Assembly: GCA_965240335.1 (NCBI GenBank)
Contig: CBDEKM010000018.1
Span: 73,417 to 137,416, forward strand
Reading direction: 5' to 3'
From: a bacterium
GTDB taxonomy: Bacteria > JAAXHH01
Length of the DNA: 64,000 nt
A model generated the notes under the pieces. The model ran no database searches. It saw only the letters and a program-made list of their open reading frames with translations, and was not told the DNA's origin. The translations under genes and the position numbers were made by a program. This document shows, in pieces, positions 1 to 64,000 of the stretch. The number at the start of each line of letters is the position of its first letter. Position 1 is the first letter of the stretch.

Positions 1-204
1 CTGGGGTTCCGCCAGGCCCGATACCCAGACACCCATGACGAAAAGGGCCGCGGTTACCAGCAGATAAAGCGGAAGGGACAGGCCGAGCGGACCAGACAAC
101 GCCCAAACCAGTCCGAGTCCCAGCACGCTGCCGGCCGTGCCGGGCGCGCGGGGTGTGTAGCCGGCGTAACATCCGGTCGACAGCAGGGTGATCAGGGCGC
201 GCAT
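1..204 (-). CDS. pgpA: phosphatidylglycerophosphatase A (PgpA), C-terminal part truncated by window edge
   Basis: Minus-strand ATG at 204; translation MRALITLLSTGCYAGYTPRAPGTAGSVLGLGL... matches PgpA N-terminus; lies 2 nt downstream of the pgsA stop, so same operon. Confidence 0.55.
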   Translation of the reverse strand, partial: MRALITLLSTGCYAGYTPRAPGTAGSVLGLGLVWALSGPLGLSLPLYLLVTAALFVMGVWVSGLAEPQ

Positions 205-206
205 AC

Positions 207-791
207 CTACCTCAGCAGACTGATAATAATCGACCGGTTCTTGACGACATAGTCTAGGCCGGAACTGACCGTGAGTGTCATGGAGACGAAGACCATGCCA
301 TTGAGCACCCACCAGGCGATGTCGTCGAACTCCCCGGTCCACTGGCCGTATGCGAGCATCGTCGTCTGGATGTTGATGTAGAGCAGGATGATCACGATGA
401 CCACCATCTGCGAAGCCGTCTTCCACTTGGCCACCTGGGTCGGCAGGATGAGGAGGCCGCGGTACGCCGCGATGCAGCGGAGGCCGGTCACGATGAAGTC
501 TCTTCCGATGATGACCAGTACCATCCAGGTGTAGATGTAGCCGAGGGACGCGAAACAGATCAGGGCGGTGGACGTGAGAATCTTGTCCGCCAGGGGGTCC
601 ATGAACTTGCCGAAACTGGTGATCACACCGGTCTTGCGGGCCAGGTAGCCGTCGTACAGATCGGTCAGCGAGGCGATTATGAAGATCACCAGGGCGATAT
701 ATCGTGTATACAATGTATCTACCAAGAAGAAGACCATGAATATGGGACTCAGGATAATGCGGAAAATGGTCAGTTTGTTTGGTAGATTCAT
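207..791 (-). CDS. pgsA: CDP-diacylglycerol--glycerol-3-phosphate 3-phosphatidyltransferase
   Basis: 194 aa; CDP-alcohol phosphatidyltransferase motif (DxxDGxxAR...G...D...D: 'DLYDGYLARKTG...GKFMDPLADK'); multiple TM segments. Confidence 0.85.
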   Translation of the reverse strand: MNLPNKLTIFRIILSPIFMVFFLVDTLYTRYIALVIFIIASLTDLYDGYLARKTGVITSFGKFMDPLADKILTSTALICFASLGYIYTWMVLVIIGRDFIVTGLRCIAAYRGLLILPTQVAKWKTASQMVVIVIILLYINIQTTMLAYGQWTGEFDDIAWWVLNGMVFVSMTLTVSSGLDYVVKNRSIIISLLR

Positions 792-842
792 GGCGGTATA
801 TGGATAAGGAAGTTGTGTCTGCGATCGTCTTGACGTTCCGTG

Positions 843-1445
843 CTACAACTCCGTGCGGCCCTCGAGGGCGCGTGCCAGCGTGACTTCGTCGGCGTATTCC
901 AGGTCGCCGCCCATGGGAAGTCCCCGGGCAAGACGAGTAACCCGGACGCCCAGCGGTTTGATCAACCTGCTCAGGTAGAGTGCGGTGGCTTCTCCCTCGA
1001 TATTGGGATTGGTCGCGATGATGACCTCTTCCACCGAATCGTTCATCCGCAGCATGAGTTCCCGGGCGCGGATGTCATCCGGAGTGATGTTGTCGAGCGG
1101 AGAAAGCGCACCGTGGAGCACGTGATACATGCCCCGGTACTCTCCAGTGCTTTCGAGTGTGATCACGTCCCTGGGTTCTTCTACGACGCAGATCGTTTCA
1201 GGTTTACGTCGGGTGTCATGGCAGATTTCGCAGGTTTCGGACTCGGTGATGTTCCAGCACACGTCGCAGTACCGGACCTTCTCCTTGACCGCCCGAATGG
1301 CGTCAGACAGCGAAAAGGCGCGTTCGGCCGGTCCCTTCAAGATATGAAAAGCCAGTCGCTGCGCCGTCACCCTGCCGATGTTGGGCAGGCGGCTCAATTC
1401 ATCCACCAGGATGGCCAGGGCCTCGGAACTGTACTTGCGCACCAT
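843..1445 (-). CDS. recR: recombination protein RecR
   Basis: 200 aa; HhH N-terminus (LPNIGRVTAQRLAFHIL), C4 zinc finger (CDVCWNITESETCEIC), Toprim region; conserved position after ybaB. Confidence 0.9.
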   Translation of the reverse strand: MVRKYSSEALAILVDELSRLPNIGRVTAQRLAFHILKGPAERAFSLSDAIRAVKEKVRYCDVCWNITESETCEICHDTRRKPETICVVEEPRDVITLESTGEYRGMYHVLHGALSPLDNITPDDIRARELMLRMNDSVEEVIIATNPNIEGEATALYLSRLIKPLGVRVTRLARGLPMGGDLEYADEVTLARALEGRTEL

Positions 1446-1506
1446 GAAAAAGGATTCCTTAGTTGAATTGGGATCAGGATCAGCGAAACGCCTTGTAACA
1501 CGGCGA

Positions 1507-1818
1507 CTACAGGCCGGGAATCTGAAGTCCGCCGGTGAGCTGCCCCATCTCCTGGTCCATCATTTCCTGTGCCTTCTGCTGTCCCTGGCTGATGGCGGCC
1601 AGCACGAGATCTTCGAGCATCTCCACGTCTTCGGAGTCCACCACGGCTGGATTGATCCTGATCTCCACGACGTTCAGCTTGCCGTCTACCACCGCGGTGA
1701 CCATACCGCCACCGGCGGTACCTTCCACCCGCCGCTGCGCGATTTCTTCCTGAAGCTGCATCATCTGCTTCTGCATCTTCTGTACCTTCTTCATCATGCC
1801 TGACATGCCCTTGGCCAT
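1507..1818 (-). CDS. ybaB: YbaB/EbfC family nucleoid-associated protein
   Basis: 103 aa; MAKGMSGMMKKVQKMQKQMMQLQEE... is typical YbaB; conserved dnaX-ybaB-recR order. Confidence 0.9.
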   Translation of the reverse strand: MAKGMSGMMKKVQKMQKQMMQLQEEIAQRRVEGTAGGGMVTAVVDGKLNVVEIRINPAVVDSEDVEMLEDLVLAAISQGQQKAQEMMDQEMGQLTGGLQIPGL

Positions 1819-1863
1819 AGCTCAATCCTTTCCTGTTTTACCCCCGGCCGCCGTGACCATGTC

Positions 1864-3960
1864 TCAGTCCGACACGATCTGGCCGTCGAAAGCCTCCACG
1901 ATCTTCCGGACGGCCGGATCTTTCGCGGCATCGGAACGAGCACCGGTCTCCTGGCTGGCTGTTTTGCCGGCCGCAGGGGGTTCCTGTCCTTCCTTGACTG
2001 TGCTTTCTGCAATGCCCGGATACTCGTCTGCCCCGACACCTGCATCATCTACGCTGGCATTTTCGTGGTCCGCCCCGGATCTGTCGTCGTCCGTTCCGGC
2101 GTTATCATCCCTAGTCCCGGACCTGTCGTCGGCAACGGCGTTATCTTCGATCTCGCACTTGATCCGAACCGGGCTTCCCAGCGCGTTGGAACATACCGCC
2201 TGTATCAGCAAAGCGGTCTCCCGCTTCTCGGCCTGCTCTTTGTGAAAGACTCGGTTGGTTCCGAACCTGAGGGTAATCATTGCGGACCGCTCCGCCCTGG
2301 ACTCTTCGTCCCTGGAGCAGCCGGAAACCTCCGCTTCTGCCAATAGCCTGCCCAGGCCACTACGCTGCTTCGTGATTTCTTCCACGATGGCGGGCCACCG
2401 GTTGCGGACGTCCCGGAGATCGAGTTCCGGGGTGGCCGCCGTAGTCGCTGCGGTCTCCGTAGTCGCTGCGGTCTCCGGACGGTCCCCGGGCTCAGAAACG
2501 GGCGGCGGATTCGATACCGCGCCTGTCGGTGAATCTGGCGCCTCGCCAGTCGCCGCATCCTGGTTCGTAGGGGTCGTCGCATCCTGGTTCGTGCTGACCG
2601 TCGCAGACGTTGGATCTACCGACGGCAACTCAGGAGCCTCACCGGTCGAGGATCCCGATACGGACGGGCCCAGCGCTTCCGGCCGCTCTACGGTACCGGA
2701 TGTATCCTGTCCCTTGCCAGAAAGGTTCGCGTCCCCGTCGAGGTTCGGATCCGGTTTGGCCTCGTGACCGGGAGAATGAGAGTCCGAAGCATCGTCGTCC
2801 CCCTCTCCCGAACCCACGCGACGGGCCATTTCGGATAACCGGTTCATGACCTCTGTCAGTTGCACCGAGCTGGCCATGCGTATCATGCGGACGACGCCGG
2901 TCTCGAGTTGCACCCGGGGAAGAGCGCTTTGCTTGACGGACTGTTCCATCTGCGTGGCCAACTGGGAAAGCCTGAGCAGGTCTTCCGTTTCAAATCGACC
3001 GACCTGTTCCCGGTAGTGGTCGAGTTCCAGGGCGGCGGCGCCGAGCAGCGCTTCCGCTTCGGGCGTCGCCTTGACGACGAGCAGGTTGCGGAGGTGTTCC
3101 AGGATGCCCAGGATGATCTCTTCGAAATCGTGACCCTGTCGGAAGATCCGGTCGACCAGGTCCAGTCCCCGTGGGACGTCCTGGTCCGCCACGATTTCCA
3201 TCAGCTCGAAATAGACGTCCTGGTCCACGATGCCCAGGACCTCCGCCGCTTCACCGGCGGTCAACCCGGTGCCGCCGAAAGCGACGACCTGGTCCAGCAG
3301 ACTTTCGGCATCCCGCATGCTGCCATCCACCCGCCGCGCGATGAGGGCGAGGGCCTCGCGCTGGACGTCGTAGCCGCTCTTTTCACTGATCATGGCCAGG
3401 TGATCTACGATGGTCGGCCCCGATATGCGCCGGAAGTCGAATCGCTGACACCGGGAAAGCACGGTGGGAATCACCTTCCGAGGGTCCGTCGTCGCGAAGA
3501 TGAAGTACACGTGGGGAGGCGGCTCTTCAAGCGTTTTAAGCAACGCGTTGAAGGCCTCCTTGGTCAGCATGTGCACTTCGTCGATGATGTAGATCTTGTG
3601 CTTGCCCTGGCTGGGCGTGTACTTGACGCTCTCGAGCAGATGGGTCCGGACCTGCTCGACGCGGTTGTTGGAAGCGCCGTCGATTTCCAGCACGTCGACG
3701 CTGCGTCCTTCCGAGATTTCCTGGCAGATAGTGCAGGCGTTGCAAGGCGTTACGGTGGGGCCGTCGACGCAGTTCAGGGCCTTGGCCAGGATGCGGGCCG
3801 TTGTCGTTTTACCCACGCCCCGGGGACCGGCAAACAGGTAGGCATGGGCGATCTGGCCGGCCTGTATGGCATTTTTCAGCGTAGTGGTGACGTGTTCCTG
3901 GCCGATTACGCCGTCGAATTCCTGCGGACGCCATTTTCGGGCCGTGACTTCGTAGGCCAA
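1864..3960 (-). CDS. dnaX: DNA polymerase III subunit gamma/tau
   Basis: ORF 1864..4038. AAA+ Walker A (GPRGVGKTTTARILAKAL), zinc module (CNACTICQ). Start chosen as TTG at 3960, preceded by GGAGG 8 nt upstream (gives M-AYEVTARKWRP, the canonical DnaX N-terminus); the ATG at 4003 is an alternative. Long Pro/Thr/acidic linker and acidic C-terminal tail. Confidence 0.9.
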   Translation of the reverse strand: MAYEVTARKWRPQEFDGVIGQEHVTTTLKNAIQAGQIAHAYLFAGPRGVGKTTTARILAKALNCVDGPTVTPCNACTICQEISEGRSVDVLEIDGASNNRVEQVRTHLLESVKYTPSQGKHKIYIIDEVHMLTKEAFNALLKTLEEPPPHVYFIFATTDPRKVIPTVLSRCQRFDFRRISGPTIVDHLAMISEKSGYDVQREALALIARRVDGSMRDAESLLDQVVAFGGTGLTAGEAAEVLGIVDQDVYFELMEIVADQDVPRGLDLVDRIFRQGHDFEEIILGILEHLRNLLVVKATPEAEALLGAAALELDHYREQVGRFETEDLLRLSQLATQMEQSVKQSALPRVQLETGVVRMIRMASSVQLTEVMNRLSEMARRVGSGEGDDDASDSHSPGHEAKPDPNLDGDANLSGKGQDTSGTVERPEALGPSVSGSSTGEAPELPSVDPTSATVSTNQDATTPTNQDAATGEAPDSPTGAVSNPPPVSEPGDRPETAATTETAATTAATPELDLRDVRNRWPAIVEEITKQRSGLGRLLAEAEVSGCSRDEESRAERSAMITLRFGTNRVFHKEQAEKRETALLIQAVCSNALGSPVRIKCEIEDNAVADDRSGTRDDNAGTDDDRSGADHENASVDDAGVGADEYPGIAESTVKEGQEPPAAGKTASQETGARSDAAKDPAVRKIVEAFDGQIVSD
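2441..2476. repeat. perfect 18-bp tandem duplication (gtagtcgctgcggtctcc x2) inside the dnaX linker; a second ~20-bp near-duplicate (..cgcatcctggttcgt.. x2) lies at ~2545-2590
   Basis: Read directly from the sequence; in-frame (encodes duplicated TAATxE / TNQDA segments of the low-complexity linker). Confidence 0.7.
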
Positions 3961-4082
3961 TGCCCAAACCTCCAAGCCTGGGTTACTCGGGACGAGAGGC
4001 ATGCGGAACGGGGCGAAAATAGTAAAGCGGTCGTGCACCCACCCTCGAATCTACTCGTATCGGGGCATCCGTACCGCCGGCT

Positions 4083-4185
4083 CCGGCCAGGCGCTCCTGC
4101 GGCACACGATTATGGCGCTTACCGCTGCTACCTTCCGGTCCTGACGGGGTTGGGCGTTTTCACGTTGCGCAGGACCTGACTTTCA
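4083..4185 (-). ncRNA. ffs: signal recognition particle RNA, small (4.5S) type
   Basis: Minus strand reads ...GTCAGGTCCTGCGCAACGTGAAAACGCCCAACCCCGTCAGGACCGGAAGGTAGCAGCGGTAAGCGCCATAATCGTGTGCCGCAGGAGCGCCTGGCC. It matches the E. coli 4.5S domain IV consensus (CGCAACG...GGUCAGGUCCGGAAGGAAGCAGCC) including the GGAA tetraloop. 5'/3' arms are complementary. Located immediately upstream of dnaX as in many bacteria. Ends approximate (+/-10 nt). Confidence 0.7.
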
Positions 4186-4367
4186 ATACCGGATGTAACA
4201 CATACCGGCGACGCAAGTGCGATCCTTGGGATGGGAATTCGACCCCGCTGTAGCGGGTTGCGGGTTACAGGGCACCGCTAACTCCCCATCTAGCACGACC
4301 GTAATCGTTCCAAGCCTGTAATACGGGATGCAGGGAACGCTCGCTTCGTCGTTACCGGCATCCCGAG

Positions 4368-4440
4368 TGGAGCAGAGCGGAATCGAACCGCCGACCTCCA
4401 GATTGCGATTCTGGCGCTCTCCCAACTGAGCTACTGCCCC
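4368..4440 (-). tRNA. tRNA-Ala (anticodon CGC)
   Basis: Minus strand GGGGCAGTAGCTCAGTTGGGAGAGCGCCAGAATCGCAATCTGGAGGTCGGCGGTTCGATTCCGCTCTGCTCCA folds as a cloverleaf; anticodon loop AUCGCAA; G3:U70 Ala identity pair present; CCA not encoded. Confidence 0.85.
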
Positions 4441-4509
4441 AAAGTTTCCGTGGAACGAGGCGGGTTAACCGTCCTCTTCGTTCCGGGTCCGGGTTCCCCC
4501 GGTATTCAA

Positions 4510-4595
4510 CGGAGAGGGTGGGATTCGAACCCACGGTCCACATGGTGAACACACGCTCTCCAGGCGTGCCGATTCGACCGCTCTCGCACCTCTCC
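4510..4595 (-). tRNA. tRNA-Ser (anticodon GGA)
   Basis: Minus strand GGAGAGGTGCGAGAGCGGTCGAATCGGCACGCCTGGAGAGCGTGTG...GTGGGTTCGAATCCCACCCTCTCCG; long variable arm (class II); anticodon loop CUGGAGA. Confidence 0.85.
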
Positions 4596-4667
4596 CAGGT
4601 CCGTATCTGTGGTCAATGCCCGCGTCCGATATCCTTCCCTCTGCATTCCGATCGACAGGCTGAAAAA

Positions 4668-4752
4668 CGGAGAGGGTGGGATTCGAACCCACGGTGCCCG
4701 AAGGCACAACGGTTTTCGAGACCGTCCGATTCAACCACTCTCGCACCTCTCC
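4668..4752 (-). tRNA. tRNA-Ser (anticodon CGA)
   Basis: Minus strand GGAGAGGTGCGAGAGTGGTTGAATCGGACGGTCTCGAAAACCGTTGTGCCTTCGGGCACCGTGGGTTCGAATCCCACCCTCTCCG; class II; anticodon loop CUCGAAA. Confidence 0.85.
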
Positions 4753-5246
4753 GGTAACCTCGGTTCGATATCCGTACCGCCTGCCGCCCGTTTCGCCTTG
4801 AAGAAGTCCTTGAGCAGGTCGGAGCAGTTGTCCGCCAGGATCCCTCCTGTTACTTCCACCTGGTGATTCAACCGGGTGTCCCCCACGATATCACGCAAGG
4901 AACCACAGGCTCCGGTCTTGGGATCCACCGCCCCGTAAATCAGGCTCCGCATCCGGGCCAGCACGATCGCTCCGGCGCACATCGCGCAGGGTTCCAGCGT
5001 AACGTAGAGCGCGGCTCCCGTCAGTCGTTCATATCCCAGGGTTGTGCACGCCTCGCGGATCGCCAGCATTTCGGCGTGTGCGGTGGGGTCGCGCAACCGC
5101 TCAACACGATTCTGGCCCCGGCCAATGACCATCCCTTCGTGAACGATCACGGCCCCGACGGGCACGTCACCTTCGGCCGCCGCCGACCTGGCTTCTTCGA
5201 GTGCCAGACGCAGCCATTTTTCTTGTTCGCCGTCGTTACTCGTCAT
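4731..5246 (-). CDS. tadA: tRNA-specific adenosine(34) deaminase
   Basis: ORF 4731..5294; first ATG at 5246 gives MTSNDGEQEKWLRLALEEA.... CDA zinc motifs HAE (HAEMLAIREA) and PCxxC (LEPCAMCAGAI). 3' end overlaps tRNA-Ser(CGA) by ~22 nt. Confidence 0.85.
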   Translation of the reverse strand: MTSNDGEQEKWLRLALEEARSAAAEGDVPVGAVIVHEGMVIGRGQNRVERLRDPTAHAEMLAIREACTTLGYERLTGAALYVTLEPCAMCAGAIVLARMRSLIYGAVDPKTGACGSLRDIVGDTRLNHQVEVTGGILADNCSDLLKDFFKAKRAAGGTDIEPRLPERCESG

Positions 5247-5267
5247 GGCATTACGTCTCACGAAATA

Positions 5268-5341
5268 TACGCCCGGAGGGAGTCGAACCCACAACCTCCT
5301 GATCCGTAGTCAGGTGCTCTATCCAATTGAGCTACAGGCGC
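5268..5341 (-). tRNA. tRNA-Arg (anticodon ACG)
   Basis: Minus strand GCGCCTGTAGCTCAATTGGATAGAGCACCTGACTACGGATCAGGAGGTTGTGGGTTCGACTCCCTCCGGGCGTA; anticodon loop CUACGGA; D-arm and anticodon arm canonical; one U:U mismatch in the T-stem and G:U pairs in the acceptor stem; ends +/-2 nt. Confidence 0.75.
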
Positions 5342-5367
5342 TCAGAACCAGCATACCAGAGCACCGC

Positions 5368-5396
5368 AAACTACCGGTCAGGCACGTGAAAGTCAA
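5368..5396 (-). promoter_or_regulatory. candidate sigma70 promoter for tRNA-Arg (TTGACT-N17-TAGTTT)
   Basis: Minus strand ...TTGACTttcacgtgcctgaccggTAGTTTgcggtg..., ~25 nt upstream of the tRNA 5' end; -10 is weak. Confidence 0.3.
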
Positions 5397-5445
5397 GCGA
5401 ATTTTGACTCCGTTCAGGGTGTCCGGAACGTCGAAAATTTGGAGG

Positions 5446-5973
5446 TCAATCGGTACTGCGGTCGTGTCGTTCGAGATAGACTCTTCTCCGTTCAACGTAC
5501 CCTTCCGCGGTTCGGTGAATTCGTTCGATCTGCTCGTCCGTGACGTGACGGATTACGCGACCGGGAACACCCAGGACAAGGGAACCGGGTGGCACGTCCA
5601 TGTGCTCGAGCACCAGCGCGCCGGCGCCGATGATACTATGCTCGCCGATGCGCGCACCGCTGAGGATCACGGCGCCCATAGAGATCAGCGCGTGGTCTTC
5701 CACTACCGCACCGTGGACGATGGCGCGGTGCCCCACGGTCACGCCCTTCCCCAGCACGGCGGGCATGCCGGCGTCGATGTGGATGACGCTGCCGTCCTGC
5801 ACGTTGGTCCCCTCGCCGATGGTAACCGGTTCGTCGTCCGCCCGGATCACCACCTGATACCAGACGCTTGCATTCATCCCGATGTCAACCGCCCCGATCA
5901 GATCGGCGCTCTCCGCCACGAAGGCGGAAGGATGAATAAGGGGAGACTGGTGTACATACTGGTTGGAGGTCAT
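5446..5973 (-). CDS. gamma-class carbonic anhydrase / hexapeptide-repeat (LbH) family protein
   Basis: ORF 5446..6078; ATG at 5973 (MTSNQYVHQSPLIHPSAFV...) preceded by AGGA; left-handed beta-helix hexapeptide repeats and His ligands typical of gamma-CA/YrdA/PaaY. Confidence 0.8.
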   Translation of the reverse strand: MTSNQYVHQSPLIHPSAFVAESADLIGAVDIGMNASVWYQVVIRADDEPVTIGEGTNVQDGSVIHIDAGMPAVLGKGVTVGHRAIVHGAVVEDHALISMGAVILSGARIGEHSIIGAGALVLEHMDVPPGSLVLGVPGRVIRHVTDEQIERIHRTAEGYVERRRVYLERHDRSTD

Positions 5974-5983
5974 GTGGGGATTC

Positions 5984-7276
5984 CTACCCGGCGGCGTCCT
6001 GGGCGCACTGCACCCGGGGGATGACGTAGGGCCCTTTCGGAACGACGGCGATGGTGGCGTCACTGCCATGGCGCTCAAGGGCTCGCGCTATGCCGGCCTC
6101 GACGGATGGGACCGGTTCGACGAGGCAATCCCGCACATCGTCGTCATTCAGGCCGTCCGTATAGAGGTATATCTGTCCCTTCTTCAACGCTTTTACCAGT
6201 TCTTCGATTTCCCACTGGTCGATGGTGAATACGCCCGGTTGCTGGATCGATTCGAGAAAGGCGTCGATATCCGTTGTCATCCGCAGCAGTCCCTCGAATT
6301 CCGCGCTTCCGATCCCATCGGCGCATCCGGCCGCGATGACGATGGATCCGCCCTCCCTGAGAATGTCCAGCACCCCGACCATACCCTTCACTGCCTGGTA
6401 GAACGTAGTATCCAGGGGATAGCCGGCTGAAGAGGTCACGACGATGTCCACCGGTTCCTCGACACTGGCAACCACCATGCTGTCCACATGGCTGACCCCG
6501 TGCAGGTGGGCCTGCTCGAGCTCGCCGGCGAACACCCCGGTAATACGTCGGTCCTCGTCCAGGGACACGTTGAGGATGAAATCGACACCGGCACGCCGGG
6601 CGATTTCCAGGGATGCCTCGTGGAGTGGGTTGCCGTCGAGCACACCCGTCGTGGCGCGGGGATGTTCCAGGATCTTCGGTCCGTGAAGGTATTCGATCGT
6701 CTCCACGCCCACCAGTCCGGGCGCGACCAGCTTGCGCCCACCCGAATAGCCGGCCATGAAGTGGGGTTCGATCAACCCGGTCAGCACCTTGAGATCGCTT
6801 TCGACGTAACGGCGGTCCACGTGGATCGGGATCCCGGTACTCGTGGTCCCGAGATGGGCCTGCTGCGCTCCGATTCGCGCCCGGTGGTTTACAACGGGAT
6901 AGCGGTCGACCACGGCGCCGGTCAGCGTCTCGCGAAGCTGGGCTTCGTCCATGGGGGCGTGCAGTCCTGTGGCAACCAGGAGGGTGATATCCTTCGGCGC
7001 CAGCCCGCTTCGTTCCAGGCTTTCCAGCAGGGGCGGCAGAATGATGTCGTGGGGCACGGGCCGCGTGATGTCGGAAACGACCACGCAGGCATTCCGGCGT
7101 CCAGTGGCTAGTACTTCGAGCGGCGGCCCCGCTACGGGCTGACGAATCGCATCCCGGGTCGCTGCCACGGGATCATCCAGCGGCGGCGTTTCCCGCATGT
7201 TAAGGACTGCTACGAGGTTTTCGTCCGGAACGCGTACGTTGACCCCGGATTTGTGATAATCGAGTTTGATGTTCAT
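5984..7276 (-). CDS. LarA-family protein (DUF2088; nickel-pincer cofactor-dependent 2-hydroxyacid racemase/epimerase family)
   Basis: 430 aa; N-terminal LarA-like domain and overall length typical of lactate racemase homologues; no larB/larC/larE in the window. Confidence 0.75.
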   Translation of the reverse strand: MNIKLDYHKSGVNVRVPDENLVAVLNMRETPPLDDPVAATRDAIRQPVAGPPLEVLATGRRNACVVVSDITRPVPHDIILPPLLESLERSGLAPKDITLLVATGLHAPMDEAQLRETLTGAVVDRYPVVNHRARIGAQQAHLGTTSTGIPIHVDRRYVESDLKVLTGLIEPHFMAGYSGGRKLVAPGLVGVETIEYLHGPKILEHPRATTGVLDGNPLHEASLEIARRAGVDFILNVSLDEDRRITGVFAGELEQAHLHGVSHVDSMVVASVEEPVDIVVTSSAGYPLDTTFYQAVKGMVGVLDILREGGSIVIAAGCADGIGSAEFEGLLRMTTDIDAFLESIQQPGVFTIDQWEIEELVKALKKGQIYLYTDGLNDDDVRDCLVEPVPSVEAGIARALERHGSDATIAVVPKGPYVIPRVQCAQDAAG

Positions 7277-7285
7277 GGCGATCCC

Positions 7286-8269
7286 CTACGATGCTTCCTG
7301 TTCGACTTCGAGCCCGGGTCCCGGTGATGGTACTAGTATGCCTGCGGCACCGAATTTCATCATGGTGCGGGCCAGTTCGCTGGGGGACTCGTGAAGCGCC
7401 ACGATGGCGCCGCTGCTGCCCGCGAGCTTTGCGCCGAATGCGCCCGCCCGTCGGGCAAATTCGATGAACCGGTCGTCCTCGGGATTGGATCCGCCGAGCG
7501 CCTGCGTCAGCGCCTGGTTCTCGTTCATCAGGTCTCCCAGCGTGTCGAGCCTGTTCTCGAGGATCGCTTTCTTCCCGTGCCGGGCCAGGCCGGCGATGGT
7601 CCGGTATGTTTCGACTATTTCAGGTTCCCCGGCGAGCCAACGTTCCCTGAGCGGGGTATGCACGCCGCCGGAGACGCGCTGGCCGCCCGTGATGACCACG
7701 ACGACCGGCAGGGCCGAGGCGGGTACCATCGGTTCCATGGTGGCAAAGGGATCGGTCCCGAACTCCAGGTGGAATTCTTTTCCCCTGAAATCCATGTAAT
7801 GCATCCCGCCGAAGGTGCACATGTAGGCGTCCTGGTACCCGCAGAAGCACAGGTTTCGGTATTCGATCATGCGGACGAGTTCCGCCATGTGGTAAGATCC
7901 GTGACGTAAGCCGCGGAACGCAAGCAGGCCGGCAACCATGGACACGAGCAGCGCGGTCGACCCCGAAAGACCGGCCCGGAATGGGATGTCGGTAGACCAG
8001 GAGATTCGGACGCGCAGGTCAGCGGATTCCGTACCCGCAAGCGCGACGCGCGCGATATCGAATATGTCTTCCCGCTGGGCCAGGTCGTCCGGCGAAGCGA
8101 TGACCTTCTGTTCGGTGCCGGCGTCCAGGACCAGGCGGTCCGCCGGTTGGACCTTGACCCTTGCCCTTTCCACCGTCGAACACGAAATCACGCTACCGCC
8201 GTACATGTCGGTCGGATTGCCCACGATGCCGACGCGGCCGGGTGCAGATGCGGTTACGGTCCCGCTCAA
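7286..8269 (-). CDS. GHMP-family sugar kinase
   Basis: 327 aa; GHMP motif PGRVGIVGNPTDMYGG near N-terminus and glycine-rich motif 2 (AGLSGSTALLVSMVAGL). Confidence 0.75.
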   Translation of the reverse strand: MSGTVTASAPGRVGIVGNPTDMYGGSVISCSTVERARVKVQPADRLVLDAGTEQKVIASPDDLAQREDIFDIARVALAGTESADLRVRISWSTDIPFRAGLSGSTALLVSMVAGLLAFRGLRHGSYHMAELVRMIEYRNLCFCGYQDAYMCTFGGMHYMDFRGKEFHLEFGTDPFATMEPMVPASALPVVVVITGGQRVSGGVHTPLRERWLAGEPEIVETYRTIAGLARHGKKAILENRLDTLGDLMNENQALTQALGGSNPEDDRFIEFARRAGAFGAKLAGSSGAIVALHESPSELARTMMKFGAAGILVPSPGPGLEVEQEAS

Positions 8270-8294
8270 TTGGACTCCGCTGCGTGTGTGCTGT

Positions 8295-9203
8295 TCATGT
8301 GTTGTTCAACCGTCCCTGCAGAAAACCGCGAAAGGCCGTTCCGTCGGTCTCATCCTGCAGTGCATAGTCGGCAAAGGCTTCCCAGTAGGTCAGGGGCGTG
8401 CCGATATCGTAGCGGCTGCTGCCGGTTCCCAGGGGTACACACCATACCGCACCACCCTCCCGGATCAGGTCTCGGATGGCGTCGCCGAGCCACAGTTCAC
8501 CGTTTTTCCCCCGAGGTGTCGTCTCCAGCGCCGGGAAGATGCCGGGGCCGCATATGTAGCGGGCCGATACGGCGTAGCGGCTGGGCGCGGTTTCCGTGGA
8601 CGGCTTCTCCACGATGTCATCGATGGGGAACGCCGTGTCGGATTCATATACAGGCCGTACGATTCCATATCGCGAAACCTTCTCTTCGGGAACGTACTCC
8701 ACCGCGATCGTACACGCTGCGTCTTCCTTTGCGTGGGTTTCCATCATGCGCCGCACGACGCTGCCTTCCTTCTGCGACCGGATGACGGCGTCGCCCCAGG
8801 CCACGACGAAGGCGTCCGAACCCGCGAAGGATTCACCCAGCCGAACGGCGTCTCCGTTGCCGGCCGGGATCTCCTGCCGCACGAACGCGTAGTCCAGCGC
8901 GGGTGGTTCGGTCCGGTGCGAACGGTCCTGGTCTCGCTGTCCCCGGAGTAGCCCGTCTGTTTGCATATCCTGTTCGTCTGGTTGCTCGCCGCGCTGGCCG
9001 ATCTCGAAGTATTCCTCGATCGCTGTTTTGTGGCTTGCCGTAACGAAGAGAATTTGATCGATGCCCGTGGCTGCCAGTTCATCCACCACGCGGTGTATCA
9101 CCGGTTTGCGGCCGAGGGGCAGCATTTCTTTTGGAATAGACCGCGTGAGCGGCCGCATCCGCGTGCCCAGACCCGCTACGGGAACCACGGCCTTCCGGAT
9201 CAT
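8295..9203 (-). CDS. sugar-1-phosphate nucleotidyltransferase (GalU/UTP-glucose-1-phosphate uridylyltransferase-like)
   Basis: ORF track gives 8295..9686, but the N-terminal 161 codons are out-of-frame overlap with eda. Real start is ATG 9203 (MIRKAVVPVAGLGTRMRPLTRSIPKEMLPL...), ATGA-overlapping the eda stop. GxGTR and K-EML motifs. Confidence 0.8.
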   Translation of the reverse strand: MIRKAVVPVAGLGTRMRPLTRSIPKEMLPLGRKPVIHRVVDELAATGIDQILFVTASHKTAIEEYFEIGQRGEQPDEQDMQTDGLLRGQRDQDRSHRTEPPALDYAFVRQEIPAGNGDAVRLGESFAGSDAFVVAWGDAVIRSQKEGSVVRRMMETHAKEDAACTIAVEYVPEEKVSRYGIVRPVYESDTAFPIDDIVEKPSTETAPSRYAVSARYICGPGIFPALETTPRGKNGELWLGDAIRDLIREGGAVWCVPLGTGSSRYDIGTPLTYWEAFADYALQDETDGTAFRGFLQGRLNNT

Positions 9204-9859
9204 CCCCCACCGTCCTGCCGCGCGGCCCGAACCACCTCGACGTATTTCCGGGCTGTATCGGTAAGGACCTGCCAGTCGCCCGCGGCCACGGCAGCCTTGT
9301 CCACCAGGTTCCCGCCCACGGCGATGGCGCAGGCGCCCGCTCGTATGAAGTCGCCCGCGTTGTCCAGGTCCACCCCGCCGGTAGGCATGAGGTCGATCTG
9401 GGGGAGCGGCCCCTTGACGTCCTTGAAATAACTGGGTCCCACCGCGGTCGCAGGAAACACCTTCACGATGTCCGCGCCGCATTCCCAGGCCGTCAGAATC
9501 TCCGTCGGCGTCAACGCACCCGGGATGATGACCTTGTCGTACCGCCGGCAGAGGGTGATGACGTCCGGATTCAGCGTCGGGGTTACGATGTATTCGGCAC
9601 CGGCCAGGATCGCGGCGCGGGCCGTCTCGGGATCCAGCACGGTACCCGCGCCGAGCAGGAACTCGCCCCCGAGCCGGTTCGCGCATTCGCCGATGACGTC
9701 CAGGGCGCCGGGTGTCGTCATGGTGATTTCGATGGCCCCGACGCCACCCTTGCCGATGGCCTGGGCGACCTGAACCAGCGCGTCGGGACTTTCCGCCCTG
9801 AGCACCGCGACCACCCCGCCTGCCTTTATGGATGCGAGGTTTTCAGCTCTCATTGACAT
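9200..9859 (-). CDS. eda: 2-dehydro-3-deoxy-phosphogluconate / 4-hydroxy-2-oxoglutarate aldolase
   Basis: 219 aa; KDPG aldolase TIM barrel with Schiff-base Lys region (VKVFPA) and Gly-rich C-terminus. Confidence 0.85.
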   Translation of the reverse strand: MSMRAENLASIKAGGVVAVLRAESPDALVQVAQAIGKGGVGAIEITMTTPGALDVIGECANRLGGEFLLGAGTVLDPETARAAILAGAEYIVTPTLNPDVITLCRRYDKVIIPGALTPTEILTAWECGADIVKVFPATAVGPSYFKDVKGPLPQIDLMPTGGVDLDNAGDFIRAGACAIAVGGNLVDKAAVAAGDWQVLTDTARKYVEVVRAARQDGGG

Positions 9860-9863
9860 GGTT

Positions 9864-10265
9864 TCACTCCAGCGTGACCTTCACCTTGCGTTCCGGCCTC
9901 TCATGCAGGTGCCCGTGTCCCGGCAGGGCGACGCCGAGGCGAATCGACGGCTTGCCGCCGACAGGGAATATATGATGGAAAGTCATGGCCGGCACATAGA
10001 TGAAATCACCCGCCTTTGCGTGGACCGTCTCGTCCCGACCCTCGATCACCCAGTCGATTTCACCTTCGAGCACGAGCCACCATTCGTCGTAGTCATGGCA
10101 GTGGTTGTCGTTCACCGTGCCCGACTCCTGCCAGATGAATGCGGCGGTCACGTGTTCCGCGGCCATGACCGCACAGGAGGCTGGCGGCGGACCGATTCGT
10201 TCCTTGATCTCTTCGATATTGATCTGATTGAGCGCGGCATGCATGACTGGTTTCGGTGGGGCCAT
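9864..10265 (-). CDS. cupin-domain protein
   Basis: 133 aa; cupin motifs (HxH...E, 'HCHDYDEWWLVLEGE', 'PAMTFHH'); 4 nt after eda. Confidence 0.7.
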   Translation of the reverse strand: MAPPKPVMHAALNQINIEEIKERIGPPPASCAVMAAEHVTAAFIWQESGTVNDNHCHDYDEWWLVLEGEIDWVIEGRDETVHAKAGDFIYVPAMTFHHIFPVGGKPSIRLGVALPGHGHLHERPERKVKVTLE

Positions 10266-10380
10266 CGTGGTACTCCTTTAAGAGGTAATCTTGTTGTACG
10301 GACCGGGGTTGCCGCGGGACCATGACTCAAAGCAGTTGCGCCGCGGGACTCGGACCGTCTCGGACGAATACAGGTGGTTG

Positions 10381-11520
10381 CTACGCGATTCGGTATTTCG
10401 CTATGGTTTCTTCGTTAACCGTGACCCCCAGTCCGGGTCCGTCGGGGACCGCCACGAAACCGTGGTCATCGATGATAAACCGTTCATGGGTCATTTCGTG
10501 CCGCAGCGGTGAATCGGACATGCAGAATTCGAAGACGGACGCGTTGGGCAGGGCGGCCAGCGCGTGAAGCGCCGCCGCCATGGTGATACCGCTCTTGTAA
10601 CTGTGATTGGCGACCTGACGGCCATGGCTGTGGGCGATACGGCCGGCCGCGGTCATGGTCGATATGCCGCAGCGGCCCGGATCCGGTTGAATCCAGTCGA
10701 GTCCGCCCCTGGTGACCAGTCGCTCGAAGTCCTCGAGCCGGGATTCGGCTTCCCCGGTGGCGATGGGCACCGGACTTTCCGTAGTCAGTGAAGCGTATCC
10801 CTCGATGTCGTCCGGGTGTAGCGGTTCTTCGATCCAGTAGGGCCGGCATTCCGCGAATTGCCTGGCACGCTTCAGCGCGGTTTCCCAGTCCCAGACCTGT
10901 CCGGCGTCAATGAGCACGTCGACCTCGTCACCGGTTCCCCGCCGTGCCTCCCGTACCAGCGCGACATCCTGCGCTTCGTCCTTGCCCATGGGACCCCAGC
11001 CGAACTTGACCGCCGTGAATCCCTGGTCGGCGAATTTCCTGCCGATCGCCCGGGTCGCCGAGGGCGTGTCACCGAAAAGGACGGAAGCATAGGCCCGAAA
11101 CTTAATCCTGTGTGCACCGCCCAGGAGCTGGTAGACGGGCTGTCCGCTGGCCTTTCCCGCGATGTCCCAGAGTGCCAGGTTGACCCCGGCCATGGCGTGC
11201 TGTCCCACGCCAACCCGGCCGTAGTAATTGGCCGCGTCCATCATCCGGTCTGTACACGCGTCAATGTCCAGGGGATCGGCGCCGGCCAGCGCGTTGGCCA
11301 GGCCGTTGCAGATCTGGTGTGACAGGGGCGCGTCGATTACGGCCTTTACCACGGTGGGACACGAATCGACTTCGCCCCAGCCTGTAATACCTGCGTCCGT
11401 TTCGATTTTAATCAGGCAGGTGTCCTGCGTTCCGTCACAGGCCTCCGTCACATCCGGAAGCCTGAGAACCAGTGCTGAAACCTCGACGATCCGCACGCTT
11501 GCTTCCTCCTTGTCCTCCAA
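10381..11520 (-). CDS. enolase-superfamily (mandelate racemase/muconate lactonizing enzyme family) sugar-acid dehydratase
   Basis: 379 aa; MR/MLE N- and C-terminal domains; metal ligands D/E/D (…LIDAGQVWD…EEP…); resembles D-mannonate/galactonate/rhamnonate dehydratases. Confidence 0.8.
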   Translation of the reverse strand: MEDKEEASVRIVEVSALVLRLPDVTEACDGTQDTCLIKIETDAGITGWGEVDSCPTVVKAVIDAPLSHQICNGLANALAGADPLDIDACTDRMMDAANYYGRVGVGQHAMAGVNLALWDIAGKASGQPVYQLLGGAHRIKFRAYASVLFGDTPSATRAIGRKFADQGFTAVKFGWGPMGKDEAQDVALVREARRGTGDEVDVLIDAGQVWDWETALKRARQFAECRPYWIEEPLHPDDIEGYASLTTESPVPIATGEAESRLEDFERLVTRGGLDWIQPDPGRCGISTMTAAGRIAHSHGRQVANHSYKSGITMAAALHALAALPNASVFEFCMSDSPLRHEMTHERFIIDDHGFVAVPDGPGLGVTVNEETIAKYRIA

Positions 11521-11811
11521 ACCGGCATGGTGGAATCACGTAGGTTAATGTGTGAAACGACATGGGGGGTGTCAAGTGGAGATGCCCCCGCACCAAGGGC
11601 GAATCACGACCTGAAATCCATCCAACCCGGTCTCAAATTTTACTGTGGTTGAAAACGCATTTGAGCACGGTCCGAGCCAGGAAATAAACCTTGACACCCC
11701 GGCGCGTCGCCCTGCACTATGGAGGCTAGATCGCCGGTACTCCCACTCGTTTCACGAGCCGGCGGATACGCCCCGTTTACACCACAGCGCCACATAAGAA
11801 AACCTGACCCT

Positions 11812-12744
11812 ATGCTCCGATATATCATATACCGCATCGTGGGCTTGATCGGCGTTTTGTTCCTGGTAACGATCATCACCTTCAGCCTGATGCATGCGGT
11901 TCCGGGCGGCCCGTTCGACGAAGAGAAGATGCCCCTCTCGGCCGAGGCCAAGGCGAATATCCTACGCAAGTACGGCCTGGACAAGCCCCTGTACGAGCAG
12001 TACGGACGGTACATGTGGAACGCGCTGCAGTTTGATTTCGGCATTCCCTTTCAGAGTCCGGGCGAGACGGTAACGGACCTGATTTCGCGTACCTGGCCCA
12101 TCAGCATGCAGCTGGGTGGTATGGGCCTCGCCCTGGCGTTCGCCTTCGGCATCCTCCTGGGTATATTGTCCGCGATCCGCCAGAATACATGGCTGGATTA
12201 CGGGACAACGATCATCGCTACCCTTGGGATCACTGTGCCCAGTTTCGCCATTTCCATTTTGTTCATCGTCGTTTTCGCGACCATTTGGAGGATTCTGCCC
12301 ACGGGTGGATGGGGCGGACCCGAAACCTGGATAATGCCGGTGATCGTATATGCACTGGGTCCCATGGCAATCATCGCCCGATATACCCGTTCGAGCGTAC
12401 TCGAGAACCTGCGCATGGACTACGTGCGGACCGCACGGGCCAAGGGACTCAAGGAGCGGAGCGTCCTTTTCGTCCACGTACTTAAGAACTCCATGATCCC
12501 GCTGCTGACCATCATGGGCCCGATGCTTCCCGGCGTGATGACCGGTTCGCTGTTCGTCGAAGGCATATTTCGCATTCCCGGACTGGGACAATTCTTCGTC
12601 ACCAGTATATTCGAACGGGATTACCCCATGATCATGGCGCTGACGCTGCTCGTCGCGGTACTGATCGGGATCGTATACCTGATTACCGATATACTGTACG
12701 CGCTCGTCGATCCCAGGGTTCGGTTCGTACGCGGGAGCAAGTAA
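11812..12744 (+). CDS. peptide/nickel-type ABC transporter permease (DppB/OppB family)
   Basis: ORF 11719..12744; first ATG 11812 ([14 protein letters not shown]...), the canonical OppB N-terminus; 6 TM; EAA-like loop. Confidence 0.85.
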
Positions 12745-13697
12745 TGTCCAACGGGAATTCACGGTCGGGGCGAACGTTCCTGGATTACCTCGGTATTTCC
12801 GCCCGTGGGTTCTGCATGGGTGTCGCCGATGTCGTTCCCGGCGTGTCCGGGGGAACGATGGCCTTTATCCTCGGTGTGTACGAAGAATTGCTGGACGCCG
12901 TTCATTCGGTAAACGGCAGGTTCCTGCGACTGCTGTTGACGTTTCGATTAAAGGCGGCCTTTGACGGATTTCCTTACGGGTTCGTGATCGCCCTCGTTAC
13001 CGGTATCATGGTGGCGATATTCAGTCTGGCCGGTTTTTTCACCTGGGCACTTGCGAATCATCCCGTTCTGGTGTGGGCGTTTTTCTTCGGATTGGTGCTC
13101 GCGTCGATCATCACCGTTCGGGTAAAGGTGTCCGCCTGGAGCGAGACCGAAGTGCTCGCGTTACTGCTGGCGGCTGCGGCTGCCTTCGTCCTTGTGGGCG
13201 CCGTCCCGGTCGAAACGACCTCTGCCGTCTGGTTCGTGTTCCTGAGCGGAGCCATAGCGATCTGCGCCATGATCCTGCCCGGCATCTCGGGCTCGTTCAT
13301 CCTGGTCATACTGGGGAAGTATCAGTACATGCTCAATGCCGTGGTGCAGCGCGATTTCCTGCCCATACTGATCTTTGGATGCGGCGGTATCCTGGGATTG
13401 GTCTTTTTCGCGCGAGTGCTTCGATGGCTTTTCCGGCGCTATCATGACCTGACCGTGGCTGCCCTTATCGGCCTCATGGCGGGTTCATTGCGAAAGATCT
13501 GGCCGTGGAAGGAAACCGTTGAATCGTTCACGGACCGGCATGGTGTGGTGAAACCCTTGATACAGCAAAACGTCCTGCCCGCGTCGTTGTCCAACGAAGC
13601 CCTGCTGGCTATTGCCATGGGCATCACGGGCTGCGCTATCGTACTGGCCATCGAGCGTTTCGCGATAAAGCGCTCTTCAGAAAAAACGGAAAACTAG
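12744..13697 (+). CDS. DUF368 (COG2035) family membrane protein
   Basis: 317 aa; DUF368 signature (GFCMGVADVVPGVSGGTMAFILGVYEEL, later ILPGISGSFILV); TAATG overlap with the dppB stop, 4 nt before dppC. Confidence 0.75.
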   Translation: MSNGNSRSGRTFLDYLGISARGFCMGVADVVPGVSGGTMAFILGVYEELLDAVHSVNGRFLRLLLTFRLKAAFDGFPYGFVIALVTGIMVAIFSLAGFFTWALANHPVLVWAFFFGLVLASIITVRVKVSAWSETEVLALLLAAAAAFVLVGAVPVETTSAVWFVFLSGAIAICAMILPGISGSFILVILGKYQYMLNAVVQRDFLPILIFGCGGILGLVFFARVLRWLFRRYHDLTVAALIGLMAGSLRKIWPWKETVESFTDRHGVVKPLIQQNVLPASLSNEALLAIAMGITGCAIVLAIERFAIKRSSEKTEN

Positions 13698-13701
13698 CAC
13701 C

Positions 13702-14565
13702 ATGATGGAAGTCATCCCATCCACCGGCGGCCTGTGGCGTGACGCCCTGCGCCGATACACTAAGAACAAGCTGTCCGTCGCGGCGGGGATCATCATCATC
13801 GTCATCACGTTCATGGCCCTCTTCGCGCCATTGGTCTCGCCGTCCCATTATTCCGAGGCCAATTTCGACGAAGCGTGGCAGTTCCCGTCCTACTCCCATC
13901 CCATGGGTACGGACAGCATCGGCCGGGATTATTTCAGCCGGATCGTGTACGGCGCGCGTATCTCGCTCATCGTGGGATTCGTCGCGCAGATGATCTCCCT
14001 GCTGATCGGGGTGCCGCTCGGGGCCATCGCCGGATTCAAAGGCGGCAAGGCCGATTACATCGTCATGCGCCTGGTGGACGTGATGTCGGTTTTTCCCAGC
14101 CTGCTTTTTGCCATACTCATCATGGCGTGGCTGGGAAGCGGATTGAGCAACGTGTTATTCGCCATCGGCGTGACCGGCTGGGTGGGGGTTTGCCGCCTGG
14201 TCCGTGCCCAGTTTCTTTCGCTGAGGACGTCCGATTTCGTCCGGGCGGCGCGGTCCATGGGCGCGTCCAACGTACACACCATAGTCCGCCACATGCTGCC
14301 AAACGCCCTGAGCCCAATCATCGTCGGTCTGGCCATGGGCATACCGCAGGCCATCTTCGCCGAGGCGGGCCTGAGCTTCCTCGGCCTGGGTATCAATCCG
14401 CCCACACCGAGCTGGGGACAGATGGTCAGCAGTCACCTGCCCAACGTCATCTACTACTGGCATCTCGCCCTCTTTCCGGTTTTCATGATCGCCCTGGTCA
14501 TGCTCGGATTTTCGCTCATCGGCGACGGCCTCCGCGACGCCCTCGACCCGAGGATGAACGAGTAG
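13702..14565 (+). CDS. peptide/nickel-type ABC transporter permease (DppC/OppC family)
   Basis: 287 aa; OppC-like N-terminal helix and permease domain. Confidence 0.85.
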   Translation: MMEVIPSTGGLWRDALRRYTKNKLSVAAGIIIIVITFMALFAPLVSPSHYSEANFDEAWQFPSYSHPMGTDSIGRDYFSRIVYGARISLIVGFVAQMISLLIGVPLGAIAGFKGGKADYIVMRLVDVMSVFPSLLFAILIMAWLGSGLSNVLFAIGVTGWVGVCRLVRAQFLSLRTSDFVRAARSMGASNVHTIVRHMLPNALSPIIVGLAMGIPQAIFAEAGLSFLGLGINPPTPSWGQMVSSHLPNVIYYWHLALFPVFMIALVMLGFSLIGDGLRDALDPRMNE

Positions 14566-14574
14566 GGCGTTACG

Positions 14575-16302
14575 TTGCATGCCAGGTCTATTATGCGAAT
14601 AATGACCGGAACATCGTTTCTTCGGCGGTCAAGCTGCCTCTTCCTCATCGCGGGGATTACCTGGTCGGCCCACGGACTGATCGATACGCTATTCCCTGCC
14701 AACGGACCGCGTCACGTTAATTCCATCGGGGTTCCACTGCCCGAAGACGCCCTGCCTCCCGAGCAACAGGTTCTTTACAAGTTTTCGGAATCCCGGCCCT
14801 ATAACGAGTGGTTTCGCACGGTTTACAAGGGCGCCGAAGGCAAATACATCATCGCCGAACCGTTGACGCGCACCAACCGTGATTTCGTGCTGAGGGGGGG
14901 AGCTGCGGAACGGTGGGAGATGTCCGATGACGACCTGGAATGGACCTTCCATCTGCGTCCGGGACTGCAGTGGAGTGACGGCCGTCCGTTGACCGCCCAC
15001 GATTATGTCTTTTCCCTCCGCCGGGGCGCCGATCCGGAAAACGCCTATGATTTCGGATGGTATTACCAGCCGATCCGGAACTGGCAGGCCGTCGTCGCCC
15101 GGAAGGTACCTGTGGACTCTCTGGGCGTATGGGCGTCCGACGATCTCACGTTGCACGTTGCTACAGAAGAACCCACGCCCCACCTCCCCCTGCTGCTGAC
15201 CTATTCCTGGGTTTCACCCGAGCACGCGGTTCGCAAGTACGGCGACACCTGGTCTACCCGGCCGGAAACCAGCATTTCATCCGGTCCCTTCGTGATGGTC
15301 GAATGGACCAAGGGTGAGCAGATGATTTACGAGGCCAACCCGATGTACCGCGGGGTCGACAAACCGTACCTGGAACGCGTGGTTTACAGGATGTTCAACC
15401 TGACCACGCCGCCCCAGCGGCTTTCCGCGTACGAGGCCGGCGAAGTCGATTTGTCCGAGGTGGAGAACCAGGCGGAACTGGCGCGGCTGCTCTCTGACGA
15501 CAACCTGACCAGCCAGGTTCACACGTGGCCCAATTTCTTTACCCACTACCTGTTTTTTGACGTGCGGCAACCACCTTTCAACGACCGGAGAGTCCGCCTC
15601 GCCATGAGCCTGGCGATCGACCGGGAAGCGCTGTGCCGTTCCGCGCTCAAAGGCTTCGCCATACCCGCCTATGCCATGCTGCCACCGGGGTTTCCGGCCT
15701 ATTCAGACAATGTTTACGAGGAAAGTCTTGGATACGACCCGGAGCGTGCCAGGCAGCTTCTCGCGGAGGCGGGCTATCCGGATGGACGAGGATTACCCGA
15801 ACTGGACATGTGGCTGCGCAACGAGATCGTCATGCACCGCGACGCGGCCGAGGGACTGCAGGCCATGCTGCAGCGCAACCTCAACATGAAGGTCGAAGTG
15901 CGCAACGTGGAGAACAAGGTCTTCATGGACGGACTGAACAACCACACTTTAGCCTTCGGGATGGTACCCTACGAATTCGATTTCGTGGATCCGAGCAATC
16001 TACTCGGACTCTGGCGGTCCAACGGTCGTCACAACTGGAACAATTCAGCCTTCGACGCCCTGATGAACGCGGCAGGCGCGGAAGTCAGGGACCAGGAACG
16101 GCGTATCGACCTGTACAGGGAAGCGGAACGGTTGCTGGTGGAGGACGTGGCCGGTGTTTTTCTGTGGTACAGGCAGCGGGCGCAGATCTGGAAGCCCTAT
16201 CTGAAAGGGTCGGCGTTGGAACCGAACGCATCGGGGTTCCGGTCGTGGCGGGGGGACCAGGTGATGAGCTCTTCGATTTCCCTGTACATCGGGGAAAACT
16301 GA
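14575..16302 (+). CDS. ABC transporter substrate-binding protein, family 5 (oligopeptide/dipeptide/nickel type)
   Basis: 575 aa; SBP_bac_5 features (…TFHLRPGLQWSDGRPLTAHDYVFS…); signal peptide; start may be an internal ATG (MRIM, +18 nt). Confidence 0.85.
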   Translation: MHARSIMRIMTGTSFLRRSSCLFLIAGITWSAHGLIDTLFPANGPRHVNSIGVPLPEDALPPEQQVLYKFSESRPYNEWFRTVYKGAEGKYIIAEPLTRTNRDFVLRGGAAERWEMSDDDLEWTFHLRPGLQWSDGRPLTAHDYVFSLRRGADPENAYDFGWYYQPIRNWQAVVARKVPVDSLGVWASDDLTLHVATEEPTPHLPLLLTYSWVSPEHAVRKYGDTWSTRPETSISSGPFVMVEWTKGEQMIYEANPMYRGVDKPYLERVVYRMFNLTTPPQRLSAYEAGEVDLSEVENQAELARLLSDDNLTSQVHTWPNFFTHYLFFDVRQPPFNDRRVRLAMSLAIDREALCRSALKGFAIPAYAMLPPGFPAYSDNVYEESLGYDPERARQLLAEAGYPDGRGLPELDMWLRNEIVMHRDAAEGLQAMLQRNLNMKVEVRNVENKVFMDGLNNHTLAFGMVPYEFDFVDPSNLLGLWRSNGRHNWNNSAFDALMNAAGAEVRDQERRIDLYREAERLLVEDVAGVFLWYRQRAQIWKPYLKGSALEPNASGFRSWRGDQVMSSSISLYIGEN

Positions 16303-16329
16303 ACGGGTGGCAATCAGAAGGAGCCGATC

Positions 16330-17724
16330 ATGATACTCAATCAATATTACCTGGGATGCCTGGCCCACGCGTCCTATTTCCTCGGGGACGAGGCATCGGG
16401 AACCGCGGCCGTCGTGGATCCGCAGCGCGACATCGACCAGTATATCGAAGAGGCCGTAGCCCGAAACATGACGATCGGCCATGTATTCCTGACGCACTTC
16501 CACGCGGATTTCGCCGCGGGCCACCTGGAGTTGAGGGATCGCACCGGCGCCGTGATACACCTGGGTGCGCGGGCCGAAGCGGGTTATGCCTTCGAGCCCA
16601 TGCGGGACGGCGGGTGCATGAACCTGGGCGGCATCCAGCTCAAGTTCCTGGAGACCCCTGGCCACTCTCCCGAATCCGTTTGCATCCTGGTGTTCGACCC
16701 TGAAAAAGAGGTCGCGCCCTACGCGGCGCTGACCGGGGACACGCTGTTTATCGGCGACGTGGGCCGGCCCGACCTGAGAGCCTCGGTCGGCTGGAAGGCC
16801 GCGGACCTGGCCGCCTTGCTGTACGGCTCGCTGCACGATAAACTGCTGCCGGGCACGAGCGACGATACGCTGGTCTATCCCGCCCACGGCGCCGGCTCGT
16901 TATGCGGTAAGAACCTCAGCACGGACACGGTGTCCACCATGGGCGCTCAAAAGCTGTACAACTATGCCCTTCAGCCGATGGACCGGGAGACCTTCGTTCG
17001 ATTGATCACGACGGACCAGCCGGAAGCGCCGTCGTACTTCAGTTACGACGCCGCGTTCAACGCGAGAGAGCACGACACGCTGGAACACCTGCTGTCCCGT
17101 AATCTGAAACCGCTGAAACTGGAAGAGGTCATGGATCGGGCGAAGGATGGCGCCCAGGTCCTGGACACACGGGACGCCGCGGATTTCGAGGGTGCGCACC
17201 TCGTGGGCAGTTACAACATCGGTCTCGGGGGACAGTACGCCAGTTGGGCGGGTACCCTGCTTAATCGCGAAAGTCCGATCATCCTGGTCACGGAGACGGG
17301 CGCGGAGGAGGAATCGGCCCTGCGGCTCGGCCGCATCGGTTTCGACCACATTGCCGGATATCTCGAGGGTGGTATGCACGCGTTGGCGGACCGGCCGGAC
17401 CTGGTGGGGCGGACCGACCGCATCACCGCGGCCGCGGTGAAGGACCGGATGGACCGTGGCGGTTCGCCCGTGATCCTCGACATCCGGTCAGAAACAGAAC
17501 GTGCTGAGAAACACATCCCGGCCAGTTTCCACGTGCCCTTAAATCACCTGGAGGAGCGCCTGGAGGAAATCCCCGCCAACGAGACGGTGATCGTCCAGTG
17601 CGCCGGTGGCTATCGTTCCGCCATGGCGGCCAGCATCCTGAAGCGGCACGGCATCACGGACGTAATGGACCTGGTCGGGGGATTGGCGGCCTGGGAAGCC
17701 GTTCAGCGGGAAGCCGCGAACTGA
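16330..17724 (+). CDS. MBL-fold persulfide dioxygenase-like domain fused to C-terminal rhodanese domain
   Basis: 464 aa; metallo-beta-lactamase HxHxDH (LTHFHADF) N-terminal domain; C-terminal rhodanese with active-site Cys loop (VQCAGGYRS). Confidence 0.8.
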   Translation: MILNQYYLGCLAHASYFLGDEASGTAAVVDPQRDIDQYIEEAVARNMTIGHVFLTHFHADFAAGHLELRDRTGAVIHLGARAEAGYAFEPMRDGGCMNLGGIQLKFLETPGHSPESVCILVFDPEKEVAPYAALTGDTLFIGDVGRPDLRASVGWKAADLAALLYGSLHDKLLPGTSDDTLVYPAHGAGSLCGKNLSTDTVSTMGAQKLYNYALQPMDRETFVRLITTDQPEAPSYFSYDAAFNAREHDTLEHLLSRNLKPLKLEEVMDRAKDGAQVLDTRDAADFEGAHLVGSYNIGLGGQYASWAGTLLNRESPIILVTETGAEEESALRLGRIGFDHIAGYLEGGMHALADRPDLVGRTDRITAAAVKDRMDRGGSPVILDIRSETERAEKHIPASFHVPLNHLEERLEEIPANETVIVQCAGGYRSAMAASILKRHGITDVMDLVGGLAAWEAVQREAAN

Positions 17725-17725
17725 C

Positions 17726-18643
17726 TCACTTGTACATGGGCACGTTGATTTCCATGAGGTCCCGTGCGACCCGCGAAGCAGGGAAGATCTTGCGCGCCTC
17801 GGCGGCCAGCGGTCCGTCCTGCATGTAACGGGAGCTGATGTGGGTCAGCACGAGGCTGCCGACCTTCGCGCGCCGGGCGATGCGGGCGGCCTGCACGACC
17901 GTCGAATGATGTTTCTGCCGGGCCTGCACCCGCAGGTCGTCGCTGAACATCCCGTCATGGATCAGCACATCCGCCTCGAGCGCCAGTGACGCCACCTGGT
18001 CGCACGGCCGGGTATCCGTCGCGTACACGATCCTGCGTCCCCGACGGGTGGGACCCAGTACCTGCCCGGACTCGATCACTTTTCCATCCTGCAGCTTGAC
18101 GGATTCACCCGCCTGTAGCCGGCCGTAAAGCGGCCCGGGGGGTATGCCCAATCGCCTCGCTTCCTCGACGCGAAAAAGGCCGGGCCGTTCCCTTTCCTGG
18201 AAGGCGAAGGCCAGGGTAAAACAACTGTGGTCCACGGGGACGGCCTCGATTGAGACCTTGTCGTCCTCCGAAACCAGTCCGCCCTTGTTCTCCGCGATGA
18301 CCACGGGGAAGGGGCACTGGTGGCCCAGAAAGCGCCGGTTGCCTTCCACGAAATCGGAGATGCCCGGCGGTCCGTAGATGTGCAGGGCCCGTTCGCGCGG
18401 AATCTGGCCCATGGTCATCAACAGACCGGGCAATCCCATGACGTGATCGCCGTGCAGATGGGAAATGTAGATCCCGTCGATCTTGCTCATGGCCAGATTC
18501 GCCCGTACCATCTGGGTCTGTGTGCCCTCTCCGCAGTCGAAGAGGAACACGCGGCCGTCGCACTGAACGGCTACGGACGGTAGATTGCGCGTCAGGGTCG
18601 GGATGGCGCCTCCGGAACCCAGGATAACGATGTTTATGATCAT
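17726..18643 (-). CDS. rnz: ribonuclease Z
   Basis: 305 aa; short-form RNase Z with HxHxDH (ISHLHGDHVMGLPGLL) and C-terminal His. Confidence 0.85.
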   Translation of the reverse strand: MIINIVILGSGGAIPTLTRNLPSVAVQCDGRVFLFDCGEGTQTQMVRANLAMSKIDGIYISHLHGDHVMGLPGLLMTMGQIPRERALHIYGPPGISDFVEGNRRFLGHQCPFPVVIAENKGGLVSEDDKVSIEAVPVDHSCFTLAFAFQERERPGLFRVEEARRLGIPPGPLYGRLQAGESVKLQDGKVIESGQVLGPTRRGRRIVYATDTRPCDQVASLALEADVLIHDGMFSDDLRVQARQKHHSTVVQAARIARRAKVGSLVLTHISSRYMQDGPLAAEARKIFPASRVARDLMEINVPMYK

Positions 18644-18680
18644 GATAGGTAGATAGCGTGCCCGTTTTCGATGGGCGTCC

Positions 18681-18727
18681 TGTTCCTGCCGGGTGCTATT
18701 CCTGCCAGGTACTATTCCTGCCGCGCC
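18681..18727. repeat. three tandem ~15-16-bp direct repeats (tgttcctgccgggtg / ctattcctgccaggta / ctattcctgccgcgcc)
   Basis: Read directly; sits in the folP-rnz intergenic region (overlapping the folP stop), i.e. upstream of rnz. Confidence 0.5.
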
Positions 18728-19566
18728 CTGCAGATTGCGTCAGTCATTTGGACCACGCGTCCCATTTGCCTCACGTCGTGCACCCGAACGATGCTGGCGC
18801 CGTTCGCGACACTCAGCGCAACCGCCGCCGCCGTACCTTCCAGCCGGTCGTTTTTCTCCACGTCGAGCACGCGGCCGATGAACGACTTCCTCGATGGACC
18901 GATCAGAATGGGACGATTCAGTTTGCGAAAGGACGCCAGGGACTGGATCAGGAGCAGATTGTCGCTCAACCGCTTGCCGAAACCAATGCCCGGATCGATA
19001 ATGATCCTTGATCTGCGGATACCGTGCGCTACGGCAAATTCGATGCGGGCCCCCAGCCAGTCGACGATCTCGCCCACGGTATCTTCGTACCCGGGATTCC
19101 GTTGCATGTCCTCCGGGGATCCCGCCGTATGCATGATCACCACGGGTATTCCGGCGGCTGAAACCGCCTCGACCATTTCAGGATCGGCGGTCATGCCGCT
19201 GACGTCGTTTACCATTCTCGCCCCGGCGCGAATCGCCTTGCGGGCGACTTCGGCCCTCCGTGTATCGATGGATACCGGTTGTTCGATCCGATCCTTCAGC
19301 TTTTCTATAACGGGGATGACCCGCCGAAGTTCCTCTTTCAGCTCGACCGGTTCCGCGCCCGGCCGGGTGGATTCACCACCAACATCGATGATGTCCGCGC
19401 CTTCGTCGGCCAATCGCTCGCCATGTCGAACCGCGGTATTCGGATCCAGGTGCCGGCCGCCGTCGTAGAAAGAATCCGGCGTAACATTCAGGACCGCCAT
19501 TATCCGCGTGCGTTTCGAGCAATCCCACTGGAACCCATCGCCCTGGATGACCAGTTCATCACGCAC
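18712..19566 (-). CDS. folP: dihydropteroate synthase
   Basis: 284 aa; pterin-binding domain (ILNVTPDSFYDGG..., DIIDVGGESTRPGA). Confidence 0.9.
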   Translation of the reverse strand: MRDELVIQGDGFQWDCSKRTRIMAVLNVTPDSFYDGGRHLDPNTAVRHGERLADEGADIIDVGGESTRPGAEPVELKEELRRVIPVIEKLKDRIEQPVSIDTRRAEVARKAIRAGARMVNDVSGMTADPEMVEAVSAAGIPVVIMHTAGSPEDMQRNPGYEDTVGEIVDWLGARIEFAVAHGIRRSRIIIDPGIGFGKRLSDNLLLIQSLASFRKLNRPILIGPSRKSFIGRVLDVEKNDRLEGTAAAVALSVANGASIVRVHDVRQMGRVVQMTDAICRARQE

Positions 19567-19568
19567 GA

Positions 19569-21551
19569 TCAGACTCCAGGGGCGGCCAGCGGTGGCTCAG
19601 TGAGCGGTGGGGTGACGGGTGCCGGCGCTTCGTCCTGCGCCGGTGGGTCCAGCGGTCTCCCCTCTAGGACCCGTTCTATCTGGTTCCTGTCCAGCGTTTC
19701 CTTCTTGAGGAGGGCCTCTGCCATCCGGTGCAGCGCGTCTTCCCGTTCCGTAAGGATGGTTTCCGCCCGCTGCCTGCAGGAATCTATGATCTTTCGCATG
19801 TCTTCGTCGACTTTAACGGCCGTCATGTTGCTGTAATCCCGCTTACGGGTGAGTTCGCGGCCGAGGAACACTTCCCCGTCCTGGTTGCCCAGGGCCAGGG
19901 GCCCCAGTTCGCCCATCCCCCATTCGCAGACCATGTGACGCGCCAGTTCCGTGGCACGCTTGATGTCATCGCCGGCTCCGTTGTACGTGTCGCCTACGCC
20001 GATACGTTCCGCGACCTGCCCGGCAAGCAGACAGGCGATCTGTCCCCGGCACCAGGCTTCCGAAAACAGGTACTGGTCTTCCTCGGGAATGGAGTAAGTG
20101 ATCCCCAGCGCCTGTCCACGCGGAATGATGGTGACGCTGTGCGGTGAGTCGATCTCCGGGATCAGGGCGCCGGTCATGGCGTGGCCGCTTTCGTGGTACG
20201 CGACGGTCCTGCGCTCTTCTTCCGACATGATCAGATGGTGTTCCGAGCCCATGACGATACGGTCCCTGGCGCTTTCAAGATCCTCCATGGCGATGCTCGT
20301 ATGGTTCTCCCGGGCGGCGATCAGGGCCGCCTCGTTCACGATATTTTCCAGGTCCGCGCCCGACATGCCCGGTGTAAGCCTGGCCAACGTCTTCAGGTTG
20401 ACGGAATCCGCCATGGGTTTGTCGTTCGCCTTGATCTTCAGGATCTGCTCGCGTCCATTGACGTCCGGACGGTCCACGGTGATATGCCGGTCGAACCGTC
20501 CCGGACGGAGCAGCGCAGGGTCGAGTACGTCGGGCCGGTTCGTTGCGGCGATCAGAACGACACCGCTGTTGGGTTCGAAACCGTCCATTTCCACGAGCAG
20601 CTGGTTCAGCGTCTGCTCCCGTTCGTCGTGACCGCCGCCCAGTCCCGCGCCGCGGTGACGGCCCACGGCGTCCAGTTCGTCAATGAAGATAATGCATGGG
20701 GCGTTTTCCTTGCTCTGGCGGAACAGGTCACGAACCCTGGATGCGCCGACGCCCACGAACATCTCCATGAAGTCGGCACCGCTCATGGTGAAAAACGGTA
20801 CGCTCGCTTCACCGGCGACCGCGCGGGCCAGGAGCGTCTTTCCCGTGCCCGGTGGACCCAGCAGCAGGACGCCCTTGGGCAGGCGCGCCCCGAATCGCCG
20901 GAACTTGTCCGGATTCCTGAGGAATTCCACGACTTCCTGCAGGTCGCGTTTCGCCTCTTCGACCCCGGCTACCTCGCTGAACTTTGCACCGTCGCGTTCG
21001 CCGGTCTGCTTTGCCTGACTTTTGCCCATGGAAAAGAGCCCCTTCTGGCCGCCCTGCATCCGGCGAAAGATGTATATCCACAGGCCGATGATCAGGAACA
21101 GCGGCAACCAGGTCATCAGGTGGGTGATCCACGGGGTGGAACCCGGTCGAGCGGTAATCACTACGTTGCGCTGAACCAGTTCATCAATCAGTTCCGGGTC
21201 TTCGAAGGGGATCTCGACCATGAATCTCGTCTCCAGGGATTCCTGCCCGCTGGCGGTTCCCGTACTGATCCCGCTGTTGAATTCGCCGACGATGGTCTTA
21301 CCCAGAATCGTCACGTTCCGCACGTTGCCGCTGGCCAGGTGGTCCCTGAAAACAGAGTAGCCTATTTCCATCTCGTCGGTACGATTCCGGCTGAAAAACT
21401 GCACCAGCACTACCGATAACAGGGCCAGAAGCGCCCACATTACGATGGTCCGGGTCCGCCGTGGCGCCTGTTGCCGGTCACCACTACCCTGTCGGGGTGC
21501 ATCCTGTCTTCGGCCTCGCGGCGCCTCTTTCTTTTGTCTGCTTGCCGTCAT
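19569..21551 (-). CDS. ftsH: ATP-dependent zinc metalloprotease FtsH
   Basis: ORF 19569..21656; Walker [22 protein letters not shown], zinc motif HESGHA. Start taken at ATG 21551 (MTASRQKK...); the upstream in-frame ATG 21656 is also possible. 2 nt after folP. Confidence 0.9.
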
Positions 21552-21668
21552 TTGTATTTTACCGCCAGATACAGCCCGGCCGGACTTGATGGATGTAACC
21601 TGTTCGTACCTGCCAAGAAATAAGCGTGGGAATATGCAAGGCCGTTTCGCGCCCACATCCTCCCACGC

Positions 21669-22184
21669 TCAGGAATCCTGTTCATCGACCACGGCGACAT
21701 ACGGCAAGTCCCGATACCGTTCGTCCCAGTCGAGGCCATACCCTACGACGAAATCGCCCGGTATGTCGAATCCTTTGTAATCGATCGTCACGGGAGCCTG
21801 GTATGCTCCCGGTTTGACCAGCAGGGCGCATACCTTCAAGGACAACGGCTCCTGCTTCGCCAACGCTTCCGTAAGATAGCCCAGCGTCAACCCCGTGTCA
21901 ACGATGTCCTCCACGATCACGACGTGGCGTCCGCGGACGTTCACGTCGAATAGATCGGCCCGGACAGCTCCCGAAGAAACCTGCTTCTTGCCATAGGACG
22001 AAGTGCGTACGAAGTCGATGGCGTGCGGTACTGTAATTTCTCTCATCAGGTCTGCCAGGAAGACCACGCATCCCTTGAGACATCCAATGAGCAGCGGGTT
22101 TTTGTCCCTGTAGTCTCCGGACAACCACGCCCCGAGGTGCCGTACCTTCTCCGCGATCTGTGCTTCGGTGAGGAGGATCTTCAT
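21669..22184 (-). CDS. hpt: hypoxanthine phosphoribosyltransferase
   Basis: ORF to 22196 (TTG); ATG 22184 gives MKILLTEAQIAEKV..., the classic Hpt N-terminus; PRPP-binding motif VVIVEDIVDTGLT. Confidence 0.9.
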   Translation of the reverse strand: MKILLTEAQIAEKVRHLGAWLSGDYRDKNPLLIGCLKGCVVFLADLMREITVPHAIDFVRTSSYGKKQVSSGAVRADLFDVNVRGRHVVIVEDIVDTGLTLGYLTEALAKQEPLSLKVCALLVKPGAYQAPVTIDYKGFDIPGDFVVGYGLDWDERYRDLPYVAVVDEQDS

Positions 22185-22299
22185 CAGTAGTCTCAACCTT
22201 GTCGGAAAACCGGCGCGACGCGGCGCGGATCGACCGCTGTCCGTACGGATCGGCCGCTATCAGTTTGTATCTCTCGCCTTCCGTTCGAGCCAGTCACCG

Positions 22300-23694
22300 T
22301 CAGCACGTGTCGTTCGCCAACAGCTCGGCGACCATCACGCGCCGGGTCTTACCGGTAACCAGACCCTCGTTGCTTTGCCGGTGACCGGCCACCCACAGCA
22401 CGCGGTTTCCGTCGGTCACGACCGGCACGCGGTTGCGCAACATCCTGGGCACGTCCCATTCGTTGAACAGCTTCTTCAGCGACTTGTGTCCGTCCAGCCC
22501 GTAGGGCGACATGCGGTCGCCCGGTTCGCGGGAACGCACGGTCCACCGCCGCGGCACGGTATCCGCGTCGAAAACGGCCCGATGCGGGGTCGCGGCCGGT
22601 GCCTCCCCTGCCGGACCTTCCTCGATGCGGATAGACAGGTTTGAATTCGGAACCTCCACCTGGCCGGGGACTTTGAATTCTAGCCGGTAAGGTTTAAACG
22701 TACCTCGGCAGGCCACCAGTTCCGCACTCCGGCATTCCATGCGAATCCCATCGGGCAGTTCCTGGAGCCGGCCGGTCCCGCCCTCGGCGATCCACGCACG
22801 GGTTTCTTCCACCTGATCGTAAGTCAGGCGCGCCTCGCTGCCGCCCACCGCACGGACGAGGTGACGAACCAGCACCCGCTGAACCGCGGGCGCCGCATCC
22901 GGCCAGGCATCCAGATTCATGTGGAGCGTCTTCCCGTGGGCGATTCGCGAATGTTCGGCGAGGAAAGTCCGCGCCTGTTCGTCGAGATATTCCGCCTCTC
23001 CCCGGCTGACGGCGGCGAGCCTTCCGAGGCCCTGCACGATGTGGGGATTGTATTCCCTTCGCAGCAACGGTACCAGGTGGTGTCGGACCCTGTTGCGGAG
23101 AACGTCCTGGTCCAGGTTGGTGCTATCGACACGAAATGACAGCCCAAGCGTTCGCGCATAGACAGAGATTTCTTCGGAGGTGACGTCCAGCATCGGCCGG
23201 ATGATCCATCCATCCCGGATCGGCCGGATAGCCGAAAGACCCGAACTGCCGCTGCCGCGGATCAGGCGCATCAACACCGTCTCGGCCTGATCGTCCGCCG
23301 TGTGGCCGGTCGCCACCTTATTCGCATGGTGGTCCATTTGCACCCGCCGCAGGAAGTCGTACCTCACCTCGCGGGCACCTTGCTCTGTGGAGCAGCCATT
23401 TTGCCGGCAATAGGCGGCGACGTCCGCCCGTTCCACTACGCAGGGCAGGTCCAGGGACGCCGCGTAGTCCTCGACGAAGGTGGCGTCTTCCCGCCCTTCC
23501 TGGCGGCGAAGACCATGATCGAGATGGGCCACTGTCAGCGTCAAGCGCCACTCGGCGCTCAGGCCTTGCAGGACATGGAGGAGAACTACCGAGTCCGCGC
23601 CGCCCGAGACTGCGGCGACCACTTGATCGCCCGCCTCGATCATACGATGGCGATGGATCGCCGCCTCGACTTTATGTGTAACCGTATCTGGCAT
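22300..23694 (-). CDS. tilS: tRNA(Ile)-lysidine synthetase
   Basis: 464 aa; PP-loop SGGADS (VAAVSGGADSVVLL); conserved tilS-hpt-ftsH order. Confidence 0.85.
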   Translation of the reverse strand: MPDTVTHKVEAAIHRHRMIEAGDQVVAAVSGGADSVVLLHVLQGLSAEWRLTLTVAHLDHGLRRQEGREDATFVEDYAASLDLPCVVERADVAAYCRQNGCSTEQGAREVRYDFLRRVQMDHHANKVATGHTADDQAETVLMRLIRGSGSSGLSAIRPIRDGWIIRPMLDVTSEEISVYARTLGLSFRVDSTNLDQDVLRNRVRHHLVPLLRREYNPHIVQGLGRLAAVSRGEAEYLDEQARTFLAEHSRIAHGKTLHMNLDAWPDAAPAVQRVLVRHLVRAVGGSEARLTYDQVEETRAWIAEGGTGRLQELPDGIRMECRSAELVACRGTFKPYRLEFKVPGQVEVPNSNLSIRIEEGPAGEAPAATPHRAVFDADTVPRRWTVRSREPGDRMSPYGLDGHKSLKKLFNEWDVPRMLRNRVPVVTDGNRVLWVAGHRQSNEGLVTGKTRRVMVAELLANDTC

Positions 23695-23757
23695 GGGAAA
23701 TCAGCAAGGGAGTCCATAATGAAAATGGCCTTCCGGATGCGGAAAGGCCATGGGAAA

Positions 23758-23831
23758 TAGCGGCGCAGGGATTCGAACCCCGGACACTCGGATTATGATT
23801 CCGATGCTCTGACCAACTGAGCTACGCCGCC
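23758..23831 (-). tRNA. tRNA with CAU anticodon, elongator type (Met, or Ile2 if lysidinylated)
   Basis: Minus strand GGCGGCGTAGCTCAGTTGGTCAGAGCATCGGAATCATAATCCGAGTGTCCGGGGTTCGAATCCCTGCGCCGCTA; anticodon loop AUCAUAA. Not an initiator (no 3 G:C in the anticodon stem; the 1:72 pair is G:U, not a C:A mismatch). Immediately upstream of tilS. Confidence 0.8.
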
Positions 23832-23847
23832 CCTGAATCGAACCAGC

Positions 23848-23876
23848 AATATAGAGCCGAGAGGGTATAATGTCAA
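23848..23876 (-). promoter_or_regulatory. sigma70-type promoter for the CAU tRNA (TTGACA-N17-TATATT)
   Basis: Minus strand gccTTGACAttataccctctcggctcTATATTgctggttcgattca, then the tRNA 5' end 14 nt downstream. Confidence 0.45.
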
Positions 23877-23900
23877 GGCATTAACCGGCTTCAAATGTGA

Positions 23901-23929
23901 TTGTCATTGACCTGTGGGAACGGTTATAT
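23901..23929 (+). promoter_or_regulatory. candidate promoter for the APC permease (TTGTCA-N17-TTATAT)
   Basis: Sequence motif only, ~50 nt upstream of the start at 23978. Confidence 0.3.
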
Positions 23930-23977
23930 TACACATGTTTGAGCTTGAATACACAGGCATTTCCGCCGAGGTGAGAC

Positions 23978-25402
23978 TTGGTTGAGAAGGAAGTAAATCC
24001 CACCGCAGCTTCGAAGGACGAAAGCGAAGACGAAGGACTGGTAAGGGGGCTGGGCCCGCTTGAAGCCACCACCATCATCGTGGGCGGGGTGATTGGCTCC
24101 GGCATCTTCCAGGCGCCAAGCGCCATTGCCTCCAACGTGGGTTCGCCAGGCATGAGTCTCCTCGTCTGGCTGGTGTGCGGCATCCTCGCACTGTGCGGCG
24201 GACTCTGTATCGCGGAACTGGGCGCCATGCTGCCCCGGACAGGTGGGCAGTACGTTTACATCCGCGAAGCCTACAAAAGGCGATGGATTACATTCATTTA
24301 CGGCTGGTCCTCTTTCTGGCTCGTATGGCCGGTGTCCATCGCCGCCGTCGCGAGCGTATTTTCCGCCTATCTGGCCAGCGTGGTGAACGTGATCACCGCG
24401 GACGCGAGCGGGACGGGGATCGTCCTGAGCCCCGGTGCCCGCGCTTTGATCGCCTCGGCATGCGTGCTGGTGCTGATGACGATAAACGTGATCGGGGTCC
24501 GGTGGAGCGGCAGGGTAACCAACCTGTTTACCTTCATCAAGATCGCCGCACTTGGCGGCCTGATCCTCCTGGGGCTGGCCATGGCCGAAAGTGGGTCCAT
24601 GTCCCACTTCACGCCGTTGTTCGGCGGCGGTGGCGCAGCCGTGGGCGGATTCGCGCTGGGCGCCTTCGGCGCGGCCATGGTCACCGGGCTGTTCTCCTAC
24701 GAGGGATGGACTTTTTCCAGTTACGTCGCGGGTGAAATGCGAAACCCCCGCAGGAATCTTCCGCTGTCGATCATCGTCGGCATCCTGATCGTGATCGGGA
24801 TCTACTTGGCGGCGAATTTCGTGTACATACTGGTCCTGCCCTTCGAGCAGGTACAGACTTCACCGTGGATCGCGGCCGACGTGATGAGGGTGCTGCTGGG
24901 TGACTGGGGGGCCCTCTTTATCTCGGTAGGCGTTATGTGTTCTACCTTCGGGGGATTAAACGTGCATATGCTTGTAGCTCCCCGCCTCTTCTTCGCCCTT
25001 AGCAGGGACGGCCTGTTCTTCGAGGGGTTGAGCAGGATTCATCCGAGATTCCGGACACCGGCCGTATCCATTCTTGCCCAGGGCATTCTGGCCGCCCTGA
25101 TCGCACTGACGCCCAGTTACGAAGAAATCATCTCCTACGGCTCATTCACGTCGTATGCTTTTTCCATTCTTGCAATCGGTTCGGTCATCGTGCTGCGCTA
25201 TACCCGTCCTGACGCGAAAAGGCCCTACAGGGCATGGGGCTATCCGGTGACGCCCCTGCTCTTTCTGGCCGTTATCACCGCTTACCTGGTGTCGCTGCTT
25301 ACCAACGCAGAGTTCATTTATAATTCGCTTATAGGCCTCGGCATAGTCGCCGTTGGCATTCCGTTTTACTTCTACTGGGAAAAACAGCATAAAGGACATT
25401 GA
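23978..25402 (+). CDS. APC-family amino acid permease
   Basis: 474 aa; 12 TM; APC consensus near TM1 (IIVGGVIGSGIF). Confidence 0.85.
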   Translation: MVEKEVNPTAASKDESEDEGLVRGLGPLEATTIIVGGVIGSGIFQAPSAIASNVGSPGMSLLVWLVCGILALCGGLCIAELGAMLPRTGGQYVYIREAYKRRWITFIYGWSSFWLVWPVSIAAVASVFSAYLASVVNVITADASGTGIVLSPGARALIASACVLVLMTINVIGVRWSGRVTNLFTFIKIAALGGLILLGLAMAESGSMSHFTPLFGGGGAAVGGFALGAFGAAMVTGLFSYEGWTFSSYVAGEMRNPRRNLPLSIIVGILIVIGIYLAANFVYILVLPFEQVQTSPWIAADVMRVLLGDWGALFISVGVMCSTFGGLNVHMLVAPRLFFALSRDGLFFEGLSRIHPRFRTPAVSILAQGILAALIALTPSYEEIISYGSFTSYAFSILAIGSVIVLRYTRPDAKRPYRAWGYPVTPLLFLAVITAYLVSLLTNAEFIYNSLIGLGIVAVGIPFYFYWEKQHKGH

Positions 25403-25410
25403 GGTCATCC

Positions 25411-26343
25411 ATGAGGGACTTGTTAATCGTAGAACAGAACAACGTCGTCCGGTACGACGACGTTTCTCTTTCCCATCTCCAGGAGACCCTGGAAACATCC
25501 AAGGGCCTGTTCTGGCTGGACCTGGAGCAGATCACGGACGAAGACGCGGCGTTCCTGAGTGATTACAAGGAGTTCGGCGCCCATCCCCTGTCGGTGAAGG
25601 CCTGCCGGGAAGTTTCGGCGCGTCCCTACTCCGCGGTGTTTCCAAAACACCTATTCATGGTCGTACACGTGCAGGAAAGCCTGGACGCGCCACCGGTCAA
25701 GCTGGGGTTCTTCCTGGCGCCCGACTACCTGATTACCATTCATTCCACCCCGCTGGCCGTGTTGCAGGACGTCAAGGACCGGATTCAGCAGGATGCCCGG
25801 TTGATGCGGTCCACGGACCTGGCCGTCGCCCTGATCATGCAGACGATCGCCGATCGCCAGGATCCTCTGGTTGCCGAACTCACCGCGGAAACGATCGCGC
25901 CGGACAAGGACTTGGAAGCCCGGTGGATATACGACACGCAACGCCGCCTCATCGACACGATCCATCTCGTCAAACCGCAGTGCGAGATAGTACATTCGCT
26001 TTACAGCGGCGAGAAACTGTCTCTGCAAAAGGATACGGTCGTCCAGCTCCAGGACGTGTATTATCGGTTCAGGAACATGGCCGAGATACTCACGCGTCAC
26101 TGGGAAATGCTGAACGACGCAGGTACGGCCGTCCAGACGAAAGCCCTGAAAAGAATCGACGCTTCCACGCGGCGGCTGACCTTCCTGGTCGCCTTTCTGC
26201 TTCCCGTCCTCGTACTGTCCGTCCTGCTCGGTCTCGACGATCCTCTCCTGGAGAACCTGAATAAACCGGCCACGGTGGGTATCGGACTGGCGGTTTCGCT
26301 GCTTGTCGCCATCATATTGATCCTGTCGGGAAGAAAGCGGTAA
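25411..26343 (+). CDS. CorA-like divalent cation transporter family protein (atypical; no GMN motif)
   Basis: ORF 25399 (TTG); first ATG 25411 (MRDLLIVEQ...) with GAGG 8 nt upstream; cytoplasmic alpha/beta funnel domain plus two C-terminal TM helices; the canonical GMN is absent. Confidence 0.65.
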   Translation: MRDLLIVEQNNVVRYDDVSLSHLQETLETSKGLFWLDLEQITDEDAAFLSDYKEFGAHPLSVKACREVSARPYSAVFPKHLFMVVHVQESLDAPPVKLGFFLAPDYLITIHSTPLAVLQDVKDRIQQDARLMRSTDLAVALIMQTIADRQDPLVAELTAETIAPDKDLEARWIYDTQRRLIDTIHLVKPQCEIVHSLYSGEKLSLQKDTVVQLQDVYYRFRNMAEILTRHWEMLNDAGTAVQTKALKRIDASTRRLTFLVAFLLPVLVLSVLLGLDDPLLENLNKPATVGIGLAVSLLVAIILILSGRKR

Positions 26344-26369
26344 AGGATATCAACTCCCCGGAGGTATCG

Positions 26370-27803
26370 TTGAATCGTCGGCCAGGTATCGGTTCCGTCA
26401 TACGATTCTTCCTCTTCGCGAGCGCCTTCCTCCATACCAGCGTTCCGGCCTCCGTTTCGGCCCAGGACCGGCTGGTCATTGTTTCCCCCCACTGGGAAGG
26501 CATCCGCTACGAATTCACCCGTGGATTCGACTCCTTTTACCGGGCGGAGACCGGCCGCGCGGCCGAGATCGAGTGGATGGACGTGGGCGGTACTTCCGAG
26601 ATCATCCGTTTCATCAAGTCCGAATATTCCGGCAAGCCGGAAAGCATCGGCATCGACATGATGTTCGGCGGGGGCAGCGACCCGTTCATGGAACTGGCGC
26701 GCCTGGACCTGCTGGCGCCGTACAGGCTCCCCGAAGACTTGCTTTCCAGGCTCCCCGCCGAGGTGGGCGGCTACCCGATCTACGACGCGGAATACCAGTG
26801 GTACGGCGCGACGATGGCGGGGTTCGGCATCGTGTACAACAAGCGGGTGGCACAACTCGTGGAACTGCCCGTACCGGAGACCTGGGAAGACCTGACCGAT
26901 CCGCAGATCTATTCGTGGGTCGGCGCGGCCGATCCCAGGAAGAGCGGCAGCGCGCACGTACCCTTCGAGATCATCCTGCAGGTCTATGGCTGGGAAAGAG
27001 GCTGGCAGATCATTACCGCCCTCGGCGCCAACGCCAGGGGATTCGCCAATACGGGCAGCCAGGTGCCCAAGGACGTGACGTCCGGCGAAGTGGCCTACGG
27101 GATGGCCATCGATTTTTACGCCTGGGCCCAGATCAACGCCGTGGGAGCCGACATGATCGGTTACACCATGCCGGACAACCTCACGATCCTGAATCCAGAC
27201 GGCGTATCCATTTTGAAAGGCGCACCCAACATGGCCGTGGCGCAGTCGTTTCTGCGCTACATCCTGTCCGAGTCCGGACAGCGCCTGTGGATGCAGAAAC
27301 CCGGCACGCCGGGTGGACCGGAGAAGTTCCAGTTGAACAGGTTCACCGTCCTGCCCCACCTGTACCAGCGTATTGATCCGGCCCATACCTCGGTCACTTT
27401 CAATCCCTTTACCTGGAAATCGTCCTTCGTGTACGATGCTGAGAAAGGCGCGGCGAGGCGCCATATCGTTGATGACATGATCGGCGTATTCGTAATCGAT
27501 GCCCACGCCGCGCTCCAGCAAAGGTGGCGGCACGCCATGGAAGAGGGAGACGTAGCGAGCGTCCTGCCTGAGCTGGGAGCCATGCCCATCACGGAGGAAG
27601 AATCCCTCGCGCTGGGTGACCGGTGGCGGGACCAGGCTTTCAGGAACCGTACCCTGCTTTCATGGAGCAGACTGGCGGCGGAGAAGTACGGTCTGGGTGC
27701 ATCGGAATGGGCTGGTGGCAGGTTCATGCTCTTCTCCACCAGTGGACTGGTGTTGGCGGGAATGGTGCTGTATCTCTGGCGGATGAAGCGGAGAAGCGGA
27801 TGA
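26370..27803 (+). CDS. ABC transporter substrate-binding protein, Fe(III)/thiamine/spermidine cluster (SBP_bac_1 type), with predicted C-terminal TM anchor
   Basis: 477 aa; TTG start with GGAGG 6 nt upstream; signal peptide; FbpA/AfuA-like fold; hydrophobic C-terminal segment FMLFSTSGLVLAGMVLYLW. Confidence 0.8.
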   Translation: MNRRPGIGSVIRFFLFASAFLHTSVPASVSAQDRLVIVSPHWEGIRYEFTRGFDSFYRAETGRAAEIEWMDVGGTSEIIRFIKSEYSGKPESIGIDMMFGGGSDPFMELARLDLLAPYRLPEDLLSRLPAEVGGYPIYDAEYQWYGATMAGFGIVYNKRVAQLVELPVPETWEDLTDPQIYSWVGAADPRKSGSAHVPFEIILQVYGWERGWQIITALGANARGFANTGSQVPKDVTSGEVAYGMAIDFYAWAQINAVGADMIGYTMPDNLTILNPDGVSILKGAPNMAVAQSFLRYILSESGQRLWMQKPGTPGGPEKFQLNRFTVLPHLYQRIDPAHTSVTFNPFTWKSSFVYDAEKGAARRHIVDDMIGVFVIDAHAALQQRWRHAMEEGDVASVLPELGAMPITEEESLALGDRWRDQAFRNRTLLSWSRLAAEKYGLGASEWAGGRFMLFSTSGLVLAGMVLYLWRMKRRSG

Positions 27804-27872
27804 GTATGGGCGTGTGATCCGCGCGTGTTTTTTCATACCCTGAATGTAATTTCATATCCTGGGATACCGATT

Positions 27873-28958
27873 ATGGTCAGTCTGACACTCCGAGGGATCA
27901 CCCGAAAATTCGGTGAAGTGACGGCCGTTGACGACGTATCGCTCGAGATCGGAAGGGGTGAACTGTTCTTTCTTCTTGGTCCTTCCGGCTGCGGCAAGAC
28001 CACCCTGCTGCGTCTGATCGCAGGGTTCTACGCGCCAAACGCGGGAAGTGTCCATTTCGACGATCAGGACGTGACCCGTACGCCTCCCCACCGGCGGAAC
28101 ACGGGAATGGTTTTCCAGAACTACGCCCTCTGGCCGCATATGTCCGTCTGGGAGAACGTGGCCTATGGACTCGTCCTGCGCAAGGTGTCGTCCTCAGAAC
28201 AGAATGATCGCGTGTCGGAGGCCCTGAGGATGGTGCGGATGGACGCCTACAAAGAGCGGTCGCCGAACCAGTTGTCCGGCGGTCAGCAGCAGCGCGTGGC
28301 CCTTGCCCGGGCCCTCGTGATCCAACCCGACGTGGTGCTGCTCGACGAGCCCCTGTCCAACCTGGACGCCAGGCTTCGCCTCGAGATGCGCGACGAGATC
28401 CGGCGCATTCATGACGAGACCGGTACGACGATGATCTATGTGACCCATGACCAGAAGGAAGCGCTCTCCATGGCGGACCGCGTTGCCGTCATGGACCTGG
28501 GGTCCGTTGCCCAGACCGGGCCCCCGCGTTCGATCTACACCCGGCCCGCGAGTGCTTTCGTCGCAGACTTCATCGGAGAGACCAATTTCGTGGCTGGCAG
28601 CCTGACGTGCGCGGAATTGCCCCTGGCCGTAGAGACGGCGGAGGGGGTAATTCATTCGAAGATCGCGCCTGCCGAAGACCTGTCGCCGGGCGACGAAGTG
28701 GTCTGCTCCATACGGCCGGAGGTCATTCGGATCTCGGATACGGACAGCACGGCCGGCGAAGATGAAAACGTGATGGATGGAGTGATCCAGCACTCCGTGT
28801 ACCTGGGCGACCACGAGCAGTATTCGGTCCGGCTGCATGACGGCACAATGATCAAGCTGGTGGACCATCTACCCGGCCAGCGCCGTGCAGGCCCCGGTGC
28901 GCCCATCCGGTTGAAATTCGACGCCTCGCAGGTCGTCGTGCTCGGGAAACCGGGATAG
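27873..28958 (+). CDS. ABC transporter ATP-binding protein (FbpC/PotA type)
   Basis: ORF 27825; ATG 27873 (MVSLTLRGITRKFGE...); Walker A GPSGCGKTT, signature LSGGQQQRVALARAL, Walker B VVLLDEP; C-terminal TOBE-like domain. Confidence 0.85.
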   Translation: MVSLTLRGITRKFGEVTAVDDVSLEIGRGELFFLLGPSGCGKTTLLRLIAGFYAPNAGSVHFDDQDVTRTPPHRRNTGMVFQNYALWPHMSVWENVAYGLVLRKVSSSEQNDRVSEALRMVRMDAYKERSPNQLSGGQQQRVALARALVIQPDVVLLDEPLSNLDARLRLEMRDEIRRIHDETGTTMIYVTHDQKEALSMADRVAVMDLGSVAQTGPPRSIYTRPASAFVADFIGETNFVAGSLTCAELPLAVETAEGVIHSKIAPAEDLSPGDEVVCSIRPEVIRISDTDSTAGEDENVMDGVIQHSVYLGDHEQYSVRLHDGTMIKLVDHLPGQRRAGPGAPIRLKFDASQVVVLGKPG

Positions 28959-28979
28959 CAATACGCGGAGCGTACCCCC

Positions 28980-30681
28980 ATGCCCAGTACCCGATTCGAT
29001 CTCTCGGACCTGACCCCCGGTGTCGTCGTCATCCTGGGCGTTCTCGTCCTGTTCTTCGGCCTCTTCCTGTTCTATCCGCTCCTGCACGTCCTGTTGAACG
29101 CCTTCTACCTGGACGAACAGTTTTCCATGGAGTTCTTCGGGCTGATGCTGCAGAGCCCGGTTCAGCAGCGCGCCCTGATGAACAGTTTCGAACTTGGCAT
29201 CGTCACGACCGCCCTGACGACGATCATCAGTCTGCCCATGGCGGTCGCCCTCGTGCGGTACGATTTCATCGGGAAGGGCCTGCTGGGGGGACTCGCGCTG
29301 GTACCGATGATCATGCCCCCCTTCGTCGGCGCCATCGGGATGAAGCAGATGTTCGCCCGGTTCGGTTCGATCAACCTTTTCCTGCTCGAATCCGGCGTCA
29401 TCGACGCGCCCATCGACTGGTTCGGCGGCGGCGGATTCTGGGGCGTGGTGATCCTCGAGGCCCTTCACCTGTACCCCATCATGTACCTGAACATCGCCGC
29501 GGGGCTGGCCAACGTGGACCCGAGCCTGGAGGAGTCGGCCCGAAATGTGGGCGCCGGGGGTTTCCGCCTTTTTCGCACGATCACGTTCCCGCTGATGCTG
29601 CCCGGATACTTCGCAGGTGCTATCATCGTGTTCATCTGGGCGTTCACGGACCTGGGCACGCCCCTGATCTTCGAGTTCCGCGAGGTCGTGGCGGTCCAGA
29701 TCTTCAACATGTCCACGGACGTCCACGCGAATCCTATGGGTTACGCCCTGGTCGTCTTCGTGGTCCTGGTCACCCTGGCCCTGTTTTACCTCTCCAAGAA
29801 GTTCTTCGGCGGCCGCCACTACGAGATGGTTGCCCGCGGCCACGTGATGTCCGCCTCCAGACCTGCGACCTCTCTCGAGACCGTCCTGATCTGGGGCATG
29901 CTTCTGTCCATCACCGGCATCGCGCTGATCCCTCACCTCAGCGTGGTCCTTACCTCCATCACCGAACGCTGGTTCATGACCGTGCTGCCCTCCGACTATA
30001 CCACGGCCTATTACGGGCAGATCTTCGAACACGACCTGACCCTGCTTTCCATCAAGAACAGCCTGTGGTTGAGCGTGATGAGCACCATGATCGATATCGT
30101 CATCGGCATCACCATCGCCTACCTGCTGACCAGGCGGCGCTTTCCGTTTCGGGACGCGCTCGACGCCGTGGCCATGCTTCCCCTGGCACTCCCGGGTCTG
30201 GTACTCGCCTTCGGTTACATCTCCGGATTCTCGGGTACCGTCCTGGACGTCCGTATTTCCCCCGTGCCCCTGCTGATCATCGCCTACGCCGTGCGCCGGC
30301 CTGCCTTACATGGTTCGCGCGGCCTACGCCGGTTTCCAGCAGATGAGCGTCACACTGGAAGAAGCATCCATGAACATGGGCGCCGGTCCCCTCCGGACGC
30401 TCTGGAAAATCACCATGCCGCTCATCATCGCCAACGTGGCCGCGGGCGCCATTCTCTGCTTCTCTTTTGCCATGCTCGAAGTGAGCGACAGCCTCATCCT
30501 GGCCATCAAGGAACAGTACTATCCCATTACCAAGGCCATTTACAGCCTGATGGGCCGTATAACCGACGGACCCTACATGGCGAGCGCCATGGGCATGCTG
30601 GGCATGATCCTGTTGGCATGCAGTTTGCTCTTTACAGGTAAAGTACTGGGTAAGAGAATGGGCCAACTGTTCAAGGTGTAG
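28980..30681 (+). CDS. iron(III)-type ABC transporter permease, two-domain (FbpB/AfuB-like), interrupted by a +1 frameshift near 30297 (possible pseudogene or sequencing error)
   Basis: ORF 28980..30641 encodes a credible permease up to ...PLLIIAYAVRR and then nonsense. ORF 30310..30681 in another frame continues with MVRAAYAGFQQMSVTLEEASMNMGAGPLRTLWKITMPLI..., the conserved C-terminal half. Removing one C in 'cggcctgcc' (~30294-30300) restores ...AVRRLPYMVRAAYAGF... Confidence 0.6.
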
Positions 30682-30821
30682 AACCAACCAAACATGAAAA
30701 GCGTATAATAAGGCAGGAACGAGAGCGGCCGGATCCTCATCACGTGCCGGATGGGTTGCCACGCAGCCCGTGATGAATGTGGTTTCTCAGAATTAACCTG
30801 ATTCGAGTGGCGGCATGCCGT

Positions 30822-31628
30822 ATGTCCACCTTCAGTCTGGATAACAATCCAAAGCGTCAGTCCGCGTTTTCCCGCATACGTCAGATCCTAAAACGAACGA
30901 TGGTGTCCGGTCTGATTGCACTCATTCCGCTCACTATAACGGTCGCCGTTCTGAGCTGGTTGCTGGCCTGGCTGGATTCCTTCGCCGAACCGGTCATACG
31001 CGGACTGCTGGGGCTGGATACCCGCATACCCGGACTCGGGATCCTGCTTATGCTGGCCGTGATTTTCCTGGCCGGTTTCGTGGCCTCAAACGTGCTGGGC
31101 AGGAGGCTGATCACCTGGTTCGAAGACCTCATGATGCGGCTGCCCGTCGCGCGAAGGGTGTACCATCCGGTAAAAAAACTGTTAGACACTTTCACCATGG
31201 CGGGGGAGACTCGGATCTGGAAAACGGTCCTGGTAGAATATCCCCGGCGCGGGGCCTGGATGATCGCATTCATAGCCGGTGACATGCCGAGTGAAGACAC
31301 GCGTGAAGATATGGTGAGTGTCTTCGTCCCCAATACGCCCAATCCCGCGGCGGGCCGCGTGGTGATCGTGCCTCGGCGGGAGGTGATACCCGTGGATCTG
31401 TCCGTCGAAGAAGCCCTGGAATTCGTCGTGTCCGGAGGCACGGCCTTCAGCAACGAGCTGACCCTGCCTTCGCTGCGGGCAGGCGAACCAACGGCATCCC
31501 GAAGTGTCCATCCTGTTTCTGTATCTCGGACTGACCGTCCGGTACCCTCATCCCGGGCTGATCATCCAGCACCCACATCCCGGAGCGATCGGAGCGTACC
31601 GGTCTCCCAGACGGACGATCCGGTGTAA
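30822..31628 (+). CDS. DUF502 (COG2928) family membrane protein with Ser/Pro/Arg-rich repetitive C-terminal tail
   Basis: ORF 30777; ATG 30822 (MSTFSLDNNPKRQSAFSRIRQILKRTMVSGLIALIPLTITVAVLSWLL...) fits the DUF502 N-terminus; tail has SRTDRPVPSSRADHPAPTSRSDRSVPVSQTDDPV repeats. Confidence 0.7.
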   Translation: MSTFSLDNNPKRQSAFSRIRQILKRTMVSGLIALIPLTITVAVLSWLLAWLDSFAEPVIRGLLGLDTRIPGLGILLMLAVIFLAGFVASNVLGRRLITWFEDLMMRLPVARRVYHPVKKLLDTFTMAGETRIWKTVLVEYPRRGAWMIAFIAGDMPSEDTREDMVSVFVPNTPNPAAGRVVIVPRREVIPVDLSVEEALEFVVSGGTAFSNELTLPSLRAGEPTASRSVHPVSVSRTDRPVPSSRADHPAPTSRSDRSVPVSQTDDPV

Positions 31629-31768
31629 TTGCGGCTGCAACCGGTGTCATGGCCCACCGGATTCGTGTATCGAAGAAATTGGCAAAAGTCTTGTGTTTTC
31701 TTATCTTTAGGTGAATATTAATCATCAACATTTGTATAACATAACCTCCCCCCAAGGGATCCTGTTCG

Positions 31769-33331
31769 ATGTTCGATCTGGTCAACCTGATCAACCTGCT
31801 TGATATATTCATCATAGCGGCCCTGATCTACAGCCTCTACATGTGGCTGAAGGGTACCCGGGCGTATCATATCCTGATCGGCCTGGGCATCCTGGGCATC
31901 CTGTACAGCATTGCAAGCTGGAGCGGGCTGCTACTGACCAGCCAGATCCTGCAGTACCTCCTCGGTGTAACCCTCCTGCTGATCATCGTGGTCTTCCAGC
32001 CCGAAATACGACAACTGCTGGAAAAAGTCAGTCCCCTGGTCATATTCAGGATGCAAGGCAGCCCCATCTCCCGGCGCATACTGAAGGAGATTACCGAGGC
32101 CTGCTTCGAACTGTCGGAAAAACGCATCGGCGGCCTGCTGGTCTTCCCCCGGGCGGCCGGGGTCACGGGGGCCGTTCAGCATGGTGTCAAACTCGACAGT
32201 CTCGTGAGCCAGGAACTGATCGTCAGTATCTTCCATCCCTCGTCTCCGATACACGACGGCGCCATTATCGTGGAGAAGGACCGCGTGGTCGAAGCCGCCA
32301 CGTATCTTCCGCTTTCGACCCGCGAGCATCTGCCGCCCCGGTACGGCACGCGGCACCGGGCGGCGCTCGGCGTGTCGGAACTCGGCGATACGTTCTGCGT
32401 CGTGGTTTCCGAGGAAAGCGGCGAAGTTTCCATAGCGTCATACGGGGACATCTCGGCCATGGCAGACCGGGAGAAACTGTGGCAGGCGTTAGAGAAATCC
32501 CTGGTGCCTATCGAGATCCCCCGAAGCAGGCTGTCGCTCCGGGAAGCAATGGGCAAGATCGCCGCACTCTGGCCGGGATACCGGTTCAACCGGAGTAACC
32601 TGACCCCCAAACTGGCATCCATCGCGGTATCCTGTCTGCTCTGGTTCACGCTGATCGGACAGCAACGGTCCGAAATCGCCGTTACCGCCGCTTTGGAGTT
32701 CCAGAACATCCCGACTAATATCGAGTTGATCAGCAATTCGACCAGCGAGGTGATCGTCCGGGTGCGGGGACCCCAGGGGAGTATTTCGACGCTGACCGCG
32801 GACCAGGTGCGCGTTATGGTAGACCTGGACGATATCGAGCCAGGAACCCATACCATGCCGCTCACGGAGGCGAACGTGGAGTTGCCATTCGGCGTGGAAG
32901 CCACCTCGATCGATCCCAGAAGTCTGACCATAAAGTCTGACCGTATCGTAAACAGGCGGATAATGATCGATTACGATCTGACCGGGCAACTTCCCGATGG
33001 ACTGGAACTCGCACGGGATGTCATGGTAGAGCCGCCCTCGGTGCCGATCACGGGCCGGGAAATGGAATTGGACCAGATCGTGCGGATCGTGACGTCGCCT
33101 TCGATCGACCTTTCCGAGATTACGGCCAGCCAGATCTTCGACTGCCGGTTGACAATCTTACCGCAAAACCTGACGTATTCCTCTTTCACCATCGAGGACC
33201 GCGAGGTCAGGGTCCATATCGATCTGCAGCCAGTCGGCGATGGTCAATCGGTTTCGGGAGAAACCGGTGGGCTGACCGAGGTAGTGTCTTCCCTGCAGGC
33301 CAGCCTGGACAACCGGCTGAATTCACCTTGA
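31769..33331 (+). CDS. cdaA: diadenylate cyclase CdaA fused to a CdaR/YbbR-like regulatory domain
   Basis: 520 aa. N-terminal 3 TM + DAC domain (DGAIIV, RHRAALGVSE, TGT-type motifs). A single continuous ORF then continues through a TM segment (LASIAVSCLLWFTLIG) into ~230 aa of YbbR-like repeats. Confidence 0.8.
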   Translation: MFDLVNLINLLDIFIIAALIYSLYMWLKGTRAYHILIGLGILGILYSIASWSGLLLTSQILQYLLGVTLLLIIVVFQPEIRQLLEKVSPLVIFRMQGSPISRRILKEITEACFELSEKRIGGLLVFPRAAGVTGAVQHGVKLDSLVSQELIVSIFHPSSPIHDGAIIVEKDRVVEAATYLPLSTREHLPPRYGTRHRAALGVSELGDTFCVVVSEESGEVSIASYGDISAMADREKLWQALEKSLVPIEIPRSRLSLREAMGKIAALWPGYRFNRSNLTPKLASIAVSCLLWFTLIGQQRSEIAVTAALEFQNIPTNIELISNSTSEVIVRVRGPQGSISTLTADQVRVMVDLDDIEPGTHTMPLTEANVELPFGVEATSIDPRSLTIKSDRIVNRRIMIDYDLTGQLPDGLELARDVMVEPPSVPITGREMELDQIVRIVTSPSIDLSEITASQIFDCRLTILPQNLTYSSFTIEDREVRVHIDLQPVGDGQSVSGETGGLTEVVSSLQASLDNRLNSP

Positions 33332-33365
33332 CTTAGCGTTAGATCCCGCCCTATTTTCACATCCT

Positions 33366-34400
33366 ATGAGCATCCCTTCGTCAATCTGGTCAAAGGCGGC
33401 GTGGGTGTCTTGCGCCCTGTTGCTTTCGACCGCTTATGTATCCGCGGACACGGGACCGTCCGGTAGACTTACCCCGGTGGATAGCCCTGTCAATGCTCCT
33501 GCCCCTGCGGTGGACGGGGATATCCCTGATCCGGTTTCCGGGAAAGCTCCGTCCGATAAGGTGGACGGGTCGCCGGCAAAGGCGGACGCAACATCCGCCA
33601 GGTCGAGCTGGCACAGCGCCGGTATCCGCGTACGCGCCCGTGCCGCCCTTGTGCTCGACATGCAGAAGGGCGAGGTCATCTACCAGAAGAATGCCACGTC
33701 GCTGTTCCCTGTCGCGAGCATCACGAAACTGATGACGGCCGTGACCTACATGGGGATGAATCCGGACCTGGATAAGCCCATGAGCATCACGCGGAAGGAC
33801 GTCTACCGGGCGAACTGGACAAAACTGAGATTCAGGGAGCGGGTCTCGGCCCGGGATCTGCTCTACGCTACGCTTGTCGCTTCGGACAACGCCGCAGCGC
33901 GCGCGCTGGTCCGGGCGTCGGGTCTGACGATAGAAGCGTTCGTGGATCGCATGAATGAAACGGCGGCTTCGCTCGGCCTGGCGAACTCGCGATTTACCGA
34001 ACCCACCGGACTGGATTCAGGCAACATATCCACGGCGGTGGACTGTATAGCCCTTCTGTGGACCGCGCTCCAGGACGAATTGCTATCGGAAATCCTGCTG
34101 GCGAAGGAGTACAAGTTCGGAACGAACCGCCGCGTGCATACCATCAGGACTACCAACCGGCTGGTACGCGATACGACGACTCAAAGCCAGTGGGAGTCCG
34201 TTGGCAGCAAGACCGGATACATCCGAAGGGCCGGATACTGTCTCGTCCTGCGTGCCCTCGGCAATGATGGCGACGATATCTACGCAGTCATACTCGGAGG
34301 TCCGACGAGTAGAACCAGGTTCACGGACATGCGCCGCTTGCTGGACTGGAGCGTAAATACCGGCCGGAACGTCGGACAGCCGGCCGGAGTTGACGGCTGA
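33366..34400 (+). CDS. D-alanyl-D-alanine carboxypeptidase (S11, PBP5/DacA-like)
   Basis: 344 aa; signal peptide; SxxK (SITKLMT), SDN (ASDNAAA), KTG (SKTGYI). Confidence 0.85.
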   Translation: MSIPSSIWSKAAWVSCALLLSTAYVSADTGPSGRLTPVDSPVNAPAPAVDGDIPDPVSGKAPSDKVDGSPAKADATSARSSWHSAGIRVRARAALVLDMQKGEVIYQKNATSLFPVASITKLMTAVTYMGMNPDLDKPMSITRKDVYRANWTKLRFRERVSARDLLYATLVASDNAAARALVRASGLTIEAFVDRMNETAASLGLANSRFTEPTGLDSGNISTAVDCIALLWTALQDELLSEILLAKEYKFGTNRRVHTIRTTNRLVRDTTTQSQWESVGSKTGYIRRAGYCLVLRALGNDGDDIYAVILGGPTSRTRFTDMRRLLDWSVNTGRNVGQPAGVDG

Positions 34401-34474
34401 CGGGAAAATCGAGGTATTAACAAACGAAGCGCGTCCCGAGGGGCGTATCTTCGGCTACCTGGTAAGGAGCAAGT

Positions 34475-34642
34475 ATGTTGGCGACGATTGGTTTCAGCGT
34501 GATCGGCACGATAATCCTGGGTCTTGTTGCGATCGGCCTGGTCTATCTCATGGCCCTCACAGGGGGCGGCCAGCGCGTACGTTCCCCGGGGCGACGCTCA
34601 ACAGGCAGACCGCGGCCCGCAGGGGCCGGTGGTCGCAGGTAA
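34475..34642 (+). CDS. small (55 aa) membrane protein, hypothetical
   Basis: Not in the ORF track (<60 aa). ATG 34475 preceded by AAGGAG 6 nt upstream; MLATIGFSVIGTIILGLVAIGLVYLMALTGGGQRVRSPGRRSTGRPRPAGAGGRR; one TM helix plus Arg-rich tail; ends 16 nt before the DUF4159 gene. Confidence 0.4.
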   Translation: MLATIGFSVIGTIILGLVAIGLVYLMALTGGGQRVRSPGRRSTGRPRPAGAGGRR

Positions 34643-34658
34643 TACGGAGCTTCCCGCA

Positions 34659-35348
34659 ATGACCTCGTTAAGCCGGTACGTGGCCGCCCTCGTGCTATGC
34701 GGTCTCGCTTCCGGGTGGGCGCCCCACGCAGGGCGCGCAGACTATAGCGAAAACGGCAGGTTGACCATTGCGCGGATGAAGTATGACGGCGGGGGCGACT
34801 GGTACAATGACCCCGAAGCGATTCCCAACCTCGCACGGGAACTGCAACTGCGTGCGGGCATCGAGACAAATCTGGATCAGCGTGTCGTTACCCTGACAGA
34901 TGACCTGCTGTTTTCTTCACCGGTCCTTTTCATGACCGGTCACGGCGAGGTGAGGTGGACCGAATCGGAAGTCAGGAACCTGCGTACCTACCTGATGCGC
35001 GGCGGTTTCCTTTATGCCGATGACGATTATGGCATGGACAAGGCCTTTCGCAGGGAAATGAAACGGGTCTTTCCGGACAAGGATTTTGTCGAACTACCGT
35101 TCACCCACCCGATCTACCACATCATCTACGATTTACCGGCTGGCCCACCCAAACATCATGAGCACGACGGCAAGCCGCCCCAGGGATTCGGACTCTTCCA
35201 CGATGGGCGACTGGTGGTGTATTATACTTACGAAAGCAATGTCAGCGATGGCTGGGCCGACGAGAAGACCCATAACGATCCACCGGCGAAACGAGACACC
35301 GCCTTTAGAATGGGAATCAACATCATCGCTTACGCGCTCTACCGTTGA
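34659..35348 (+). CDS. DUF4159 domain protein
   Basis: ORF 34524; ATG 34659 (MTSLSRYVAALVLCGLASGW...) with GGAG upstream; signal/TM N-terminus then DUF4159-like region (…FMTGHGEVRWTESEVRNLRTYLMRGGFLYADD…). Confidence 0.7.
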   Translation: MTSLSRYVAALVLCGLASGWAPHAGRADYSENGRLTIARMKYDGGGDWYNDPEAIPNLARELQLRAGIETNLDQRVVTLTDDLLFSSPVLFMTGHGEVRWTESEVRNLRTYLMRGGFLYADDDYGMDKAFRREMKRVFPDKDFVELPFTHPIYHIIYDLPAGPPKHHEHDGKPPQGFGLFHDGRLVVYYTYESNVSDGWADEKTHNDPPAKRDTAFRMGINIIAYALYR

Positions 35349-35373
35349 CGCTGGAACACAGGGACGGTATACT
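35345..35373 (+). promoter_or_regulatory. strong sigma70-type promoter (TTGACG-N17-TATACT)
   Basis: ccgTTGACGctggaacacagggacggTATACTgaaacc; ~100 nt upstream of the 35478 ORF. Confidence 0.45.
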
Positions 35374-35477
35374 GAAACCTGAAAGGCGAAGTGAACGTCT
35401 AACTCTGTAGAAGACTTTTCGACCGGCGAAACGAAGCTCGAAAACCCACGAAGCAACCAGGGAAAAGGAGTGCCAAC

Positions 35478-35816
35478 ATGAACCTCTGGCAAACCATTAA
35501 ATCGGAACTGGACGGTCCATTCGAATCCGTGCGCAAAAGCCTGTCGGGCGCGTTGGACATGGCGGAAGACCTCACGCGCAGGGGACGGACCAAACTGGAG
35601 ATCCAGTCGGCCCGCAGCGATATCCGCAGCCAGTTGACCGAACTGGGCGGCCGCGTACACCAGATGGTGGTCGTGGACGGTATCACCGATGTGTCGGGCG
35701 ATACAGAGGTGAACGGCATCCTCGACTGCATCAAGGAATTGCAGGGTAGTATAGAAGACCGGGAAGAAGAACTGCGCCGCGAAGATGCGGAACGCACGGA
35801 GAAGAAGGCCTCCTGA
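35478..35816 (+). CDS. hypothetical coiled-coil protein (112 aa)
   Basis: ATG with AAGGAG 7 nt upstream; charged, helical, heptad-like sequence; followed by a rho-independent terminator. Confidence 0.65.
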   Translation: MNLWQTIKSELDGPFESVRKSLSGALDMAEDLTRRGRTKLEIQSARSDIRSQLTELGGRVHQMVVVDGITDVSGDTEVNGILDCIKELQGSIEDREEELRREDAERTEKKAS

Positions 35817-35855
35817 CGTAGATTCACCGCGTGCAGGTTTACCGGTTCCTACTGA

Positions 35856-35893
35856 CCCCGGCATGTCGCAGACGCATGCCGGGGTTCTTCTTT
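35856..35893 (+). terminator. rho-independent terminator
   Basis: CCCCGGCATG-tcgcagacg-CATGCCGGGG followed by TTCTTCTTT. Confidence 0.6.
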
Positions 35894-35978
35894 GGTATCG
35901 GTACAATTGAATGCTCGGGTGCCTCCCCGCATGCATTTCATGACGTATACGGCCATACCCGCAGTAGTCACGTTTCCC

Positions 35979-36006
35979 TTGATTTAATCCTCCTCCGCCT
36001 TACTAT
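35979..36006 (+). promoter_or_regulatory. candidate promoter for the sugar ABC operon (TTGATT-N16-TACTAT)
   Basis: Motif only; ~60 nt upstream of 36067. Confidence 0.3.
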
Positions 36007-36066
36007 TCCAGGACGTCCAGTCCACCACCTAGAACCAGGCGAACGCCTGGAACACTGACCCTGTCC

Positions 36067-37086
36067 ATGCTCCGTATCCTGCTCGGCTCCCAGCAAACGG
36101 GCTTGATCCTTGTCATCCTGCTGCTCGGCGTGGTACTCTCAATTTTCGCGGGGTATCACGTGGACCGCACGACGGGCGAACTCGTCAATAACTTCCTCAA
36201 TTCCCGTACCCTGATGCAAACTGCCACCGACGCCAGTTTCTTCGTGATCATGGCGGTCGGGGCGACCATGGTGATCATATCCGGCGGGATCGACCTTTCG
36301 GTCGGTTCGATCTATGCCCTGTCCGGGGTAATGACCACCATGGTCTTGCGGTCCTTGGCGCCGGACAGTCCCTTCGCGGTGGTCGCGCTGGCCGTCGTGC
36401 TGTGCGTCAGCCTGGGCGTTTTGTGCGGCCTGCTGAACGGTGTCATGGTAGTCGGACTCCGCGTGCATCCCTTTATCGTCACGCTTGGCACGATGTGGAT
36501 ATTCAGAGGCATTGCCTTTGTGGCCAGCGAGGCGGAGAGCATACTCGTGCCGCAGTCCCTTACCGATGCGATCAAGCTGTCCTTCGGTTCCGAAGCCCTC
36601 TATCCCATGCCCATGATCATCATGTTTCTCATCACGGTGGCCGGCGCCGTATACCTGTCGCGGACGGTCATGGGCCGCCATATTTTCGCAGTGGGCGGCA
36701 ACGTGGAGGCGGGCCGCTATGCCGGGCTTCGGATCAACCGGATCCTGGTTGGCGTATACGTGGTTTCGGGGCTTACCGCGGGCGTAGCCGCGCTGGTGGG
36801 CAGCAGTTACTACGGTTCGGCCTCCTGCGCCGACGCCACGGGATACGAACTTTACGTGATCGCTTCCGCGGTCGTCGGTGGCGCGAGCCTGCGCGGCGGC
36901 AGGGGAAGCGCGGTCAACGCCATGCTCGGCGCCATGTTGATCGTCCTGATCCGCCAGTCCATTCGTACCCTGCATCTGGACCAGAACTACGAATGGGTCG
37001 TGATCGGTTGCGCGATCATCATCGCGGTGGTCCTCGACCAGGTGAACCGGCGGCTCACGGCGCGCAGGCTGGCGGCGTCGAGTTAG
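36067..37086 (+). CDS. sugar ABC transporter permease (RbsC/BPD_transp_2 family)
   Basis: 339 aa; ~10 TM; ribose/xylose-type permease conserved region. Confidence 0.85.
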   Translation: MLRILLGSQQTGLILVILLLGVVLSIFAGYHVDRTTGELVNNFLNSRTLMQTATDASFFVIMAVGATMVIISGGIDLSVGSIYALSGVMTTMVLRSLAPDSPFAVVALAVVLCVSLGVLCGLLNGVMVVGLRVHPFIVTLGTMWIFRGIAFVASEAESILVPQSLTDAIKLSFGSEALYPMPMIIMFLITVAGAVYLSRTVMGRHIFAVGGNVEAGRYAGLRINRILVGVYVVSGLTAGVAALVGSSYYGSASCADATGYELYVIASAVVGGASLRGGRGSAVNAMLGAMLIVLIRQSIRTLHLDQNYEWVVIGCAIIIAVVLDQVNRRLTARRLAASS

Positions 37087-37134
37087 ACCCGGTAGGAGAT
37101 AGATCCAGGACCCTCTGAACCCGTTCAGAAAGGA

Positions 37135-38181
37135 ATGAGACCGATGATTCACTTCATGAGGCGTATGCAGACGCTGTTTCCGCTGACCCTGGGCCTGTTT
37201 ATTATAGGAATGGGTTGCGGGGGGACAGCGCCTCCCGACGACAACCGGCTCGTGATCTCCATGATCGCCAAGAGCACGACCAATCCCGTGTTCCTTTCTT
37301 CCCGTACCGGCGCGGAGGCCGCCGCTCGAGCGCTTTCGGATGAGCACGGCATCGACATCGTGATCGACTGGCGCACGCCGCCGACGGAGGACGGCCAGGT
37401 CCAGGCCCAGCGCATCGCGCAGGCGGTGAACGAAGGCGCCGACGTGGTCCTGATCTCCTGTTCGGATGCCGCCAAGGTTACAGGCGCCATCAATGACGCG
37501 GTAGACCGGGGTGTGCCGGTCATGACCTTCGACAGCGATGCGCCCGATTCCCGGCGGTTCGCCTTCTTCGGCGTGGACGACATCAAGACCGGCGGACTGA
37601 TCATGGAAGAACTGGCCGTGGCGATGAACGGCAAGGGCCGCGTGGCCATCCTCGCGGGCAACCAGAACGCCCCGAATCTGCGCAGACGCGTAGAAGGGGT
37701 CCTGCAGAAGGCCGCGGAGTACCCGGACATCTCGATCGTCGGGACCTTCTTCCACATCGAAACCCCCCAGGACGCCGCCGCCGAAGTGGTGCGGGTCAAC
37801 AATGCCTACCCGGACATCGAAGGATGGGCCATGGTCGGTGGATGGGCGCTGTTCACCCAGACCCTGCTGACCGACCTGGACCCCGAACGAATGAAGATCA
37901 TCTCCGTCGACGCGCTGCCGCCCCAGCTGACTTACATCGAACAGGGCATCGTGCCTGTGCTCTGGGGACAGCCCACCTACCTGTGGGGATACGAATCCGT
38001 CCGCCTGATCGTCGAGAAGATCCACCTGAAGCAGGACGTGGCCGTCATCAATCCGCTCGAGCTGGTCCACGTGTCGCAGAAGAACCTCGGAGAATGGGCG
38101 AAGATGCTCCAGGGATGGGGATTCACGGATGTACCCGAACGGTACCTGCAGATGGAGGAACCGGCGGCTTCGGGCGACTGA
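37135..38181 (+). CDS. sugar ABC transporter substrate-binding lipoprotein (RbsB/periplasmic-binding-protein type I)
   Basis: 348 aa; lipobox (FIIGMGCGG); PBP type-1 fold. Confidence 0.8.
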   Translation: MRPMIHFMRRMQTLFPLTLGLFIIGMGCGGTAPPDDNRLVISMIAKSTTNPVFLSSRTGAEAAARALSDEHGIDIVIDWRTPPTEDGQVQAQRIAQAVNEGADVVLISCSDAAKVTGAINDAVDRGVPVMTFDSDAPDSRRFAFFGVDDIKTGGLIMEELAVAMNGKGRVAILAGNQNAPNLRRRVEGVLQKAAEYPDISIVGTFFHIETPQDAAAEVVRVNNAYPDIEGWAMVGGWALFTQTLLTDLDPERMKIISVDALPPQLTYIEQGIVPVLWGQPTYLWGYESVRLIVEKIHLKQDVAVINPLELVHVSQKNLGEWAKMLQGWGFTDVPERYLQMEEPAASGD

Positions 38182-38234
38182 CCAAACCGCCGCCCCGAAC
38201 GCTCGACTCAGGCGACTTATTTCCCGGTGACACC

Positions 38235-39734
38235 ATGGACCATGACCCTCCGCACCCCTACATCGAATTCGAACGGATCTCCAAGCGCTTTCCCAGCGTG
38301 ACCGCACTCGACGAGGTATCCTTCGGTATAGAAGCGGGTACCTGTCACGCCGTGGTCGGTGAAAACGGCGCGGGGAAAAGCACGCTGGGCCGGATCCTGA
38401 CCGGAATCTACGATCTCGACAGTGGACAGATTCGCATAGATGGGCGACCCGCGCAGTTGAATGAACCACGGGACGCCCTGGACATGGGCATCGGCATGGT
38501 CCACCAGGAACTCGTATTCTGCGAGAACCTGTCCGTGGCCGAGAACCTCTGCCTGGGCGCCCTGCCCGGCAAAGCCGGATTCGTATCCGATCGGAAGATG
38601 GAAGACCGGGCCAGGAACATGCTTGCGGCGGTCGACGTGGACATGGACGTGGGAACGCCCATCGGTGAACTGCCGGTCGCCCAGCAGCAACTCGTCCAGG
38701 TCGCGGCGGCCCTTGGCAGCGGCGCCCGCGTGATCGTCTTTGACGAACCGACCAGCAGCCTGTCTCACGTGGAAGCCGAACGGCTGCGGGAGAACATCCG
38801 GCATCTCAAGGCGAAGGGCGTGACGTCGATCTACATATCCCACGACCTGGACGAGATCTTCCGCCTGTGCGATTTCGTGACGGTACTTCGCGACGGCCGG
38901 CACGTGGCTACCCGGCCGGTCTTCGAACTCGACCGGTCCACGCTGATCAACCTGATGATCGGGCGCACTTTCGAGGCCTACTTCCCTTCCCACGTGGAAA
39001 CAGAACCCGGCGATGAGATGCTGGACGTGGACGGACTTTCCAGTTCGGGCAAGTTCGAGAACGTGTCCTTCTCGGTACGGTCCGGGGAGGTACTCGCCCT
39101 GGCCGGCCTGGTAGGCGCCGGCCGGACCGAAGTGCTGCAGGCCGTATTCGGGTTGGATCCCTTGGCCACGGGGCGGATCCGCGTAGCCGGCCGGCCTGTA
39201 AACATCAGGCATCCTATCGACGCGATGCGGACAGGCATCGGGCTCGTGCCCGAAGAACGGAAGCGATACGGTCTCGTCCTGTCCCTCAAAGTAGAGCAAA
39301 ACATCGGCCTTCCCACCCTGACCCGCCGGTCCGAATTCGGGTGGATCCGCGGCAAACGGGAAGGAGACCTGGCGCGGGAATACGTTAAGCGGCTATCGGT
39401 GCGTCCGGACGATGTCCGGTATGAAACGGCGGGGTTGTCTGGAGGCAATCAGCAGAAGGTGGTCCTGGCCAAGTGGCTGGCCGCTCGGTGCCCGGTCCTG
39501 CTGATCGACGAACCCACCCGGGGCGTGGACGTGGGCGCCAAATCGGAAATGCATGCCCTGATCGACGAATTGGCCCACGAAGGCACGGCCATTGTGCTCG
39601 TGTCGAGCGAGTTACCGGAGGTGCTCAACCTTTCGACGCGGATCATGGTGCTCCGTGCGGGATGTATTGCGGGCGAACTGTCCCGCGAAGAAGCGGACCA
39701 GGGCACGGTGATGCGGATGATGGCGGGGATGTAA
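38235..39734 (+). CDS. sugar ABC transporter ATP-binding protein, tandem ABC domains (RbsA/MglA type)
   Basis: ORF 37824, but the in-frame N-terminal part overlaps the SBP. ATG 38235 (MDHDPPHPYIEFERISKRF...). Walker A GENGAGKST; second ABC domain with LSGGNQQKV. Confidence 0.85.
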   Translation: MDHDPPHPYIEFERISKRFPSVTALDEVSFGIEAGTCHAVVGENGAGKSTLGRILTGIYDLDSGQIRIDGRPAQLNEPRDALDMGIGMVHQELVFCENLSVAENLCLGALPGKAGFVSDRKMEDRARNMLAAVDVDMDVGTPIGELPVAQQQLVQVAAALGSGARVIVFDEPTSSLSHVEAERLRENIRHLKAKGVTSIYISHDLDEIFRLCDFVTVLRDGRHVATRPVFELDRSTLINLMIGRTFEAYFPSHVETEPGDEMLDVDGLSSSGKFENVSFSVRSGEVLALAGLVGAGRTEVLQAVFGLDPLATGRIRVAGRPVNIRHPIDAMRTGIGLVPEERKRYGLVLSLKVEQNIGLPTLTRRSEFGWIRGKREGDLAREYVKRLSVRPDDVRYETAGLSGGNQQKVVLAKWLAARCPVLLIDEPTRGVDVGAKSEMHALIDELAHEGTAIVLVSSELPEVLNLSTRIMVLRAGCIAGELSREEADQGTVMRMMAGM

Positions 39735-39984
39735 CGGGAGGTGGGGTTACAACACTGATCCTTTTATCAGATCGGATTTTCTATCAACCTATATATCCGT
39801 AGAATGCAAAAGCCTTTCCCAAATCCCTGTATTGTAATTGTTAACGATTTTTTGATCGCTGAAATGACTAATCAGAAAGTAACTGGTGAATACAGAACTA
39901 ATCTGAAACTTAACTGAGTCAGAAGAACACCTGGTTGATTGATTCAATGGAAACCTTGTAAACGAAGCTAAGGAATGACTTGAA

Positions 39985-40632
39985 GTGAATCTTACTTCCA
40001 ACGAGATCATATCAATTATTCTGTTTCTACTGCCTGGATTTGTAACAGCGGCGATTTTCTTCAGTTACACCTCACATCTCAAACCCAGCCCGTTTGAACG
40101 AGTAATCCAGGCATTGGTTTTCACGATTGTGAACCACGCAACGGTAGAGGTCATACGATTGTGTGGAAAGGTTATTCAATGGTTTTCTGTGCAGATGGAT
40201 GTCGTTTGGATTCGTGTGACTGTAACACAAGTGGCGGTGGTATTGGATTTGATCCCAGACACATTGCTATATGTTACATTTGCAGTTTTGCTTGGTCTTA
40301 CTGCTGTTTATATTGCTAACAATGACACATTCCACCGAATACTTCGCAGATACAGGCTCACTGTGGAGGATTCCTACCCGTCGGAATGGTATTCTGCTTT
40401 CGCGCAAAATAGATCTTATGTCGTTCTACATCTTATTGGCCAGAGACGACTATATGGTTGGCCAAAAGAATGGTCCGGCAACCCAGACAGTGGCCATTTG
40501 TTGATTGCAGAATGTGAATGGCTAGACGGAGATCAGCAAATTCCAGTAAATGGAGTTGATACTATGCTGATACCGGTATCCGATGTGGAAATGGTAGAAT
40601 TTGTAGAGTTAAATCAAGAAGATCAGGAGTAG
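39985..40632 (+). CDS. hypothetical protein, N-terminal 2-3 TM helices + ~100-aa soluble acidic C-terminal domain; encoded in an AT-rich island
   Basis: 215 aa, GTG start (VNLTSNEIISIILFLLPGFVTAAIFFSY...); ~42% GC versus ~64% for neighbours; no recognisable family. Confidence 0.55.
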   Translation: MNLTSNEIISIILFLLPGFVTAAIFFSYTSHLKPSPFERVIQALVFTIVNHATVEVIRLCGKVIQWFSVQMDVVWIRVTVTQVAVVLDLIPDTLLYVTFAVLLGLTAVYIANNDTFHRILRRYRLTVEDSYPSEWYSAFAQNRSYVVLHLIGQRRLYGWPKEWSGNPDSGHLLIAECEWLDGDQQIPVNGVDTMLIPVSDVEMVEFVELNQEDQE

Positions 40633-40635
40633 ACC

Positions 40636-40752
40636 ATGGCTAAGGAACCAGTTTTTCCTTTGAGAAAACCTATCAGTACAAGAGGGACAACACCAAAACC
40701 ACCAAATGTAGTCAAACCACCGCCGCCACCACCACCACCGCCTAAAAAGTAA
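40636..40752 (+). CDS. 38-aa proline-rich peptide MAKEPVFPLRKPISTRGTTPKPPNVVKPPPPPPPPPKK
   Basis: ATG 3 nt after the upstream stop with AGGAG 7 nt upstream (translational coupling); nine consecutive Pro codons; AT-rich codon usage like the upstream gene; below the ORF-track size cutoff. Confidence 0.4.
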   Translation: MAKEPVFPLRKPISTRGTTPKPPNVVKPPPPPPPPPKK

Positions 40753-40776
40753 TGGTTAAACAAGGTGTGATGATTA

Positions 40777-41595
40777 TTACATATCCCGCTTCGGCGGCGC
40801 GGCCGCGACCCCTTCCATGCCGCCGCTCACCCGAAGGACTACTCCGGTAATCCAGCCCGCCGCGGGACTGCAGAGGAACGCCACGCCGTTGGCGATGTCC
40901 TCCGGATCGCCCCACCTGCCCAGGGGAATGGCGCCGCGGATGCGTTCGATCATCTGGTCTTCGGTCAACCCCAGTGTTTTGCTGCGCTGGGCCATGTTCG
41001 ACCGGTTGAATTCGGTGTAGACCGGACCCGGGCAGACGGCGTTCACCCGGACTCCATACGCCGCCAGTTCAAGCGCCAGCGTTCGTGTGAGACTGATTAC
41101 CCCCTCCTTGGCCACGTTGTACGCCGCGACCAGGGCCGCAGGATTCTGTCCGTTGATGGAAGAGATGTTCACGATACAACCTGATTCCTGCCGTTCCATG
41201 ATCCCGCCCGCGGCCCGGCAGCAGTAAAACGTCCCGGTCAGCGTAACCCGCATGACCCGTTCCCACTCCGCATCGTCCAGTTCGACGACGGGCGTTACCT
41301 TCTGGCCAACCCCGGCGTTGTTTACCAGTATGTCCAGCCGGCCATGGTCGTCGTTGATCGCACTGAAAAACGCATTAACCGAAACGCTGTCCGCCACGTT
41401 CAGGTACCCGGGAACCACCTCCAACCCCTTCTCTTGAAGCTTCCTGGCTTCTTCTCCCACCTTCTCGCGCTGCAAGTCCGCCATCAGCACGGTCGCGCCA
41501 TTCCGCGCCAGCCGTTCAGAAATGCCCAGTCCAAGCCCCTGCGCCGCGCCGGTCACGACGGCTATGGTTCCGTCTATACGAAGTGGGTCGTCCAT
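40777..41595 (-). CDS. SDR-family oxidoreductase (3-oxoacyl-ACP reductase-like)
   Basis: ORF to 41694; ATG 41595 (MDDPLRIDGTIAVVTGAAQGLGLGI...) with AAAGGA upstream; TGxxxGxG, NNAG, YxxxK. Confidence 0.85.
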   Translation of the reverse strand: MDDPLRIDGTIAVVTGAAQGLGLGISERLARNGATVLMADLQREKVGEEARKLQEKGLEVVPGYLNVADSVSVNAFFSAINDDHGRLDILVNNAGVGQKVTPVVELDDAEWERVMRVTLTGTFYCCRAAGGIMERQESGCIVNISSINGQNPAALVAAYNVAKEGVISLTRTLALELAAYGVRVNAVCPGPVYTEFNRSNMAQRSKTLGLTEDQMIERIRGAIPLGRWGDPEDIANGVAFLCSPAAGWITGVVLRVSGGMEGVAAAPPKRDM

Positions 41596-41608
41596 GACGA
41601 AGGTCCTT

Positions 41609-43375
41609 TCATCCGTCCAATCTCTCCTTGCCGATGTACATCTCGGAGTACACGGTATTGTTTTCCCAGAAGGGATAGAACCCCGCGCGATCACGCTTCA
41701 GCCCCTTGAGCCACGGCTTGCGGAGTTGGAACCTGTGATCGTGCCATAGAAAGGCCCCGCCCACCTCGGAGGTCAGTATCCATTCCGCCTCTTCGTAAAG
41801 TTGCATCCGTATCTCGCGATCGATCTCCCCGCGGGCCCGGTCGATCAGATCATTGAATCGCGCATTGTCCCAGTCGTGCCGGGTGAATCCCCGGGGCTGG
41901 GAGCGCCAGGGTACGCCGAGCAGGCTCTGCGGGTCGGAGAAGTCGGCCCCGTATCCGACCATGCCGATCGGGATTTCCCACTCGTACATCAAGCGGTTGT
42001 ACGCGTTCGCCTGCATGTTGCGGATTTCGAGCTGGATTCCGAGGATATCGAGCAACTGCTCCTGGATCATCTGTACGGCCTGACCGCTTTGCGACGATGG
42101 CGGGGCGTCGCGAAGCCAGATTTCAAGGGCAGGGAACCCCTTGCCGCCGGGATATCCGGCTTCGGCCATCAGGCGCTTCGCAGTTTCCGGATCGAACTGC
42201 TGCAGATGTCTCAGACGATCACCGGCGTATCCCGGGAAATTGGGCGGACGCATGGTATAGGCGGGGCGTACCGCACCCTTGAACAATGCGTCGGCGATGG
42301 TCTGCTTGTCGATGGCCCAGGCAATGGCCCGCCGGACGCGGACATCGTTCAGGGGCGGTTCCCGGGTCCTGAAAAACAGGTATACCGTGGACACGCCGTT
42401 GAACTTCCAAAGCTGGTTATTCAGTTCAGGGTCATTTCTGATACGTTCGAGATCGGCCGGACTGCCCACGCCAACCAGGTCCACCTCGTCGTTCTCGTAC
42501 GGCAACAGTCCCATGCCGCCGGACGCGCTGCCGGTCCCCGCCATTCCCGAGAAGAGGCGTACGATCTTCCTGAAGTGAGCGGGATTGTTGCCTTCGTAGT
42601 AAGGATTGAGCCGGAAGGTCATGTATTTCCCCTGGACCCATTCGTCCAGCCGGAAGGCGGAATTGCTCACGCACCGTCCGGCTTCTGTCCAGCGGTTTCC
42701 GTATTTCTCCACCTGCCAGCGCGGTACCGGCGAGGAAGCCGTGTACGACGTAACGTAGGGAAAGTAGGCGCAGGGTTCTTCGGTCTCGATTTCAAATGTC
42801 AGGTCGTCGATCGCCCGTACACCGAGCATATCCGGGTCGTCGGTCTTTCGCTGGTTGTACGCCCTGGCGCCCTTGATGTCATAGTAGAAGAAGGCGTACA
42901 CGTTGCCGCTGTCCGGGTGGAGCAGGCGTTTGTACGTGTATTCGAAGTCGTGGGCGGTGACCGGCGTGCCGTCGCTCCAGCGCGTGCCCGGATGGAGGTG
43001 AAAAGTCCAGGTTTTGCCATCGGACGAACGCTCCCAACGGTCCGCAGCGCCTGGGACGAGTTCTTCGTTCTCGTCGATCATGCAGAGCCGTTCGAAGAGG
43101 AACGCGCTGCCCAGGGATTCGTATAGGGCGACGCTGACGTCCAGGCTGGAGGGTTCGTTGGAGAAGTAACGGTACACCTGGCGTTCGGGGGGCGCCGCAT
43201 CGGCTGGAAGCGGCTCGGCCGCTGCTTCTTCCCCGGAGATCGTCTCTACAAATGGATGACCCGGAAGATGGGACTGTCCGTCATCGCAGGACGCATTCAA
43301 CAGCAGGGCGACGAGACCATTCAAGCAGAACGGAAGGAATGATCTCCTGTGTGCGAGCATATATCCTCGTCTCAT
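41609..43375 (-). CDS. ABC transporter substrate-binding lipoprotein, family 5 (peptide/nickel type)
   Basis: 588 aa; lipobox LLNASC; paralogous to the 14575 SBP (same HLHPGTRWSDGTPVTAHDF motif region). Confidence 0.85.
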   Translation of the reverse strand: MRRGYMLAHRRSFLPFCLNGLVALLLNASCDDGQSHLPGHPFVETISGEEAAAEPLPADAAPPERQVYRYFSNEPSSLDVSVALYESLGSAFLFERLCMIDENEELVPGAADRWERSSDGKTWTFHLHPGTRWSDGTPVTAHDFEYTYKRLLHPDSGNVYAFFYYDIKGARAYNQRKTDDPDMLGVRAIDDLTFEIETEEPCAYFPYVTSYTASSPVPRWQVEKYGNRWTEAGRCVSNSAFRLDEWVQGKYMTFRLNPYYEGNNPAHFRKIVRLFSGMAGTGSASGGMGLLPYENDEVDLVGVGSPADLERIRNDPELNNQLWKFNGVSTVYLFFRTREPPLNDVRVRRAIAWAIDKQTIADALFKGAVRPAYTMRPPNFPGYAGDRLRHLQQFDPETAKRLMAEAGYPGGKGFPALEIWLRDAPPSSQSGQAVQMIQEQLLDILGIQLEIRNMQANAYNRLMYEWEIPIGMVGYGADFSDPQSLLGVPWRSQPRGFTRHDWDNARFNDLIDRARGEIDREIRMQLYEEAEWILTSEVGGAFLWHDHRFQLRKPWLKGLKRDRAGFYPFWENNTVYSEMYIGKERLDG

Positions 43376-43395
43376 TTCTGTATATTCAACAGGGC

Positions 43396-45060
43396 TTACA
43401 TTCCAAGCATATTCTTGGCGACTTCGCGCGCCTCATCCAGCGTTTCCACGATGTGTGCAGCAGGTACGCGCTGGATGATGCCAAGGGCGGACAGGGTCTC
43501 CTCGACCGATCCCGAAAGCGACATGACGATGTACCTGGTGTCCTCGCTCGCAGCGACATCCATGAGCTGTTCGACGACCATGGCCGCGCTGTCGTCGATG
43601 TACGTGGCGTCGGTGAAATCGAAGATGACTACGTCATGCTCCTTGATGTCCGCACTGATCACCCCCACCAGCTTCTTGGAGGAAGCGACGGTGAAACTCC
43701 CCCTGAGCGCCACCAGACCGACCCGGGCGGAGAACTGATCCTTGCTATCGGTGTCCGCTTCCCGGGTGAAGAACTGCTGGTCGAGGATCGGTACGGACAC
43801 CACGCTGTCCAGTTCCAGGTTTTCCAGCTTCCTGGCGTGGGCCATGCCCGCCACGATCAGTCCTATCGCCACCGCGGTGACCAGGTCGACGAAAACAGTC
43901 AGTCCCAGGGTGAGTAACAGGATAAAAAGATGTTCCCTGCGCAGTCGGTGGATCCGCGCCAGGGTCCGCCAGTCGACGATGTCCCATCCGACCTTCATCA
44001 GTATACCGGCCAGCACGGCATGCGGAATCGGTTCGACGATCCAGCCGAGGCCCATCAGGAGTAACAGCAGTAAGATAGAACGAATAGCGCCGGACAATCG
44101 GGTGGTACCGCCGGCCCTGATGTTGGTCACCGTACCCATGGTAGCGCCAGCGCCAGGGAGTCCGCCGATCAATCCGGCTACCATGTTGCCTATGCCCTGA
44201 CCCACCAGTTCCTGGTCCGCCCTGTGGCGCGTACCCGTCAGGGAGTCGGCGACCAGCGAGGTGAGCAGGCTGTCTACGGAACCAAGCAGAGCGAGGATGA
44301 GCGCGGGCTCGATGGCACGCAGCAGGAAGTCGGCCGTGGGTGGTACCAGGACGATCTCCGGTAATCCAGATGGTATGAGTCCTATGACAGGCACGTCGCT
44401 CAACCAGAGCACACTGAGCGTCGTACCGGCGACGAGGGCTACCAGGGTTCCTGGCAGTTGTCTTGAAAGCCGCCTGGGCCAGAGCACGCCAACGGCCAGG
44501 GTGATGAGGGCGATCGCGAAGGCGCTGTAGTTGATGTCCCCGATCACTTCCGACAGCGCTTGAATGGTTACGACGGCTCCACCCGGCGCGGCAGGTGCGC
44601 CAATGAATGGCAAAGCCTGGATCAGCATGACGATGAGACCGATGCCGGACATGAATCCGGAGATCACCACGTGGGGGGTATAGGCGACGAAACGGCCGAT
44701 CCTCAACGCGCCAAGCAGGACCTGCAGCAGGCCGCCCAGCATGACCACGATCAGCGCTTCTCCGATCGAACCCGCGTGTTCCGCGATGATGACCGCCATG
44801 GCCACGGCCATGGGCGCCGTCGGGCCGGATATCTGGGATCGAGTTCCCCCGAATACGGCGGCGAAGAAGCCGACGCCGATCGCACCGTACAGACCGGCCG
44901 CCGCGCCCATACCCGATGCAATACCAAAGGCGAGCGCAACCGGCAAACTTACTACCGCGGAAGTAATCCCACCAAACAGGTCACCACGTAAAGTGTCCAG
45001 GCTGTAGTTCAAGCGAGATCCTCCCTGAATCTCACGTGATTGGACTTGCTTCTCGTGCAA
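43396..45060 (-). CDS. SulP-family inorganic anion transporter with C-terminal STAS domain
   Basis: 554 aa; SulP N-terminal consensus (GDLFGGITSAVVSLPVALAFGIASG), STAS domain. Confidence 0.85.
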   Translation of the reverse strand: MHEKQVQSREIQGGSRLNYSLDTLRGDLFGGITSAVVSLPVALAFGIASGMGAAAGLYGAIGVGFFAAVFGGTRSQISGPTAPMAVAMAVIIAEHAGSIGEALIVVMLGGLLQVLLGALRIGRFVAYTPHVVISGFMSGIGLIVMLIQALPFIGAPAAPGGAVVTIQALSEVIGDINYSAFAIALITLAVGVLWPRRLSRQLPGTLVALVAGTTLSVLWLSDVPVIGLIPSGLPEIVLVPPTADFLLRAIEPALILALLGSVDSLLTSLVADSLTGTRHRADQELVGQGIGNMVAGLIGGLPGAGATMGTVTNIRAGGTTRLSGAIRSILLLLLLMGLGWIVEPIPHAVLAGILMKVGWDIVDWRTLARIHRLRREHLFILLLTLGLTVFVDLVTAVAIGLIVAGMAHARKLENLELDSVVSVPILDQQFFTREADTDSKDQFSARVGLVALRGSFTVASSKKLVGVISADIKEHDVVIFDFTDATYIDDSAAMVVEQLMDVAASEDTRYIVMSLSGSVEETLSALGIIQRVPAAHIVETLDEAREVAKNMLGM

Positions 45061-45324
45061 AACGCCCTATCTTCGCCTTGATACGCAAACCCGGCCGTTC
45101 GCCCATGACCCATGCGGCTGACTTTGCCCGCCATATCATGGGAAGTGGCACTACGTTTCGGGCTACGACTGCAAGATGCGCTTTCTCAGGATACCACATG
45201 GTATTGCGTGGGATATTCCAACAAAAGGAAATTATGAAGCGTGTTATGGTCAAGCGTTCCATTTGTAATTCCCAACGCTCCGCTCCTGCCTGGACCAAAC
45301 AGCAATAAACTGGTAGAATAAGTC

Positions 45325-46038
45325 ATGTGTGGCCGCCTTTCGCAAAACCTGACCTGGCAACAGATCTACACGTTGTATACCCTGCCTGTTTCATCACCGC
45401 GGATTGATCCGCAACCCAGGTACAACGGCGCTCCGACCCAGGAATTCGTCCTTTGCCGCCTGAATGAAAGCGGAACGAGATCCATGTCCGCGCTCCGATG
45501 GGGATTGGTTCCGTTCTGGGCAAAGGACGCCAAAATCGGCGCTCGGCTCATTAATGCAAGAGCGGAGACGGTAAAGGACAAACCCGCCTTCCGTTCAGCG
45601 TTCCGGGCGCGCCGGTGCCTCATCCCGACGAATGGATGGTTCGAATGGAGGCGGACCGGGCGGTCCGGGCGGTCCGGGCGGTCCGGGGGCAGCAAGCAAC
45701 CCTATTTCCTGGCACTCGAAAGCGGTTTCCCCGTTTCCTTCGCCGCACTGTGGGAGCAGTGGGCCCGGGACAGTCAACATCTCGAAACATTTACCATCAT
45801 CACGACCGATGCCTCGCCCTCTCTTTCAGATATACACGATCGCCAGCCCGCAGTGGTAGATTCCGACGATTTCACCGATTGGCTCGACCCCCAGACGCCG
45901 GTTGAAACGCTTCAGGAAATCATTCGGACGCCCCACGAAGGACCGTACGAAATCCGCCCTGTCAGCGACTTGGTAAACCGGGTAGCCAACGACACACCGG
46001 ACATCCTCACACCGCAGGTGAGAAATACGCTGTTCTAG
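45325..46038 (+). CDS. yedK: SOS response-associated peptidase (SRAP/YedK, abasic-site processing protein)
   Basis: 237 aa; N-terminal MCGR with catalytic Cys2; SRAP fold motifs (YNGAPTQ, NARAET, IPTNGWFEW). Confidence 0.85.
   Translation: MCGRLSQNLTWQQIYTLYTLPVSSPRIDPQPRYNGAPTQEFVLCRLNESGTRSMSALRWGLVPFWAKDAKIGARLINARAETVKDKPAFRSAFRARRCLIPTNGWFEWRRTGRSGRSGRSGGSKQPYFLALESGFPVSFAALWEQWARDSQHLETFTIITTDASPSLSDIHDRQPAVVDSDDFTDWLDPQTPVETLQEIIRTPHEGPYEIRPVSDLVNRVANDTPDILTPQVRNTLF
45657..45688. repeat. 9-bp perfect tandem repeat (cgggcggtc)x3 + partial, in-frame within yedK (encodes GRSGRSGRSG)
   Basis: Read directly; creates PGPPGPPGPP-type ORFs in other frames. Confidence 0.7.
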
Positions 46039-46065
46039 TGTTTCAACGCACGCGAGGCGCATACC

Positions 46066-46548
46066 ATGGTTCAACAGTCCCAGGGGATTCCGCGAGACGA
46101 TGCCGTAACGCTGCGACGTCTCGTCCTGGTCGTTCTTACGATAGGCATTGTGGGCGTTGGCTTAGAACTCATACTTCTGGAACACATGGAGGACAACTGG
46201 CAGTGGGTTCCTATTGTGCTCCTGGCGGCCGCTCTTCCGGTTTCGATCTGGCTCATACTCTCGCCCGGCTTTGCGAACGTACGAGCGTACCAGGTCCTGA
46301 TGGGGCTGTTCGTCCTGTCGGGGTTCACGGGGCAGTGGCTGCACTACCAGGGTAACGTGGAATTCGAACTGGAAATGTATCCATCGCGTGAAGGGCTGGA
46401 ATTGATCTGGGAGGCGCTGGGAGGCGCTTACCCGTCTCTCGCGCCAGGCACCATGACGCTCATCGGTCTGCTAGGAATGGTCGCCTGTCTTCGTCACCCG
46501 GCCTTGAAATCAAGCTGTAAATCAACCAAAACCATGGAGAAATCATGA
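46066..46548 (+). CDS. hypothetical membrane protein (4 predicted TM)
   Basis: 160 aa; hydrophobic segments; ATGA overlap with the next gene. Confidence 0.55.
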   Translation: MVQQSQGIPRDDAVTLRRLVLVVLTIGIVGVGLELILLEHMEDNWQWVPIVLLAAALPVSIWLILSPGFANVRAYQVLMGLFVLSGFTGQWLHYQGNVEFELEMYPSREGLELIWEALGGAYPSLAPGTMTLIGLLGMVACLRHPALKSSCKSTKTMEKS

Positions 46549-47246
46549 ACACATACATGAAGTTCAGGTCTATCCTGCTAACCACATTTTTTTCCTGCTT
46601 CTTCGTGATTGGAGGTTGCGGCGGATCCGAAACGGCCGAGCAGGCCGCTCCTGCCGTGAACGAAACTCCGGTCGAAACAGCGTCGCCGGTAAACAATCCC
46701 AATCTCGCCGGAAGCGACGACCTTGGCGTGCTGCCGGGAATGACCGCCGAGCTTGCGGACATGGTGTTGGAAGCACGCCCTTTCCCGGGCATGATCGAAC
46801 TGGATGCGCTTATTTCGGATCACATGAGCCGGGAGGATACGGCCGCGCTCTACGCCGGTATGTTCATTCCCCTGAACCTGAATACAGCCACGGACGAGGA
46901 GATACTCCTGGTGCCCGGTGTGGGTGATCGGATGCTGCACGAATTCAAGAAATACCGTCCCTATCTTGGCATCGCCCAGTGGCGGCGGGAAATGGGCAAG
47001 TACGTGGACGATGCCGAGGTCGCCAGGATGGAGCAGTACGTGTATGTTCCCATCGATCTCAATACGGCCACGGACGAGGAAATACTCGCGATACCCGGTG
47101 TGGGTGACCGGATGCTTCACGAGTTCAAGGAGTATCGTCCGTATTCCGAGATGGAGCAGTTCTGTCGTGAAATCGGTAAGTACGTGGACGACGGCGAGGT
47201 CGCGCGACTGGCACGATACGTGGAAATCCGCAGCCAGGATCCGTAG
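46545..47246 (+). CDS. ComEA-like lipoprotein with two tandem helix-hairpin-helix repeats
   Basis: 233 aa; lipobox (VIGGCGG); two ~70-aa repeats each containing LNTATDEEIL-(L/A)-(V/I)PGVGDRMLHEFK-YRPY, resembling the ComEA HhH DNA-binding motif. Confidence 0.6.
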   Translation: MNTYMKFRSILLTTFFSCFFVIGGCGGSETAEQAAPAVNETPVETASPVNNPNLAGSDDLGVLPGMTAELADMVLEARPFPGMIELDALISDHMSREDTAALYAGMFIPLNLNTATDEEILLVPGVGDRMLHEFKKYRPYLGIAQWRREMGKYVDDAEVARMEQYVYVPIDLNTATDEEILAIPGVGDRMLHEFKEYRPYSEMEQFCREIGKYVDDGEVARLARYVEIRSQDP

Positions 47247-47280
47247 TACGGAAGCGCGCTTCGTACTGGGGAAAAGTTAA

Positions 47281-47355
47281 TCGGGGTGGGGGGATTTGAA
47301 CCCCCGACCCCCTGCTCCCAAAGCAGGTGCGCTGACCGGACTGCGCTACACCCCG
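47281..47355 (-). tRNA. tRNA-Pro (anticodon UGG)
   Basis: Minus strand CGGGGTGTAGCGCAGTCCGGTCAGCGCACCTGCTTTGGGAGCAGGGGGTCGGGGGTTCAAATCCCCCCACCCCGA; anticodon loop UUUGGGA. Confidence 0.85.
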
Positions 47356-47555
47356 TAAACCTCTGGTAATTATACGGTTCACCGGTAGTTATGTCAAGGT
47401 AAACCCCGGAGCCAAATGTCCCTGGGAACGCGCGAAATTCACTAGTCTGGAGCACCAGCCATGAAGCTGGCGGTTAACGGCAGTATGGATGCCGAACACC
47501 AAATGAAAGCGCTCCTGGATAACGTAAATCGTATCGGAAACGGAAAAGCTCATAC

Positions 47556-49622
47556 ATGAAACCCCCTTCGCTACTTTCCTTCGAATCCGTCGTTGGCCAT
47601 TCCGATCCGGGTATTTTCGACATCCAATCCAGCGCACCGGGCCCTGAAGGCAGCCTGCCGTTGACAGGCGACATGCTGCGGGAAAGCCCCAGCGGGGATC
47701 TTTTCGCCCTGTCCCAGAACGTGGGCATGGGATGGAGCCCTTCCAAGCTGAATCGCCGGCAGTACCTGATCCTCAGTACCCAGGGAGGTATTCGCGCATC
47801 CGACGGAACGCCGGTGGCCCTGGGGTACCATACCGGGCACTGGGAGGTCGGCTTGCTCATGCAGGCGGCCGCCGAGGAGTTGACGTCCCTGGGTGGCATA
47901 CCCTTCGGCGGTTATTGTACCGATCCCTGCGATGGTCGCACGCAGGGCACGCCGGGCATGATGGACAGTCTCCCTTACCGAAACGACGCAGCCATAATCT
48001 TTCGCCGGTTGATCCGGTCGTTGCCGACGCGCCGAGGCGTGATCGGGGTGGCGACGTGCGACAAGGGGCTGCCCGCCATGATGATCGCGCTGGCGGCGAC
48101 CCATGACCTGCCGTGCGTGCTGGTGCCTGGCGGCGTCACACTACCGGCGGAAGAAGGCGAAGACGCAGGCAAGATCCAATCCATCGGCGCCAGATACGCC
48201 CATGGCGAAATCTCGCTGGAATACGCGGCGGACATGGGCTGCCGCACCTGCGCATCACCGGGAGGCGGTTGCCAGTTCCTGGGCACCGCGGCGACCTCGC
48301 AGGTCGTCGGGGAAGCCTTCGGCCTTTCGCTGCCCCACAGCGCGCTGGCGCCATCTGGTCAGCCCATCTGGACCGACATGGCCAGGCGATCGGCCCGGGC
48401 GCTGATGCGGCTTGAAGCCGAGGGGCTGACCGTCCAGAAGATCCTGACCGAAAAGGCGCTCGAGAACGCCATGACGGTCCATGCCGCCTTTGGGGGTTCG
48501 ACCAACCTGCTGCTGCACATCCCCGCGGTCGCCCATGCCGCCGGCTTGCGCCGTCCGACGATAGAAGACTGGGTAAGCATAAACCGGCGGACCCCAAGGC
48601 TGGTGGACGCATTGCCGAATGGTCCGACGGGTTATCCCACGGTCATCGCCTTCCTGGCCGGCGGTGTGCCGGAGGTGATGCTGCACCTGCGCGAAGCGGG
48701 CCTGCTGAACGAATCGGTGCTCACCGCGGCGGGGTGTACGCTGGGCGAGGTCCTGGACTGGTGGCGGACATCCGACCGGCGGAAACTGGTTCGCGAACGA
48801 TTGAAGAAAGTGGACGGGATCGACCCGGATGACGTGATCATGTCTCCCGACCGGGCGCGTAACCGGGGACTGACCAGCACGGTGACCTTTCCAAAGGGCA
48901 ATCTCGCGCCAGAGGGATCGGTGATCAAGAGCACGGCGATCGATCCAAGCGTAGTCGATCAGGACGGCGTATACAGGAAAACGGGGCCCGCGCGGGTGTT
49001 CATCCGGGAACGGGATGCCATCGCCGCCATCAAGAGCCGGAACGAGGACGGAATAAAGCCCGGTGACGTGCTGATTCTCATCTGCCGCGGACCCATGGGC
49101 GCCGGGATGGAGGAAACCTACCAGATCACAGCCGCCCTGAGGCATCTCTCCTTCGGAAAGCATGTGGCCGTGGTGACCGACGCCCGTTTTTCCGGTATTT
49201 CAACGGGAGCCTGCGTAGGCCACGTAGGCCCCGAAGCCCTGGCTGGTGGACCCATCGGCAAGGTAGTCGATGGCGATCTTGTCGAAATCGTCATCGACCG
49301 GAACGCCCTGACGGGTTCTATTAACCTGGTCGGCAGCGAGGACCGCACTTTCGGCGTCGAAAAGGGCACCCGGCTGCTCGCCGAACGCCCGGCGCGGCCC
49401 GACCTGGCCGTAGATCCGAATCTTCCTGACGACACCCGTCTCTGGGCCGCCCTTCAACAGGCCGGTGGCGGCGCATGGGGCGGATGTGTCTACGACGTGG
49501 ATGAAATCGTCAACCGAATGCGAAATGGTGAGCAGACGGGGGCTCAACAACCGTCACCTGAGGCGGTGGAGACCCATGGACCGTCACAGGCAAAGGCGAA
49601 AGCAGGCAAAAATGGGAAATAG
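47556..49622 (+). CDS. IlvD/EDD-family dehydratase (sugar-acid dehydratase type)
   Basis: 688 aa; Fe-S cluster Cys ligands ([26 protein letters not shown]); C-terminal DGRFSG region. Confidence 0.85.
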
Positions 49623-49719
49623 CCCAGCAGTACTGGACCTTAAGGTGAGATACTTCCAGGACAGCACGCCCGCAGATGTGCCATGCAGGGAAGAAAACTT
49701 CATCCGAAGGGAATTCCGG

Positions 49720-50421
49720 ATGAAACTGCCCATTGAACAGACGGCGCTTGTACTGGTAGACCTGTGGAACGTTCATTTCATCGACAGTTGGATCGAACGG
49801 GCCGCGCGGGTCACCCGGGAGGCGATCGTACCGGCCATCGAGATGGCCCGGTCGGCCGGACTGACCGTTATACATGCCCCTTCGCCCGAGGTAGCGCGGC
49901 AGTATCCCCAGGCTTCACGGAATCCGTCGGCACCTGTCCCGCTGCGTGGTGGCGCGGACTGGCCACCCCTTGAATTCCGGCACCGGGAAGGCGAGTACCA
50001 GGATTACAGGGGACCCAGGAATCAGCCGCCGGGCATCGGGCTTCACTGGAATGCAATCAGCGGGGATCTATCCATCTCGCCGGCCGTGGACGTCCGCGAC
50101 GAAGATGTGGTGATCGCCAGCGGCGCCGAACTGCACGAGGTACTGGCGGAACGGAACGTGCTCCACCTGGTCTACGCCGGTTTCGCCACCAACTGGTGCG
50201 TCCTGGGCAGGGACTACGGCATCCGGTCCATGGCGCGGTACGGATACAACATCGTTTTCCTGCGCGACTGTACGGCTGGTGTCGAGTTTCCCGACACGCA
50301 GGACGAGCTCTTCGTCACGGAAATAGCGACCCGTGAAATCGAGCAGCAGTTCGGTTTCTCGGCATCGAACGAAGATTACTTCGAAAGCTGCAGGAAAGTC
50401 TCAGAGAGGAATGGGACATGA
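49720..50421 (+). CDS. isochorismatase-family hydrolase (cysteine hydrolase)
   Basis: ORF 49465 overlaps the previous gene out of frame; ATG 49720 (MKLPIEQTALVLVDLWN...); catalytic Cys region AGFATNWCV. Confidence 0.8.
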   Translation: MKLPIEQTALVLVDLWNVHFIDSWIERAARVTREAIVPAIEMARSAGLTVIHAPSPEVARQYPQASRNPSAPVPLRGGADWPPLEFRHREGEYQDYRGPRNQPPGIGLHWNAISGDLSISPAVDVRDEDVVIASGAELHEVLAERNVLHLVYAGFATNWCVLGRDYGIRSMARYGYNIVFLRDCTAGVEFPDTQDELFVTEIATREIEQQFGFSASNEDYFESCRKVSERNGT

Positions 50422-51251
50422 TTGTCGATACGCACACCCACTTTTACGATCCCTCCCGGCCGCAGGGCGTGCCATGGCCCGGTCCCGACGACGAGTTTCT
50501 GTACCGGCGCATCCTGCCGGAGGATTTCAAGGCCGAAGCGTTGTCCGAGGGCGTCACGGGCACGGTCGTAGTGGAAGCCAGCGTCTGGGTGGAGGACAAC
50601 ACGTGGATCCTGGACCTGGCCAAGGACGATCCGTTTCTGCTGGGCCTGGTCGGACACCTGGAGCCTCCGGATTCGCGTTTCGAATCCGACCTGGACCGAT
50701 TCGCGGAACATGATCTTTTCTATGGCATCCGGCTGGGCAAGGTGCCGACCGACGATCCGGTATATCTCAAGGCAATCGAGCAACTCTTGGCGCACGACCT
50801 GTCACTGGACCTGCTCGTGGGCAAGGAGTGGCTGGCTGAAGTAGACCACTGCGCCGCCCGTTTTCCCGATCTGAGGATCGTGTTGAATCACCTGGCCCAC
50901 GTACCGGTAACAGGAGGACAGCCGGACCAGGAATGGGTATCCGGTATCAAGCGCGCCGCGGCCCATCCACAGCTGTTCTGCAAGATATCGGGTATGGTTG
51001 AACTGGCGCAGATTTCCCCGTCACCCGAGGATCCGGCCTATTACAAACCGGTGCAGGACGTGCTCTGGAACGCATTCGGCGAGAACAGGCTGCTGTATGC
51101 CAGCAACTGGCCGGTTTCCTGGAGATATGCTTCTTACCTCCAGGTTCAGCGACTGGCCATGGCGTGTATTGAACCCAGGGGATCGGAAGCCCGGGAAAAG
51201 ATCATGTGGAAGAACAGCAGGGATGCTTACAGGTGGGAGCCGCGAAACTGA
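50418..51251 (+). CDS. amidohydrolase-2 family protein (sugar lactonase / ACMSD-like)
   Basis: 277 aa; MIVDTHTHFYDP metal-binding start; ATGA overlap with the upstream gene. Confidence 0.8.
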   Translation: MIVDTHTHFYDPSRPQGVPWPGPDDEFLYRRILPEDFKAEALSEGVTGTVVVEASVWVEDNTWILDLAKDDPFLLGLVGHLEPPDSRFESDLDRFAEHDLFYGIRLGKVPTDDPVYLKAIEQLLAHDLSLDLLVGKEWLAEVDHCAARFPDLRIVLNHLAHVPVTGGQPDQEWVSGIKRAAAHPQLFCKISGMVELAQISPSPEDPAYYKPVQDVLWNAFGENRLLYASNWPVSWRYASYLQVQRLAMACIEPRGSEAREKIMWKNSRDAYRWEPRN

Positions 51252-51284
51252 CGTAATAGCGACGGTTTTCGTACTGCTGAATTA

Positions 51285-52586
51285 CTACCGGTCCTCTATC
51301 GGTACGTACTTGCAGACGTCGTCGCCGGTATAGATCTGGCGGGGTCGCGCGATTTTCTGCTCCGGATCGTCCAGCATTTCCGCCCACTGCGCCAGCCAGC
51401 CCACGGTACGGGGAATCGCGAACAGCACAGGGAACATTTCAAGCGGAAATCCCATGGCCTGGTAGATGAGGCCAGAATAGAAATCGACATTCGGGTAGAG
51501 TTGTCGATTGACGAAGTAATCGTCTTCGAGCGCGATACGCTCCAGTTCCACGGCTACGTCGAGCAGCGTGTTGCTTTCGGTCACGCCCAGTACCCGGTGG
51601 GTCATCTCCTTGAGAATCTTGGCCCTGGGATCGTAGTTCTTGTACACCCTGTGGCCGAACCCCATGAGCCGGATATCGCCCTGCTTGACCTTCTTGATGT
51701 AAGCGGGTACACGGCTGATGTGGCCGATTTCCTGCAGCATGTGCAGGACTTGCTCGTTGGCGCCACCGTGAAGGGGACCGTACAGACCGGCCGCGGCGGC
51801 GGCAACGGACACGTAGGGATCGGGAAGGGAACTGCCGACGCTCCGCATCGCGTTGGCGCTGCAGTTCTGTTCGTGGTCCACGTGCAGGATGAACACCACG
51901 TCCAGGGCCTTTTCCAGCACGGGATCGGGGGTGTACTTTTCCGTCATCTTGTACATCATGGACAGGAAGTTGCCGCAGTAACCCAGGCCATTGTCCGGAT
52001 AGGTGTAGGGATGGCCCTGGCTGTGCCTGAACGCGAAGGCGGCGATGGTCGGTATCTTGGCGATGAGACGGTGGATCTGTTCGTTCCGTATGGCAGCGTC
52101 GCGTATCTGTTTGGCTTCCGGATAGAAGGTGGACAACGCGGCAACCGTACTGATCAGGATGCCCATGGGATGGGCGTCGTACCGGAATCCGTCCATGAAC
52201 TTCTTGATGTTCTCATGGACGATCGCGTGATGGGTGATATCGTATGACCACTCATCGAGTTCGGCCCTGGTCGGCAGCATGCCATGAACGATCAGGAAGG
52301 CGACTTCGAGAAAGGAACTATTGACTGCCAGGTCCTCTATGGGATAGCCCCGGTAGCGCAGGATGCCCTTCTCACCGTCGATGTGGGTAATGCTGCTCCG
52401 GCAGGAGGCGGTATTGTTGAACGCAGGATCGTATCCCAGTAACCCGAAATCGTCCTCGGACACCTTGATCTGTCTAAAATCCGTGGTGGGAATCGCGGCG
52501 CCGTACTTGTCATAGGTCCCGTAAATGATTGGGATCTCGTATTCCTTGCCGGTCCGGTTGTCAATGACGGTCAACGTGTCAGGCAT
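51285..52586 (-). CDS. gltA: citrate synthase
   Basis: 433 aa; citrate synthase catalytic His/Asp regions (GPLHGGANE, MGFGHRVY, D-residue near C-terminus); GGAGG RBS. Confidence 0.9.
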   Translation of the reverse strand: MPDTLTVIDNRTGKEYEIPIIYGTYDKYGAAIPTTDFRQIKVSEDDFGLLGYDPAFNNTASCRSSITHIDGEKGILRYRGYPIEDLAVNSSFLEVAFLIVHGMLPTRAELDEWSYDITHHAIVHENIKKFMDGFRYDAHPMGILISTVAALSTFYPEAKQIRDAAIRNEQIHRLIAKIPTIAAFAFRHSQGHPYTYPDNGLGYCGNFLSMMYKMTEKYTPDPVLEKALDVVFILHVDHEQNCSANAMRSVGSSLPDPYVSVAAAAAGLYGPLHGGANEQVLHMLQEIGHISRVPAYIKKVKQGDIRLMGFGHRVYKNYDPRAKILKEMTHRVLGVTESNTLLDVAVELERIALEDDYFVNRQLYPNVDFYSGLIYQAMGFPLEMFPVLFAIPRTVGWLAQWAEMLDDPEQKIARPRQIYTGDDVCKYVPIEDR

Positions 52587-52857
52587 TAAGTACAGCCTCC
52601 TGAGAACTCGCTATTACTCGCTTGGATGGGGATCGACACCGGAACTGGCGCGCCGTGAAACCAACAAGTTAATTCGCCGCGGCAAATTGGTCAACCCAAT
52701 AATCAATCCTGAGCAGTCCTCGTTTCAGTGCCGAACGCTCATTGCTCCGGGATGGAAACGGCCAGGGAACTCGCGCTCTGGCGGGTCGCCCTGGCCTCCG
52801 GTTTCGTTTACGAATTGGATGATATCACGGGGTTGTTGAACCCCGGCAAACCAACGG

Positions 52858-54030
52858 CTACGGATCAACCCAGCGACCGTCCGACCTGATCAGGTCGACC
52901 AGCTCCTCGACGCCGCGTTCCTGGGGTACGCTCATCTTTACGCATTCACGTCCCCGGTAGAGGGAAATGATCCCGTTGGCGCGTCCGACATACCCGTAAT
53001 CGGCATCGGCCATTTCTCCCGGGCCGTTGACGATGCAACCCATGACGGCAATGTCCAGCCCCGCGAGATGGTCGGTGGCCGACTTTACCTCCGCCAGCAC
53101 ATGCTCCAGGTTGAACTTGGTACGCCCACAGGATGGGCAGGCGATAAATTCCACCTTGGTTCGGCGCAGCCCCAGTGCCTGGAGGATGTCGTAACACACG
53201 GGAATCTCGTGGGCAGGGTCCTCGGTAAGGGACACCCGTATGGTGTCGCCGAGCCCCTCGGCCAGCAGCGTACCGATGCCCGAAGTGGATTTAACCCGGG
53301 CGTATTCTCCGTCACCGGCCTCGGTGACACCCAGGTGAAGTGGGTAATCCATGTCTTCTTCGTCCATGCGGCTGGCCATGAGCCGGTTGGCCTGCAACAT
53401 GACAGGAACGCGGGACGCCTTGAGCGAAACGACCAGATTCCGGTAGTCGTGCGCCTCGCAAATCCGAATGAACTCCTGCGCGGATTCCACCATGCCCAGC
53501 GGCGTGTCGCCATATGTCACGGTCATCCGGTCCGACAGGGAACCGTGATTCACACCTATACGCATGGCGATGTCCCGTTCCCTGCAAACCTTGATAACGG
53601 GAGCGAGGTCTTCCTCCACCTTGTTTTTAGCAGCTTCAAACTCTTCCGGCGTGTATTCAATGGAATCAGACAAGCGCTGGAACACGAACAACCCCGGATT
53701 TATACGGACCTTGTCGACCGATCTGGCAACTTCTTCGGCTATCCTGGTGCCTTGATGATGAACGTCCGCTACCAGGGGCACGTCGATCCCGCGGCGTACC
53801 AGGATTTGCTTGATCTCCCGAAGACAGTGGGCGTCAGCCAACGTGGGCGTGGTCACGCGCACGATTTCACAACCCAGTTCGTGCAGTCGAATGATCGCGT
53901 CCACGCAGGCTGCCACGTCCCGGGTGTTCTCCGTAATCATCGATTGTACGACGACAGGATGCAGGCCGCCGATCGTGACGTTGCCGACGCGGACCTCACG
54001 GGTCTTTCGCCGTGGATAGATCATCTCCAT
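52858..54030 (-). CDS. ispG: 4-hydroxy-3-methylbut-2-en-1-yl diphosphate synthase (flavodoxin)
   Basis: 390 aa; GcpE TIM barrel + C-terminal [4Fe-4S] Cys (CPSCGR...C). Confidence 0.9.
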
Positions 54031-54249
54031 GCTGTCAAATCCTTCATGCGGGCCACGATGGCCAGGATCATCCCGGTGTACGATCCCGAAATACTAAGGT
54101 TTCCTGATACCGGGTATGCACGAGTCTTTCTTTGTACCTCCGAAACGCACTAAGTAACGTACCTGGAACAGCCCGTTTGTCAATACCTTAATGCCCGGAG
54201 AATCGACCTTTCGGGCCGGTCTATCGTCATGGGATGCCGCTGATTTCGC

Positions 54250-54936
54250 TTAGCGCAACGGGATCAATCCCAGTTCGACCCGGTCCAGGTCACCGGGTGT
54301 GACGCGGGGGGGATGAGCGATATGAAACTTCGGTCCCGAGATGGTCCTGGTACTACTCACCAGCACACGCCGGTCAAACGTGAACGCCCGAATGTACAGG
54401 GCATGCCACTGAAACGGCCGGGGTAGCCGGATCATTCTGAAGTATATCCTGTGGCGCCGGTCCAGCCGGATTTCTCCAAGCAGCGCACCATCTCCGCTGA
54501 CGATATACGGCGCTTGAGGCCCCTTTGCCGCGCCAGCAGGAGATAGACCCGGGTGAAGGGCAGGGGATGGGCTCGAGGCGGATAGGTCTGACCCCCCGAC
54601 AGGAGAGGCATGCCTGGCAACCGGCATACGGGTTGAATGGCGAACGCAGAGCACATACCAGATCACATGGTTGAAAGGCACGGGATAGGAAGTCGCGCCC
54701 GATTCATTCAACCATCCCAGTTTATCCCGGCAGTCGAGACATATGCCCAGGTGACTGTTCACGGTCTCGCTCTCGGCCGAGGAAAGTTGCTCCCTATCTT
54801 CATGGTACGCTACCAGGGTTCCCGATGAAGGACATGACGACAACAGCGGTTCGCTGAATTTGCGCAGGAGGTCAGCGATCTGCGTTCGATCTGGCAACCT
54901 GCCGATGTTGCCGTGCCTCCCGACTCGCTGATGCAT
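54250..54936 (-). CDS. putative anti-sigma factor (zf-HC2-like HxxxCxxC) cognate to the upstream ECF sigma
   Basis: 228 aa; HLGICLDCR motif after an LVAYHEDREQLS region; 6 nt downstream of the ECF sigma stop. Confidence 0.55.
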   Translation of the reverse strand: MHQRVGRHGNIGRLPDRTQIADLLRKFSEPLLSSCPSSGTLVAYHEDREQLSSAESETVNSHLGICLDCRDKLGWLNESGATSYPVPFNHVIWYVLCVRHSTRMPVARHASPVGGSDLSASSPSPALHPGLSPAGAAKGPQAPYIVSGDGALLGEIRLDRRHRIYFRMIRLPRPFQWHALYIRAFTFDRRVLVSSTRTISGPKFHIAHPPRVTPGDLDRVELGLIPLR

Positions 54937-54942
54937 GACTGA

Positions 54943-55650
54943 CTACTCCTTATTTTCAGGCCTGGAATGCCGTATACCTTCACTAACGCAGTTGGTAAAA
55001 TGTTCGTAGTCTCGGAATCTACTCTGCATTTTGCGTCTGAGCCGATACATGCAGTCGTAAATCATCTGCCCCATGCGTTGTACCGGTACCCCGAGCACTT
55101 CCGCGATGTCCTCCCTGCTCAGTTCACCTTTCAGTTCTCTGACGTACATTTTAAGGACGTCTCGACACCTCGGCCCGGTGTAATACTTCAGGGCCGTATG
55201 CAACAGAAAAACCTGTTCCTCTTCCTCCATAGTCCGGAAAAACCGGTCCGGCCGGTTGTTCGGATCGGTATCTTCGATCTGCAATCCGGACTCGCTGCTC
55301 GATGCAAACCAGTCGATATCGACGAATTTAATCCCTCTACCCCGGGCGACACCAAGTCGCGAAGGCATGGCGTCCAGACACTTGATCTTGGCTATGCGGG
55401 AAATGTAGGTGCTCAGCGCGCTCCGAAATTCGAATTGTGGAAGACTCTGAATGACCGCGATGTAAATATCGTTGAGGATGTCTTCCTTTTCACCTGCCGG
55501 GATCCAGTATGCTTTCTGGAATACCCAGAAATGGACGGGCTTGTCCGGTGTAAAGTATAAATCATAGAGTTTACTCTTCGCATCCGATCTACCTGCCAGG
55601 CAGGCGTGTATCAGGTGCGCGTCCTTGGGCCTTTTCGATTGCATGTTCAT
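54943..55650 (-). CDS. ECF-type RNA polymerase sigma-70 family factor
   Basis: 235 aa; sigma70 region 2 (…IYIAVIQSLPQF…) and region 4 HTH (EDIAEVLGVPVQRMGQMIYDCMYRLR); TGGAG RBS. Confidence 0.8.
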   Translation of the reverse strand: MNMQSKRPKDAHLIHACLAGRSDAKSKLYDLYFTPDKPVHFWVFQKAYWIPAGEKEDILNDIYIAVIQSLPQFEFRSALSTYISRIAKIKCLDAMPSRLGVARGRGIKFVDIDWFASSSESGLQIEDTDPNNRPDRFFRTMEEEEQVFLLHTALKYYTGPRCRDVLKMYVRELKGELSREDIAEVLGVPVQRMGQMIYDCMYRLRRKMQSRFRDYEHFTNCVSEGIRHSRPENKE

Positions 55651-56338
55651 GGCTCCAAAGTATTTACGTTACCATTGAAAGCGCCTTGTCGAAAACGGCT
55701 AAACCGGCGCAGTGGATTCAATCGACTCTTCATCGTTTTGGTACACTGAAACCGAACGCTGCTCATGCCCCGGTGGACCCGGTATTACAGCGTTCAATCT
55801 GTGCTAATTCAAAGGCGGTAGATGGTACACGCCTGTATGCACCGAAGTGGAGACCGGGGGAACCCGATCAAGCCAATGAATCTTAGTGCAGACCGGTGAC
55901 AGCCTCGTGGCGCCTCATCGTGGCGGACCGGTTAAGAAAATCCAGTACGGTGTTTGTCGGTTGGGTGGATTCCGAATATGTTACCGTACCAGCCGCTCTT
56001 TGCTGCCAACTGCCCGGCTTAAATAAGCTCGGTAACAAATTGGCCAGTCAACGAATAATGTACACGTGTGCATTACAAGTTAAAAAAGAGTTTCAGAACG
56101 ACTTATCTGGATTAGTCGGAAAAACGCTTAGAAACTCGTACATATAAACAAATATCGGCATTACACAGCGGTTATGATGGGTGTCGATCACTCGTTTTTC
56201 CTTGTGGGATTCGTACGCCGACCTTACACTCTTCGCCGAATGGGAACGCGACGGGAGAGGCCGTCGCGCGACAGAAGTCTGTGAAAACCACCGTATATAC
56301 GACAGTTTTAAAATAACCCCAATTCCATTACAAACCCC

Positions 56339-57232
56339 ATGTCCAAACTGGTCCACGGCATTTGGCCGGCACTCTGCACACCTTTCGATGACCGGCTTGC
56401 TTTGTCGCCCGATCGCGTGGCGCCCCTGGTACGGCACCTGGTGGAAGCCGGCAGCAACGGTTTCTTCATCACCGGCGGAACGGGCGAGGGCGGACAGATG
56501 TCGGTCGTGGAACGCCGGTGCATGTGCGAGACCGTAACCCGCGACGTCGCGGGCCAGGTTCCGGTGATCTTTCACGTGGGTGGGACGACCACGGAGGACG
56601 CCGTCGTCCTGGCGTCAGAAGCAGGTTCGCTGGGTGCGGACGCGGTGGCATCCATTGCCCCCGTGGATCAACCCAACGACCTGGCGGCGGCCGTTCGGCA
56701 CTACGCTGCCATTGGAAAGGCGTCCGAGGTTCCCTTCTATGTCTACTGGCTTGCGCGCAACGTCGACGGGCAGGTCACGCCCGAGCAATTCCTGGAAGCC
56801 ATGGACACGGTGCCCAACTTTGCGGGTATAAAGTTCACAGACCCGAACTTCTTTGTCTTTCAGCAGCTTGTCGACCTGTCGAAGGGAAAACTGAATGCCA
56901 TCACAGGACCGGACGAGATGTGCGTGGCGGGATTCGTGATGGGCAGCGACGGGGCCATCGGATCGATGTACAACATCATGCCCCGGATGTTCCTGTGCAT
57001 GTACGACGCCTTTCGAAGCGGCCGCGTACGGGAAGCCATGGAACTGCAGGTACAGGCCAACCGGGTCATCGCGCTGCTGATTTCCGTCGGTGTCCTGGCG
57101 GGGATCAAGGCGATGCTCGGGTGGCGCGGCGTGCCAGTGGGACCGCCGCGTCCGCCACTCGCCCGGCTGACGGCAGAAGGAGAAGACCGGCTGCGAGCCG
57201 GCCTGGAGGCACTGGATTTCGACGTAGTTTGA
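56339..57232 (+). CDS. DapA/NAL-family class I aldolase (dihydrodipicolinate synthase family; 2-keto-3-deoxy-acid aldolase-like)
   Basis: 297 aa; GTTGE motif (FITGGTGEG), Tyr and Schiff-base Lys region (GIKFTD). Confidence 0.8.
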
Positions 57233-57296
57233 ACGACGATACGTTGGGGCACTCGATGTTGTTACCAGGGAACCCCCTTCAGGAGAATCACATCCC

Positions 57297-58847
57297 ATGT
57301 CCATGTCCGACAAAATGAAACACCTGGACGCGCTGCGAAAAAAGGCGGGCGAAGGCGGCGGAAAGAACCGCATCACCCGGCAGCATGAGGCGGGGAAATG
57401 GACCGCCAGGGAACGGGTAGCCTTTCTTCTGGACGAAGGCAGTTTCCAGGAGATCGGCGCGTTCGTGACCCACGATTGCCGTGACTTCGGCATGGAGGGA
57501 AAGGAAATACTCGGCGACGGCGTGATCACGGGCTACGGTACGATCGACGGCCGAAGCGTCTACGTGGTCTCCGAAGACTTCACCGTATTCGGCGGATCGC
57601 TGGGCCAGGCATACGGAGAGAAGATCTGCAAGGTCATGGACCTGGCGATGAAGAATGGCGCGCCGATCATCAGTTTCAAGGATTCCGGAGGCGCGCGCAT
57701 ACAGGAAGGGGTGGTCAGTCTCGCGGGCTATGCCGACATCTTCCTGCGCAACGTGCTCGCGTCCGGAGTGATTCCGCAGATTTCGGTGATCATGGGACCC
57801 TGCGCGGGTGGCGCGGTCTATTCACCGGCGATGACCGATTTCGTATTCATGGTAGAGGATACCAGTTACATGTTCATCACCGGTCCGGACGTCATCCGCG
57901 CGGTCACCCACGAAGAGGTGACCTTCGACGAACTGGGCGGCGCGCACGTCCACAATTCCGTAACGGGCGTGGCTCATTTTTCGGCGCCTGACGAACCCGC
58001 GTGCCTGTCCATGGTGAAAGAACTCCTGGCGTACCTGCCCGCTAACAACATGGAGGATCCACTCCGGGTGGCTCCCACGGACGACCCCGACCGGATGGAC
58101 GAGGAACTCGCCGGTATCGTGCCGGATGACGCCAACAAACCCTACGACATAAAGGATGTGATCCACCGGGTGGTGGACCTTGACAGCTTCTTCGAAGTGC
58201 ATGCCGAATTCGCCGCCAACATCGTCGTGGGATTCGCCCGGTTCAACGGCCGGACCGCCGGAATTGTCGCCAATCAACCCGCTTCGCTTGCCGGCGTGCT
58301 GGACATCGACGCGTCCGTGAAAGGCGCGCGGTTCGTACGATTCTGCGATGCCTTTAATATCCCCCTGGTCGTTTTCGAGGACGTACCCGGGTTTCTGCCC
58401 GGCGTCAGCCAGGAGCATGGCGGCATCATCAAGGAAGGTGCAAAGCTGCTATACGCGTTTTGTGAAAGTACGGTGCCGCGACTGACCGTGGTCACGCGCA
58501 AGGCATACGGCGGGGCATACTGCGTGATGAACAGCAAGCATATACGCGCCGACATCAACTACGCCTGGCCGTCAGGACAGTTCGCGGTCATGGGTCCGGA
58601 AGCCTCGGTGAACGTGCTTTACCGCCGGGAACTGGCCGACGCGGATGATCCCGATGCCCGAAGGAAAGAGCTGACTGCCGAATTCCGGGAGAAGTTCGAC
58701 AATCCCTATGTCGCGGCGAAAATTGGGTATATCGACGAAGTGATCCAGCCCCAGGAAACCCGTCCCCGAATCATATCCGCGTTGGAGATGCTGAAGAACA
58801 AGAGAGATACGAATCCACCCAAGAAGCACGGGAATATCCCGCTTTAA
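57297..58847 (+). CDS. acyl-CoA carboxylase carboxyltransferase subunit (propionyl-CoA carboxylase beta / methylmalonyl-CoA carboxyltransferase family)
   Basis: 516 aa; both CT N- and C-subdomains; conserved PCCB-like N-terminus. Confidence 0.9.
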
Positions 58848-58855
58848 GAGGGTAC

Positions 58856-60370
58856 ATGATCCGGAAAATACTGATCGCCAACCGGGGTGAGATCGCCGTC
58901 CGGGTGATCCGCACTTGCCGGGAGATGGGCATCGAGACGACGGCCGTTTTCTCTGAAGCGGACCGAACCGCGCTTCATGTCCAATTTGCCGACGAGGCGT
59001 ATTGCATTGGTGACGCGCCGTCTTCGGAAAGTTACCTCCGCATGGAGCGAATCATCGACACTGCTCGAGAGGCCGGGGCAGACGCGATCCACCCGGGATA
59101 TGGATTTCTCTCCGAGAACGGGGATTTCGCCGATCGCTGCACCGAGGAGGGGATTACGTTCATAGGCCCCTCTGGCGATGCCATGCGGACCATGGGAAGC
59201 AAGACTTCGGCGCGTAAGATCATGGGTCGGGCCGGGGTGCCGGTCGTACCGGGAACCGAAGAAGGAATCGAAAGCGACGAAGATGCGCTCGGCGTGGCGG
59301 AATCCATCGGGTACCCGGTCCTCGTCAAAGCGGCCATGGGCGGCGGTGGCAAAGGCATGCGCGTCGTGGAATCCCCGGCCGATCTTGCCGGTGCCCTCCG
59401 TGCAGCGCGGTCCGAGGCACAGTCCGCCTTCGGCGATGACACGGTCTACCTGGAAAAGTACCTGGAAGAACCCCGTCACGTGGAATTCCAGGTTCTCGCC
59501 GACCACCACGGGCGCGTGGTTCATCTCGGCGAGCGGGAATGTTCGATTCAGCGCCGCCATCAGAAACTCATAGAAGAATCACCCTCATGCATACTCGACG
59601 ATACATTGAGAAGCGCCATGGGCGAAGCAGCCGTCAAGGCAGCCGAGGCTGCAGGGTACACCAATGCCGGTACCGTGGAATTCATCGTGGACCGAAACCG
59701 CCAGTTCTATTTTCTCGAGATGAACACCCGCCTGCAGGTCGAGCACCCGGTCACGGAGTTGAGAACGGGACAGGACCTGGTCAGGAGGCAGATCGAGATC
59801 GCCGCCGGCATGCCCCTGCCCTACAAGCAGGAGGACGTACGGTTGCTCGGCGCGGCCCTGGAATGCCGCATATCCGCCGAAGACCCCGAAGCGCAATTCA
59901 TGCCATCGGTGGGCGTGGTTACGCGCCTGGGCGAGCCAGGAGGACCCGGTGTCCGTCTGGACAGTGGTTTCTGCGCGGGCTACGAGGTACCTATCTACTA
60001 TGATCCCATGATCGCCAAGCTGATCGTATGGGCCGAGAAACGGGAAGAGGCCATCGCCCGCATGAAAAGGGCCTTAAGCGAATACGATATCGGCGGTATC
60101 AAGACCACCATTCCATTTCACATTCGTGCCCTGTCGGATCCCCGCTTCACCTCCGGCGATTATTCAACGTCCTTCGTCGAAACCATGGGTCCTGACAAGG
60201 ATGCCGGGGTCGATGAGCGACATATCGCCGCCGCCTTTGCGGCGATCGTAAAACACCGGGAAGCGAAAAGGGCGATACCGGCCGGGATCGCCGGGGATGG
60301 TTCAGACGGGTCCAGGGAAAGTCCGTGGAAGCTGACCGGCCGGCGTGACGCCATGAGAAGAGAACGATGA
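58856..60370 (+). CDS. biotin carboxylase subunit
   Basis: 504 aa; ATP-grasp; MIRKILIANRGEIAVRVIRTC... canonical AccC N-terminus. Confidence 0.9.
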   Translation: MIRKILIANRGEIAVRVIRTCREMGIETTAVFSEADRTALHVQFADEAYCIGDAPSSESYLRMERIIDTAREAGADAIHPGYGFLSENGDFADRCTEEGITFIGPSGDAMRTMGSKTSARKIMGRAGVPVVPGTEEGIESDEDALGVAESIGYPVLVKAAMGGGGKGMRVVESPADLAGALRAARSEAQSAFGDDTVYLEKYLEEPRHVEFQVLADHHGRVVHLGERECSIQRRHQKLIEESPSCILDDTLRSAMGEAAVKAAEAAGYTNAGTVEFIVDRNRQFYFLEMNTRLQVEHPVTELRTGQDLVRRQIEIAAGMPLPYKQEDVRLLGAALECRISAEDPEAQFMPSVGVVTRLGEPGGPGVRLDSGFCAGYEVPIYYDPMIAKLIVWAEKREEAIARMKRALSEYDIGGIKTTIPFHIRALSDPRFTSGDYSTSFVETMGPDKDAGVDERHIAAAFAAIVKHREAKRAIPAGIAGDGSDGSRESPWKLTGRRDAMRRER

Positions 60371-60395
60371 AACCCCTCCTGCCGCCTGCTGTCCG

Positions 60396-60929
60396 ATGCA
60401 AGAGACATCGAAAGGGTTAAAATTGGGATATCTCGTCACGATACAGGGTACGACGTACACGGTCAGCCTGGATGAACGGGAAGGCCAGGTCGCGCTGAGT
60501 GTCGATGGCAGGTCGTTTGAGATCGACATGGTCTCTCTTCACGGAGATCATTCGTACTCCCTGCTCATAAATGGAAGGTCCTATACGGCGGTTGCGGCCA
60601 CCCAGGGCGAACATCGGGAGGTCACTGTCAATGGCGTATCCTCCGACGTTGCCGTGGAAGACGAGGAACTGGCCCGGTTGCGCGGTCAGGTCAAATCTAA
60701 GCGACGCGCCGGCGGCGAACAGATCAAGGCGCCCATGCCCGGCCGCATCGTGTCGGTATCCGCTGCCGTGGGCGACACGGTGGAGACCGGCCAGGGCGTG
60801 GTCGTCATCGAAGCCATGAAGATGGAAAACGAACTCCGTGCCCACGCGGGCGGAACGGTTAAGGAAATCTTGGCCCGCGAAGGAGATACGGTAGACAAGA
60901 ATACCGTACTTGTGGTCATCGGGGACTGA
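60396..60929 (+). CDS. biotin carboxyl carrier protein (biotin/lipoyl attachment domain)
   Basis: 177 aa; EAMKM biotinylation motif (VIEAMKMENEL). Confidence 0.85.
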   Translation: MQETSKGLKLGYLVTIQGTTYTVSLDEREGQVALSVDGRSFEIDMVSLHGDHSYSLLINGRSYTAVAATQGEHREVTVNGVSSDVAVEDEELARLRGQVKSKRRAGGEQIKAPMPGRIVSVSAAVGDTVETGQGVVVIEAMKMENELRAHAGGTVKEILAREGDTVDKNTVLVVIGD

Positions 60930-60962
60930 TCGGTCTTAGCCAGGTACAGAAAGGACAATTTC

Positions 60963-61877
60963 ATGCGTCTGGGTGTGGTGGGATACGCGCCGGGAGATCC
61001 CCGGGCCGTCAAGGTATCGGACTTGCAAAAGGCCTTGGATCTGGGCGTTACGTCCGTCTGTTATCACGGTCCCGGCGAGATCCTGGACGAGCTGACGCCG
61101 GCGGACTGCGACCGAGTCAATGATTTATACGATAACATGGGCCTGGAACTGGCCCAATTGGGCATAGGGTACAGCGAATGCCTGTTCGACCCGGACGGGG
61201 CGGTACGTGACCGGGTGGTACGGACCATTCACCGCGGCCTGGAAGTGGGAAGTTCGCTCCGGGCACACAATGTATTAATTCGGACTGGCAGCCTGAATCC
61301 GTCGGGATCCTACGACCCCGCACCCGAGAATCACGAACCCGGGCGTCTCGAGGTGCTCATCGACACCCTGTCGCGTGTTGCGAAGAAGGCCGAGGAGGAA
61401 GGGATGACCATCGTGGTCGAGACCCATGCGCTCACGATCATGGGGTCGCCCGAAATCAACAGGCAGGTAGTCGACGCCGTCGGTTCGGATCGTCTGCGCG
61501 TGGTCATGGACTTCGTGAACCACTTCCAGTCCCTGGCGCAGGTGTACGACAGTACGGAACGAATAAACCGCATCTTCGATTACATGGGGCCGATCTCGCC
61601 GATCGCCCATGTGAAAGACATCAGCCTGGGATCCGGACTGGTACTCCACATAAACGAAGAAGTGCCCGGCGCCGGCGAGCTGGACCTGGCCACGGCCGTG
61701 CAGCGCTGGGAAGCGCTATATCCGGACGGCTACATGCTGGTGGAACACCTGCCCGAAGAAAAGATCCCGATGGCGGTTGAGGGTGTCCGGCGCATCGCGG
61801 CAGAGGCCGGGGTGGCTATAGTTGACCGGGAGCGGGTTAACCTGAATAACCCAATCACTCACGAGAAATCATCATGA
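60963..61877 (+). CDS. sugar phosphate isomerase/epimerase (xylose isomerase-like TIM barrel)
   Basis: 304 aa; AP_endonuc_2 fold hallmarks (…IVVETHA…, …LVEHLP…). Confidence 0.8.
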   Translation: MRLGVVGYAPGDPRAVKVSDLQKALDLGVTSVCYHGPGEILDELTPADCDRVNDLYDNMGLELAQLGIGYSECLFDPDGAVRDRVVRTIHRGLEVGSSLRAHNVLIRTGSLNPSGSYDPAPENHEPGRLEVLIDTLSRVAKKAEEEGMTIVVETHALTIMGSPEINRQVVDAVGSDRLRVVMDFVNHFQSLAQVYDSTERINRIFDYMGPISPIAHVKDISLGSGLVLHINEEVPGAGELDLATAVQRWEALYPDGYMLVEHLPEEKIPMAVEGVRRIAAEAGVAIVDRERVNLNNPITHEKSS

Positions 61878-62455
61878 GGCACACCACAATTGTTCTTTTC
61901 CTGTTTATTATGGCAGGATGCGGCGGCAACGATAAACCCACCGCACCTGAAACGCCCGACCCACCCGACCCACCCGAACAACCACCGGTCGTTATGCCTG
62001 ATTCGCCTTTCGCGGATATAGAGCGGGAAATCCTGGCGGGCATCAACGTATACCGGGGACAGGGTGGCACGTGCGGCGATGAATCCTTTGATCCATCTTC
62101 TCCGCTTTCCTGGGACGGCGACCTGGCCGAAGCCGCGAGGGGCCACATGGAGGACCACCTGGCAAACGATCTTACTTCCGAACCGCATACCGGATCGGAT
62201 GGATCAAGCTTAGGTGATAGAGTGACGGCTGCAAGCACACGGACGGCCTGGCTCGCCCTCGGTGAGAATGTAGCCTACAGCCAGGGAACACCACGCAACC
62301 AACTGAAAGAAGCCTGGCTGACCGCATGGCATGAATCGCCGGTCCACTGTAGAAACCAGCTCCACCTTGTTTTCAACCGGGCCGGTGTGAGCATTGGGAC
62401 AAGGGCCGGGCGACATGTAGGCGTCGTCGTATTCGGCCAGAAAGCCGGGGCATGA
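61874..62455 (+). CDS. CAP/SCP-domain secreted lipoprotein
   Basis: 193 aa; lipobox (IMAGCGG); Pro-rich linker; CAP domain (…ENVAYS… …HESPVHCRN…). Confidence 0.75.
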   Translation: MRHTTIVLFLFIMAGCGGNDKPTAPETPDPPDPPEQPPVVMPDSPFADIEREILAGINVYRGQGGTCGDESFDPSSPLSWDGDLAEAARGHMEDHLANDLTSEPHTGSDGSSLGDRVTAASTRTAWLALGENVAYSQGTPRNQLKEAWLTAWHESPVHCRNQLHLVFNRAGVSIGTRAGRHVGVVVFGQKAGA

Positions 62456-62459
62456 TCGT

Positions 62460-64000
62460 CTACAGATCCAGCGTTGTCTTTACTTCTTCCGCCAGCCCGC
62501 TTCCCAGCGGTACATCCTTCATCAGCCCCGTTCGCCGTACCTTCAGTTCCACAACGCCCTTCGCGACTCCTCGCGCACCTACGGTCAGCCTGATCGGAAT
62601 CCCCATCAAATCCGCGTCGTTGAATTTAACGCCCGCCCGGTCGTCCCGGTCGTCGTAGAGCACTTCCAGTCCCGCCGAGGACAGGGTGTCATAGACCGAT
62701 TCCGCAACTTCCGTCACATGCGGATCGACGCCGGACAGGTCGATCAGGACCACCTGGAAGGGTGCGATGTTCACGGGCCAGCAGATTCCGTTGTCATCAT
62801 GGTGGCGCTCCACGATGGACGCCATGAGGCGGTCTACGCCTATGCCGTAACATCCCATGACCATCGGGCGAGAAACATTCTGCCGGTCCAGGTACCTCGC
62901 GTTCATGGCCGTACTGTACTTGTCCCCCAGCTTGAAGATGTTGCCGACTTCGATGCCCTGGTCAGCCTGGAGGATACCGCCACAGGACGGGCAAGCGCTG
63001 CCATCGCCGGCCGCGGCGATGGCAGCGACGAGATCGGCTTTGTAGTCCCGGCCGTAATTCACATTGGCGAAATGATAGTCTATCCGGTTGGCTCCGGCGA
63101 CCAGGTTGAAACTGGAAGGTATCAGATCGTCGACGACGAGAAGCACCCCGGACCGATCGATGCCGAGCGGCGAGCCGAAGCCCGGTTCGGCTCCCACGTC
63201 CCGGATCTCTGCCGGCAGGGCCGGCCGGAGTTGAAGCGCTCCGACGGCGTTGGCCAGCTTGTTTTCGCCGAGTTCCATATCACCCCTCAGCACCGCGAAA
63301 ACGAACCGGTCCTCCGGCACGCCCTGCTCGTCCGCGATGGTGGCGACCATGAACAACGCCTTGGCGGTCTTCGACGCTGGAATATCCAGAAAACGGGCGA
63401 GATCGTCGATCGTGGCGGTGTCCGGGGTGTGGATCTCTTCGATCGGCAACGGTTTTTCCGGGGCCGGAATTTCTTTACCAAAACGGGCGACCTGCCTGTT
63501 GGCCCGGTAACCGCATGCTCCGCAGGACAGGATCGTGTCTTCTCCGGACGGCGTGAGTTCGATGAATTCATGGGCGTCCGAACCGCCCATCATCCCCGGG
63601 TCGCTGCTCACCGCGACCGCTTCGAGTCCGCAACGGCGGAATATGTTGCAGTAGGCCTGATAGACCTTCTCGTACCAGACGTCCAGGTCCTCGGTATCCA
63701 CATGAAAAGAGTAACCGTCCTTCATCGTAAACTCGCGTACACGGATCAGACCGCCCCGGGGGCGCGGCTCGTCCCTGAACTTCGTCTGAATCTGGTAAAG
63801 CAGGCACGGTAACTGCCGATAGCTTCTGACCACGTCGCGAATCAGCGATGTCACCACTTCCTCGTGCGTCATGGCCAGGCAGAGATCCCGGTCGTTTCGG
63901 TCCTTCAGCCGGGCCATGTCGCTGCCAATCTGTTGCCAGCGGCCGCTTTCCCGCCATAGGTCCGCGGGTTGGACCACGGGCATGGACACCTCCTGCCCTC
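62460..64000 (-). CDS. proS: proline--tRNA ligase, N-terminus beyond window edge
   Basis: ORF runs to the window end; class II aaRS motifs and ProRS-specific regions; the anticodon-binding C-terminal domain is present. Confidence 0.85.
   Translation of the reverse strand, partial: GQEVSMPVVQPADLWRESGRWQQIGSDMARLKDRNDRDLCLAMTHEEVVTSLIRDVVRSYRQLPCLLYQIQTKFRDEPRPRGGLIRVREFTMKDGYSFHVDTEDLDVWYEKVYQAYCNIFRRCGLEAVAVSSDPGMMGGSDAHEFIELTPSGEDTILSCGACGYRANRQVARFGKEIPAPEKPLPIEEIHTPDTATIDDLARFLDIPASKTAKALFMVATIADEQGVPEDRFVFAVLRGDMELGENKLANAVGALQLRPALPAEIRDVGAEPGFGSPLGIDRSGVLLVVDDLIPSSFNLVAGANRIDYHFANVNYGRDYKADLVAAIAAAGDGSACPSCGGILQADQGIEVGNIFKLGDKYSTAMNARYLDRQNVSRPMVMGCYGIGVDRLMASIVERHHDDNGICWPVNIAPFQVVLIDLSGVDPHVTEVAESVYDTLSSAGLEVLYDDRDDRAGVKFNDADLMGIPIRLTVGARGVAKGVVELKVRRTGLMKDVPLGSGLAEEVKTTLDL

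Follow-up and report, generated by a model that had tools for sequence, protein, structure and literature searches.

A seven-gene bacterial cluster with a glucuronokinase-like kinase and a group 2 LarA racemase as a candidate uronate-utilisation operon

We propose that seven co-directional genes on the minus strand of a 64,000-nucleotide stretch of bacterial DNA (the window) could form a uronate-utilisation operon, which would send free uronate partly into catabolism and partly into salvage as UDP-uronate. All parts of the cluster fall in known enzyme families; the substrates and the pathway logic are read from sequence, and we rate this explanation as tentative, at somewhat under an even chance. 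In the proposed scheme, the kinase would use ATP to phosphorylate a free, glucuronate-like hexuronate on its anomeric C1 hydroxyl, and the nucleotidyltransferase (NTase) would convert the uronate-1-phosphate and UTP to UDP-uronate for the cell's own glycans. In the catabolic branch, the dehydratase, with the cupin, would turn a sugar acid into a 2-keto-3-deoxy acid, which the Eda aldolase would cleave to pyruvate and an aldehyde. LarA would most likely racemise a small 2-hydroxyacid tied to uronate or sugar-acid metabolism. In cluster order, the genes are:

10381 to 11496, minus strand: enolase-superfamily (mandelate racemase subgroup) acid-sugar dehydratase-like enzyme, 371 aa (MR_MLE_N and MR_MLE_C)
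9864 to 10265, minus strand: small single-domain cupin, 133 aa (Cupin_2 at 44 bits)
9200 to 9859, minus strand: KDPG/KHG aldolase of the Eda family, 219 aa (PF01081 at 150 bits)
8295 to 9203, minus strand: GalU-like sugar-1-phosphate NTase, 302 aa (PF00483)
7286 to 8269, minus strand: GHMP kinase, glucuronokinase-like, 327 aa (PF00288 GHMP_N and PF08544 GHMP_C)
5984 to 7276, minus strand: LarA-family nickel-pincer-nucleotide (NPN)-dependent 2-hydroxyacid racemase of group 2 (Sar/LarAIp-like), 430 aa (Lar_N and LarA_C)
5446 to 5973, minus strand: gamma-carbonic-anhydrase (gamma-CA)-like hexapeptide-repeat protein, 175 aa (Hexapep domain)

All the open reading frames lie within positions 5446 to 11520, and Pfam confirmed the seven family assignments, which an earlier note on this DNA had called correctly; the cupin, which that note had put at the end of the operon, is the second gene. 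The seven products are identical, residue for residue, to proteins previously called on a 145,783-bp NCBI/ENA contig. Purifying selection was found on all seven genes (dN/dS 0.06-0.20), and the seven-gene order was found again in 21 related MAG loci and one marine metagenome contig. The source of the DNA is an uncultured marine bacterium, and the neighbours of the cluster are tRNA, SRP RNA and dnaX housekeeping genes.

In gene order, the sequence gives junctions of 115, 4, -4, 25, 9 and 10 nt, in line with the operon-like packing described earlier. The negative value is a 4-nt ATGA overlap between the Eda stop and the NTase start, which was seen in the window, in L001 and in L085, and is conserved across clades. 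Inside the cluster, neither a sigma-70-like promoter (consensus scan) nor an intrinsic terminator was found by scanning the coding strand. From this arrangement, the seven genes are probably co-transcribed as a single transcription unit. The dehydratase gene starts at a GTG with an AGGAGG ribosome-binding site, and its open reading frame reaches back to a TTG at 11520. Two elements lie upstream:

11547 to 11576, minus strand: promoter-like element 5' of the first gene (C-TTGACA at 11575-11570, 17-nt spacer, CACATT at 11552-11547)
11690 to 11700, plus strand: second, inverted copy of CTTGACACCCC (exact match), facing divergent Opp-type transporter genes

The TTGACA-17 nt-CACATT element stands about 70 nt upstream of the dehydratase gene, and the consensus scan missed it because the -10 hexamer fits at 3/6 positions only. 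Of 20 related loci, at least 90% keep this promoter-like block. The exact 11-mer CTTGACACCCC has just two copies in the whole window; the inverted one, followed after 18 nt by CACTAT as read from the sequence, is also conserved in related loci.

The salvage branch is suggested by the relatives of the kinase and by its pairing with the NTase. Over residues 2-299, the kinase shares 29% identity with plant glucuronokinase 1 (BLASTP, 114 bits), and its family profile finds this protein at E = 4e-40. With one program (phmmer) and equal database size, plant glucuronokinase 1 scored 99.8 bits, compared with 69.7 bits for mevalonate kinase (the best solved GHMP kinase), 47 bits for heptose kinase and 25 bits for galactokinase. 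By these scores, the kinase is closer to the glucuronokinases, its nearest named relatives, than to other GHMP families. Like the enzyme of the Arabidopsis GlcAK salvage route, it is a GHMP kinase with GlcAK-type motifs; those common to both are GNP[ST]D.Y.G, G.QD...YGG...MDF and R.RWL.G, and they take in the peptide sequences obtained from lily glucuronokinase after purification (PMC2823444). The AF2 model (pLDDT 88) has the GHMP fold, with TM-scores of 0.75-0.85 to GHMP kinases. No solved glucuronokinase structure was present among the sequence and structure matches of the kinase, and no characterised bacterial glucuronokinase-like member was found in the searched literature. We describe the enzyme as a predicted uronate 1-kinase; an identity of 29% to glucuronokinase is too low to fix the sugar. 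The NTase scored 211.9 bits with the GalU equivalog TIGR01099, under the cut-off of 326.8 bits, and is therefore a GalU-like paralogue and not GalU itself. Its best PDB match was the B. subtilis UGPase YngB (153 bits), and we predict it to be a UTP:uronate-1-phosphate uridylyltransferase.

The NTase gene stands immediately upstream of the kinase gene in 75 of 80 related loci, drawn from Gemmatimonadota, Latescibacterota, Zixibacteria, Chloroflexota and Planctomycetota. This conservation, with the glucuronokinases as nearest named relatives, supports the earlier suggestion that the pair serves anomeric phosphorylation and NDP-sugar formation. The plant and zebrafish salvage route likewise joins a glucuronokinase with a UDP-sugar pyrophosphorylase, but in the window the two are separate bacterial genes inside a sugar-acid operon. 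In the bifunctional zebrafish DrGKUP, an NTase domain is fused to glucuronokinase (PMC3938481), in the same NTase-before-kinase order as in the window pair, and a eukaryotic fusion with this order (P0253) was also found. However, the window NTase is GalU-like and only marginally resembles the NTase domain of P0253, so the fusion is an analogy and not an orthology. Bacteroides Fkp (fucokinase/GDP-fucose pyrophosphorylase) is a bacterial precedent for a salvage unit of an NTase and a GHMP sugar-1-kinase, and its fucokinase part was among the structural matches of the kinase AF2 model (ranks 20 and 29). Unlike the separate genes of the window, Fkp is one fused protein, GTP-dependent and fucose-specific, and in sequence it resembles the window kinase only weakly (29.5 bits).

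Around the pair, the other genes differ in their spread. Within one Gemmatimonadota/Zixibacteria/Latescibacterota branch, the pair is accompanied by Eda, LarA and the gamma-CA-like gene. Only the closest MAGs also have the dehydratase and the cupin; the dehydratase is confined to the closest clade (21 loci) and L085, and the cupin always accompanies it in the close clade. The single designed hybrid pathway of the earlier note gives way here to another picture, in which the seven genes are a lineage-specific accretion of modules around an old, widespread NTase-kinase pair. In some lineages, the pair has genes of hexuronate catabolism around it, which favours the uronate-utilisation reading. In the Anaerolineales locus L067, the order is UxaE (492 bits), NTase, kinase and D-mannonate oxidoreductase (392 bits, above the cut-off), with a group-18-like LarA, a putative hexonate epimerase, further along; UxaE is upstream of the pair in L078 too, and a malate-racemase-like LarA is close to it in L063 and L076. 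In a sister clade, a KDG/KDGal-kinase-like PfkB gene lies upstream of the pair in four of five loci, three of which have Eda in between. One locus, L025, keeps PfkB, Eda, NTase, kinase and the gamma-CA-like gene, and LarA is absent.

For the dehydratase of the catabolic branch, the best NCBIfam model was galactonate dehydratase, whose 180 bits fall short of the 311-bit cut-off, and no equivalog cut-off was reached among the galactonate, arabinonate, gluconate, talarate/galactarate, rhamnonate and mannonate models tested. Its best PDB match, 3sjn (281 bits), has no function on record. KdgF is a cupin that linearises unsaturated uronates, and solved KdgF structures exist; the PDB matches of the window cupin were all weak, and none of the 37 (E up to 1) was named KdgF. 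The aldolase passes TIGR01182 (192.2 bits, cut-off 156 bits), and KDPG aldolases of this type normally require a phosphorylated substrate. As in non- or semi-phosphorylative Entner-Doudoroff-like routes, a dehydratase of the mandelate racemase subgroup would be followed by a pyruvate-releasing aldolase. The window differs from these routes in an Eda-type (class I) aldolase with no PfkB kinase nearby, and in a dehydratase whose closest structural relative is 3sjn and which reaches no equivalog cut-off.

LarA carries its two domains over the full length (PF09861, 191.5 bits; PF21113, 96.9 bits), and its dN/dS is 0.13. The closest match was LarAIp (LarAH2/Sar; PDB 9eia and 9eid), the short-chain 2-hydroxyacid (lactate/glycerate) racemase of Isosphaera pallida, at 468 bits over the full length. 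Residues R72, H106, H172, K182, H198, Y293, Q294 and K297 do not vary among 14 homologues and align to LarAIp, so that the two catalytic His, the Lys NPN tether, the Ni-binding His and the carboxylate-binding Arg/Gln/Lys, as well as the Tyr (PMC11851776), are identical in the window LarA. The substituent pocket is near-identical, with Phe and Glu in place of LarAIp Leu174 and Gln357, and the first catalytic His is followed by Ala instead of Arg. LarA has the group 2 fingerprint D R H H [LF] M K H ... Y Q V K F [VI] D W [QE] [LVI] E, reading D69 R72 H106 H172 F173 M174 K182 H198 Y293 Q294 V296 K297 ... F-T-I-D-Q-W-E-I-E, the pattern of the Mahella and Isosphaera group 2 rows (Desguin 2020, Dataset S2). 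Its score with the lactate racemase equivalog NF033504 was 411.4 bits, below the cut-off of 460 bits. With its active-site residues in place, LarA reads as an intact short-chain-type racemase (lactate, 2-hydroxybutyrate, glycerate) that depends on NPN. A hexonate/gluconate 2-epimerase of groups 18, 19 or 20 was considered and rejected: the hexonate-epimerase model NF052594 gave 21 bits against a 500-bit cut-off, and the fingerprint differs from that of GntE-type groups, which have E at 175, after the second catalytic His, and W/T at 294/295 (Desguin 2020).

A gap in identity, from at least 67% down to at most 55%, sets the operon-linked LarA clade apart from the rest of group 2, and the clade has a substitution of its own directly following the first catalytic His. 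In every neighbourhood examined, LarA homologues with identities of 67% or more adjoin the NTase-kinase pair. The window LarA has a conserved gene neighbourhood, unlike group 2 in Desguin 2020, where conserved neighbours are lacking. As had been observed before, the window, with its roughly 50 genes, has no larB, larC or larE; this says little, because such an absence is usual for group 2. The last gene encodes, by its matches, a close member of the gamma-CA family (6ive, 172 bits; 9rmq, named gamma carbonic anhydrase, 158.7 bits), at 174.1 bits under the 250-bit cut-off of equivalog NF050158. It follows LarA in 24 loci and directly follows the kinase in L025.

Two other assignments would change the pathway. 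The earlier note had LarA act as a C2 epimerase of the gluconate/mannonate type on a sugar acid, hexonic or derived from a uronic acid, with the product feeding either the dehydratase-Eda branch or the kinase-NTase pair, and we now consider this quite unlikely. LarA homologues of other groups do occur in hexuronate clusters, among them T. maritima GntE and the GntE1 group, for which a uronic-acid context is described (PMC7583248), and the LarA genes of L063, L067 and L076, as well as the distinctness of the operon clade with its own residue after the first catalytic His, could be read in the same direction. However, the 468-bit match to LarAIp (Sar) and the conserved hydrophobic pocket (F/M/W/E, versus L/M/W/Q in LarAIp) place the protein in group 2, the low hexonate-epimerase score and the mismatch with the GntE-type fingerprint argue against an epimerase, and LarAIp itself showed no gluconate 2-epimerase activity (Table 1, PMC7583248). 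Still less probable is a role of the GHMP kinase as the missing catabolic kinase, phosphorylating a 2-keto-3-deoxy acid for Eda beside an unrelated, GalU-like housekeeping NTase. The position of the kinase downstream of Eda in one cluster, the usual need of Eda for a phosphorylated substrate and the lack of a PfkB-type KDG kinase, both in the window and in the 10 kb around the 21 close loci, would fit such a role; but the kinase pairs with the NTase whether Eda is present or absent, PfkB and GHMP kinase coexist in four of the five sister-clade loci, three with Eda, the closest named relatives are anomeric sugar-1-kinases, and the NTase falls under the GalU equivalog cut-off.

It is also conceivable, though unlikely, that the modules have no common pathway and were packed by chance in a compact genome beside the tRNA, SRP RNA and dnaX genes. 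The unequal phylogenetic spread of the modules is consistent with this, as are the gamma-CA-like gene kept in L025 without LarA, the group 2 LarA genes that stand alone elsewhere, and the flanking synteny (TadA, tRNAs, DnaX, YbaB, RecR, PgsA) kept as far as Zixibacteria. Against it stand the Eda/NTase overlap kept across clades, the constant adjacency of the close LarA homologues to the pair, the recurrence of LarA-family and uronate genes near the pair in unrelated phyla, and the cluster interior free of detected promoter and terminator signals.

The uronate-utilisation reading has points against it as well. The low identity of the kinase to glucuronokinase, the dehydratase with no match of defined specificity and the L025 cluster kept without LarA all count against it. 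The window contains neither a uronate isomerase or dehydrogenase nor a KDG kinase, and we know of no step in standard hexuronate catabolism that needs a lactate/glycerate-type racemase. Most Chloroflexota pairs lie amid housekeeping genes or beside an uncharacterised AP_endonuc_2 gene, without uronate genes nearby. The Thermotoga-type hexuronate network (UxaE, GntE) resembles the Anaerolineales arrangement, in which the pair lies between UxaE and mannonate oxidoreductase with a LarA-family gene nearby, and the window operon, in which a LarA-family gene is associated with Eda. In contrast, UxaC, UxaE, UxuB and UxuA are not in the window, the window LarA lies outside the GntE groups and, to our knowledge, the described Thermotoga network has no kinase-NTase pair. 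If the uronate-utilisation reading is true, the cell would use part of the uronate or sugar acid that it imports for energy and part for biosynthesis.

The seven minus-strand ORFs that fill positions 5446-11520 of the window lie where the earlier note had placed them, and Pfam backs the family it assigned to every gene; it had put the cupin last, and the cupin is in fact the second gene. From 5' to 3' the genes are as follows.

Genes of the cluster (coordinates in the window, strand, product)
10381-11496, minus strand: gene 1, enolase-superfamily enzyme (the dehydratase), with a GTG start after AGGAGG and an ORF that reaches TTG at 11520
9864-10265, minus strand: gene 2, cupin of 133 aa
9200-9859, minus strand: gene 3, Eda aldolase
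8295-9203, minus strand: gene 4, GalU-like nucleotidyltransferase (NTase)
7286-8269, minus strand: gene 5, GHMP kinase
5984-7276, minus strand: gene 6, LarA homologue
5446-5973, minus strand: gene 7, gamma-carbonic-anhydrase-like (gamma-CA-like) hexapeptide protein

The junctions, read from the sequence, measure 115, 4, -4, 25, 9 and 10 nt from 5' to 3', the -4 being an ATGA in which the Eda stop overlaps the NTase start. All seven products had previously been deposited in NCBI/ENA, on a contig of 145,783 bp, with identical starts, and the members of their 90%-identity clusters carry names of Gemmatimonadetes/Gemmatimonadota MAG proteins. Inside the cluster, on the coding strand, a consensus scan found neither a sigma-70-like promoter nor an intrinsic terminator; no Rfam family lies within the cluster, and the 115-nt gap holds no structured RNA (z = 0.67). 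Upstream of gene 1, at least 90% of a set of 20 related loci keep the block CTTGACACCCC, 17 nt, CACATT, and purifying selection acts on each of the seven genes (median dN/dS 0.06-0.20 against 19-21 related MAGs). Taken together, the lack of an internal promoter or terminator, the conserved upstream block and the selection on every gene make it likely that the seven genes are co-transcribed. In all 64 kb of the window there are just two exact copies of the 11-mer CTTGACACCCC, at 11566-11576 (minus) and 11690-11700 (plus). The two, inverted, 113 nt apart and each followed after 17-18 nt by CACATT or CACTAT, sit between the operon and divergent Opp-type transporter genes, which the second copy faces; they look like a divergent promoter pair or a common regulator site.

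On the plus strand at 11719-16302, a DUF368/VCA0040-like gene (12744-13697; undecaprenyl-phosphate translocase-like) lies between two Opp/Dpp-type permease genes, and a family-5 solute-binding protein gene follows the permeases with no adjacent ATPase gene; this DUF368/Opp-type arrangement recurs in L085, a marine metagenome contig. Downstream of the operon, 207-5341 on the minus strand carries tRNA-Arg, TadA, two tRNA-Ser, tRNA-Ala, SRP RNA, DnaX, YbaB, RecR and a CDP-alcohol phosphatidyltransferase, and the order DnaX, YbaB, RecR, phosphatidyltransferase after the gamma-CA-like gene is kept in L085 and in L001, a Zixibacteria MAG. A second sugar/sugar-acid gene set occupies 36067-41694 and 47556-61877 of the window.

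Second sugar/sugar-acid gene set (coordinates in the window, product)
36067-39734: ribose-type ABC transporter
40777-41694: SDR
47556-49622: IlvD/Edd-family dehydratase
50418-51251: Amidohydro_2 protein
56339-57232: DHDPS-family protein
60963-61877: AP_endonuc_2 protein

Eda is the sole gene of the cluster at or above a curated NCBIfam equivalog or subfamily cut-off (192 bits, cut-off 156). The others scored below theirs: the NTase 212 bits against 327 for GalU, LarA 411 against 460 for lactate racemase, the gamma-CA-like protein 174 against 250, and the dehydratase 180 against 311 for galactonate dehydratase. The best solved relative of the dehydratase is 3sjn (281 bits), a structure without assigned function, on which a literature search for dehydratase function found nothing. 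KdgF is a uronate-linearising cupin; the cupin of the cluster had weak, generic matches alone in a search of solved structures, and its identification as KdgF was rejected for want of any sequence match to solved KdgF proteins.

The kinase is far from all solved GHMP kinases (best, mevalonate kinase, 69.7 bits), and a fold search of the PDB did not tell the GHMP families apart. A profile of 24 homologues run against 1.84 billion representatives matched glucuronokinase 1 of Ziziphus jujuba (P0217, so named in NCBI and UniRef) at E = 4e-40, and the two proteins align over residues 2-299 with 29% identity and 114 bits, or 99.8 bits under the program and database size of the PDB search. The motifs common to both include VGFLGNPSDVYFGR, a peptide sequenced from purified lily glucuronokinase (PMC2823444). 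Judged from the profile search and the cluster names, the nearest named family of the kinase is glucuronokinase; a literature search found no paper describing a bacterial one.

A one-genome-per-species scan placed relatives of the kinase in 387 stretches, from which 80 loci, all of uncultured MAGs, were fetched and compared by tblastn with the seven window proteins and by clustering of neighbouring ORFs. In 75 of the 80, the gene immediately upstream of the kinase is the NTase; these loci take in Gemmatimonadota/Latescibacterota-labelled MAGs, Zixibacteria, Chloroflexota/Anaerolineae and Planctomycetota. In zebrafish and other lower eukaryotes, an N-terminal NTase is fused to a C-terminal glucuronokinase (PMC3938481), and a 643-aa eukaryotic fusion of this kind (P0253) was also found in the kinase profile search. 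Its NTase domain is marginally similar to the window NTase, with a 28-bit N-terminal match alone; orthology of the two was therefore rejected, and the fusion is treated as an analogy.

Neighbours of the pair differ between lineages. In the Anaerolineales locus L067, it has UxaE (492 bits) upstream and a D-mannonate oxidoreductase that passes its cut-off (392 bits) downstream, with a LarA-family putative hexonate epimerase 3 kb beyond the latter, and UxaE is also upstream of the pair in L078. The Latescibacterota loci L063 and L076 carry a GalD/ManD-like dehydratase and a malate-racemase-like LarA within 9 kb after the pair, together with a sulfatase in L076. An uncharacterised AP_endonuc_2 gene (about 276 aa, xylose-isomerase-like TIM barrel) directly precedes the NTase in 20 of 54 distant loci, these 20 (L003, L033 and 18 others) being Chloroflexota; it had no NCBIfam match, and a UxaE-like identity was rejected, no significant similarity being found.

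Seen across these loci, the cluster is built of three layers, with the pair the most widely distributed, Eda, LarA and the gamma-CA-like gene shared with a sister clade, and the dehydratase and cupin confined to the closest clade. Apart from the 21 closest MAGs, the only place where the dehydratase, the cupin and the divergent Opp-type transporter are found is the 527-kb marine metagenome contig L085, whose gene arrangement is the same throughout, flanks included. The sister clade (kinase 55-62% identical) has, in full or in part, the order PfkB-Eda-NTase-(sensor kinase)-kinase-LarA-gamma-CA, LarA being missing in L025. In L001, a hybrid sensor histidine kinase/response regulator gene of 548 aa (8358-10004) stands between NTase and kinase, and a gap of similar size between these two genes points to the same insertion in L025, L028 and L029. 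The sister-clade PfkB is most like KDG/KDGal kinases and adjoins Eda in three loci, and the Eda/NTase start-stop overlap is present in the window, L001 and L085. This PfkB, taken with the start-stop overlap, the nearest named family of the kinase and the UxaE/UxuB context in Anaerolineales all point to hexuronates as the probable substrates of the NTase-kinase module.

The best solved relative of the LarA homologue is LarAIp of Isosphaera pallida (also LarAH2/Sar; PDB 9eia, 9eid; 468 bits over residues 3-422). The earlier note had named loss of active-site residues as part of what would count against its model, and these are intact: the catalytic histidines, the NPN-tethering Lys, the Ni-binding His and the carboxylate-binding Arg/Gln/Lys are kept and are invariant in 14 aligned homologues. 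Where the substituent pocket of LarAIp consists of Leu174, Met175, Trp356 and Gln357 (PMC11851776), the window protein reads Phe, Met, Trp and Glu, which fits the group-2 fingerprint (Desguin 2020, Dataset S2). LarAIp is a broad-spectrum racemase acting best on lactate and 2-hydroxybutyrate and next on glycerate (PMC11851776), with gluconate 2-epimerase activity absent (PMC7583248), and a hexonate-epimerase model gave the window LarA 21 bits. On these grounds the C2 epimerisation of a sugar acid, which the earlier note had proposed for LarA, is not the best-supported reading and we consider it improbable; by similarity, the enzyme would racemise a small 2-hydroxyacid. A more specific uronate-linked role is nevertheless kept open, because LarA-family genes of three different groups recur near the pair and the GntE1 group of LarA homologues has a uronic-acid context (Desguin remark, PMC7583248). 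A domain search of the roughly 50 genes of the window found no LarB-, LarC- or LarE-type domains, as the earlier note had said; since LarA is intact and conserved, the genes that make its cofactor presumably lie in another part of the genome. In the Desguin 2020 survey (PMC7583248), group 2 lacked conserved neighbours, larBCE included, and two solo group-2 genes inspected here gave the same picture.

Considering the three lines that point to hexuronates, we tentatively read the operon, at a little less than even confidence, as a uronate/sugar-acid utilisation unit with two branches. In one, the kinase and NTase would turn free uronate into UDP-uronate (salvage); in the other, the dehydratase, with the cupin, and Eda would route carbon to pyruvate. 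Standard hexuronate catabolism gives no reason for a racemase of small 2-hydroxyacids in the cluster. That the genes are merely juxtaposed and share no common pathway seems rather unlikely to us; the layers differ in distribution, while the Eda/NTase overlap kept across clades and the lack of internal promoter or terminator signals weigh on the other side. That the GHMP kinase serves as the missing KDG kinase beside Eda is very doubtful, given its likeness to glucuronokinase and its presence in a sister clade that has its own KDG-kinase-like PfkB.

It is a long shot that the operon-linked LarA clade was recruited from short-chain racemases into uronate metabolism. LarA homologues at least 67% identical to the window protein form the operon clade, with the pair adjoining in every neighbourhood examined; below them come homologues of 55% identity or less, and the two of these that were examined stand alone. 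Residue 107 (alignment A2, column 107), after the first catalytic His (H-x-P), is Ala, Gly, Glu or Asp in the operon clade and Arg (H-R-P) in LarAIp and all homologues at most 55% identical. Possible reactions are C5 inversion of an open-chain hexuronate, beside the carboxylate (e.g., L-iduronate to D-glucuronate), or inversion in a uronate-derived 2-hydroxyacid. Two further observations concern this family. The protein P0379 (543 aa, from an ENA contig of 31,354 bp) joins a LarA 87% identical to that of the window to a hexapeptide domain; it is either a true LarA/gamma-CA-like fusion or an effect of stop-codon loss or faulty sequencing at the 10-nt gap. In L087 (6516-9275), a group-2 LarA that otherwise stands alone and shares 50% identity with the window LarA has a CE15-type glucuronoyl esterase gene divergently beside it, which could be a further link to uronic acids or a coincidence.

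No component falls outside the known families and the chemistry put forward is conventional; what the cluster offers is a pathway assignment rather than a new kind of biology. What is new is that the glucuronokinase/pyrophosphorylase pair of eukaryotes has a predicted, widespread counterpart in bacteria, and that this counterpart is coupled to Eda. Should the pair turn free uronate into UDP-uronate, a salvage route so far known from plants and lower animals would gain its first bacterial example, and nucleotide-sugar supply would have to be modelled differently in these phyla. The cluster is also the first conserved neighbourhood for group-2 LarA and a lead to the physiological role of these nickel-pincer racemases. 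If LarA was indeed recruited, epimers otherwise unusable would be opened to the kinase/NTase or the Eda branch, and a new NPN-dependent reaction would give group-2 LarA its first physiological role.

Follow-up and report, generated by a model that had tools for sequence, protein, structure and literature searches.

A natural fusion of the diadenylate cyclase CdaA with its regulator CdaR in a diderm bacterium

The 64-kb stretch of bacterial DNA analysed here (64,000 nucleotides; hereinafter, the window) encodes what is very probably a membrane-bound diadenylate cyclase of the CdaA type with a covalently attached C-terminal CdaR, the product of a genuine, expressed gene. The initial annotation had described a single uninterrupted 520-aa ORF in which three transmembrane (TM) helices and a DAC domain with the DGA and RHR motifs are followed by an additional TM segment and YbbR repeats, and this layout is borne out in all its parts. 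Both the ORF listing and the raw sequence show one ATG-to-TGA frame without internal stops, and stop codons are present in both alternative frames across positions 32500-32700. The gene and the parts of its product, predicted by sequence comparison, hydropathy and AlphaFold2 (AF2) modelling, are as follows.

31769..33331, plus strand: fused cdaA-cdaR gene, 520 aa plus stop, with CdaA_N, DAC and YbbR domains; above the TIGR00159 cut-off; collinear orthologs at 81-90% identity
31781..32008, plus strand: N-terminal membrane domain of the CdaA part, comprising three TM helices, residues 5-80 (Pfam PF19293, hydropathy, AF2)
32072..32503, plus strand: DAC (diadenylate cyclase) catalytic domain, predicted to be cytoplasmic, residues 102-245 (Pfam, PDB sequence matches, Foldseek)
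32255-32263, plus strand: DGA motif, within the DAC domain
32351-32359, plus strand: RHR motif, within the DAC domain
32504..32590, plus strand: cytoplasmic linker rich in K/R, residues 246-274 (K/R count; low pLDDT; short helix predicted at 257-266)
32591..32659, plus strand: fourth TM helix (TM4), residues 275-297, the equivalent of the N-terminal membrane anchor of standalone CdaR (hydropathy, AF2, alignment)
32666..32953, plus strand: periplasmic YbbR domain 1, residues 300-395 (profile matches to 2l3u, 5hqh (Lmo2119), 2kq1 and 4qdy; pLDDT 83-89)
32966..33232, plus strand: periplasmic YbbR domain 2, residues 400-488 (best stretch of the Pfam YbbR match at 401-469; profile match to 2kxy; pLDDT 85-89)
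33233..33328, plus strand: clade-specific C-terminal tail, residues 489-520, of low confidence (pLDDT 38-57; predicted helix 503-517)

The N-terminal half of the fused protein is a predicted CdaA-type cyclase. The Pfam profiles CdaA_N (residues 5-80, 27.1 bits against a cut-off of 23.8) and DAC (residues 110-227, E 8.5e-36) both match, and the score with TIGR00159, the NCBIfam equivalog model for CdaA, exceeds the cut-off by a small margin (194.6 bits against 188.8). The residues D163-G164-A165 and R195-H196-R197 are invariant in an alignment of 29 sequences. Among the PDB sequences, the DAC domain matches CdaA/DacA at E-values of 1e-39 to 1e-27, with 33-41% identity, and Foldseek searches with the DAC part of the AF2 model retrieve the solved structures of CdaA, DacA and DacM (E ~1e-15 to 2e-17; TM score 0.85-0.93, normalised to the target). 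There is no second DAC gene and no standalone cdaR gene within the 64-kb window.

The identification of the C-terminal half as CdaR, also put forward in the initial annotation, is corroborated by comparisons both with solved structures and with standalone genes. The Pfam YbbR profile (PF07949) matches this half in two stretches, with 47 bits against a cut-off of 22.3, and a profile built from it finds the solved YbbR domains 4qdy, 2l3u, 5hqh (Listeria Lmo2119) and 2kq1 at E-values from 6.6e-7 to 9e-4, with an additional profile match, to 2kxy, that covers the second YbbR domain. In the loci where cyclase and regulator are split, an ORF check shows that cdaA, ~260-295 aa long, either ends with a stop ahead of cdaR or overlaps it slightly, cdaR being 215-335 aa long in Gram-negative phyla and 305-500 aa long in Firmicutes. 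The C-terminal half of the fused protein aligns end to end with these cdaR genes located directly downstream of cdaA (E 1e-17 to 3e-38, profile positions 2-180; the best match is a 220-aa CdaR from Bryobacterales), and TM4 aligns with their N-terminus. Judging by this alignment, the fusion consists of cdaA and a short cdaR, linked in the order in which the separate genes lie. The number of YbbR domains is two, not three or four, and the CdaR part is not a separate polypeptide, the ORF being continuous. Fragments of fused relatives have been named 'CdaR family protein' by NCBI.

Hydropathy analysis delineates four TM segments (2-20, 35-53, 58-76 and 278-296) that closely correspond to helices in the AF2 model (7-27, 31-51, 55-75 and 275-297). 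This model, built on the 29-sequence alignment (mean pLDDT 77), consists of a confident DAC domain (102-245), a floppy linker and two confident beta-rich domains (300-395 and 400-488); with a pTM of 0.39, the arrangement of the domains relative to each other is unreliable. Eight Lys/Arg residues are located in the ~50 residues ahead of TM4 (240-288) and none in the 24 residues that follow it, and because of this charge pattern, the DAC domain is predicted to lie in the cytoplasm and the YbbR domains in the periplasm, in agreement with the earlier proposal that the two parts reside on opposite sides of the membrane. Since CdaA ends and CdaR begins in the cytoplasm, joining the two proteins would require no change of topology. 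Within TM4, W292 is invariant in the alignment. The linker is the least conserved stretch of the fused protein, and its length varies between clades, yet it is always in frame; the C-terminal tail is restricted to a Gemmatimonadota-like clade.

Relatives at 81-90% identity to the fused protein form ~30 clusters, with proteins of 517-522 aa each, all of them full length and collinear with it; the assemblies behind these clusters are independent of one another and were drawn from ENA, NCBI, JGI and Logan, in some cases with contigs of 3.7-4.2 Mb. Comparison with the ortholog from the locus L081 shows 50, 22 and 159 differences at the first, second and third codon positions, respectively, over the entire gene, 5, 5 and 15 differences across the junction (residues 246-300), and 18, 8 and 71 in the YbbR part. 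The third-position bias holds throughout, and therefore, a single frame is under purifying selection in both halves. These observations bear on the trivial explanation of the fusion, namely, that ordinary cdaA and cdaR genes look like one because of a sequencing or assembly error, either the loss of a stop codon or an indel. Such an error has some plausibility inasmuch as the cdaA and cdaR genes of many split loci share a reading frame and are kept apart by no more than a stop, so that a single mistake could mimic a fusion, and a one-base insertion at ~30298, 1.5 kb upstream, does break an ABC permease gene in the same window relative to a 566-aa ortholog. We nevertheless assign a negligible probability to this explanation: dozens of independently assembled relatives, from 90% down to ~30% identity, contain the same uninterrupted ORF, the junction is collinear with substitutions biased to the third position, and the cyclase half falls into a clade that consists of fused genes only. 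The check for a hidden frameshift or stop that the initial annotation called for thus revealed none, and an artefact is rejected on the strength of the collinear orthologs in many assemblies and the pattern of substitutions across the junction.

The initial annotation further considered the fused layout to be unlike that of the characterised systems, and this is the case for the fusion as such, but the implied rarity does not hold. We exhaustively searched 1.84 billion representatives at 50% identity and inspected the best 150 matches, ~130 of which align in one stretch from TM1 through TM4 into YbbR. The fused relatives, which belong mostly to Desulfobacterota and to MAGs with the labels Gemmatimonadota or Latescibacteria, come in two length classes, ~380-425 aa with one YbbR domain and ~470-515 aa with two. 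The fused architecture is already abundant in public databases, where it is annotated simply as CdaA: the databases hold hundreds of such proteins under the names 'diadenylate cyclase CdaA' or 'TIGR00159 family protein'. Galperin's 2023 'All DACs in a row' is said to distinguish 22 families of DAC proteins by architecture, and the CdaA-CdaR fusion is probably among them.

A scan of the GTDB reference genomes was run with the fused query and hence is biased to fused sequences, so that all counts derived from it are counts among the matches listed. Long tblastn matches overstate the spread of the fusion because adjacent cdaA and cdaR genes get joined, which makes an ORF check necessary; when this check was applied to the matches listed, a large share of the near-full-length loci turned out to be two genes, including all Firmicutes loci with a callable ORF. 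The true single-ORF fusions among these matches are mostly from Desulfobacterota (Geobacteraceae, Desulfobacterales, Syntrophobacteraceae and Desulfomonile), with one further locus each in Isosphaeraceae and Bryobacteraceae. The clade of the gene studied here includes MAGs labelled variously Gemmatimonadota, Latescibacteria or Zixibacteria; no close Gemmatimonadota genomes are among the GTDB matches listed.

This distribution can be set against a published precedent in which the two proteins are joined. According to a 2023 review, CdaA and CdaR are fused in some strains of streptococci (UniProt A5LQF8, E1M7C3 and V8IIN0), and AlphaFold models suggest a TM-TM contact between their CdaA and CdaR parts (PMC10243994). 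As in the protein described here, CdaA is followed by CdaR in a single polypeptide, and the TM-TM contact fits the mechanism proposed below. The streptococcal fusions, however, are strain-level events in species that normally have split genes, whereas here we are dealing with an old, diverse fused lineage; it is by description that the two are set apart. By analogy with these strains (PMC10243994), and given that the loss of a single stop codon suffices, the gene in the window might represent a recent, sporadic read-through fusion devoid of functional meaning. We consider this very unlikely, in view of a fused layout that is kept across several phyla at only 30-35% identity, of the invariant Trp in TM4 and of the purifying selection that affects both halves.

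To place the fused genes relative to the split ones, we built a neighbour-joining (NJ) tree of the cyclase half only, with the linker, TM4 and YbbR residues left out, from 61 fused and 39 split sequences. The fused cyclases and the split CdaA proteins fall on opposite sides of this tree with a bootstrap of 195/200, in a sample that is biased as indicated above. A tree of the highly divergent YbbR half, based on score-derived distances, does not recover the fused/split bipartition (0/100); in both halves, distances within the fused set are smaller than those between fused and split sequences. The fused cyclases are, probably, a large monophyletic subfamily, and a single origin of the fused genes, for which the support comes from the cyclase half only, is favoured but not proven. 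The competing scenario, in which the fusion arose on multiple independent occasions, or a fused gene was transferred between phyla, rather than being ancestral, draws on the failure of the YbbR half to unite the fused sequences, on the different linker lengths among clades and on the presence of fused genes in distant phyla whose relatives also carry split operons. The bootstrap-supported separation of the cyclase halves and the smaller distances within the fused set in both halves run counter to this scenario, which appears doubtful.

The fused gene is preceded by an AT-rich gap of 140 nt and followed on the same strand by a row of genes that is conserved in its clade.

31679..31707, plus strand: weak sigma-70-like promoter match, TTGGCA-17-TATCTT, 9/12 matches (consensus match only), within the AT-rich gap
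33366..34400, plus strand: low-molecular-weight PBP, Peptidase_S11 (PF00768, E 1e-40; SITK118, SDN173, KTG282)
34475..34642, plus strand: small conserved single-TM protein, 55 aa (tblastn identity of 87%, 62% and 53% to ORFs in L081, L083 and L084)
34659..35348, plus strand: DUF4159 protein (Pfam E 5.3e-64; start inferred from a 229-aa ortholog, the mechanical ORF starting at 34524)

The S11 peptidase gene starts after a gap of 34 nt, in which the scan found no terminator; overall, the promoter and terminator scan yielded weak consensus matches only, and no c-di-AMP (ydaO) riboswitch or other regulatory RNA was found near the fused gene in the window. The order of the fused gene, the S11 peptidase, a 55-62-aa TM protein and DUF4159 is kept in loci where the identity is 86%, 54% and 48%. 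In this clade, S11 is always the next gene (L081/L082, L083 and L084), and the DUF4159 protein occupies the same position in L081-L084. Given the short gap and the conserved order, the S11 gene is probably co-transcribed with the fused gene. In one MAG labelled Latescibacteria, the S11 gene is followed by an inserted class A PBP.

The S11 protein has a hydrophobic, signal-like N-terminus and intact SxxK, SxN and KTG motifs, and lacks the PBP5 C-terminal domain. Its best NCBIfam match, below the cut-off, is the model for the PbpG-type DD-endopeptidase, and no equivalog cut-off is reached. The initial annotation had a D,D-carboxypeptidase follow the cyclase gene in place of an adjacent glmM; the S11 peptidase and the absence of glmM are both confirmed, but in view of the missing PBP5 domain and of the profile scores, 'low-molecular-weight PBP (DD-carboxy/endopeptidase)' would be the safer label.

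Beyond this clade, the pairing with S11 was not found among the loci L001-L080, save for one match upstream of cdaA in a Clostridia locus. In four Geobacteraceae loci, a gene for a LysM-NlpC/P60 endopeptidase directly follows the fusion; a DUF2914 gene lies immediately ahead of the fused gene in eight loci from Desulfobacterales; and unrelated neighbours of other fused branches include, along with DUF2914, a GT2 glycosyltransferase and a GGDEF protein. Wall-hydrolase neighbours are recurrent in the fused family but not universal.

The connection with glmM was assessed with a GlmM profile derived from ten motif-bearing ORFs, all ten of which score above the TIGR01455 cut-off, and scans extended up to 8 kb on each side of the cyclase gene. 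A profile search detected no GlmM-family match in the 64-kb window. Among the matches listed, none of the 36 fused loci has a GlmM-family match within up to 8 kb on each side, compared with 24 of the 39 split loci that have one scoring above 300 bits. A motif-based count gives 0/25 for fused and 20/32 for split loci (Fisher p = 2e-7, ignoring phylogeny). In the fused subfamily, the cyclase gene is no longer linked to glmM, although the contrast with the split loci does not take phylogeny into account.

The closest characterised system is the CdaA (DacA)-CdaR (YbbR)-GlmM module of Bacillus subtilis, Listeria monocytogenes and Staphylococcus aureus. It shares with the fused protein three TM helices plus DAC, one TM helix plus an extracytoplasmic YbbR region, and the link to the cell envelope, but differs in that these are two proteins there and one polypeptide here, and in that glmM, present in the operon of the Firmicutes, is found here neither in the operon nor in the 64-kb window. 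The fused protein has two YbbR domains as opposed to four in the CdaR of B. subtilis (PMC10636490) and three to four in lactic acid bacteria (PMC10243994), and its host is a diderm in which the YbbR domains are located in the periplasm.

Among Gram-negative bacteria, split operons occur in Acidobacteriota, Nitrospirota, Bdellovibrionota, Desulfobulbia and others, with cdaA followed by cdaR, that is, in the same order as the domains of the fused protein; the CdaR proteins in these operons are 215-335 aa long, contain two to three YbbR domains and align with its C-terminal half. Unlike the fused genes, the two genes are separated by a stop or overlap by up to 40 nt (<=40 nt), glmM usually follows (24/39 loci), and the cyclase halves form a separate clade. 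A precedent for c-di-AMP control of the CdaR type in a diderm is the CdaR of Porphyromonas gingivalis (PGN_1486), which is encoded by a separate gene in a different locus; the P. gingivalis cdaR mutant shows cell-envelope defects and increased sensitivity to beta-lactams. In Leptospira and Borrelia, cdaA and cdaR are found without glmM, as adjacent but separate, unfused genes. Along with P. gingivalis, these spirochaetes set a precedent both for this type of control in diderms and for operons that lack glmM (PMC9259658, PMC12974146, PMC8316131).

These comparisons suggest a scheme for the working of the fused protein. The DAC domain, held in the cytoplasm by three TM helices, should condense two molecules of ATP into c-di-AMP. 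A basic linker of ~30 residues connects it to TM4, which corresponds to the membrane anchor of CdaR, and through TM4, to two periplasmic YbbR domains, so that the contact between CdaA and CdaR would be hard-wired at a 1:1 ratio. The YbbR ectodomain may sense some envelope signal and relay it via TM4 and the linker, whereby the head-to-head pairing of the DAC domains would be altered, with a change in the output of c-di-AMP; the co-expression with a DD-peptidase suggests that the sensed cue could concern peptidoglycan. In the split systems, the contact of CdaR with CdaA is made by the TM parts, and CdaR alters c-di-AMP levels (PMC8316131, PMC10243994). The direction of this effect differs between species, with stimulation in B. 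subtilis but inhibition in L. monocytogenes and P. gingivalis (PMC10636490, PMC9259658), and regulation in the fused protein could go either way.

The same architecture would also be compatible with an active cyclase whose YbbR ectodomain serves chiefly for scaffolding or localisation and not as an allosteric sensor; it would anchor the cyclase on peptidoglycan or on the hydrolase encoded alongside, for instance where the wall is being remodelled. The hydrolase genes that adjoin the fused gene in two branches (S11 and LysM-NlpC/P60) and the enrichment of CdaA and CdaR at the division site of Streptococcus pneumoniae (bioRxiv 10.64898/2026.09.06.749708) are in line with such a role, which we deem quite unlikely to be the main one, considering that other fused branches have unrelated neighbours and that, in the genetics of split systems, CdaR changes c-di-AMP levels (PMC9259658). 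The ectodomain could serve as a scaffold and as a sensor at the same time. Under the preferred reading of a covalently regulated cyclase, a broader, fairly improbable extension is that the fused cyclases represent a distinct, old signalling solution in which the cytoplasmic control by GlmM was dropped and the periplasmic YbbR domains read peptidoglycan remodelling directly; YbbR might then bind muropeptides or the co-transcribed hydrolase (S11 here, LysM-NlpC/P60 in Geobacteraceae). If that were true, the one-protein systems would provide a simple handle on the long-open question of what CdaR senses.

The findings at the level of the subfamily, namely, the separate clade, the uncoupling from glmM and the hydrolase neighbours, are a modest, if useful, addition that does not overturn the current understanding. 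By 'Rosetta-stone' logic, a conserved, natural fusion of CdaA with CdaR is evidence for joint action of the two proteins as a unit with a fixed stoichiometry, and this argument reaches diderm bacteria, where the c-di-AMP pathway is little studied. The fused protein is, moreover, a compact construct for biochemical work. A fused lineage that lacks a nearby glmM in this sample and is paired with hydrolases in two branches suggests that the connection between the cell wall and c-di-AMP may be wired in an alternative way in these bacteria.

A single alignment column cleanly divides the fused cyclases, in which CdaA and CdaR are encoded by one ORF, from the split ones. In the fused protein of the window, this column corresponds to the following site:

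31937-31939, codon of T57, in the turn between TM2 and TM3 (motif GLxLTS).

Threonine occupies the column in 98% of the fused sequences, whereas the most common residue in the split cyclases is leucine; TM4 might make contact with the protein at T57. The number of YbbR domains varies among the fused proteins, even within one genome. A Desulfobacterales MAG (JASFGH01, Bin_318) carries two paralogs (loci L010 and L020), one of 404 aa with a single YbbR domain and the other of 480 aa with two, that belong to separate subclades of the fused family, and both types are likewise present in Desulfobacula MAGs. Database annotation is inconsistent in the cluster of protein P0034, which includes fused cyclases and fragments of them: full-length members go by 'diadenylate cyclase CdaA' or 'TIGR00159 family protein', C-terminal fragments by 'CdaR family protein, partial' or 'YbbR domain-containing protein', and near-identical members bear three phylum labels (Gemmatimonadota, Latescibacteria and Zixibacteria).

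Elsewhere, the window contains several RNA genes and, on the upstream side of the fused gene, a disrupted transporter gene:

4031-5341 (-), bacterial large SRP RNA (162 bits) and an adjoining cluster of four tRNA genes
23758-23831 and 47281-47355 (-), two more tRNAs, elsewhere in the window
28980-30681 (+), ABC transporter permease gene (BPD_transp_1) with a one-base indel at about 30298

No c-di-AMP (ydaO) riboswitch was found across the whole 64-kb window. The indel is an additional G ('CGCCGGCC' in the window vs 'CGCC-GC' in the ortholog) that breaks the 566-aa permease into two frames, as tblastn matches query residues 1-440 in frame 1 (94% identity) but residues 441-566 in frame 2 (99% identity). 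This is either a true pseudogene or an assembly error.

In eight Desulfobacterales loci (L008, L019, L022, L023, L026, L028, L039 and L052), the gene directly upstream of the fused one encodes a DUF2914 protein of 135-167 aa, assigned with Pfam for the L022 copy and by blastp grouping with that copy for the rest. This gene ends where the fused cyclase gene starts or 0-7 nt inside it, which suggests that the DUF2914 protein is translationally coupled to the cyclase.

Downstream, the S11 peptidase and DUF4159 genes of the window flank a small conserved gene, and a relative carries an insertion next to it:

34475-34642 (+), single-TM protein of 55 aa (MLATIGFSVIGTIILGLVAIGLVYLMALTGGGQRVR...)
L084:3591-5975, class A PBP (Transgly and Transpeptidase domains), in a MAG labelled Latescibacteria

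The small ORF, missing from the mechanical ORF list and overlapped by an over-extended DUF4159 ORF (start 34524), keeps its position in three loci of the same clade (L081, L083 and L084; 53-87% identity). In L084, the inserted PBP gene separates the small TM ORF from the S11 peptidase, giving the cluster a stronger cell-wall character. In four Geobacteraceae loci (L002, L016, L017 and L038), a gene for a LysM-NlpC/P60 peptidoglycan endopeptidase, identified with Pfam in L002 and L016 and grouped with these by blastp in L017 and L038, lies 108-128 nt beyond the fused gene on its downstream side. The fused family is here paired with a wall hydrolase for a second time, and the branch concerned is not the one that has the S11 pairing.

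Follow-up and report, generated by a model that had tools for sequence, protein, structure and literature searches.

A DUF6338 membrane protein and a polyproline microprotein paired in an AT-rich bacterial gene island

Two convergent genes, one encoding a sugar ABC ATPase and the other, on the minus strand, an SDR protein, are separated in this 64,000-nucleotide stretch of bacterial DNA (hereafter the window) by a short AT-rich island that carries two small co-oriented genes. What do these genes encode, how long has the island been in place, and do the two products act together? An earlier note, made by reading the DNA alone, interpreted the island as a horizontally acquired two-gene module, and proposed as candidate roles a bacteriocin with its immunity or export partner, an abortive-infection-like pair, or a toxin-antitoxin-like pair. 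Here, we describe a comparative analysis of the island, its two genes and their relatives. We are confident of the architecture of the locus and of the conserved pairing of a DUF6338 membrane protein with a proline-rich microprotein, a pairing that appears not to have been described previously. The biological role of the pair is discussed below in more tentative terms.

Composition, borders and age of the island

The island occupies positions 39735-40776, from the stop codon of the ATPase gene (39732-39734) to that of the minus-strand SDR gene (40777-40779). Its GC content is 0.417, as compared with 0.626 and 0.611 for the 2-kb flanks, and in 200-nt windows GC ranges from 0.355 to 0.455 within the island and from 0.60 to 0.69 on both sides. 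The abrupt step described in the earlier note is therefore correct: GC falls from about 0.62 to 0.42, and the borders coincide exactly with the stop codons of the convergent genes. The note's observation that both genes use AT-rich codons foreign to the window likewise holds: GC3 is 0.41 in the first gene (ORF1) and 0.26 in the second (ORF2), versus 0.78 and 0.77 in the flanking genes.

The 5' part of the island is an AT-rich leader of 250 nt (39735-39984, plus strand), which presumably contains the cassette's own promoter. Conservation of the leader is patchy in an alignment of eight orthologues, with one CGATTTTT...AAAGACTAATCA block. A scan for sigma-70 promoters and terminators yielded nothing above chance, and an Rfam search of leader and island returned no family at E<=1. 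A Shine-Dalgarno sequence, AAGGA, is located at 39970-39974, 10 nt upstream of the ORF1 GTG. As the earlier note had stated, no integrase, tRNA or meaningful flanking repeat accompanies the island, the nearest tRNA being a tRNA-Pro 6.5 kb away. No attC-like or other flanking repeats were found in the window, where the two ORFs are not bounded by attC sites as those of an integron cassette are. A weak similarity recorded between the two edges (atatatccg / acatatcccg) was not recovered as a repeat and is not conserved.

Nine related genomes carry the cassette at the same ABC-ATPase/SDR junction. The same island is present at this junction in L001, L002 and L005-L008, with a GC content of 0.415-0.418, and L009-L011 share the junction, with a GC content of 0.41-0.43 in ORF1 and of about 0.64 in the flanks. 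Across the nine genomes, GC3 of the cassette is stable near 0.39, versus 0.73-0.87 for the flanking genes. Relatives bearing the segment at host-like GC had been named as an observation that would count against a foreign origin; the relatives keep a GC content near 0.415, so the idea stands on this point. Mean pS is about 0.48 in the island and about 0.40 in the flanks. Synonymous changes in the island are balanced between the two directions (15 W->S and 19 S->W), which suggests that its low GC content is a maintained equilibrium and not the result of missing amelioration. On the evidence of these alignments, the island is old in the window's clade rather than a recent acquisition. What survives of the proposed horizontally acquired module is thus its self-contained and coupled organization, its foreign composition and the mobility of its family, but not a recent import.

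Purifying selection on the cassette is as strong as on its neighbours, and the cassette is vertically inherited at a housekeeping locus. Defence genes are not usually inherited in this way under such strong purifying selection. Because its identities are incongruent with those of the flanks, ORF1 was suspected of recombination or allelic exchange, a reading rejected on finding a pS that is uniform and flank-like; the excess divergence of ORF1 does not reflect recombination, because it is non-synonymous and confined to residues 53-96. A GC3 near 0.39 has persisted in genomes with a GC3 near 0.8 across substantial divergence. This compositional stasis is unexplained and bears on the upkeep of bacterial GC content, and the island serves as a warning that compositional islands need not all be recent transfers.

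ORF1, a DUF6338 protein with a predicted Sm-like domain

ORF1 (39985-40632, plus strand) begins with GTG and encodes a protein of 215 residues; its start is supported by L005 and L008, both of which have an ATG there. The earlier note recognised no family for this protein. It is, in fact, a clear full-length member of Pfam PF19865 (DUF6338), matching at E 3.7e-14 and 53.2 bits (gathering cutoff 26.5), with residues 8-211 aligned to profile positions 8-204 of 205. We collected 1474 homologues, which fall into 944 clusters at 50% identity, and PF19865 is precomputed on 120/120 homologues among the matches listed. The Pfam entry for DUF6338 gives no function, fold or partner gene; an Sm-like fold, a conserved microprotein partner and mobility contexts are added here. 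A similarity to LrgA/holin proteins, raised by two JGI names, was discarded, its E values of 0.06-0.15 falling below threshold.

The AF2 model of ORF1 (pLDDT 83) places three predicted transmembrane helices ahead of a C-terminal domain with a net charge of -13, in keeping with the N-terminal helices and acidic C-terminal domain that had been noticed earlier. The membrane region, delimited by AF2 helices and hydropathy, comprises residues 5-112 (39997-40320, plus strand), with TM1 at about 8-27 (FLLPGF motif), TM2 at about 40-59 (QALxFT) and TM3 at about 93-111; hydropathy peaks at residues 8-26 and 93-111. Positive-inside counts of K+R (0.0 at the N-terminus, 2.1 in loop 1, 1.4 in loop 2 and 3.9 after TM3), together with hydropathy, point to a probable topology with the N-terminus out and the C-terminus in, which, because TM2 is weakly hydrophobic, we only infer. 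The segment from the end of TM2 to the start of TM3, residues 53-96 (40141-40272, plus strand), evolves fast and probably faces the periplasm. Its dN/dS is 0.43, as compared with 0.08-0.09 at residues 1-52 and 129-215; pS is even over the whole gene, and nucleotide identity falls to 40-60% in this segment, which includes a clade-specific insertion and differs in length across the DUF6338 family.

Residues 129-208, approximately (40369-40608, plus strand), are modelled as an Sm/LSm-like small beta-barrel in which a helix (132-141) is followed by five to six bent strands. The modelled domain has the elements that define the Sm fold, an N-terminal alpha-helix and five strongly bent antiparallel strands, and its best fold matches are Sm proteins, not SH3-type small beta-barrels. 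It is acidic (net charge about -13, tail included) and contains invariant residues at W135, Y136, F139, H149, W159, P160, W163, G170, H171 and W179. The motifs FLLPGF, QALxFT, SYPSEWYSAF, LHLxGxRRLYGWPxEW, GH and EWL are shared family-wide, among hundreds of relatives. In contrast to Sm, LSm and Hfq proteins, the DUF6338 domain is tethered to three transmembrane helices, is strongly acidic, and has no LSM/Hfq profile match (none in Pfam at E<=1 and none in a PDB profile search at E<=10). The strong acidity (-13 here, with a family mean of -8.4) argues against RNA binding. Comparators in this group include LSm domains that bind peptides, such as LSm14 with 4E-T (6f9w) and the LSm domain of EDC3. 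SH3-type small beta-barrels bind polyproline-II ligands with basic flanking residues; unlike in SH3-type recognition, the ligand proposed here is the product of a separate, co-translated gene.

Transmembrane helices followed by an Sm-like beta domain also recall the MscS-family channels, which are heptameric. This layout raises the prospect that the cassette encodes an ordinary physiological membrane complex, in which the DUF6338 protein serves as a scaffold, or forms a ring or channel of the MscS type, and the microprotein is a structural or regulatory subunit. As part of this reading, which we regard as unlikely overall, the pair would have a role in the envelope or in stress rather than in genetic conflict, and its mobility would be that of a useful accessory trait. 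The nine related genomes have inherited the cassette vertically at one constant position, surrounded by transport and metabolic genes and under housekeeping-like purifying selection, as would be expected of such a complex. The likeness to MscS-family channels is, however, one of layout: ORF1 has no significant sequence match or full-length fold match to the family, and DUF6338 lacks the alpha-beta domain. The only match of ORF1 to a sequence of solved structure, YnaI in a PDB profile search, is weak and not significant (E about 0.1) and lies in peripheral transmembrane helices, the wrong ones relative to the beta domain.

ORF2, a polyproline microprotein conserved with DUF6338

ORF2 (40636-40752, plus strand) begins with ATG and encodes a basic (+7), proline-rich peptide of 38 residues, MAKEPVFPLRKPISTRGTTPKPPNVVKPPPPPPPPPKK. 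Three motifs can be distinguished: an N-terminal MAKEP, a central TPKP and a C-terminal VK-P9-KK, in which nine consecutive proline codons (CCA/CCG/CCT; P28-P36; 40717-40743, plus strand) are followed by KK and the stop codon. An AGGAG Shine-Dalgarno sequence for ORF2 (40625-40629, plus strand) is embedded in the last codons of ORF1, ahead of the ORF1 TAG (40630-40632), and the ORF2 ATG at 40636 follows that stop by 3 nt, so the tight coupling of the two genes was correctly recognised at the outset. The exact ORF2 sequence is not found in a collection of 15 billion proteins, indicating that it has never been called as a gene, and most of its homologues are likewise missing from the collection.

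Could ORF2 be something other than a functional protein, that is, a chance ORF, an antisense polyglycine gene or a ribosome-stalling element that acts only in cis? The ORF is short and of low complexity, the annotated gene in L006 is on the minus strand, the synonymous sites of the CCN run remain synonymous when read as GGN on the antisense strand, and polyproline is known to stall ribosomes (PMC13602936). Against this, every orthologue retains ORF2, with proline codons that vary synonymously, and in 8-9 orthologous loci dN/dS is 0.01-0.18 for ORF2 and 0.10-0.32 for ORF1. The N-terminal and central motifs, the start codon, the Shine-Dalgarno sequence and the coupling are conserved across phyla, but the antisense polyglycine ORF is not, being absent or shorter than 25 aa in 46/78 loci. 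Additionally, homologous peptides have been detected by mass spectrometry, natural fusions carry the peptide in the plus-strand frame, and ORF2 is positioned downstream of the gene that a cis-acting element would be supposed to regulate. These observations largely refute the idea, which retains next to no probability, and the comparative evidence shows ORF2 to be a genuine gene maintained by purifying selection.

The longest proline run has a median length of 8 across the peptide family, with a range of 3-13; for comparison, the longest runs are 8 in E. coli and 4 in B. subtilis (review PMC13602936). Runs of 8-13 prolines are at or above the maximum of these model bacterial proteomes, and a mobile pair of genes with such a tract at its core lends itself naturally to probing the biology of EF-P. 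Broken runs, for example RPPAPAAPPPKR, are tolerated in the family, which suggests that the conserved entity is a peptide motif and not an unbroken stall tract.

Relatives of ORF2 have been observed as proteins. In P. stutzeri, the small peptides SEP1, SEP5 and SEP2 adjoin a DUF6338 gene and were detected with 44-114 PSMs by digest-free mass spectrometry (Anal Chem 2023, PMC10433244); SEP1 ends in ...PPPPKK and SEP2 in ...PPPPPKKGG. Their operon in P. stutzeri ATCC 14405, headed by the DUF6338 gene Pstu14405_RS12030, has the same layout as the window's pair, with basic, proline-rich small ORFs after DUF6338. It differs in that the peptides number three, in tandem, and their proline runs are shorter. 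The authors of that study considered these peptides to be confined to P. stutzeri and possibly to be de novo genes (PMC10433244). As judged from the loci compared here, the peptide class is instead conserved with DUF6338 across phyla, which overturns the only published, species-specific view of it.

Of 86 genome loci, representing at least 12 phyla, at least 80 encode a basic, proline-rich microprotein homologous to ORF2 immediately downstream of DUF6338, as do about 20 of 33 prophage loci (IMG/VR). The position of its start ranges from a 23-nt overlap with DUF6338 to a few nucleotides downstream, the +3 position seen in the window being the commonest (35/80). In the window, ORF2 is in frame with ORF1, and we considered whether ribosomes that read through the TAG could produce a fused ORF1-ORF2 protein; this cannot be general, since the two genes are in frame in only 48/80 loci and many starts overlap out of frame. 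A long-tailed subtype of DUF6338 is without the peptide altogether. The ends of these tails were considered as mimics of the basic peptide and rejected, because only 21% have a basic end and the tails are on average acidic. The pairing marks out a microprotein family that is conserved and has almost no annotation, and provides the widespread DUF6338 family with a predicted fold, a topology, a partner and a testable mechanism.

How might the two proteins be related? Binding of the ORF2 peptide to the Sm-like domain is, in our estimation, somewhat better than an even prospect, given the natural fusions, a model of one of them, the charges of the two partners and the invariant aromatic residues of the domain. 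Three fusions (P0142, P0147 and P0257) end in a C-terminal tail that contains the motifs of the peptide. When P0147 is modelled with AF2, pLDDT is 53-56 in the linker and 80-83 at the P8-AKK end, a value to be read with the caveat that a rigid polyproline can score high undocked. Across the family, mean net charge is -8.4 for the Sm-like domain and +6.9 for the peptide, and the two charges are correlated (r=-0.47, p~9e-5, n=65), in a statistic that ignores phylogeny.

A cationic, proline-rich peptide with a membrane partner also brings to mind the ribosome-targeting PrAMPs, and an antimicrobial role for proline-rich small proteins was raised by the authors of the P. stutzeri study (PMC10433244). 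ORF2 would then be an exported bacteriocin or PrAMP-like peptide, and ORF1 its immunity or export protein. We consider this very improbable. The peptide, which starts MAKEP, has no signal or leader sequence or double-glycine site, no exporter or protease gene is present in or beside the cassette, and the typical PRP repeats are absent. Moreover, the partner domain is predicted to be cytoplasmic, the fusions attach the peptide to that very C-terminus, and the P. stutzeri peptides were detected in cell extracts (PMC10433244). The bacteriocin-plus-immunity role proposed in the earlier note is unlikely on the same grounds.

Mobility of the family and possible roles of the pair

In V. cholerae (L078), both genes are contained in a single attC-bounded superintegron cassette, where a VCR repeat is located at about 385-505 and the end, ...GCGGCGTTA, is attC-like. 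In a lambdoid prophage (L095) the cassette lies on the opposite strand between a resolvase gene and the genes for the Q antiterminator and holin, and the neighbours in the 33 prophage-type loci (IMG/VR) are Q antiterminator, holin, resolvase and methyltransferase genes. A plasmid search gave one match only, and a Paludisphaera plasmid copy adjoins ParDE, an integrase gene and a gene pair for an ATPase and an S8 peptidase. Cultured phage genomes, searched with tblastn, yielded no match. GC content is below that of the host in 77/80 genome loci and 33/33 viral loci. DUF6338 is patchily distributed across at least 12 phyla and varies in copy number, and truncated ORF1 copies occur (L030, L106, L122 and VC_A0365). 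The integron cassette and the prophage accessory positions indicate that the DUF6338 family has clearly spread by horizontal transfer.

These contexts bear on the physiological membrane complex discussed above. The 117 neighbours of DUF6338 counted in genomes are mostly metabolic, as that reading would predict, with a minority of MADS genes (mad2/mad3 in 3-4) or restriction-modification genes (Type ISP/IIG in 4 and Type III methyltransferases in 2-3); the cassette matches nothing in a defence database and is not among the active anti-phage cassettes of V. cholerae. Points against such a complex are the patchy distribution over at least 12 phyla, the integron and opposite-strand prophage positions, a GC content systematically below that of the host, variable copy number and truncated copies.

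We favour, at slightly less than an even chance for the explanation as a whole, a two-gene accessory cassette of conflict-related function in which the peptide binds the Sm-like domain. The island would be a self-contained, mobile-type cassette whose two genes act together as proteins. ORF1 would be an inner-membrane DUF6338 protein with a C-terminal, cytoplasmic, acidic and aromatic-rich Sm/LSm-like beta-barrel, and we infer that it oligomerises. ORF2, made by coupled translation from the same mRNA, would be a basic peptide rich in polyproline-II helix and bearing three proline motifs, and would act in trans, binding the Sm-like domain in the manner of a C-terminal tail that can detach. The bound tail would control the state of the membrane protein, either its assembly or its activity, and the protein would serve as an exclusion-type or abortive-type membrane effector that is checked or tuned by the peptide. 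A role of the pair in genetic conflict is the more doubtful part of this proposal, and is put forward because the family is carried in an integron cassette and as a prophage moron and is GC-poor in almost every host.

The favoured cassette resembles known two-gene membrane conflict modules (type II toxin-antitoxin, RexAB/Sucellos-type abortive infection and TM-effector-plus-sensor systems) in being small and autonomous, in having a membrane component, in its integron, prophage accessory and plasmid carriage, and in being GC-poor relative to the host. It differs from them in having no homology to any and in its stable vertical inheritance in the window's clade. No PADLOC-DB v2.0.0 family matches ORF1 or ORF2 at E<=1, PHROGs and NCBIfam give no match for the cassette, and no homology to a toxin or antitoxin family was found in Pfam, NCBIfam or PADLOC. 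There is no published defence phenotype for a DUF6338 cassette. In a published phage screen that covered 88 cassettes (Darracq et al.), sixteen cassettes of V. cholerae N16961 were found protective (308, 322, 356, 366, 367-8, 374, 396, 399, 409, 410, 419, 441, 446-7, 450, 457 and 458). The V. cholerae copies of DUF6338, Q9KMN5 and the truncated VC_A0365, are not among these and may not have been in the tested set, or not together with the small ORF; the comparison is made through the VC_A0365 tag, as the full-length copy Q9KMN5 carries no locus tag in the sources. Of two named systems that were considered, identity with Toutatis is excluded, tutB being a methyltransferase, and the numbering of the cassettes, together with the 24.5-kb deletion set, probably excludes Brigantia as well. 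The abortive-infection-like and toxin-antitoxin-like roles suggested in the earlier note are conceivable, with no PADLOC match and no place among the 16 active cassettes.

A toxin-antitoxin-like arrangement could operate as a sensor of translation capacity, in which ORF1 is a membrane-damaging toxin and ORF2 the peptide that neutralises it. As part of this reading, synthesis of ORF2, with its 8-13 prolines, would demand EF-P and ample prolyl-tRNA; phage takeover, stress or proline starvation would lower the peptide first and free ORF1, resulting in growth arrest or abortive infection. The cassette has the layout of toxin-antitoxin loci, two small, adjacent, co-oriented and translationally coupled genes with the smaller in second position, and occurs as an integron cassette and, on a plasmid, near ParDE; toxin-antitoxin cassettes are plentiful in sedentary integrons (preprint 10.1101/2024.07.02.601686). 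By bacterial standards the proline runs are extreme (PMC13602936), the peptides are abundant in P. stutzeri where the DUF6338 protein was undetected (PMC10433244), and the retention of AT-rich rare codons is as expected if a dangerous protein must stay low. The truncated ORF1 copies also fit a toxin. Yet interrupted runs (APAAPPPKR) in many members weaken obligatory stalling, the natural fusions place the supposed antitoxin in cis on the toxin, and one subtype has no peptide at all. Furthermore, the pair matches no known toxin-antitoxin family. We consider a sensor of this kind improbable, though by no means negligible.

Beyond the favoured cassette, a broader scheme is conceivable, and we rate it as rather unlikely: a pan-bacterial and hitherto unrecognised class of mobile two-component membrane system in which a membrane-tethered, acidic Sm-like domain is gated by a polyproline-II peptide encoded in trans, whose synthesis is unusually dependent on EF-P and the capacity for translation, connecting the state of the ribosome to the integrity of the membrane. 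If true, it would be a ribosome-membrane coupling device for abortive infection, exclusion or addiction, and the first case in bacteria of a proline-rich peptide that has an Sm-fold domain as its receptor. Because pandemic V. cholerae, P. stutzeri and lambdoid prophages all carry the cassette, its genetics are immediately feasible.

The island and its history in the clade

The drop in GC content reported for 39735-40776 was confirmed, with values of 0.355-0.455 inside and 0.60-0.69 on either side (200-nt windows); the whole island has a GC of 0.417 and its 2-kb flanks 0.626 and 0.611. It contains two co-oriented forward-strand ORFs, spaced and coupled as the earlier note described: ORF1 (39985-40632, GTG start, 215 aa) and ORF2 (40636-40752, ATG start, 38 aa, MAKEPVFPLRKPISTRGTTPKPPNVVKPPPPPPPPPKK). 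The ATG of ORF2 lies 3 nt past the TAG of ORF1, and an AGGAG (40625-40629, +) is located within the final ORF1 codons. GC3 is 0.41 in ORF1 and 0.26 in ORF2, compared with 0.78 in the flanking sugar ABC-ATPase gene and 0.77 in the SDR gene. No integrase or significant flanking repeat was found, in agreement with the note, and the sole tRNA nearby is a tRNA-Pro(UGG) (47281-47355, minus strand). Its proximity (6.5 kb) to a peptide gene that contains nine CCA/CCG/CCT codons in a row is probably a coincidence. An Rfam search gave no match, and a scan for sigma-70 promoters and terminators gave nothing above chance. The mechanical ORF of the ABC ATPase (37824-39734) has 636 aa whereas every orthologue has 499 aa; its true start is probably near 38235, and it runs into the end of the binding-protein ORF upstream (37135-38181) only in the mechanical listing.

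Relatives with 72-83% identity in ORF1 are MAGs associated with sponges and corals that carry the label Latescibacterota or Gemmatimonadetes. All of them possess the island at the ABC-ATPase/SDR junction, in the shared order DUF4159, 112-aa gene, permease, binding protein, ABC ATPase, DUF6338 (ORF1) and peptide (ORF2), with the SDR gene facing. A host-like GC, which the earlier note regarded as contrary to foreign origin, was not seen in these relatives (island GC 0.415-0.418). ORF1 GC3 is 0.38-0.41 in the window and its orthologues versus 0.73-0.87 in the flanks, mean pS is about 0.48 in ORF1 and about 0.40 in the flanks, and the polarised synonymous changes in ORF1 are balanced (15 W-to-S, 19 S-to-W). 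The shared junction, stable GC3, flank-like pS and balanced changes therefore place the island in the ancestor of the clade and show that it is at its own compositional equilibrium. In the window, L001 and L005-L011, ORF1 has kept a GC3 near 0.39 over about 0.5 of synonymous divergence. Thus, the idea of a horizontally acquired module holds for the family, which is mobile on an integron cassette and in prophages, but flank-like pS and balanced changes show that the island here is no recent, un-ameliorated import. One explanation for the stasis of ORF1 GC3 could be that AT-rich or rare codons are selected for, another that the gene is exempt from the force that raises host GC3. Recent changes in the flanking ABC gene show a strong S-to-W excess (31 vs 124).

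Two of the relatives, L001 and L008, share 96% identity in the flanking ABC ATPase and 70% in ORF1, an incongruence that arises because fast amino-acid evolution is confined to ORF1 residues 53-96. Recombination of ORF1 was considered and is not needed, as this segment accounts for the difference and pS is uniform along the gene. In another relative, L007, the SDR gene (5783-6263) is split into two ORFs on a contig of 2x coverage, likely by a sequencing frameshift.

A DUF6338 membrane protein and its proline-rich partner

The ORF1 product, previously assigned to no recognised family, matches Pfam PF19865 (DUF6338) along its entire length (E 3.7e-14), and it had no match in PADLOC, PHROGs or NCBIfam. 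The family is large, with 1474 homologues from an indexed search and, from exhaustive HMMER, 944 clusters (50% identity), and its alignment has the invariant motifs FLLPGF, QALxFT, NxDxxHRxLR, SYPSEWYSAF, LHLxGxRRLYGWPxEW, GH, EWL and VEMVEF. An AlphaFold2 model (pLDDT 83) places helices at residues 5-28, 36-71, 74-89, 92-112, 115-122 and 132-141, followed by five to six strands at residues 145-207. This Sm-like domain has no sequence-profile link to LSM or Hfq and is strongly acidic (net charge -13 in the window, family average -8.4). From hydropathy and K+R counts (N-terminus 0.0, loop1 2.1, loop2 1.4, after TM3 3.9) we infer three TM helices with the N-terminus outside and the C-terminus inside, which would leave the Sm-like domain in the cytoplasm, an assignment that stays provisional because TM2 is weakly hydrophobic. 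Residues 53-96 (window 40141-40272, TM2-TM3) are hypervariable and clade-specific, with a dN/dS of 0.43 and pN up to 0.5, compared with a dN/dS of 0.08-0.17 elsewhere in ORF1 and 0.08-0.09 in residues 1-52 and the Sm-like domain; an exposed loop that experiences diversifying pressure is one possible reading of this segment. The ORF1 of one relative (L011, 4001-4597) has lost its last 17 residues in frame, including the last beta-strand, and ORF2 still starts 3 nt past the new stop. Either a genuine deletion or an artefact of assembly could account for this.

ORF2 is a real, conserved gene. A one-genome-per-species scan returned 301 relatives, and the 80 loci kept derive from Latescibacterota, Binatia, Chloroflexota, Nitrospinota, Nitrospirota, Acidobacteriota, Thermodesulfobacteriota, Alpha-, Beta- and Gammaproteobacteria, Planctomycetota, Leptospira, Opitutales, Rhodothermales and Marinifilum. 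An ORF of 26-57 aa is present near the DUF6338 stop in at least 80 of 86 loci, starting between -23 and about +30 nt, most commonly at +3 (35/80). In the examined orthologous loci the peptide lies downstream of ORF1, and its proline codons vary synonymously among CCA, CCG, CCT and CCC. The consensus is MAKEP[NT]PPPS[RK]R ... G[VL]SPKP ... [VR]KPPPPP[P/A/L]PPPKK, and the peptides have 36% proline and a mean charge of +6.9. The possibility that ORF2 is non-coding, or that the antisense strand carries the real gene, draws on a minus-strand polyglycine ORF (window 40623-40763; L006 5639-5761), which in the relative L006 is a public gene call of 40 aa. This is unlikely, since ORF2 has a dN/dS of 0.01-0.18 and 46 of 78 loci either lack the antisense ORF or have one of fewer than 25 aa; the L006 call is therefore a strand mis-annotation, one that probably recurs wherever the peptide occurs. 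Within a 15-billion-protein collection we found only the V. cholerae peptide ("conserved hypothetical protein") and one Binatia peptide; the window's peptide and most others were not in it.

Digest-free mass spectrometry has detected three tandem proline-rich small proteins (SEPs) beside the P. stutzeri DUF6338 gene (44-114 PSMs); SEP1 ends in ...APPPPKK and SEP2 in ...PPPPPKKGG, and the authors viewed them as species-specific and possibly de novo (PMC10433244). The loci compared here show instead that these proteins are members of a class of peptides whose conservation extends across phyla. That paper alone mentioned DUF6338 in our literature search, and searches on peptide and fold themes gave nothing relevant. 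The protein family is already known, catalogued solely as a domain of unknown function. The Sm-like fold of the protein, the polyproline microprotein conserved as its partner, the presence of the family on integron cassettes and at prophage accessory-gene positions, and the compositional stasis observed in this clade appear to be undescribed so far.

Evidence for the proposed joint action of the two products

Co-occurrence of ORF1 and ORF2 is near-obligate and their translation is coupled. Furthermore, the peptide motifs form the C-terminal tail of three natural fusion proteins (P0142, P0147 and P0257), one of which, P0257, keeps ...KK-MAKKGSNPPPP... in frame. The AF2 model of P0147 gives a pLDDT of 53-56 for the linker (201-230) and of 80-83 for the terminal P8-AKK despite almost no alignment depth, which is compatible with docking of the tail. 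The Sm-like domain and the peptide have complementary charges, which are correlated (n=65, r=-0.47, p about 9e-5; uncorrected for phylogeny), and several aromatic residues of the barrel (Trp, Tyr and Phe) are invariant. Peptide binding is well established for LSm domains and for small barrels of the Sm/SH3 type. Co-occurrence, fusions, the fusion model, charge and barrel aromatics together tip the balance slightly towards binding of the peptide to the Sm-like domain.

Genomic settings and possible function

The tools and literature searched gave no function for the pair. Our preferred reading is that it would be an accessory membrane module tied to genetic conflict, with the peptide serving the Sm-like domain as a detachable tail that regulates it. 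One main rival is a toxin-antitoxin-like sensor exploiting the EF-P dependence of long proline runs. The longest run per family peptide has a median of 8 (range 3-13), compared with 8 in E. coli and 4 in B. subtilis (review PMC13602936). Many homologues have interrupted runs such as RPPAPAAPPPKR; the conserved feature is therefore a basic three-motif polyproline-II peptide rather than an unbroken stalling tract. The bacteriocin-type role once suggested for the peptide is rated unlikely on the evidence gathered, as an exported antimicrobial. The other main rival is a benign physiological membrane complex. Immediate neighbours in ordinary genomes are mainly unrelated metabolic genes, with a minority of restriction-modification or MADS genes; the top neighbour families there include neither integrases nor transposases.

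A membrane module of genetic conflict, the reading we prefer, can be set beside the mobility of the family. The DUF6338 gene has a lower GC than its surroundings at all 33 viral loci and at 77 of 80 genome loci, where the difference is typically 0.05-0.2. On a 1383-bp contig of V. cholerae ATCC 14035 both genes are flanked by a canonical VCR/attC repeat on one side and a second attC-like end on the other, and the pair is one superintegron cassette. Pandemic V. cholerae has Q9KMN5 (199 aa) and, in N16961, a truncated paralogue, VC_A0365 (135 aa). VC_A0365 is absent from the 16 active V. cholerae cassettes, the active list alone being compared, and the pair matches none of those named integron defence systems of V. 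cholerae with which it was compared. Toutatis differs, consisting of tutA and a methyltransferase, and Brigantia probably lies within VCA0396-0419, judging from the systems lost in a 24.5-kb deletion. The pair belonged to no characterised system against which it was assessed and may therefore lie outside the known kinds.

Cultured-phage genomes gave no DUF6338 match, and IMG/VR contained 33 prophage-type contigs with the family, about 20 of which encode the peptide, either as a single ORF or as 3-4 ORFs in tandem. Such arrays of paralogous proline-rich basic ORFs follow a single DUF6338 gene (at 6001) in L094, L095/L096, L101 and L114, and resemble the three SEPs of P. stutzeri. Neighbours on these contigs include Q-like antiterminators, DNA methyltransferases, RusA-type resolvase, VRR-NUC, holin, muramidase, Mu-like head genes and an integrase. 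In the lambdoid prophage L095 the cassette lies on the opposite strand between the resolvase and the Q antiterminator plus holin, a typical accessory-gene (moron) position. The one plasmid match, Paludisphaera PALBO2 (L089), is a long-tailed DUF6338 variant without the peptide; an ATP-binding protein and an S8 peptidase lie directly upstream of it (2472-5959), with an integrase and ParDE nearby, and this ATPase/peptidase pair presumably resembles the ietAS defence pair. Some genomes carry two cassette copies, as in L041 and L084 (both OZ243977.1) and in V. cholerae N16961.
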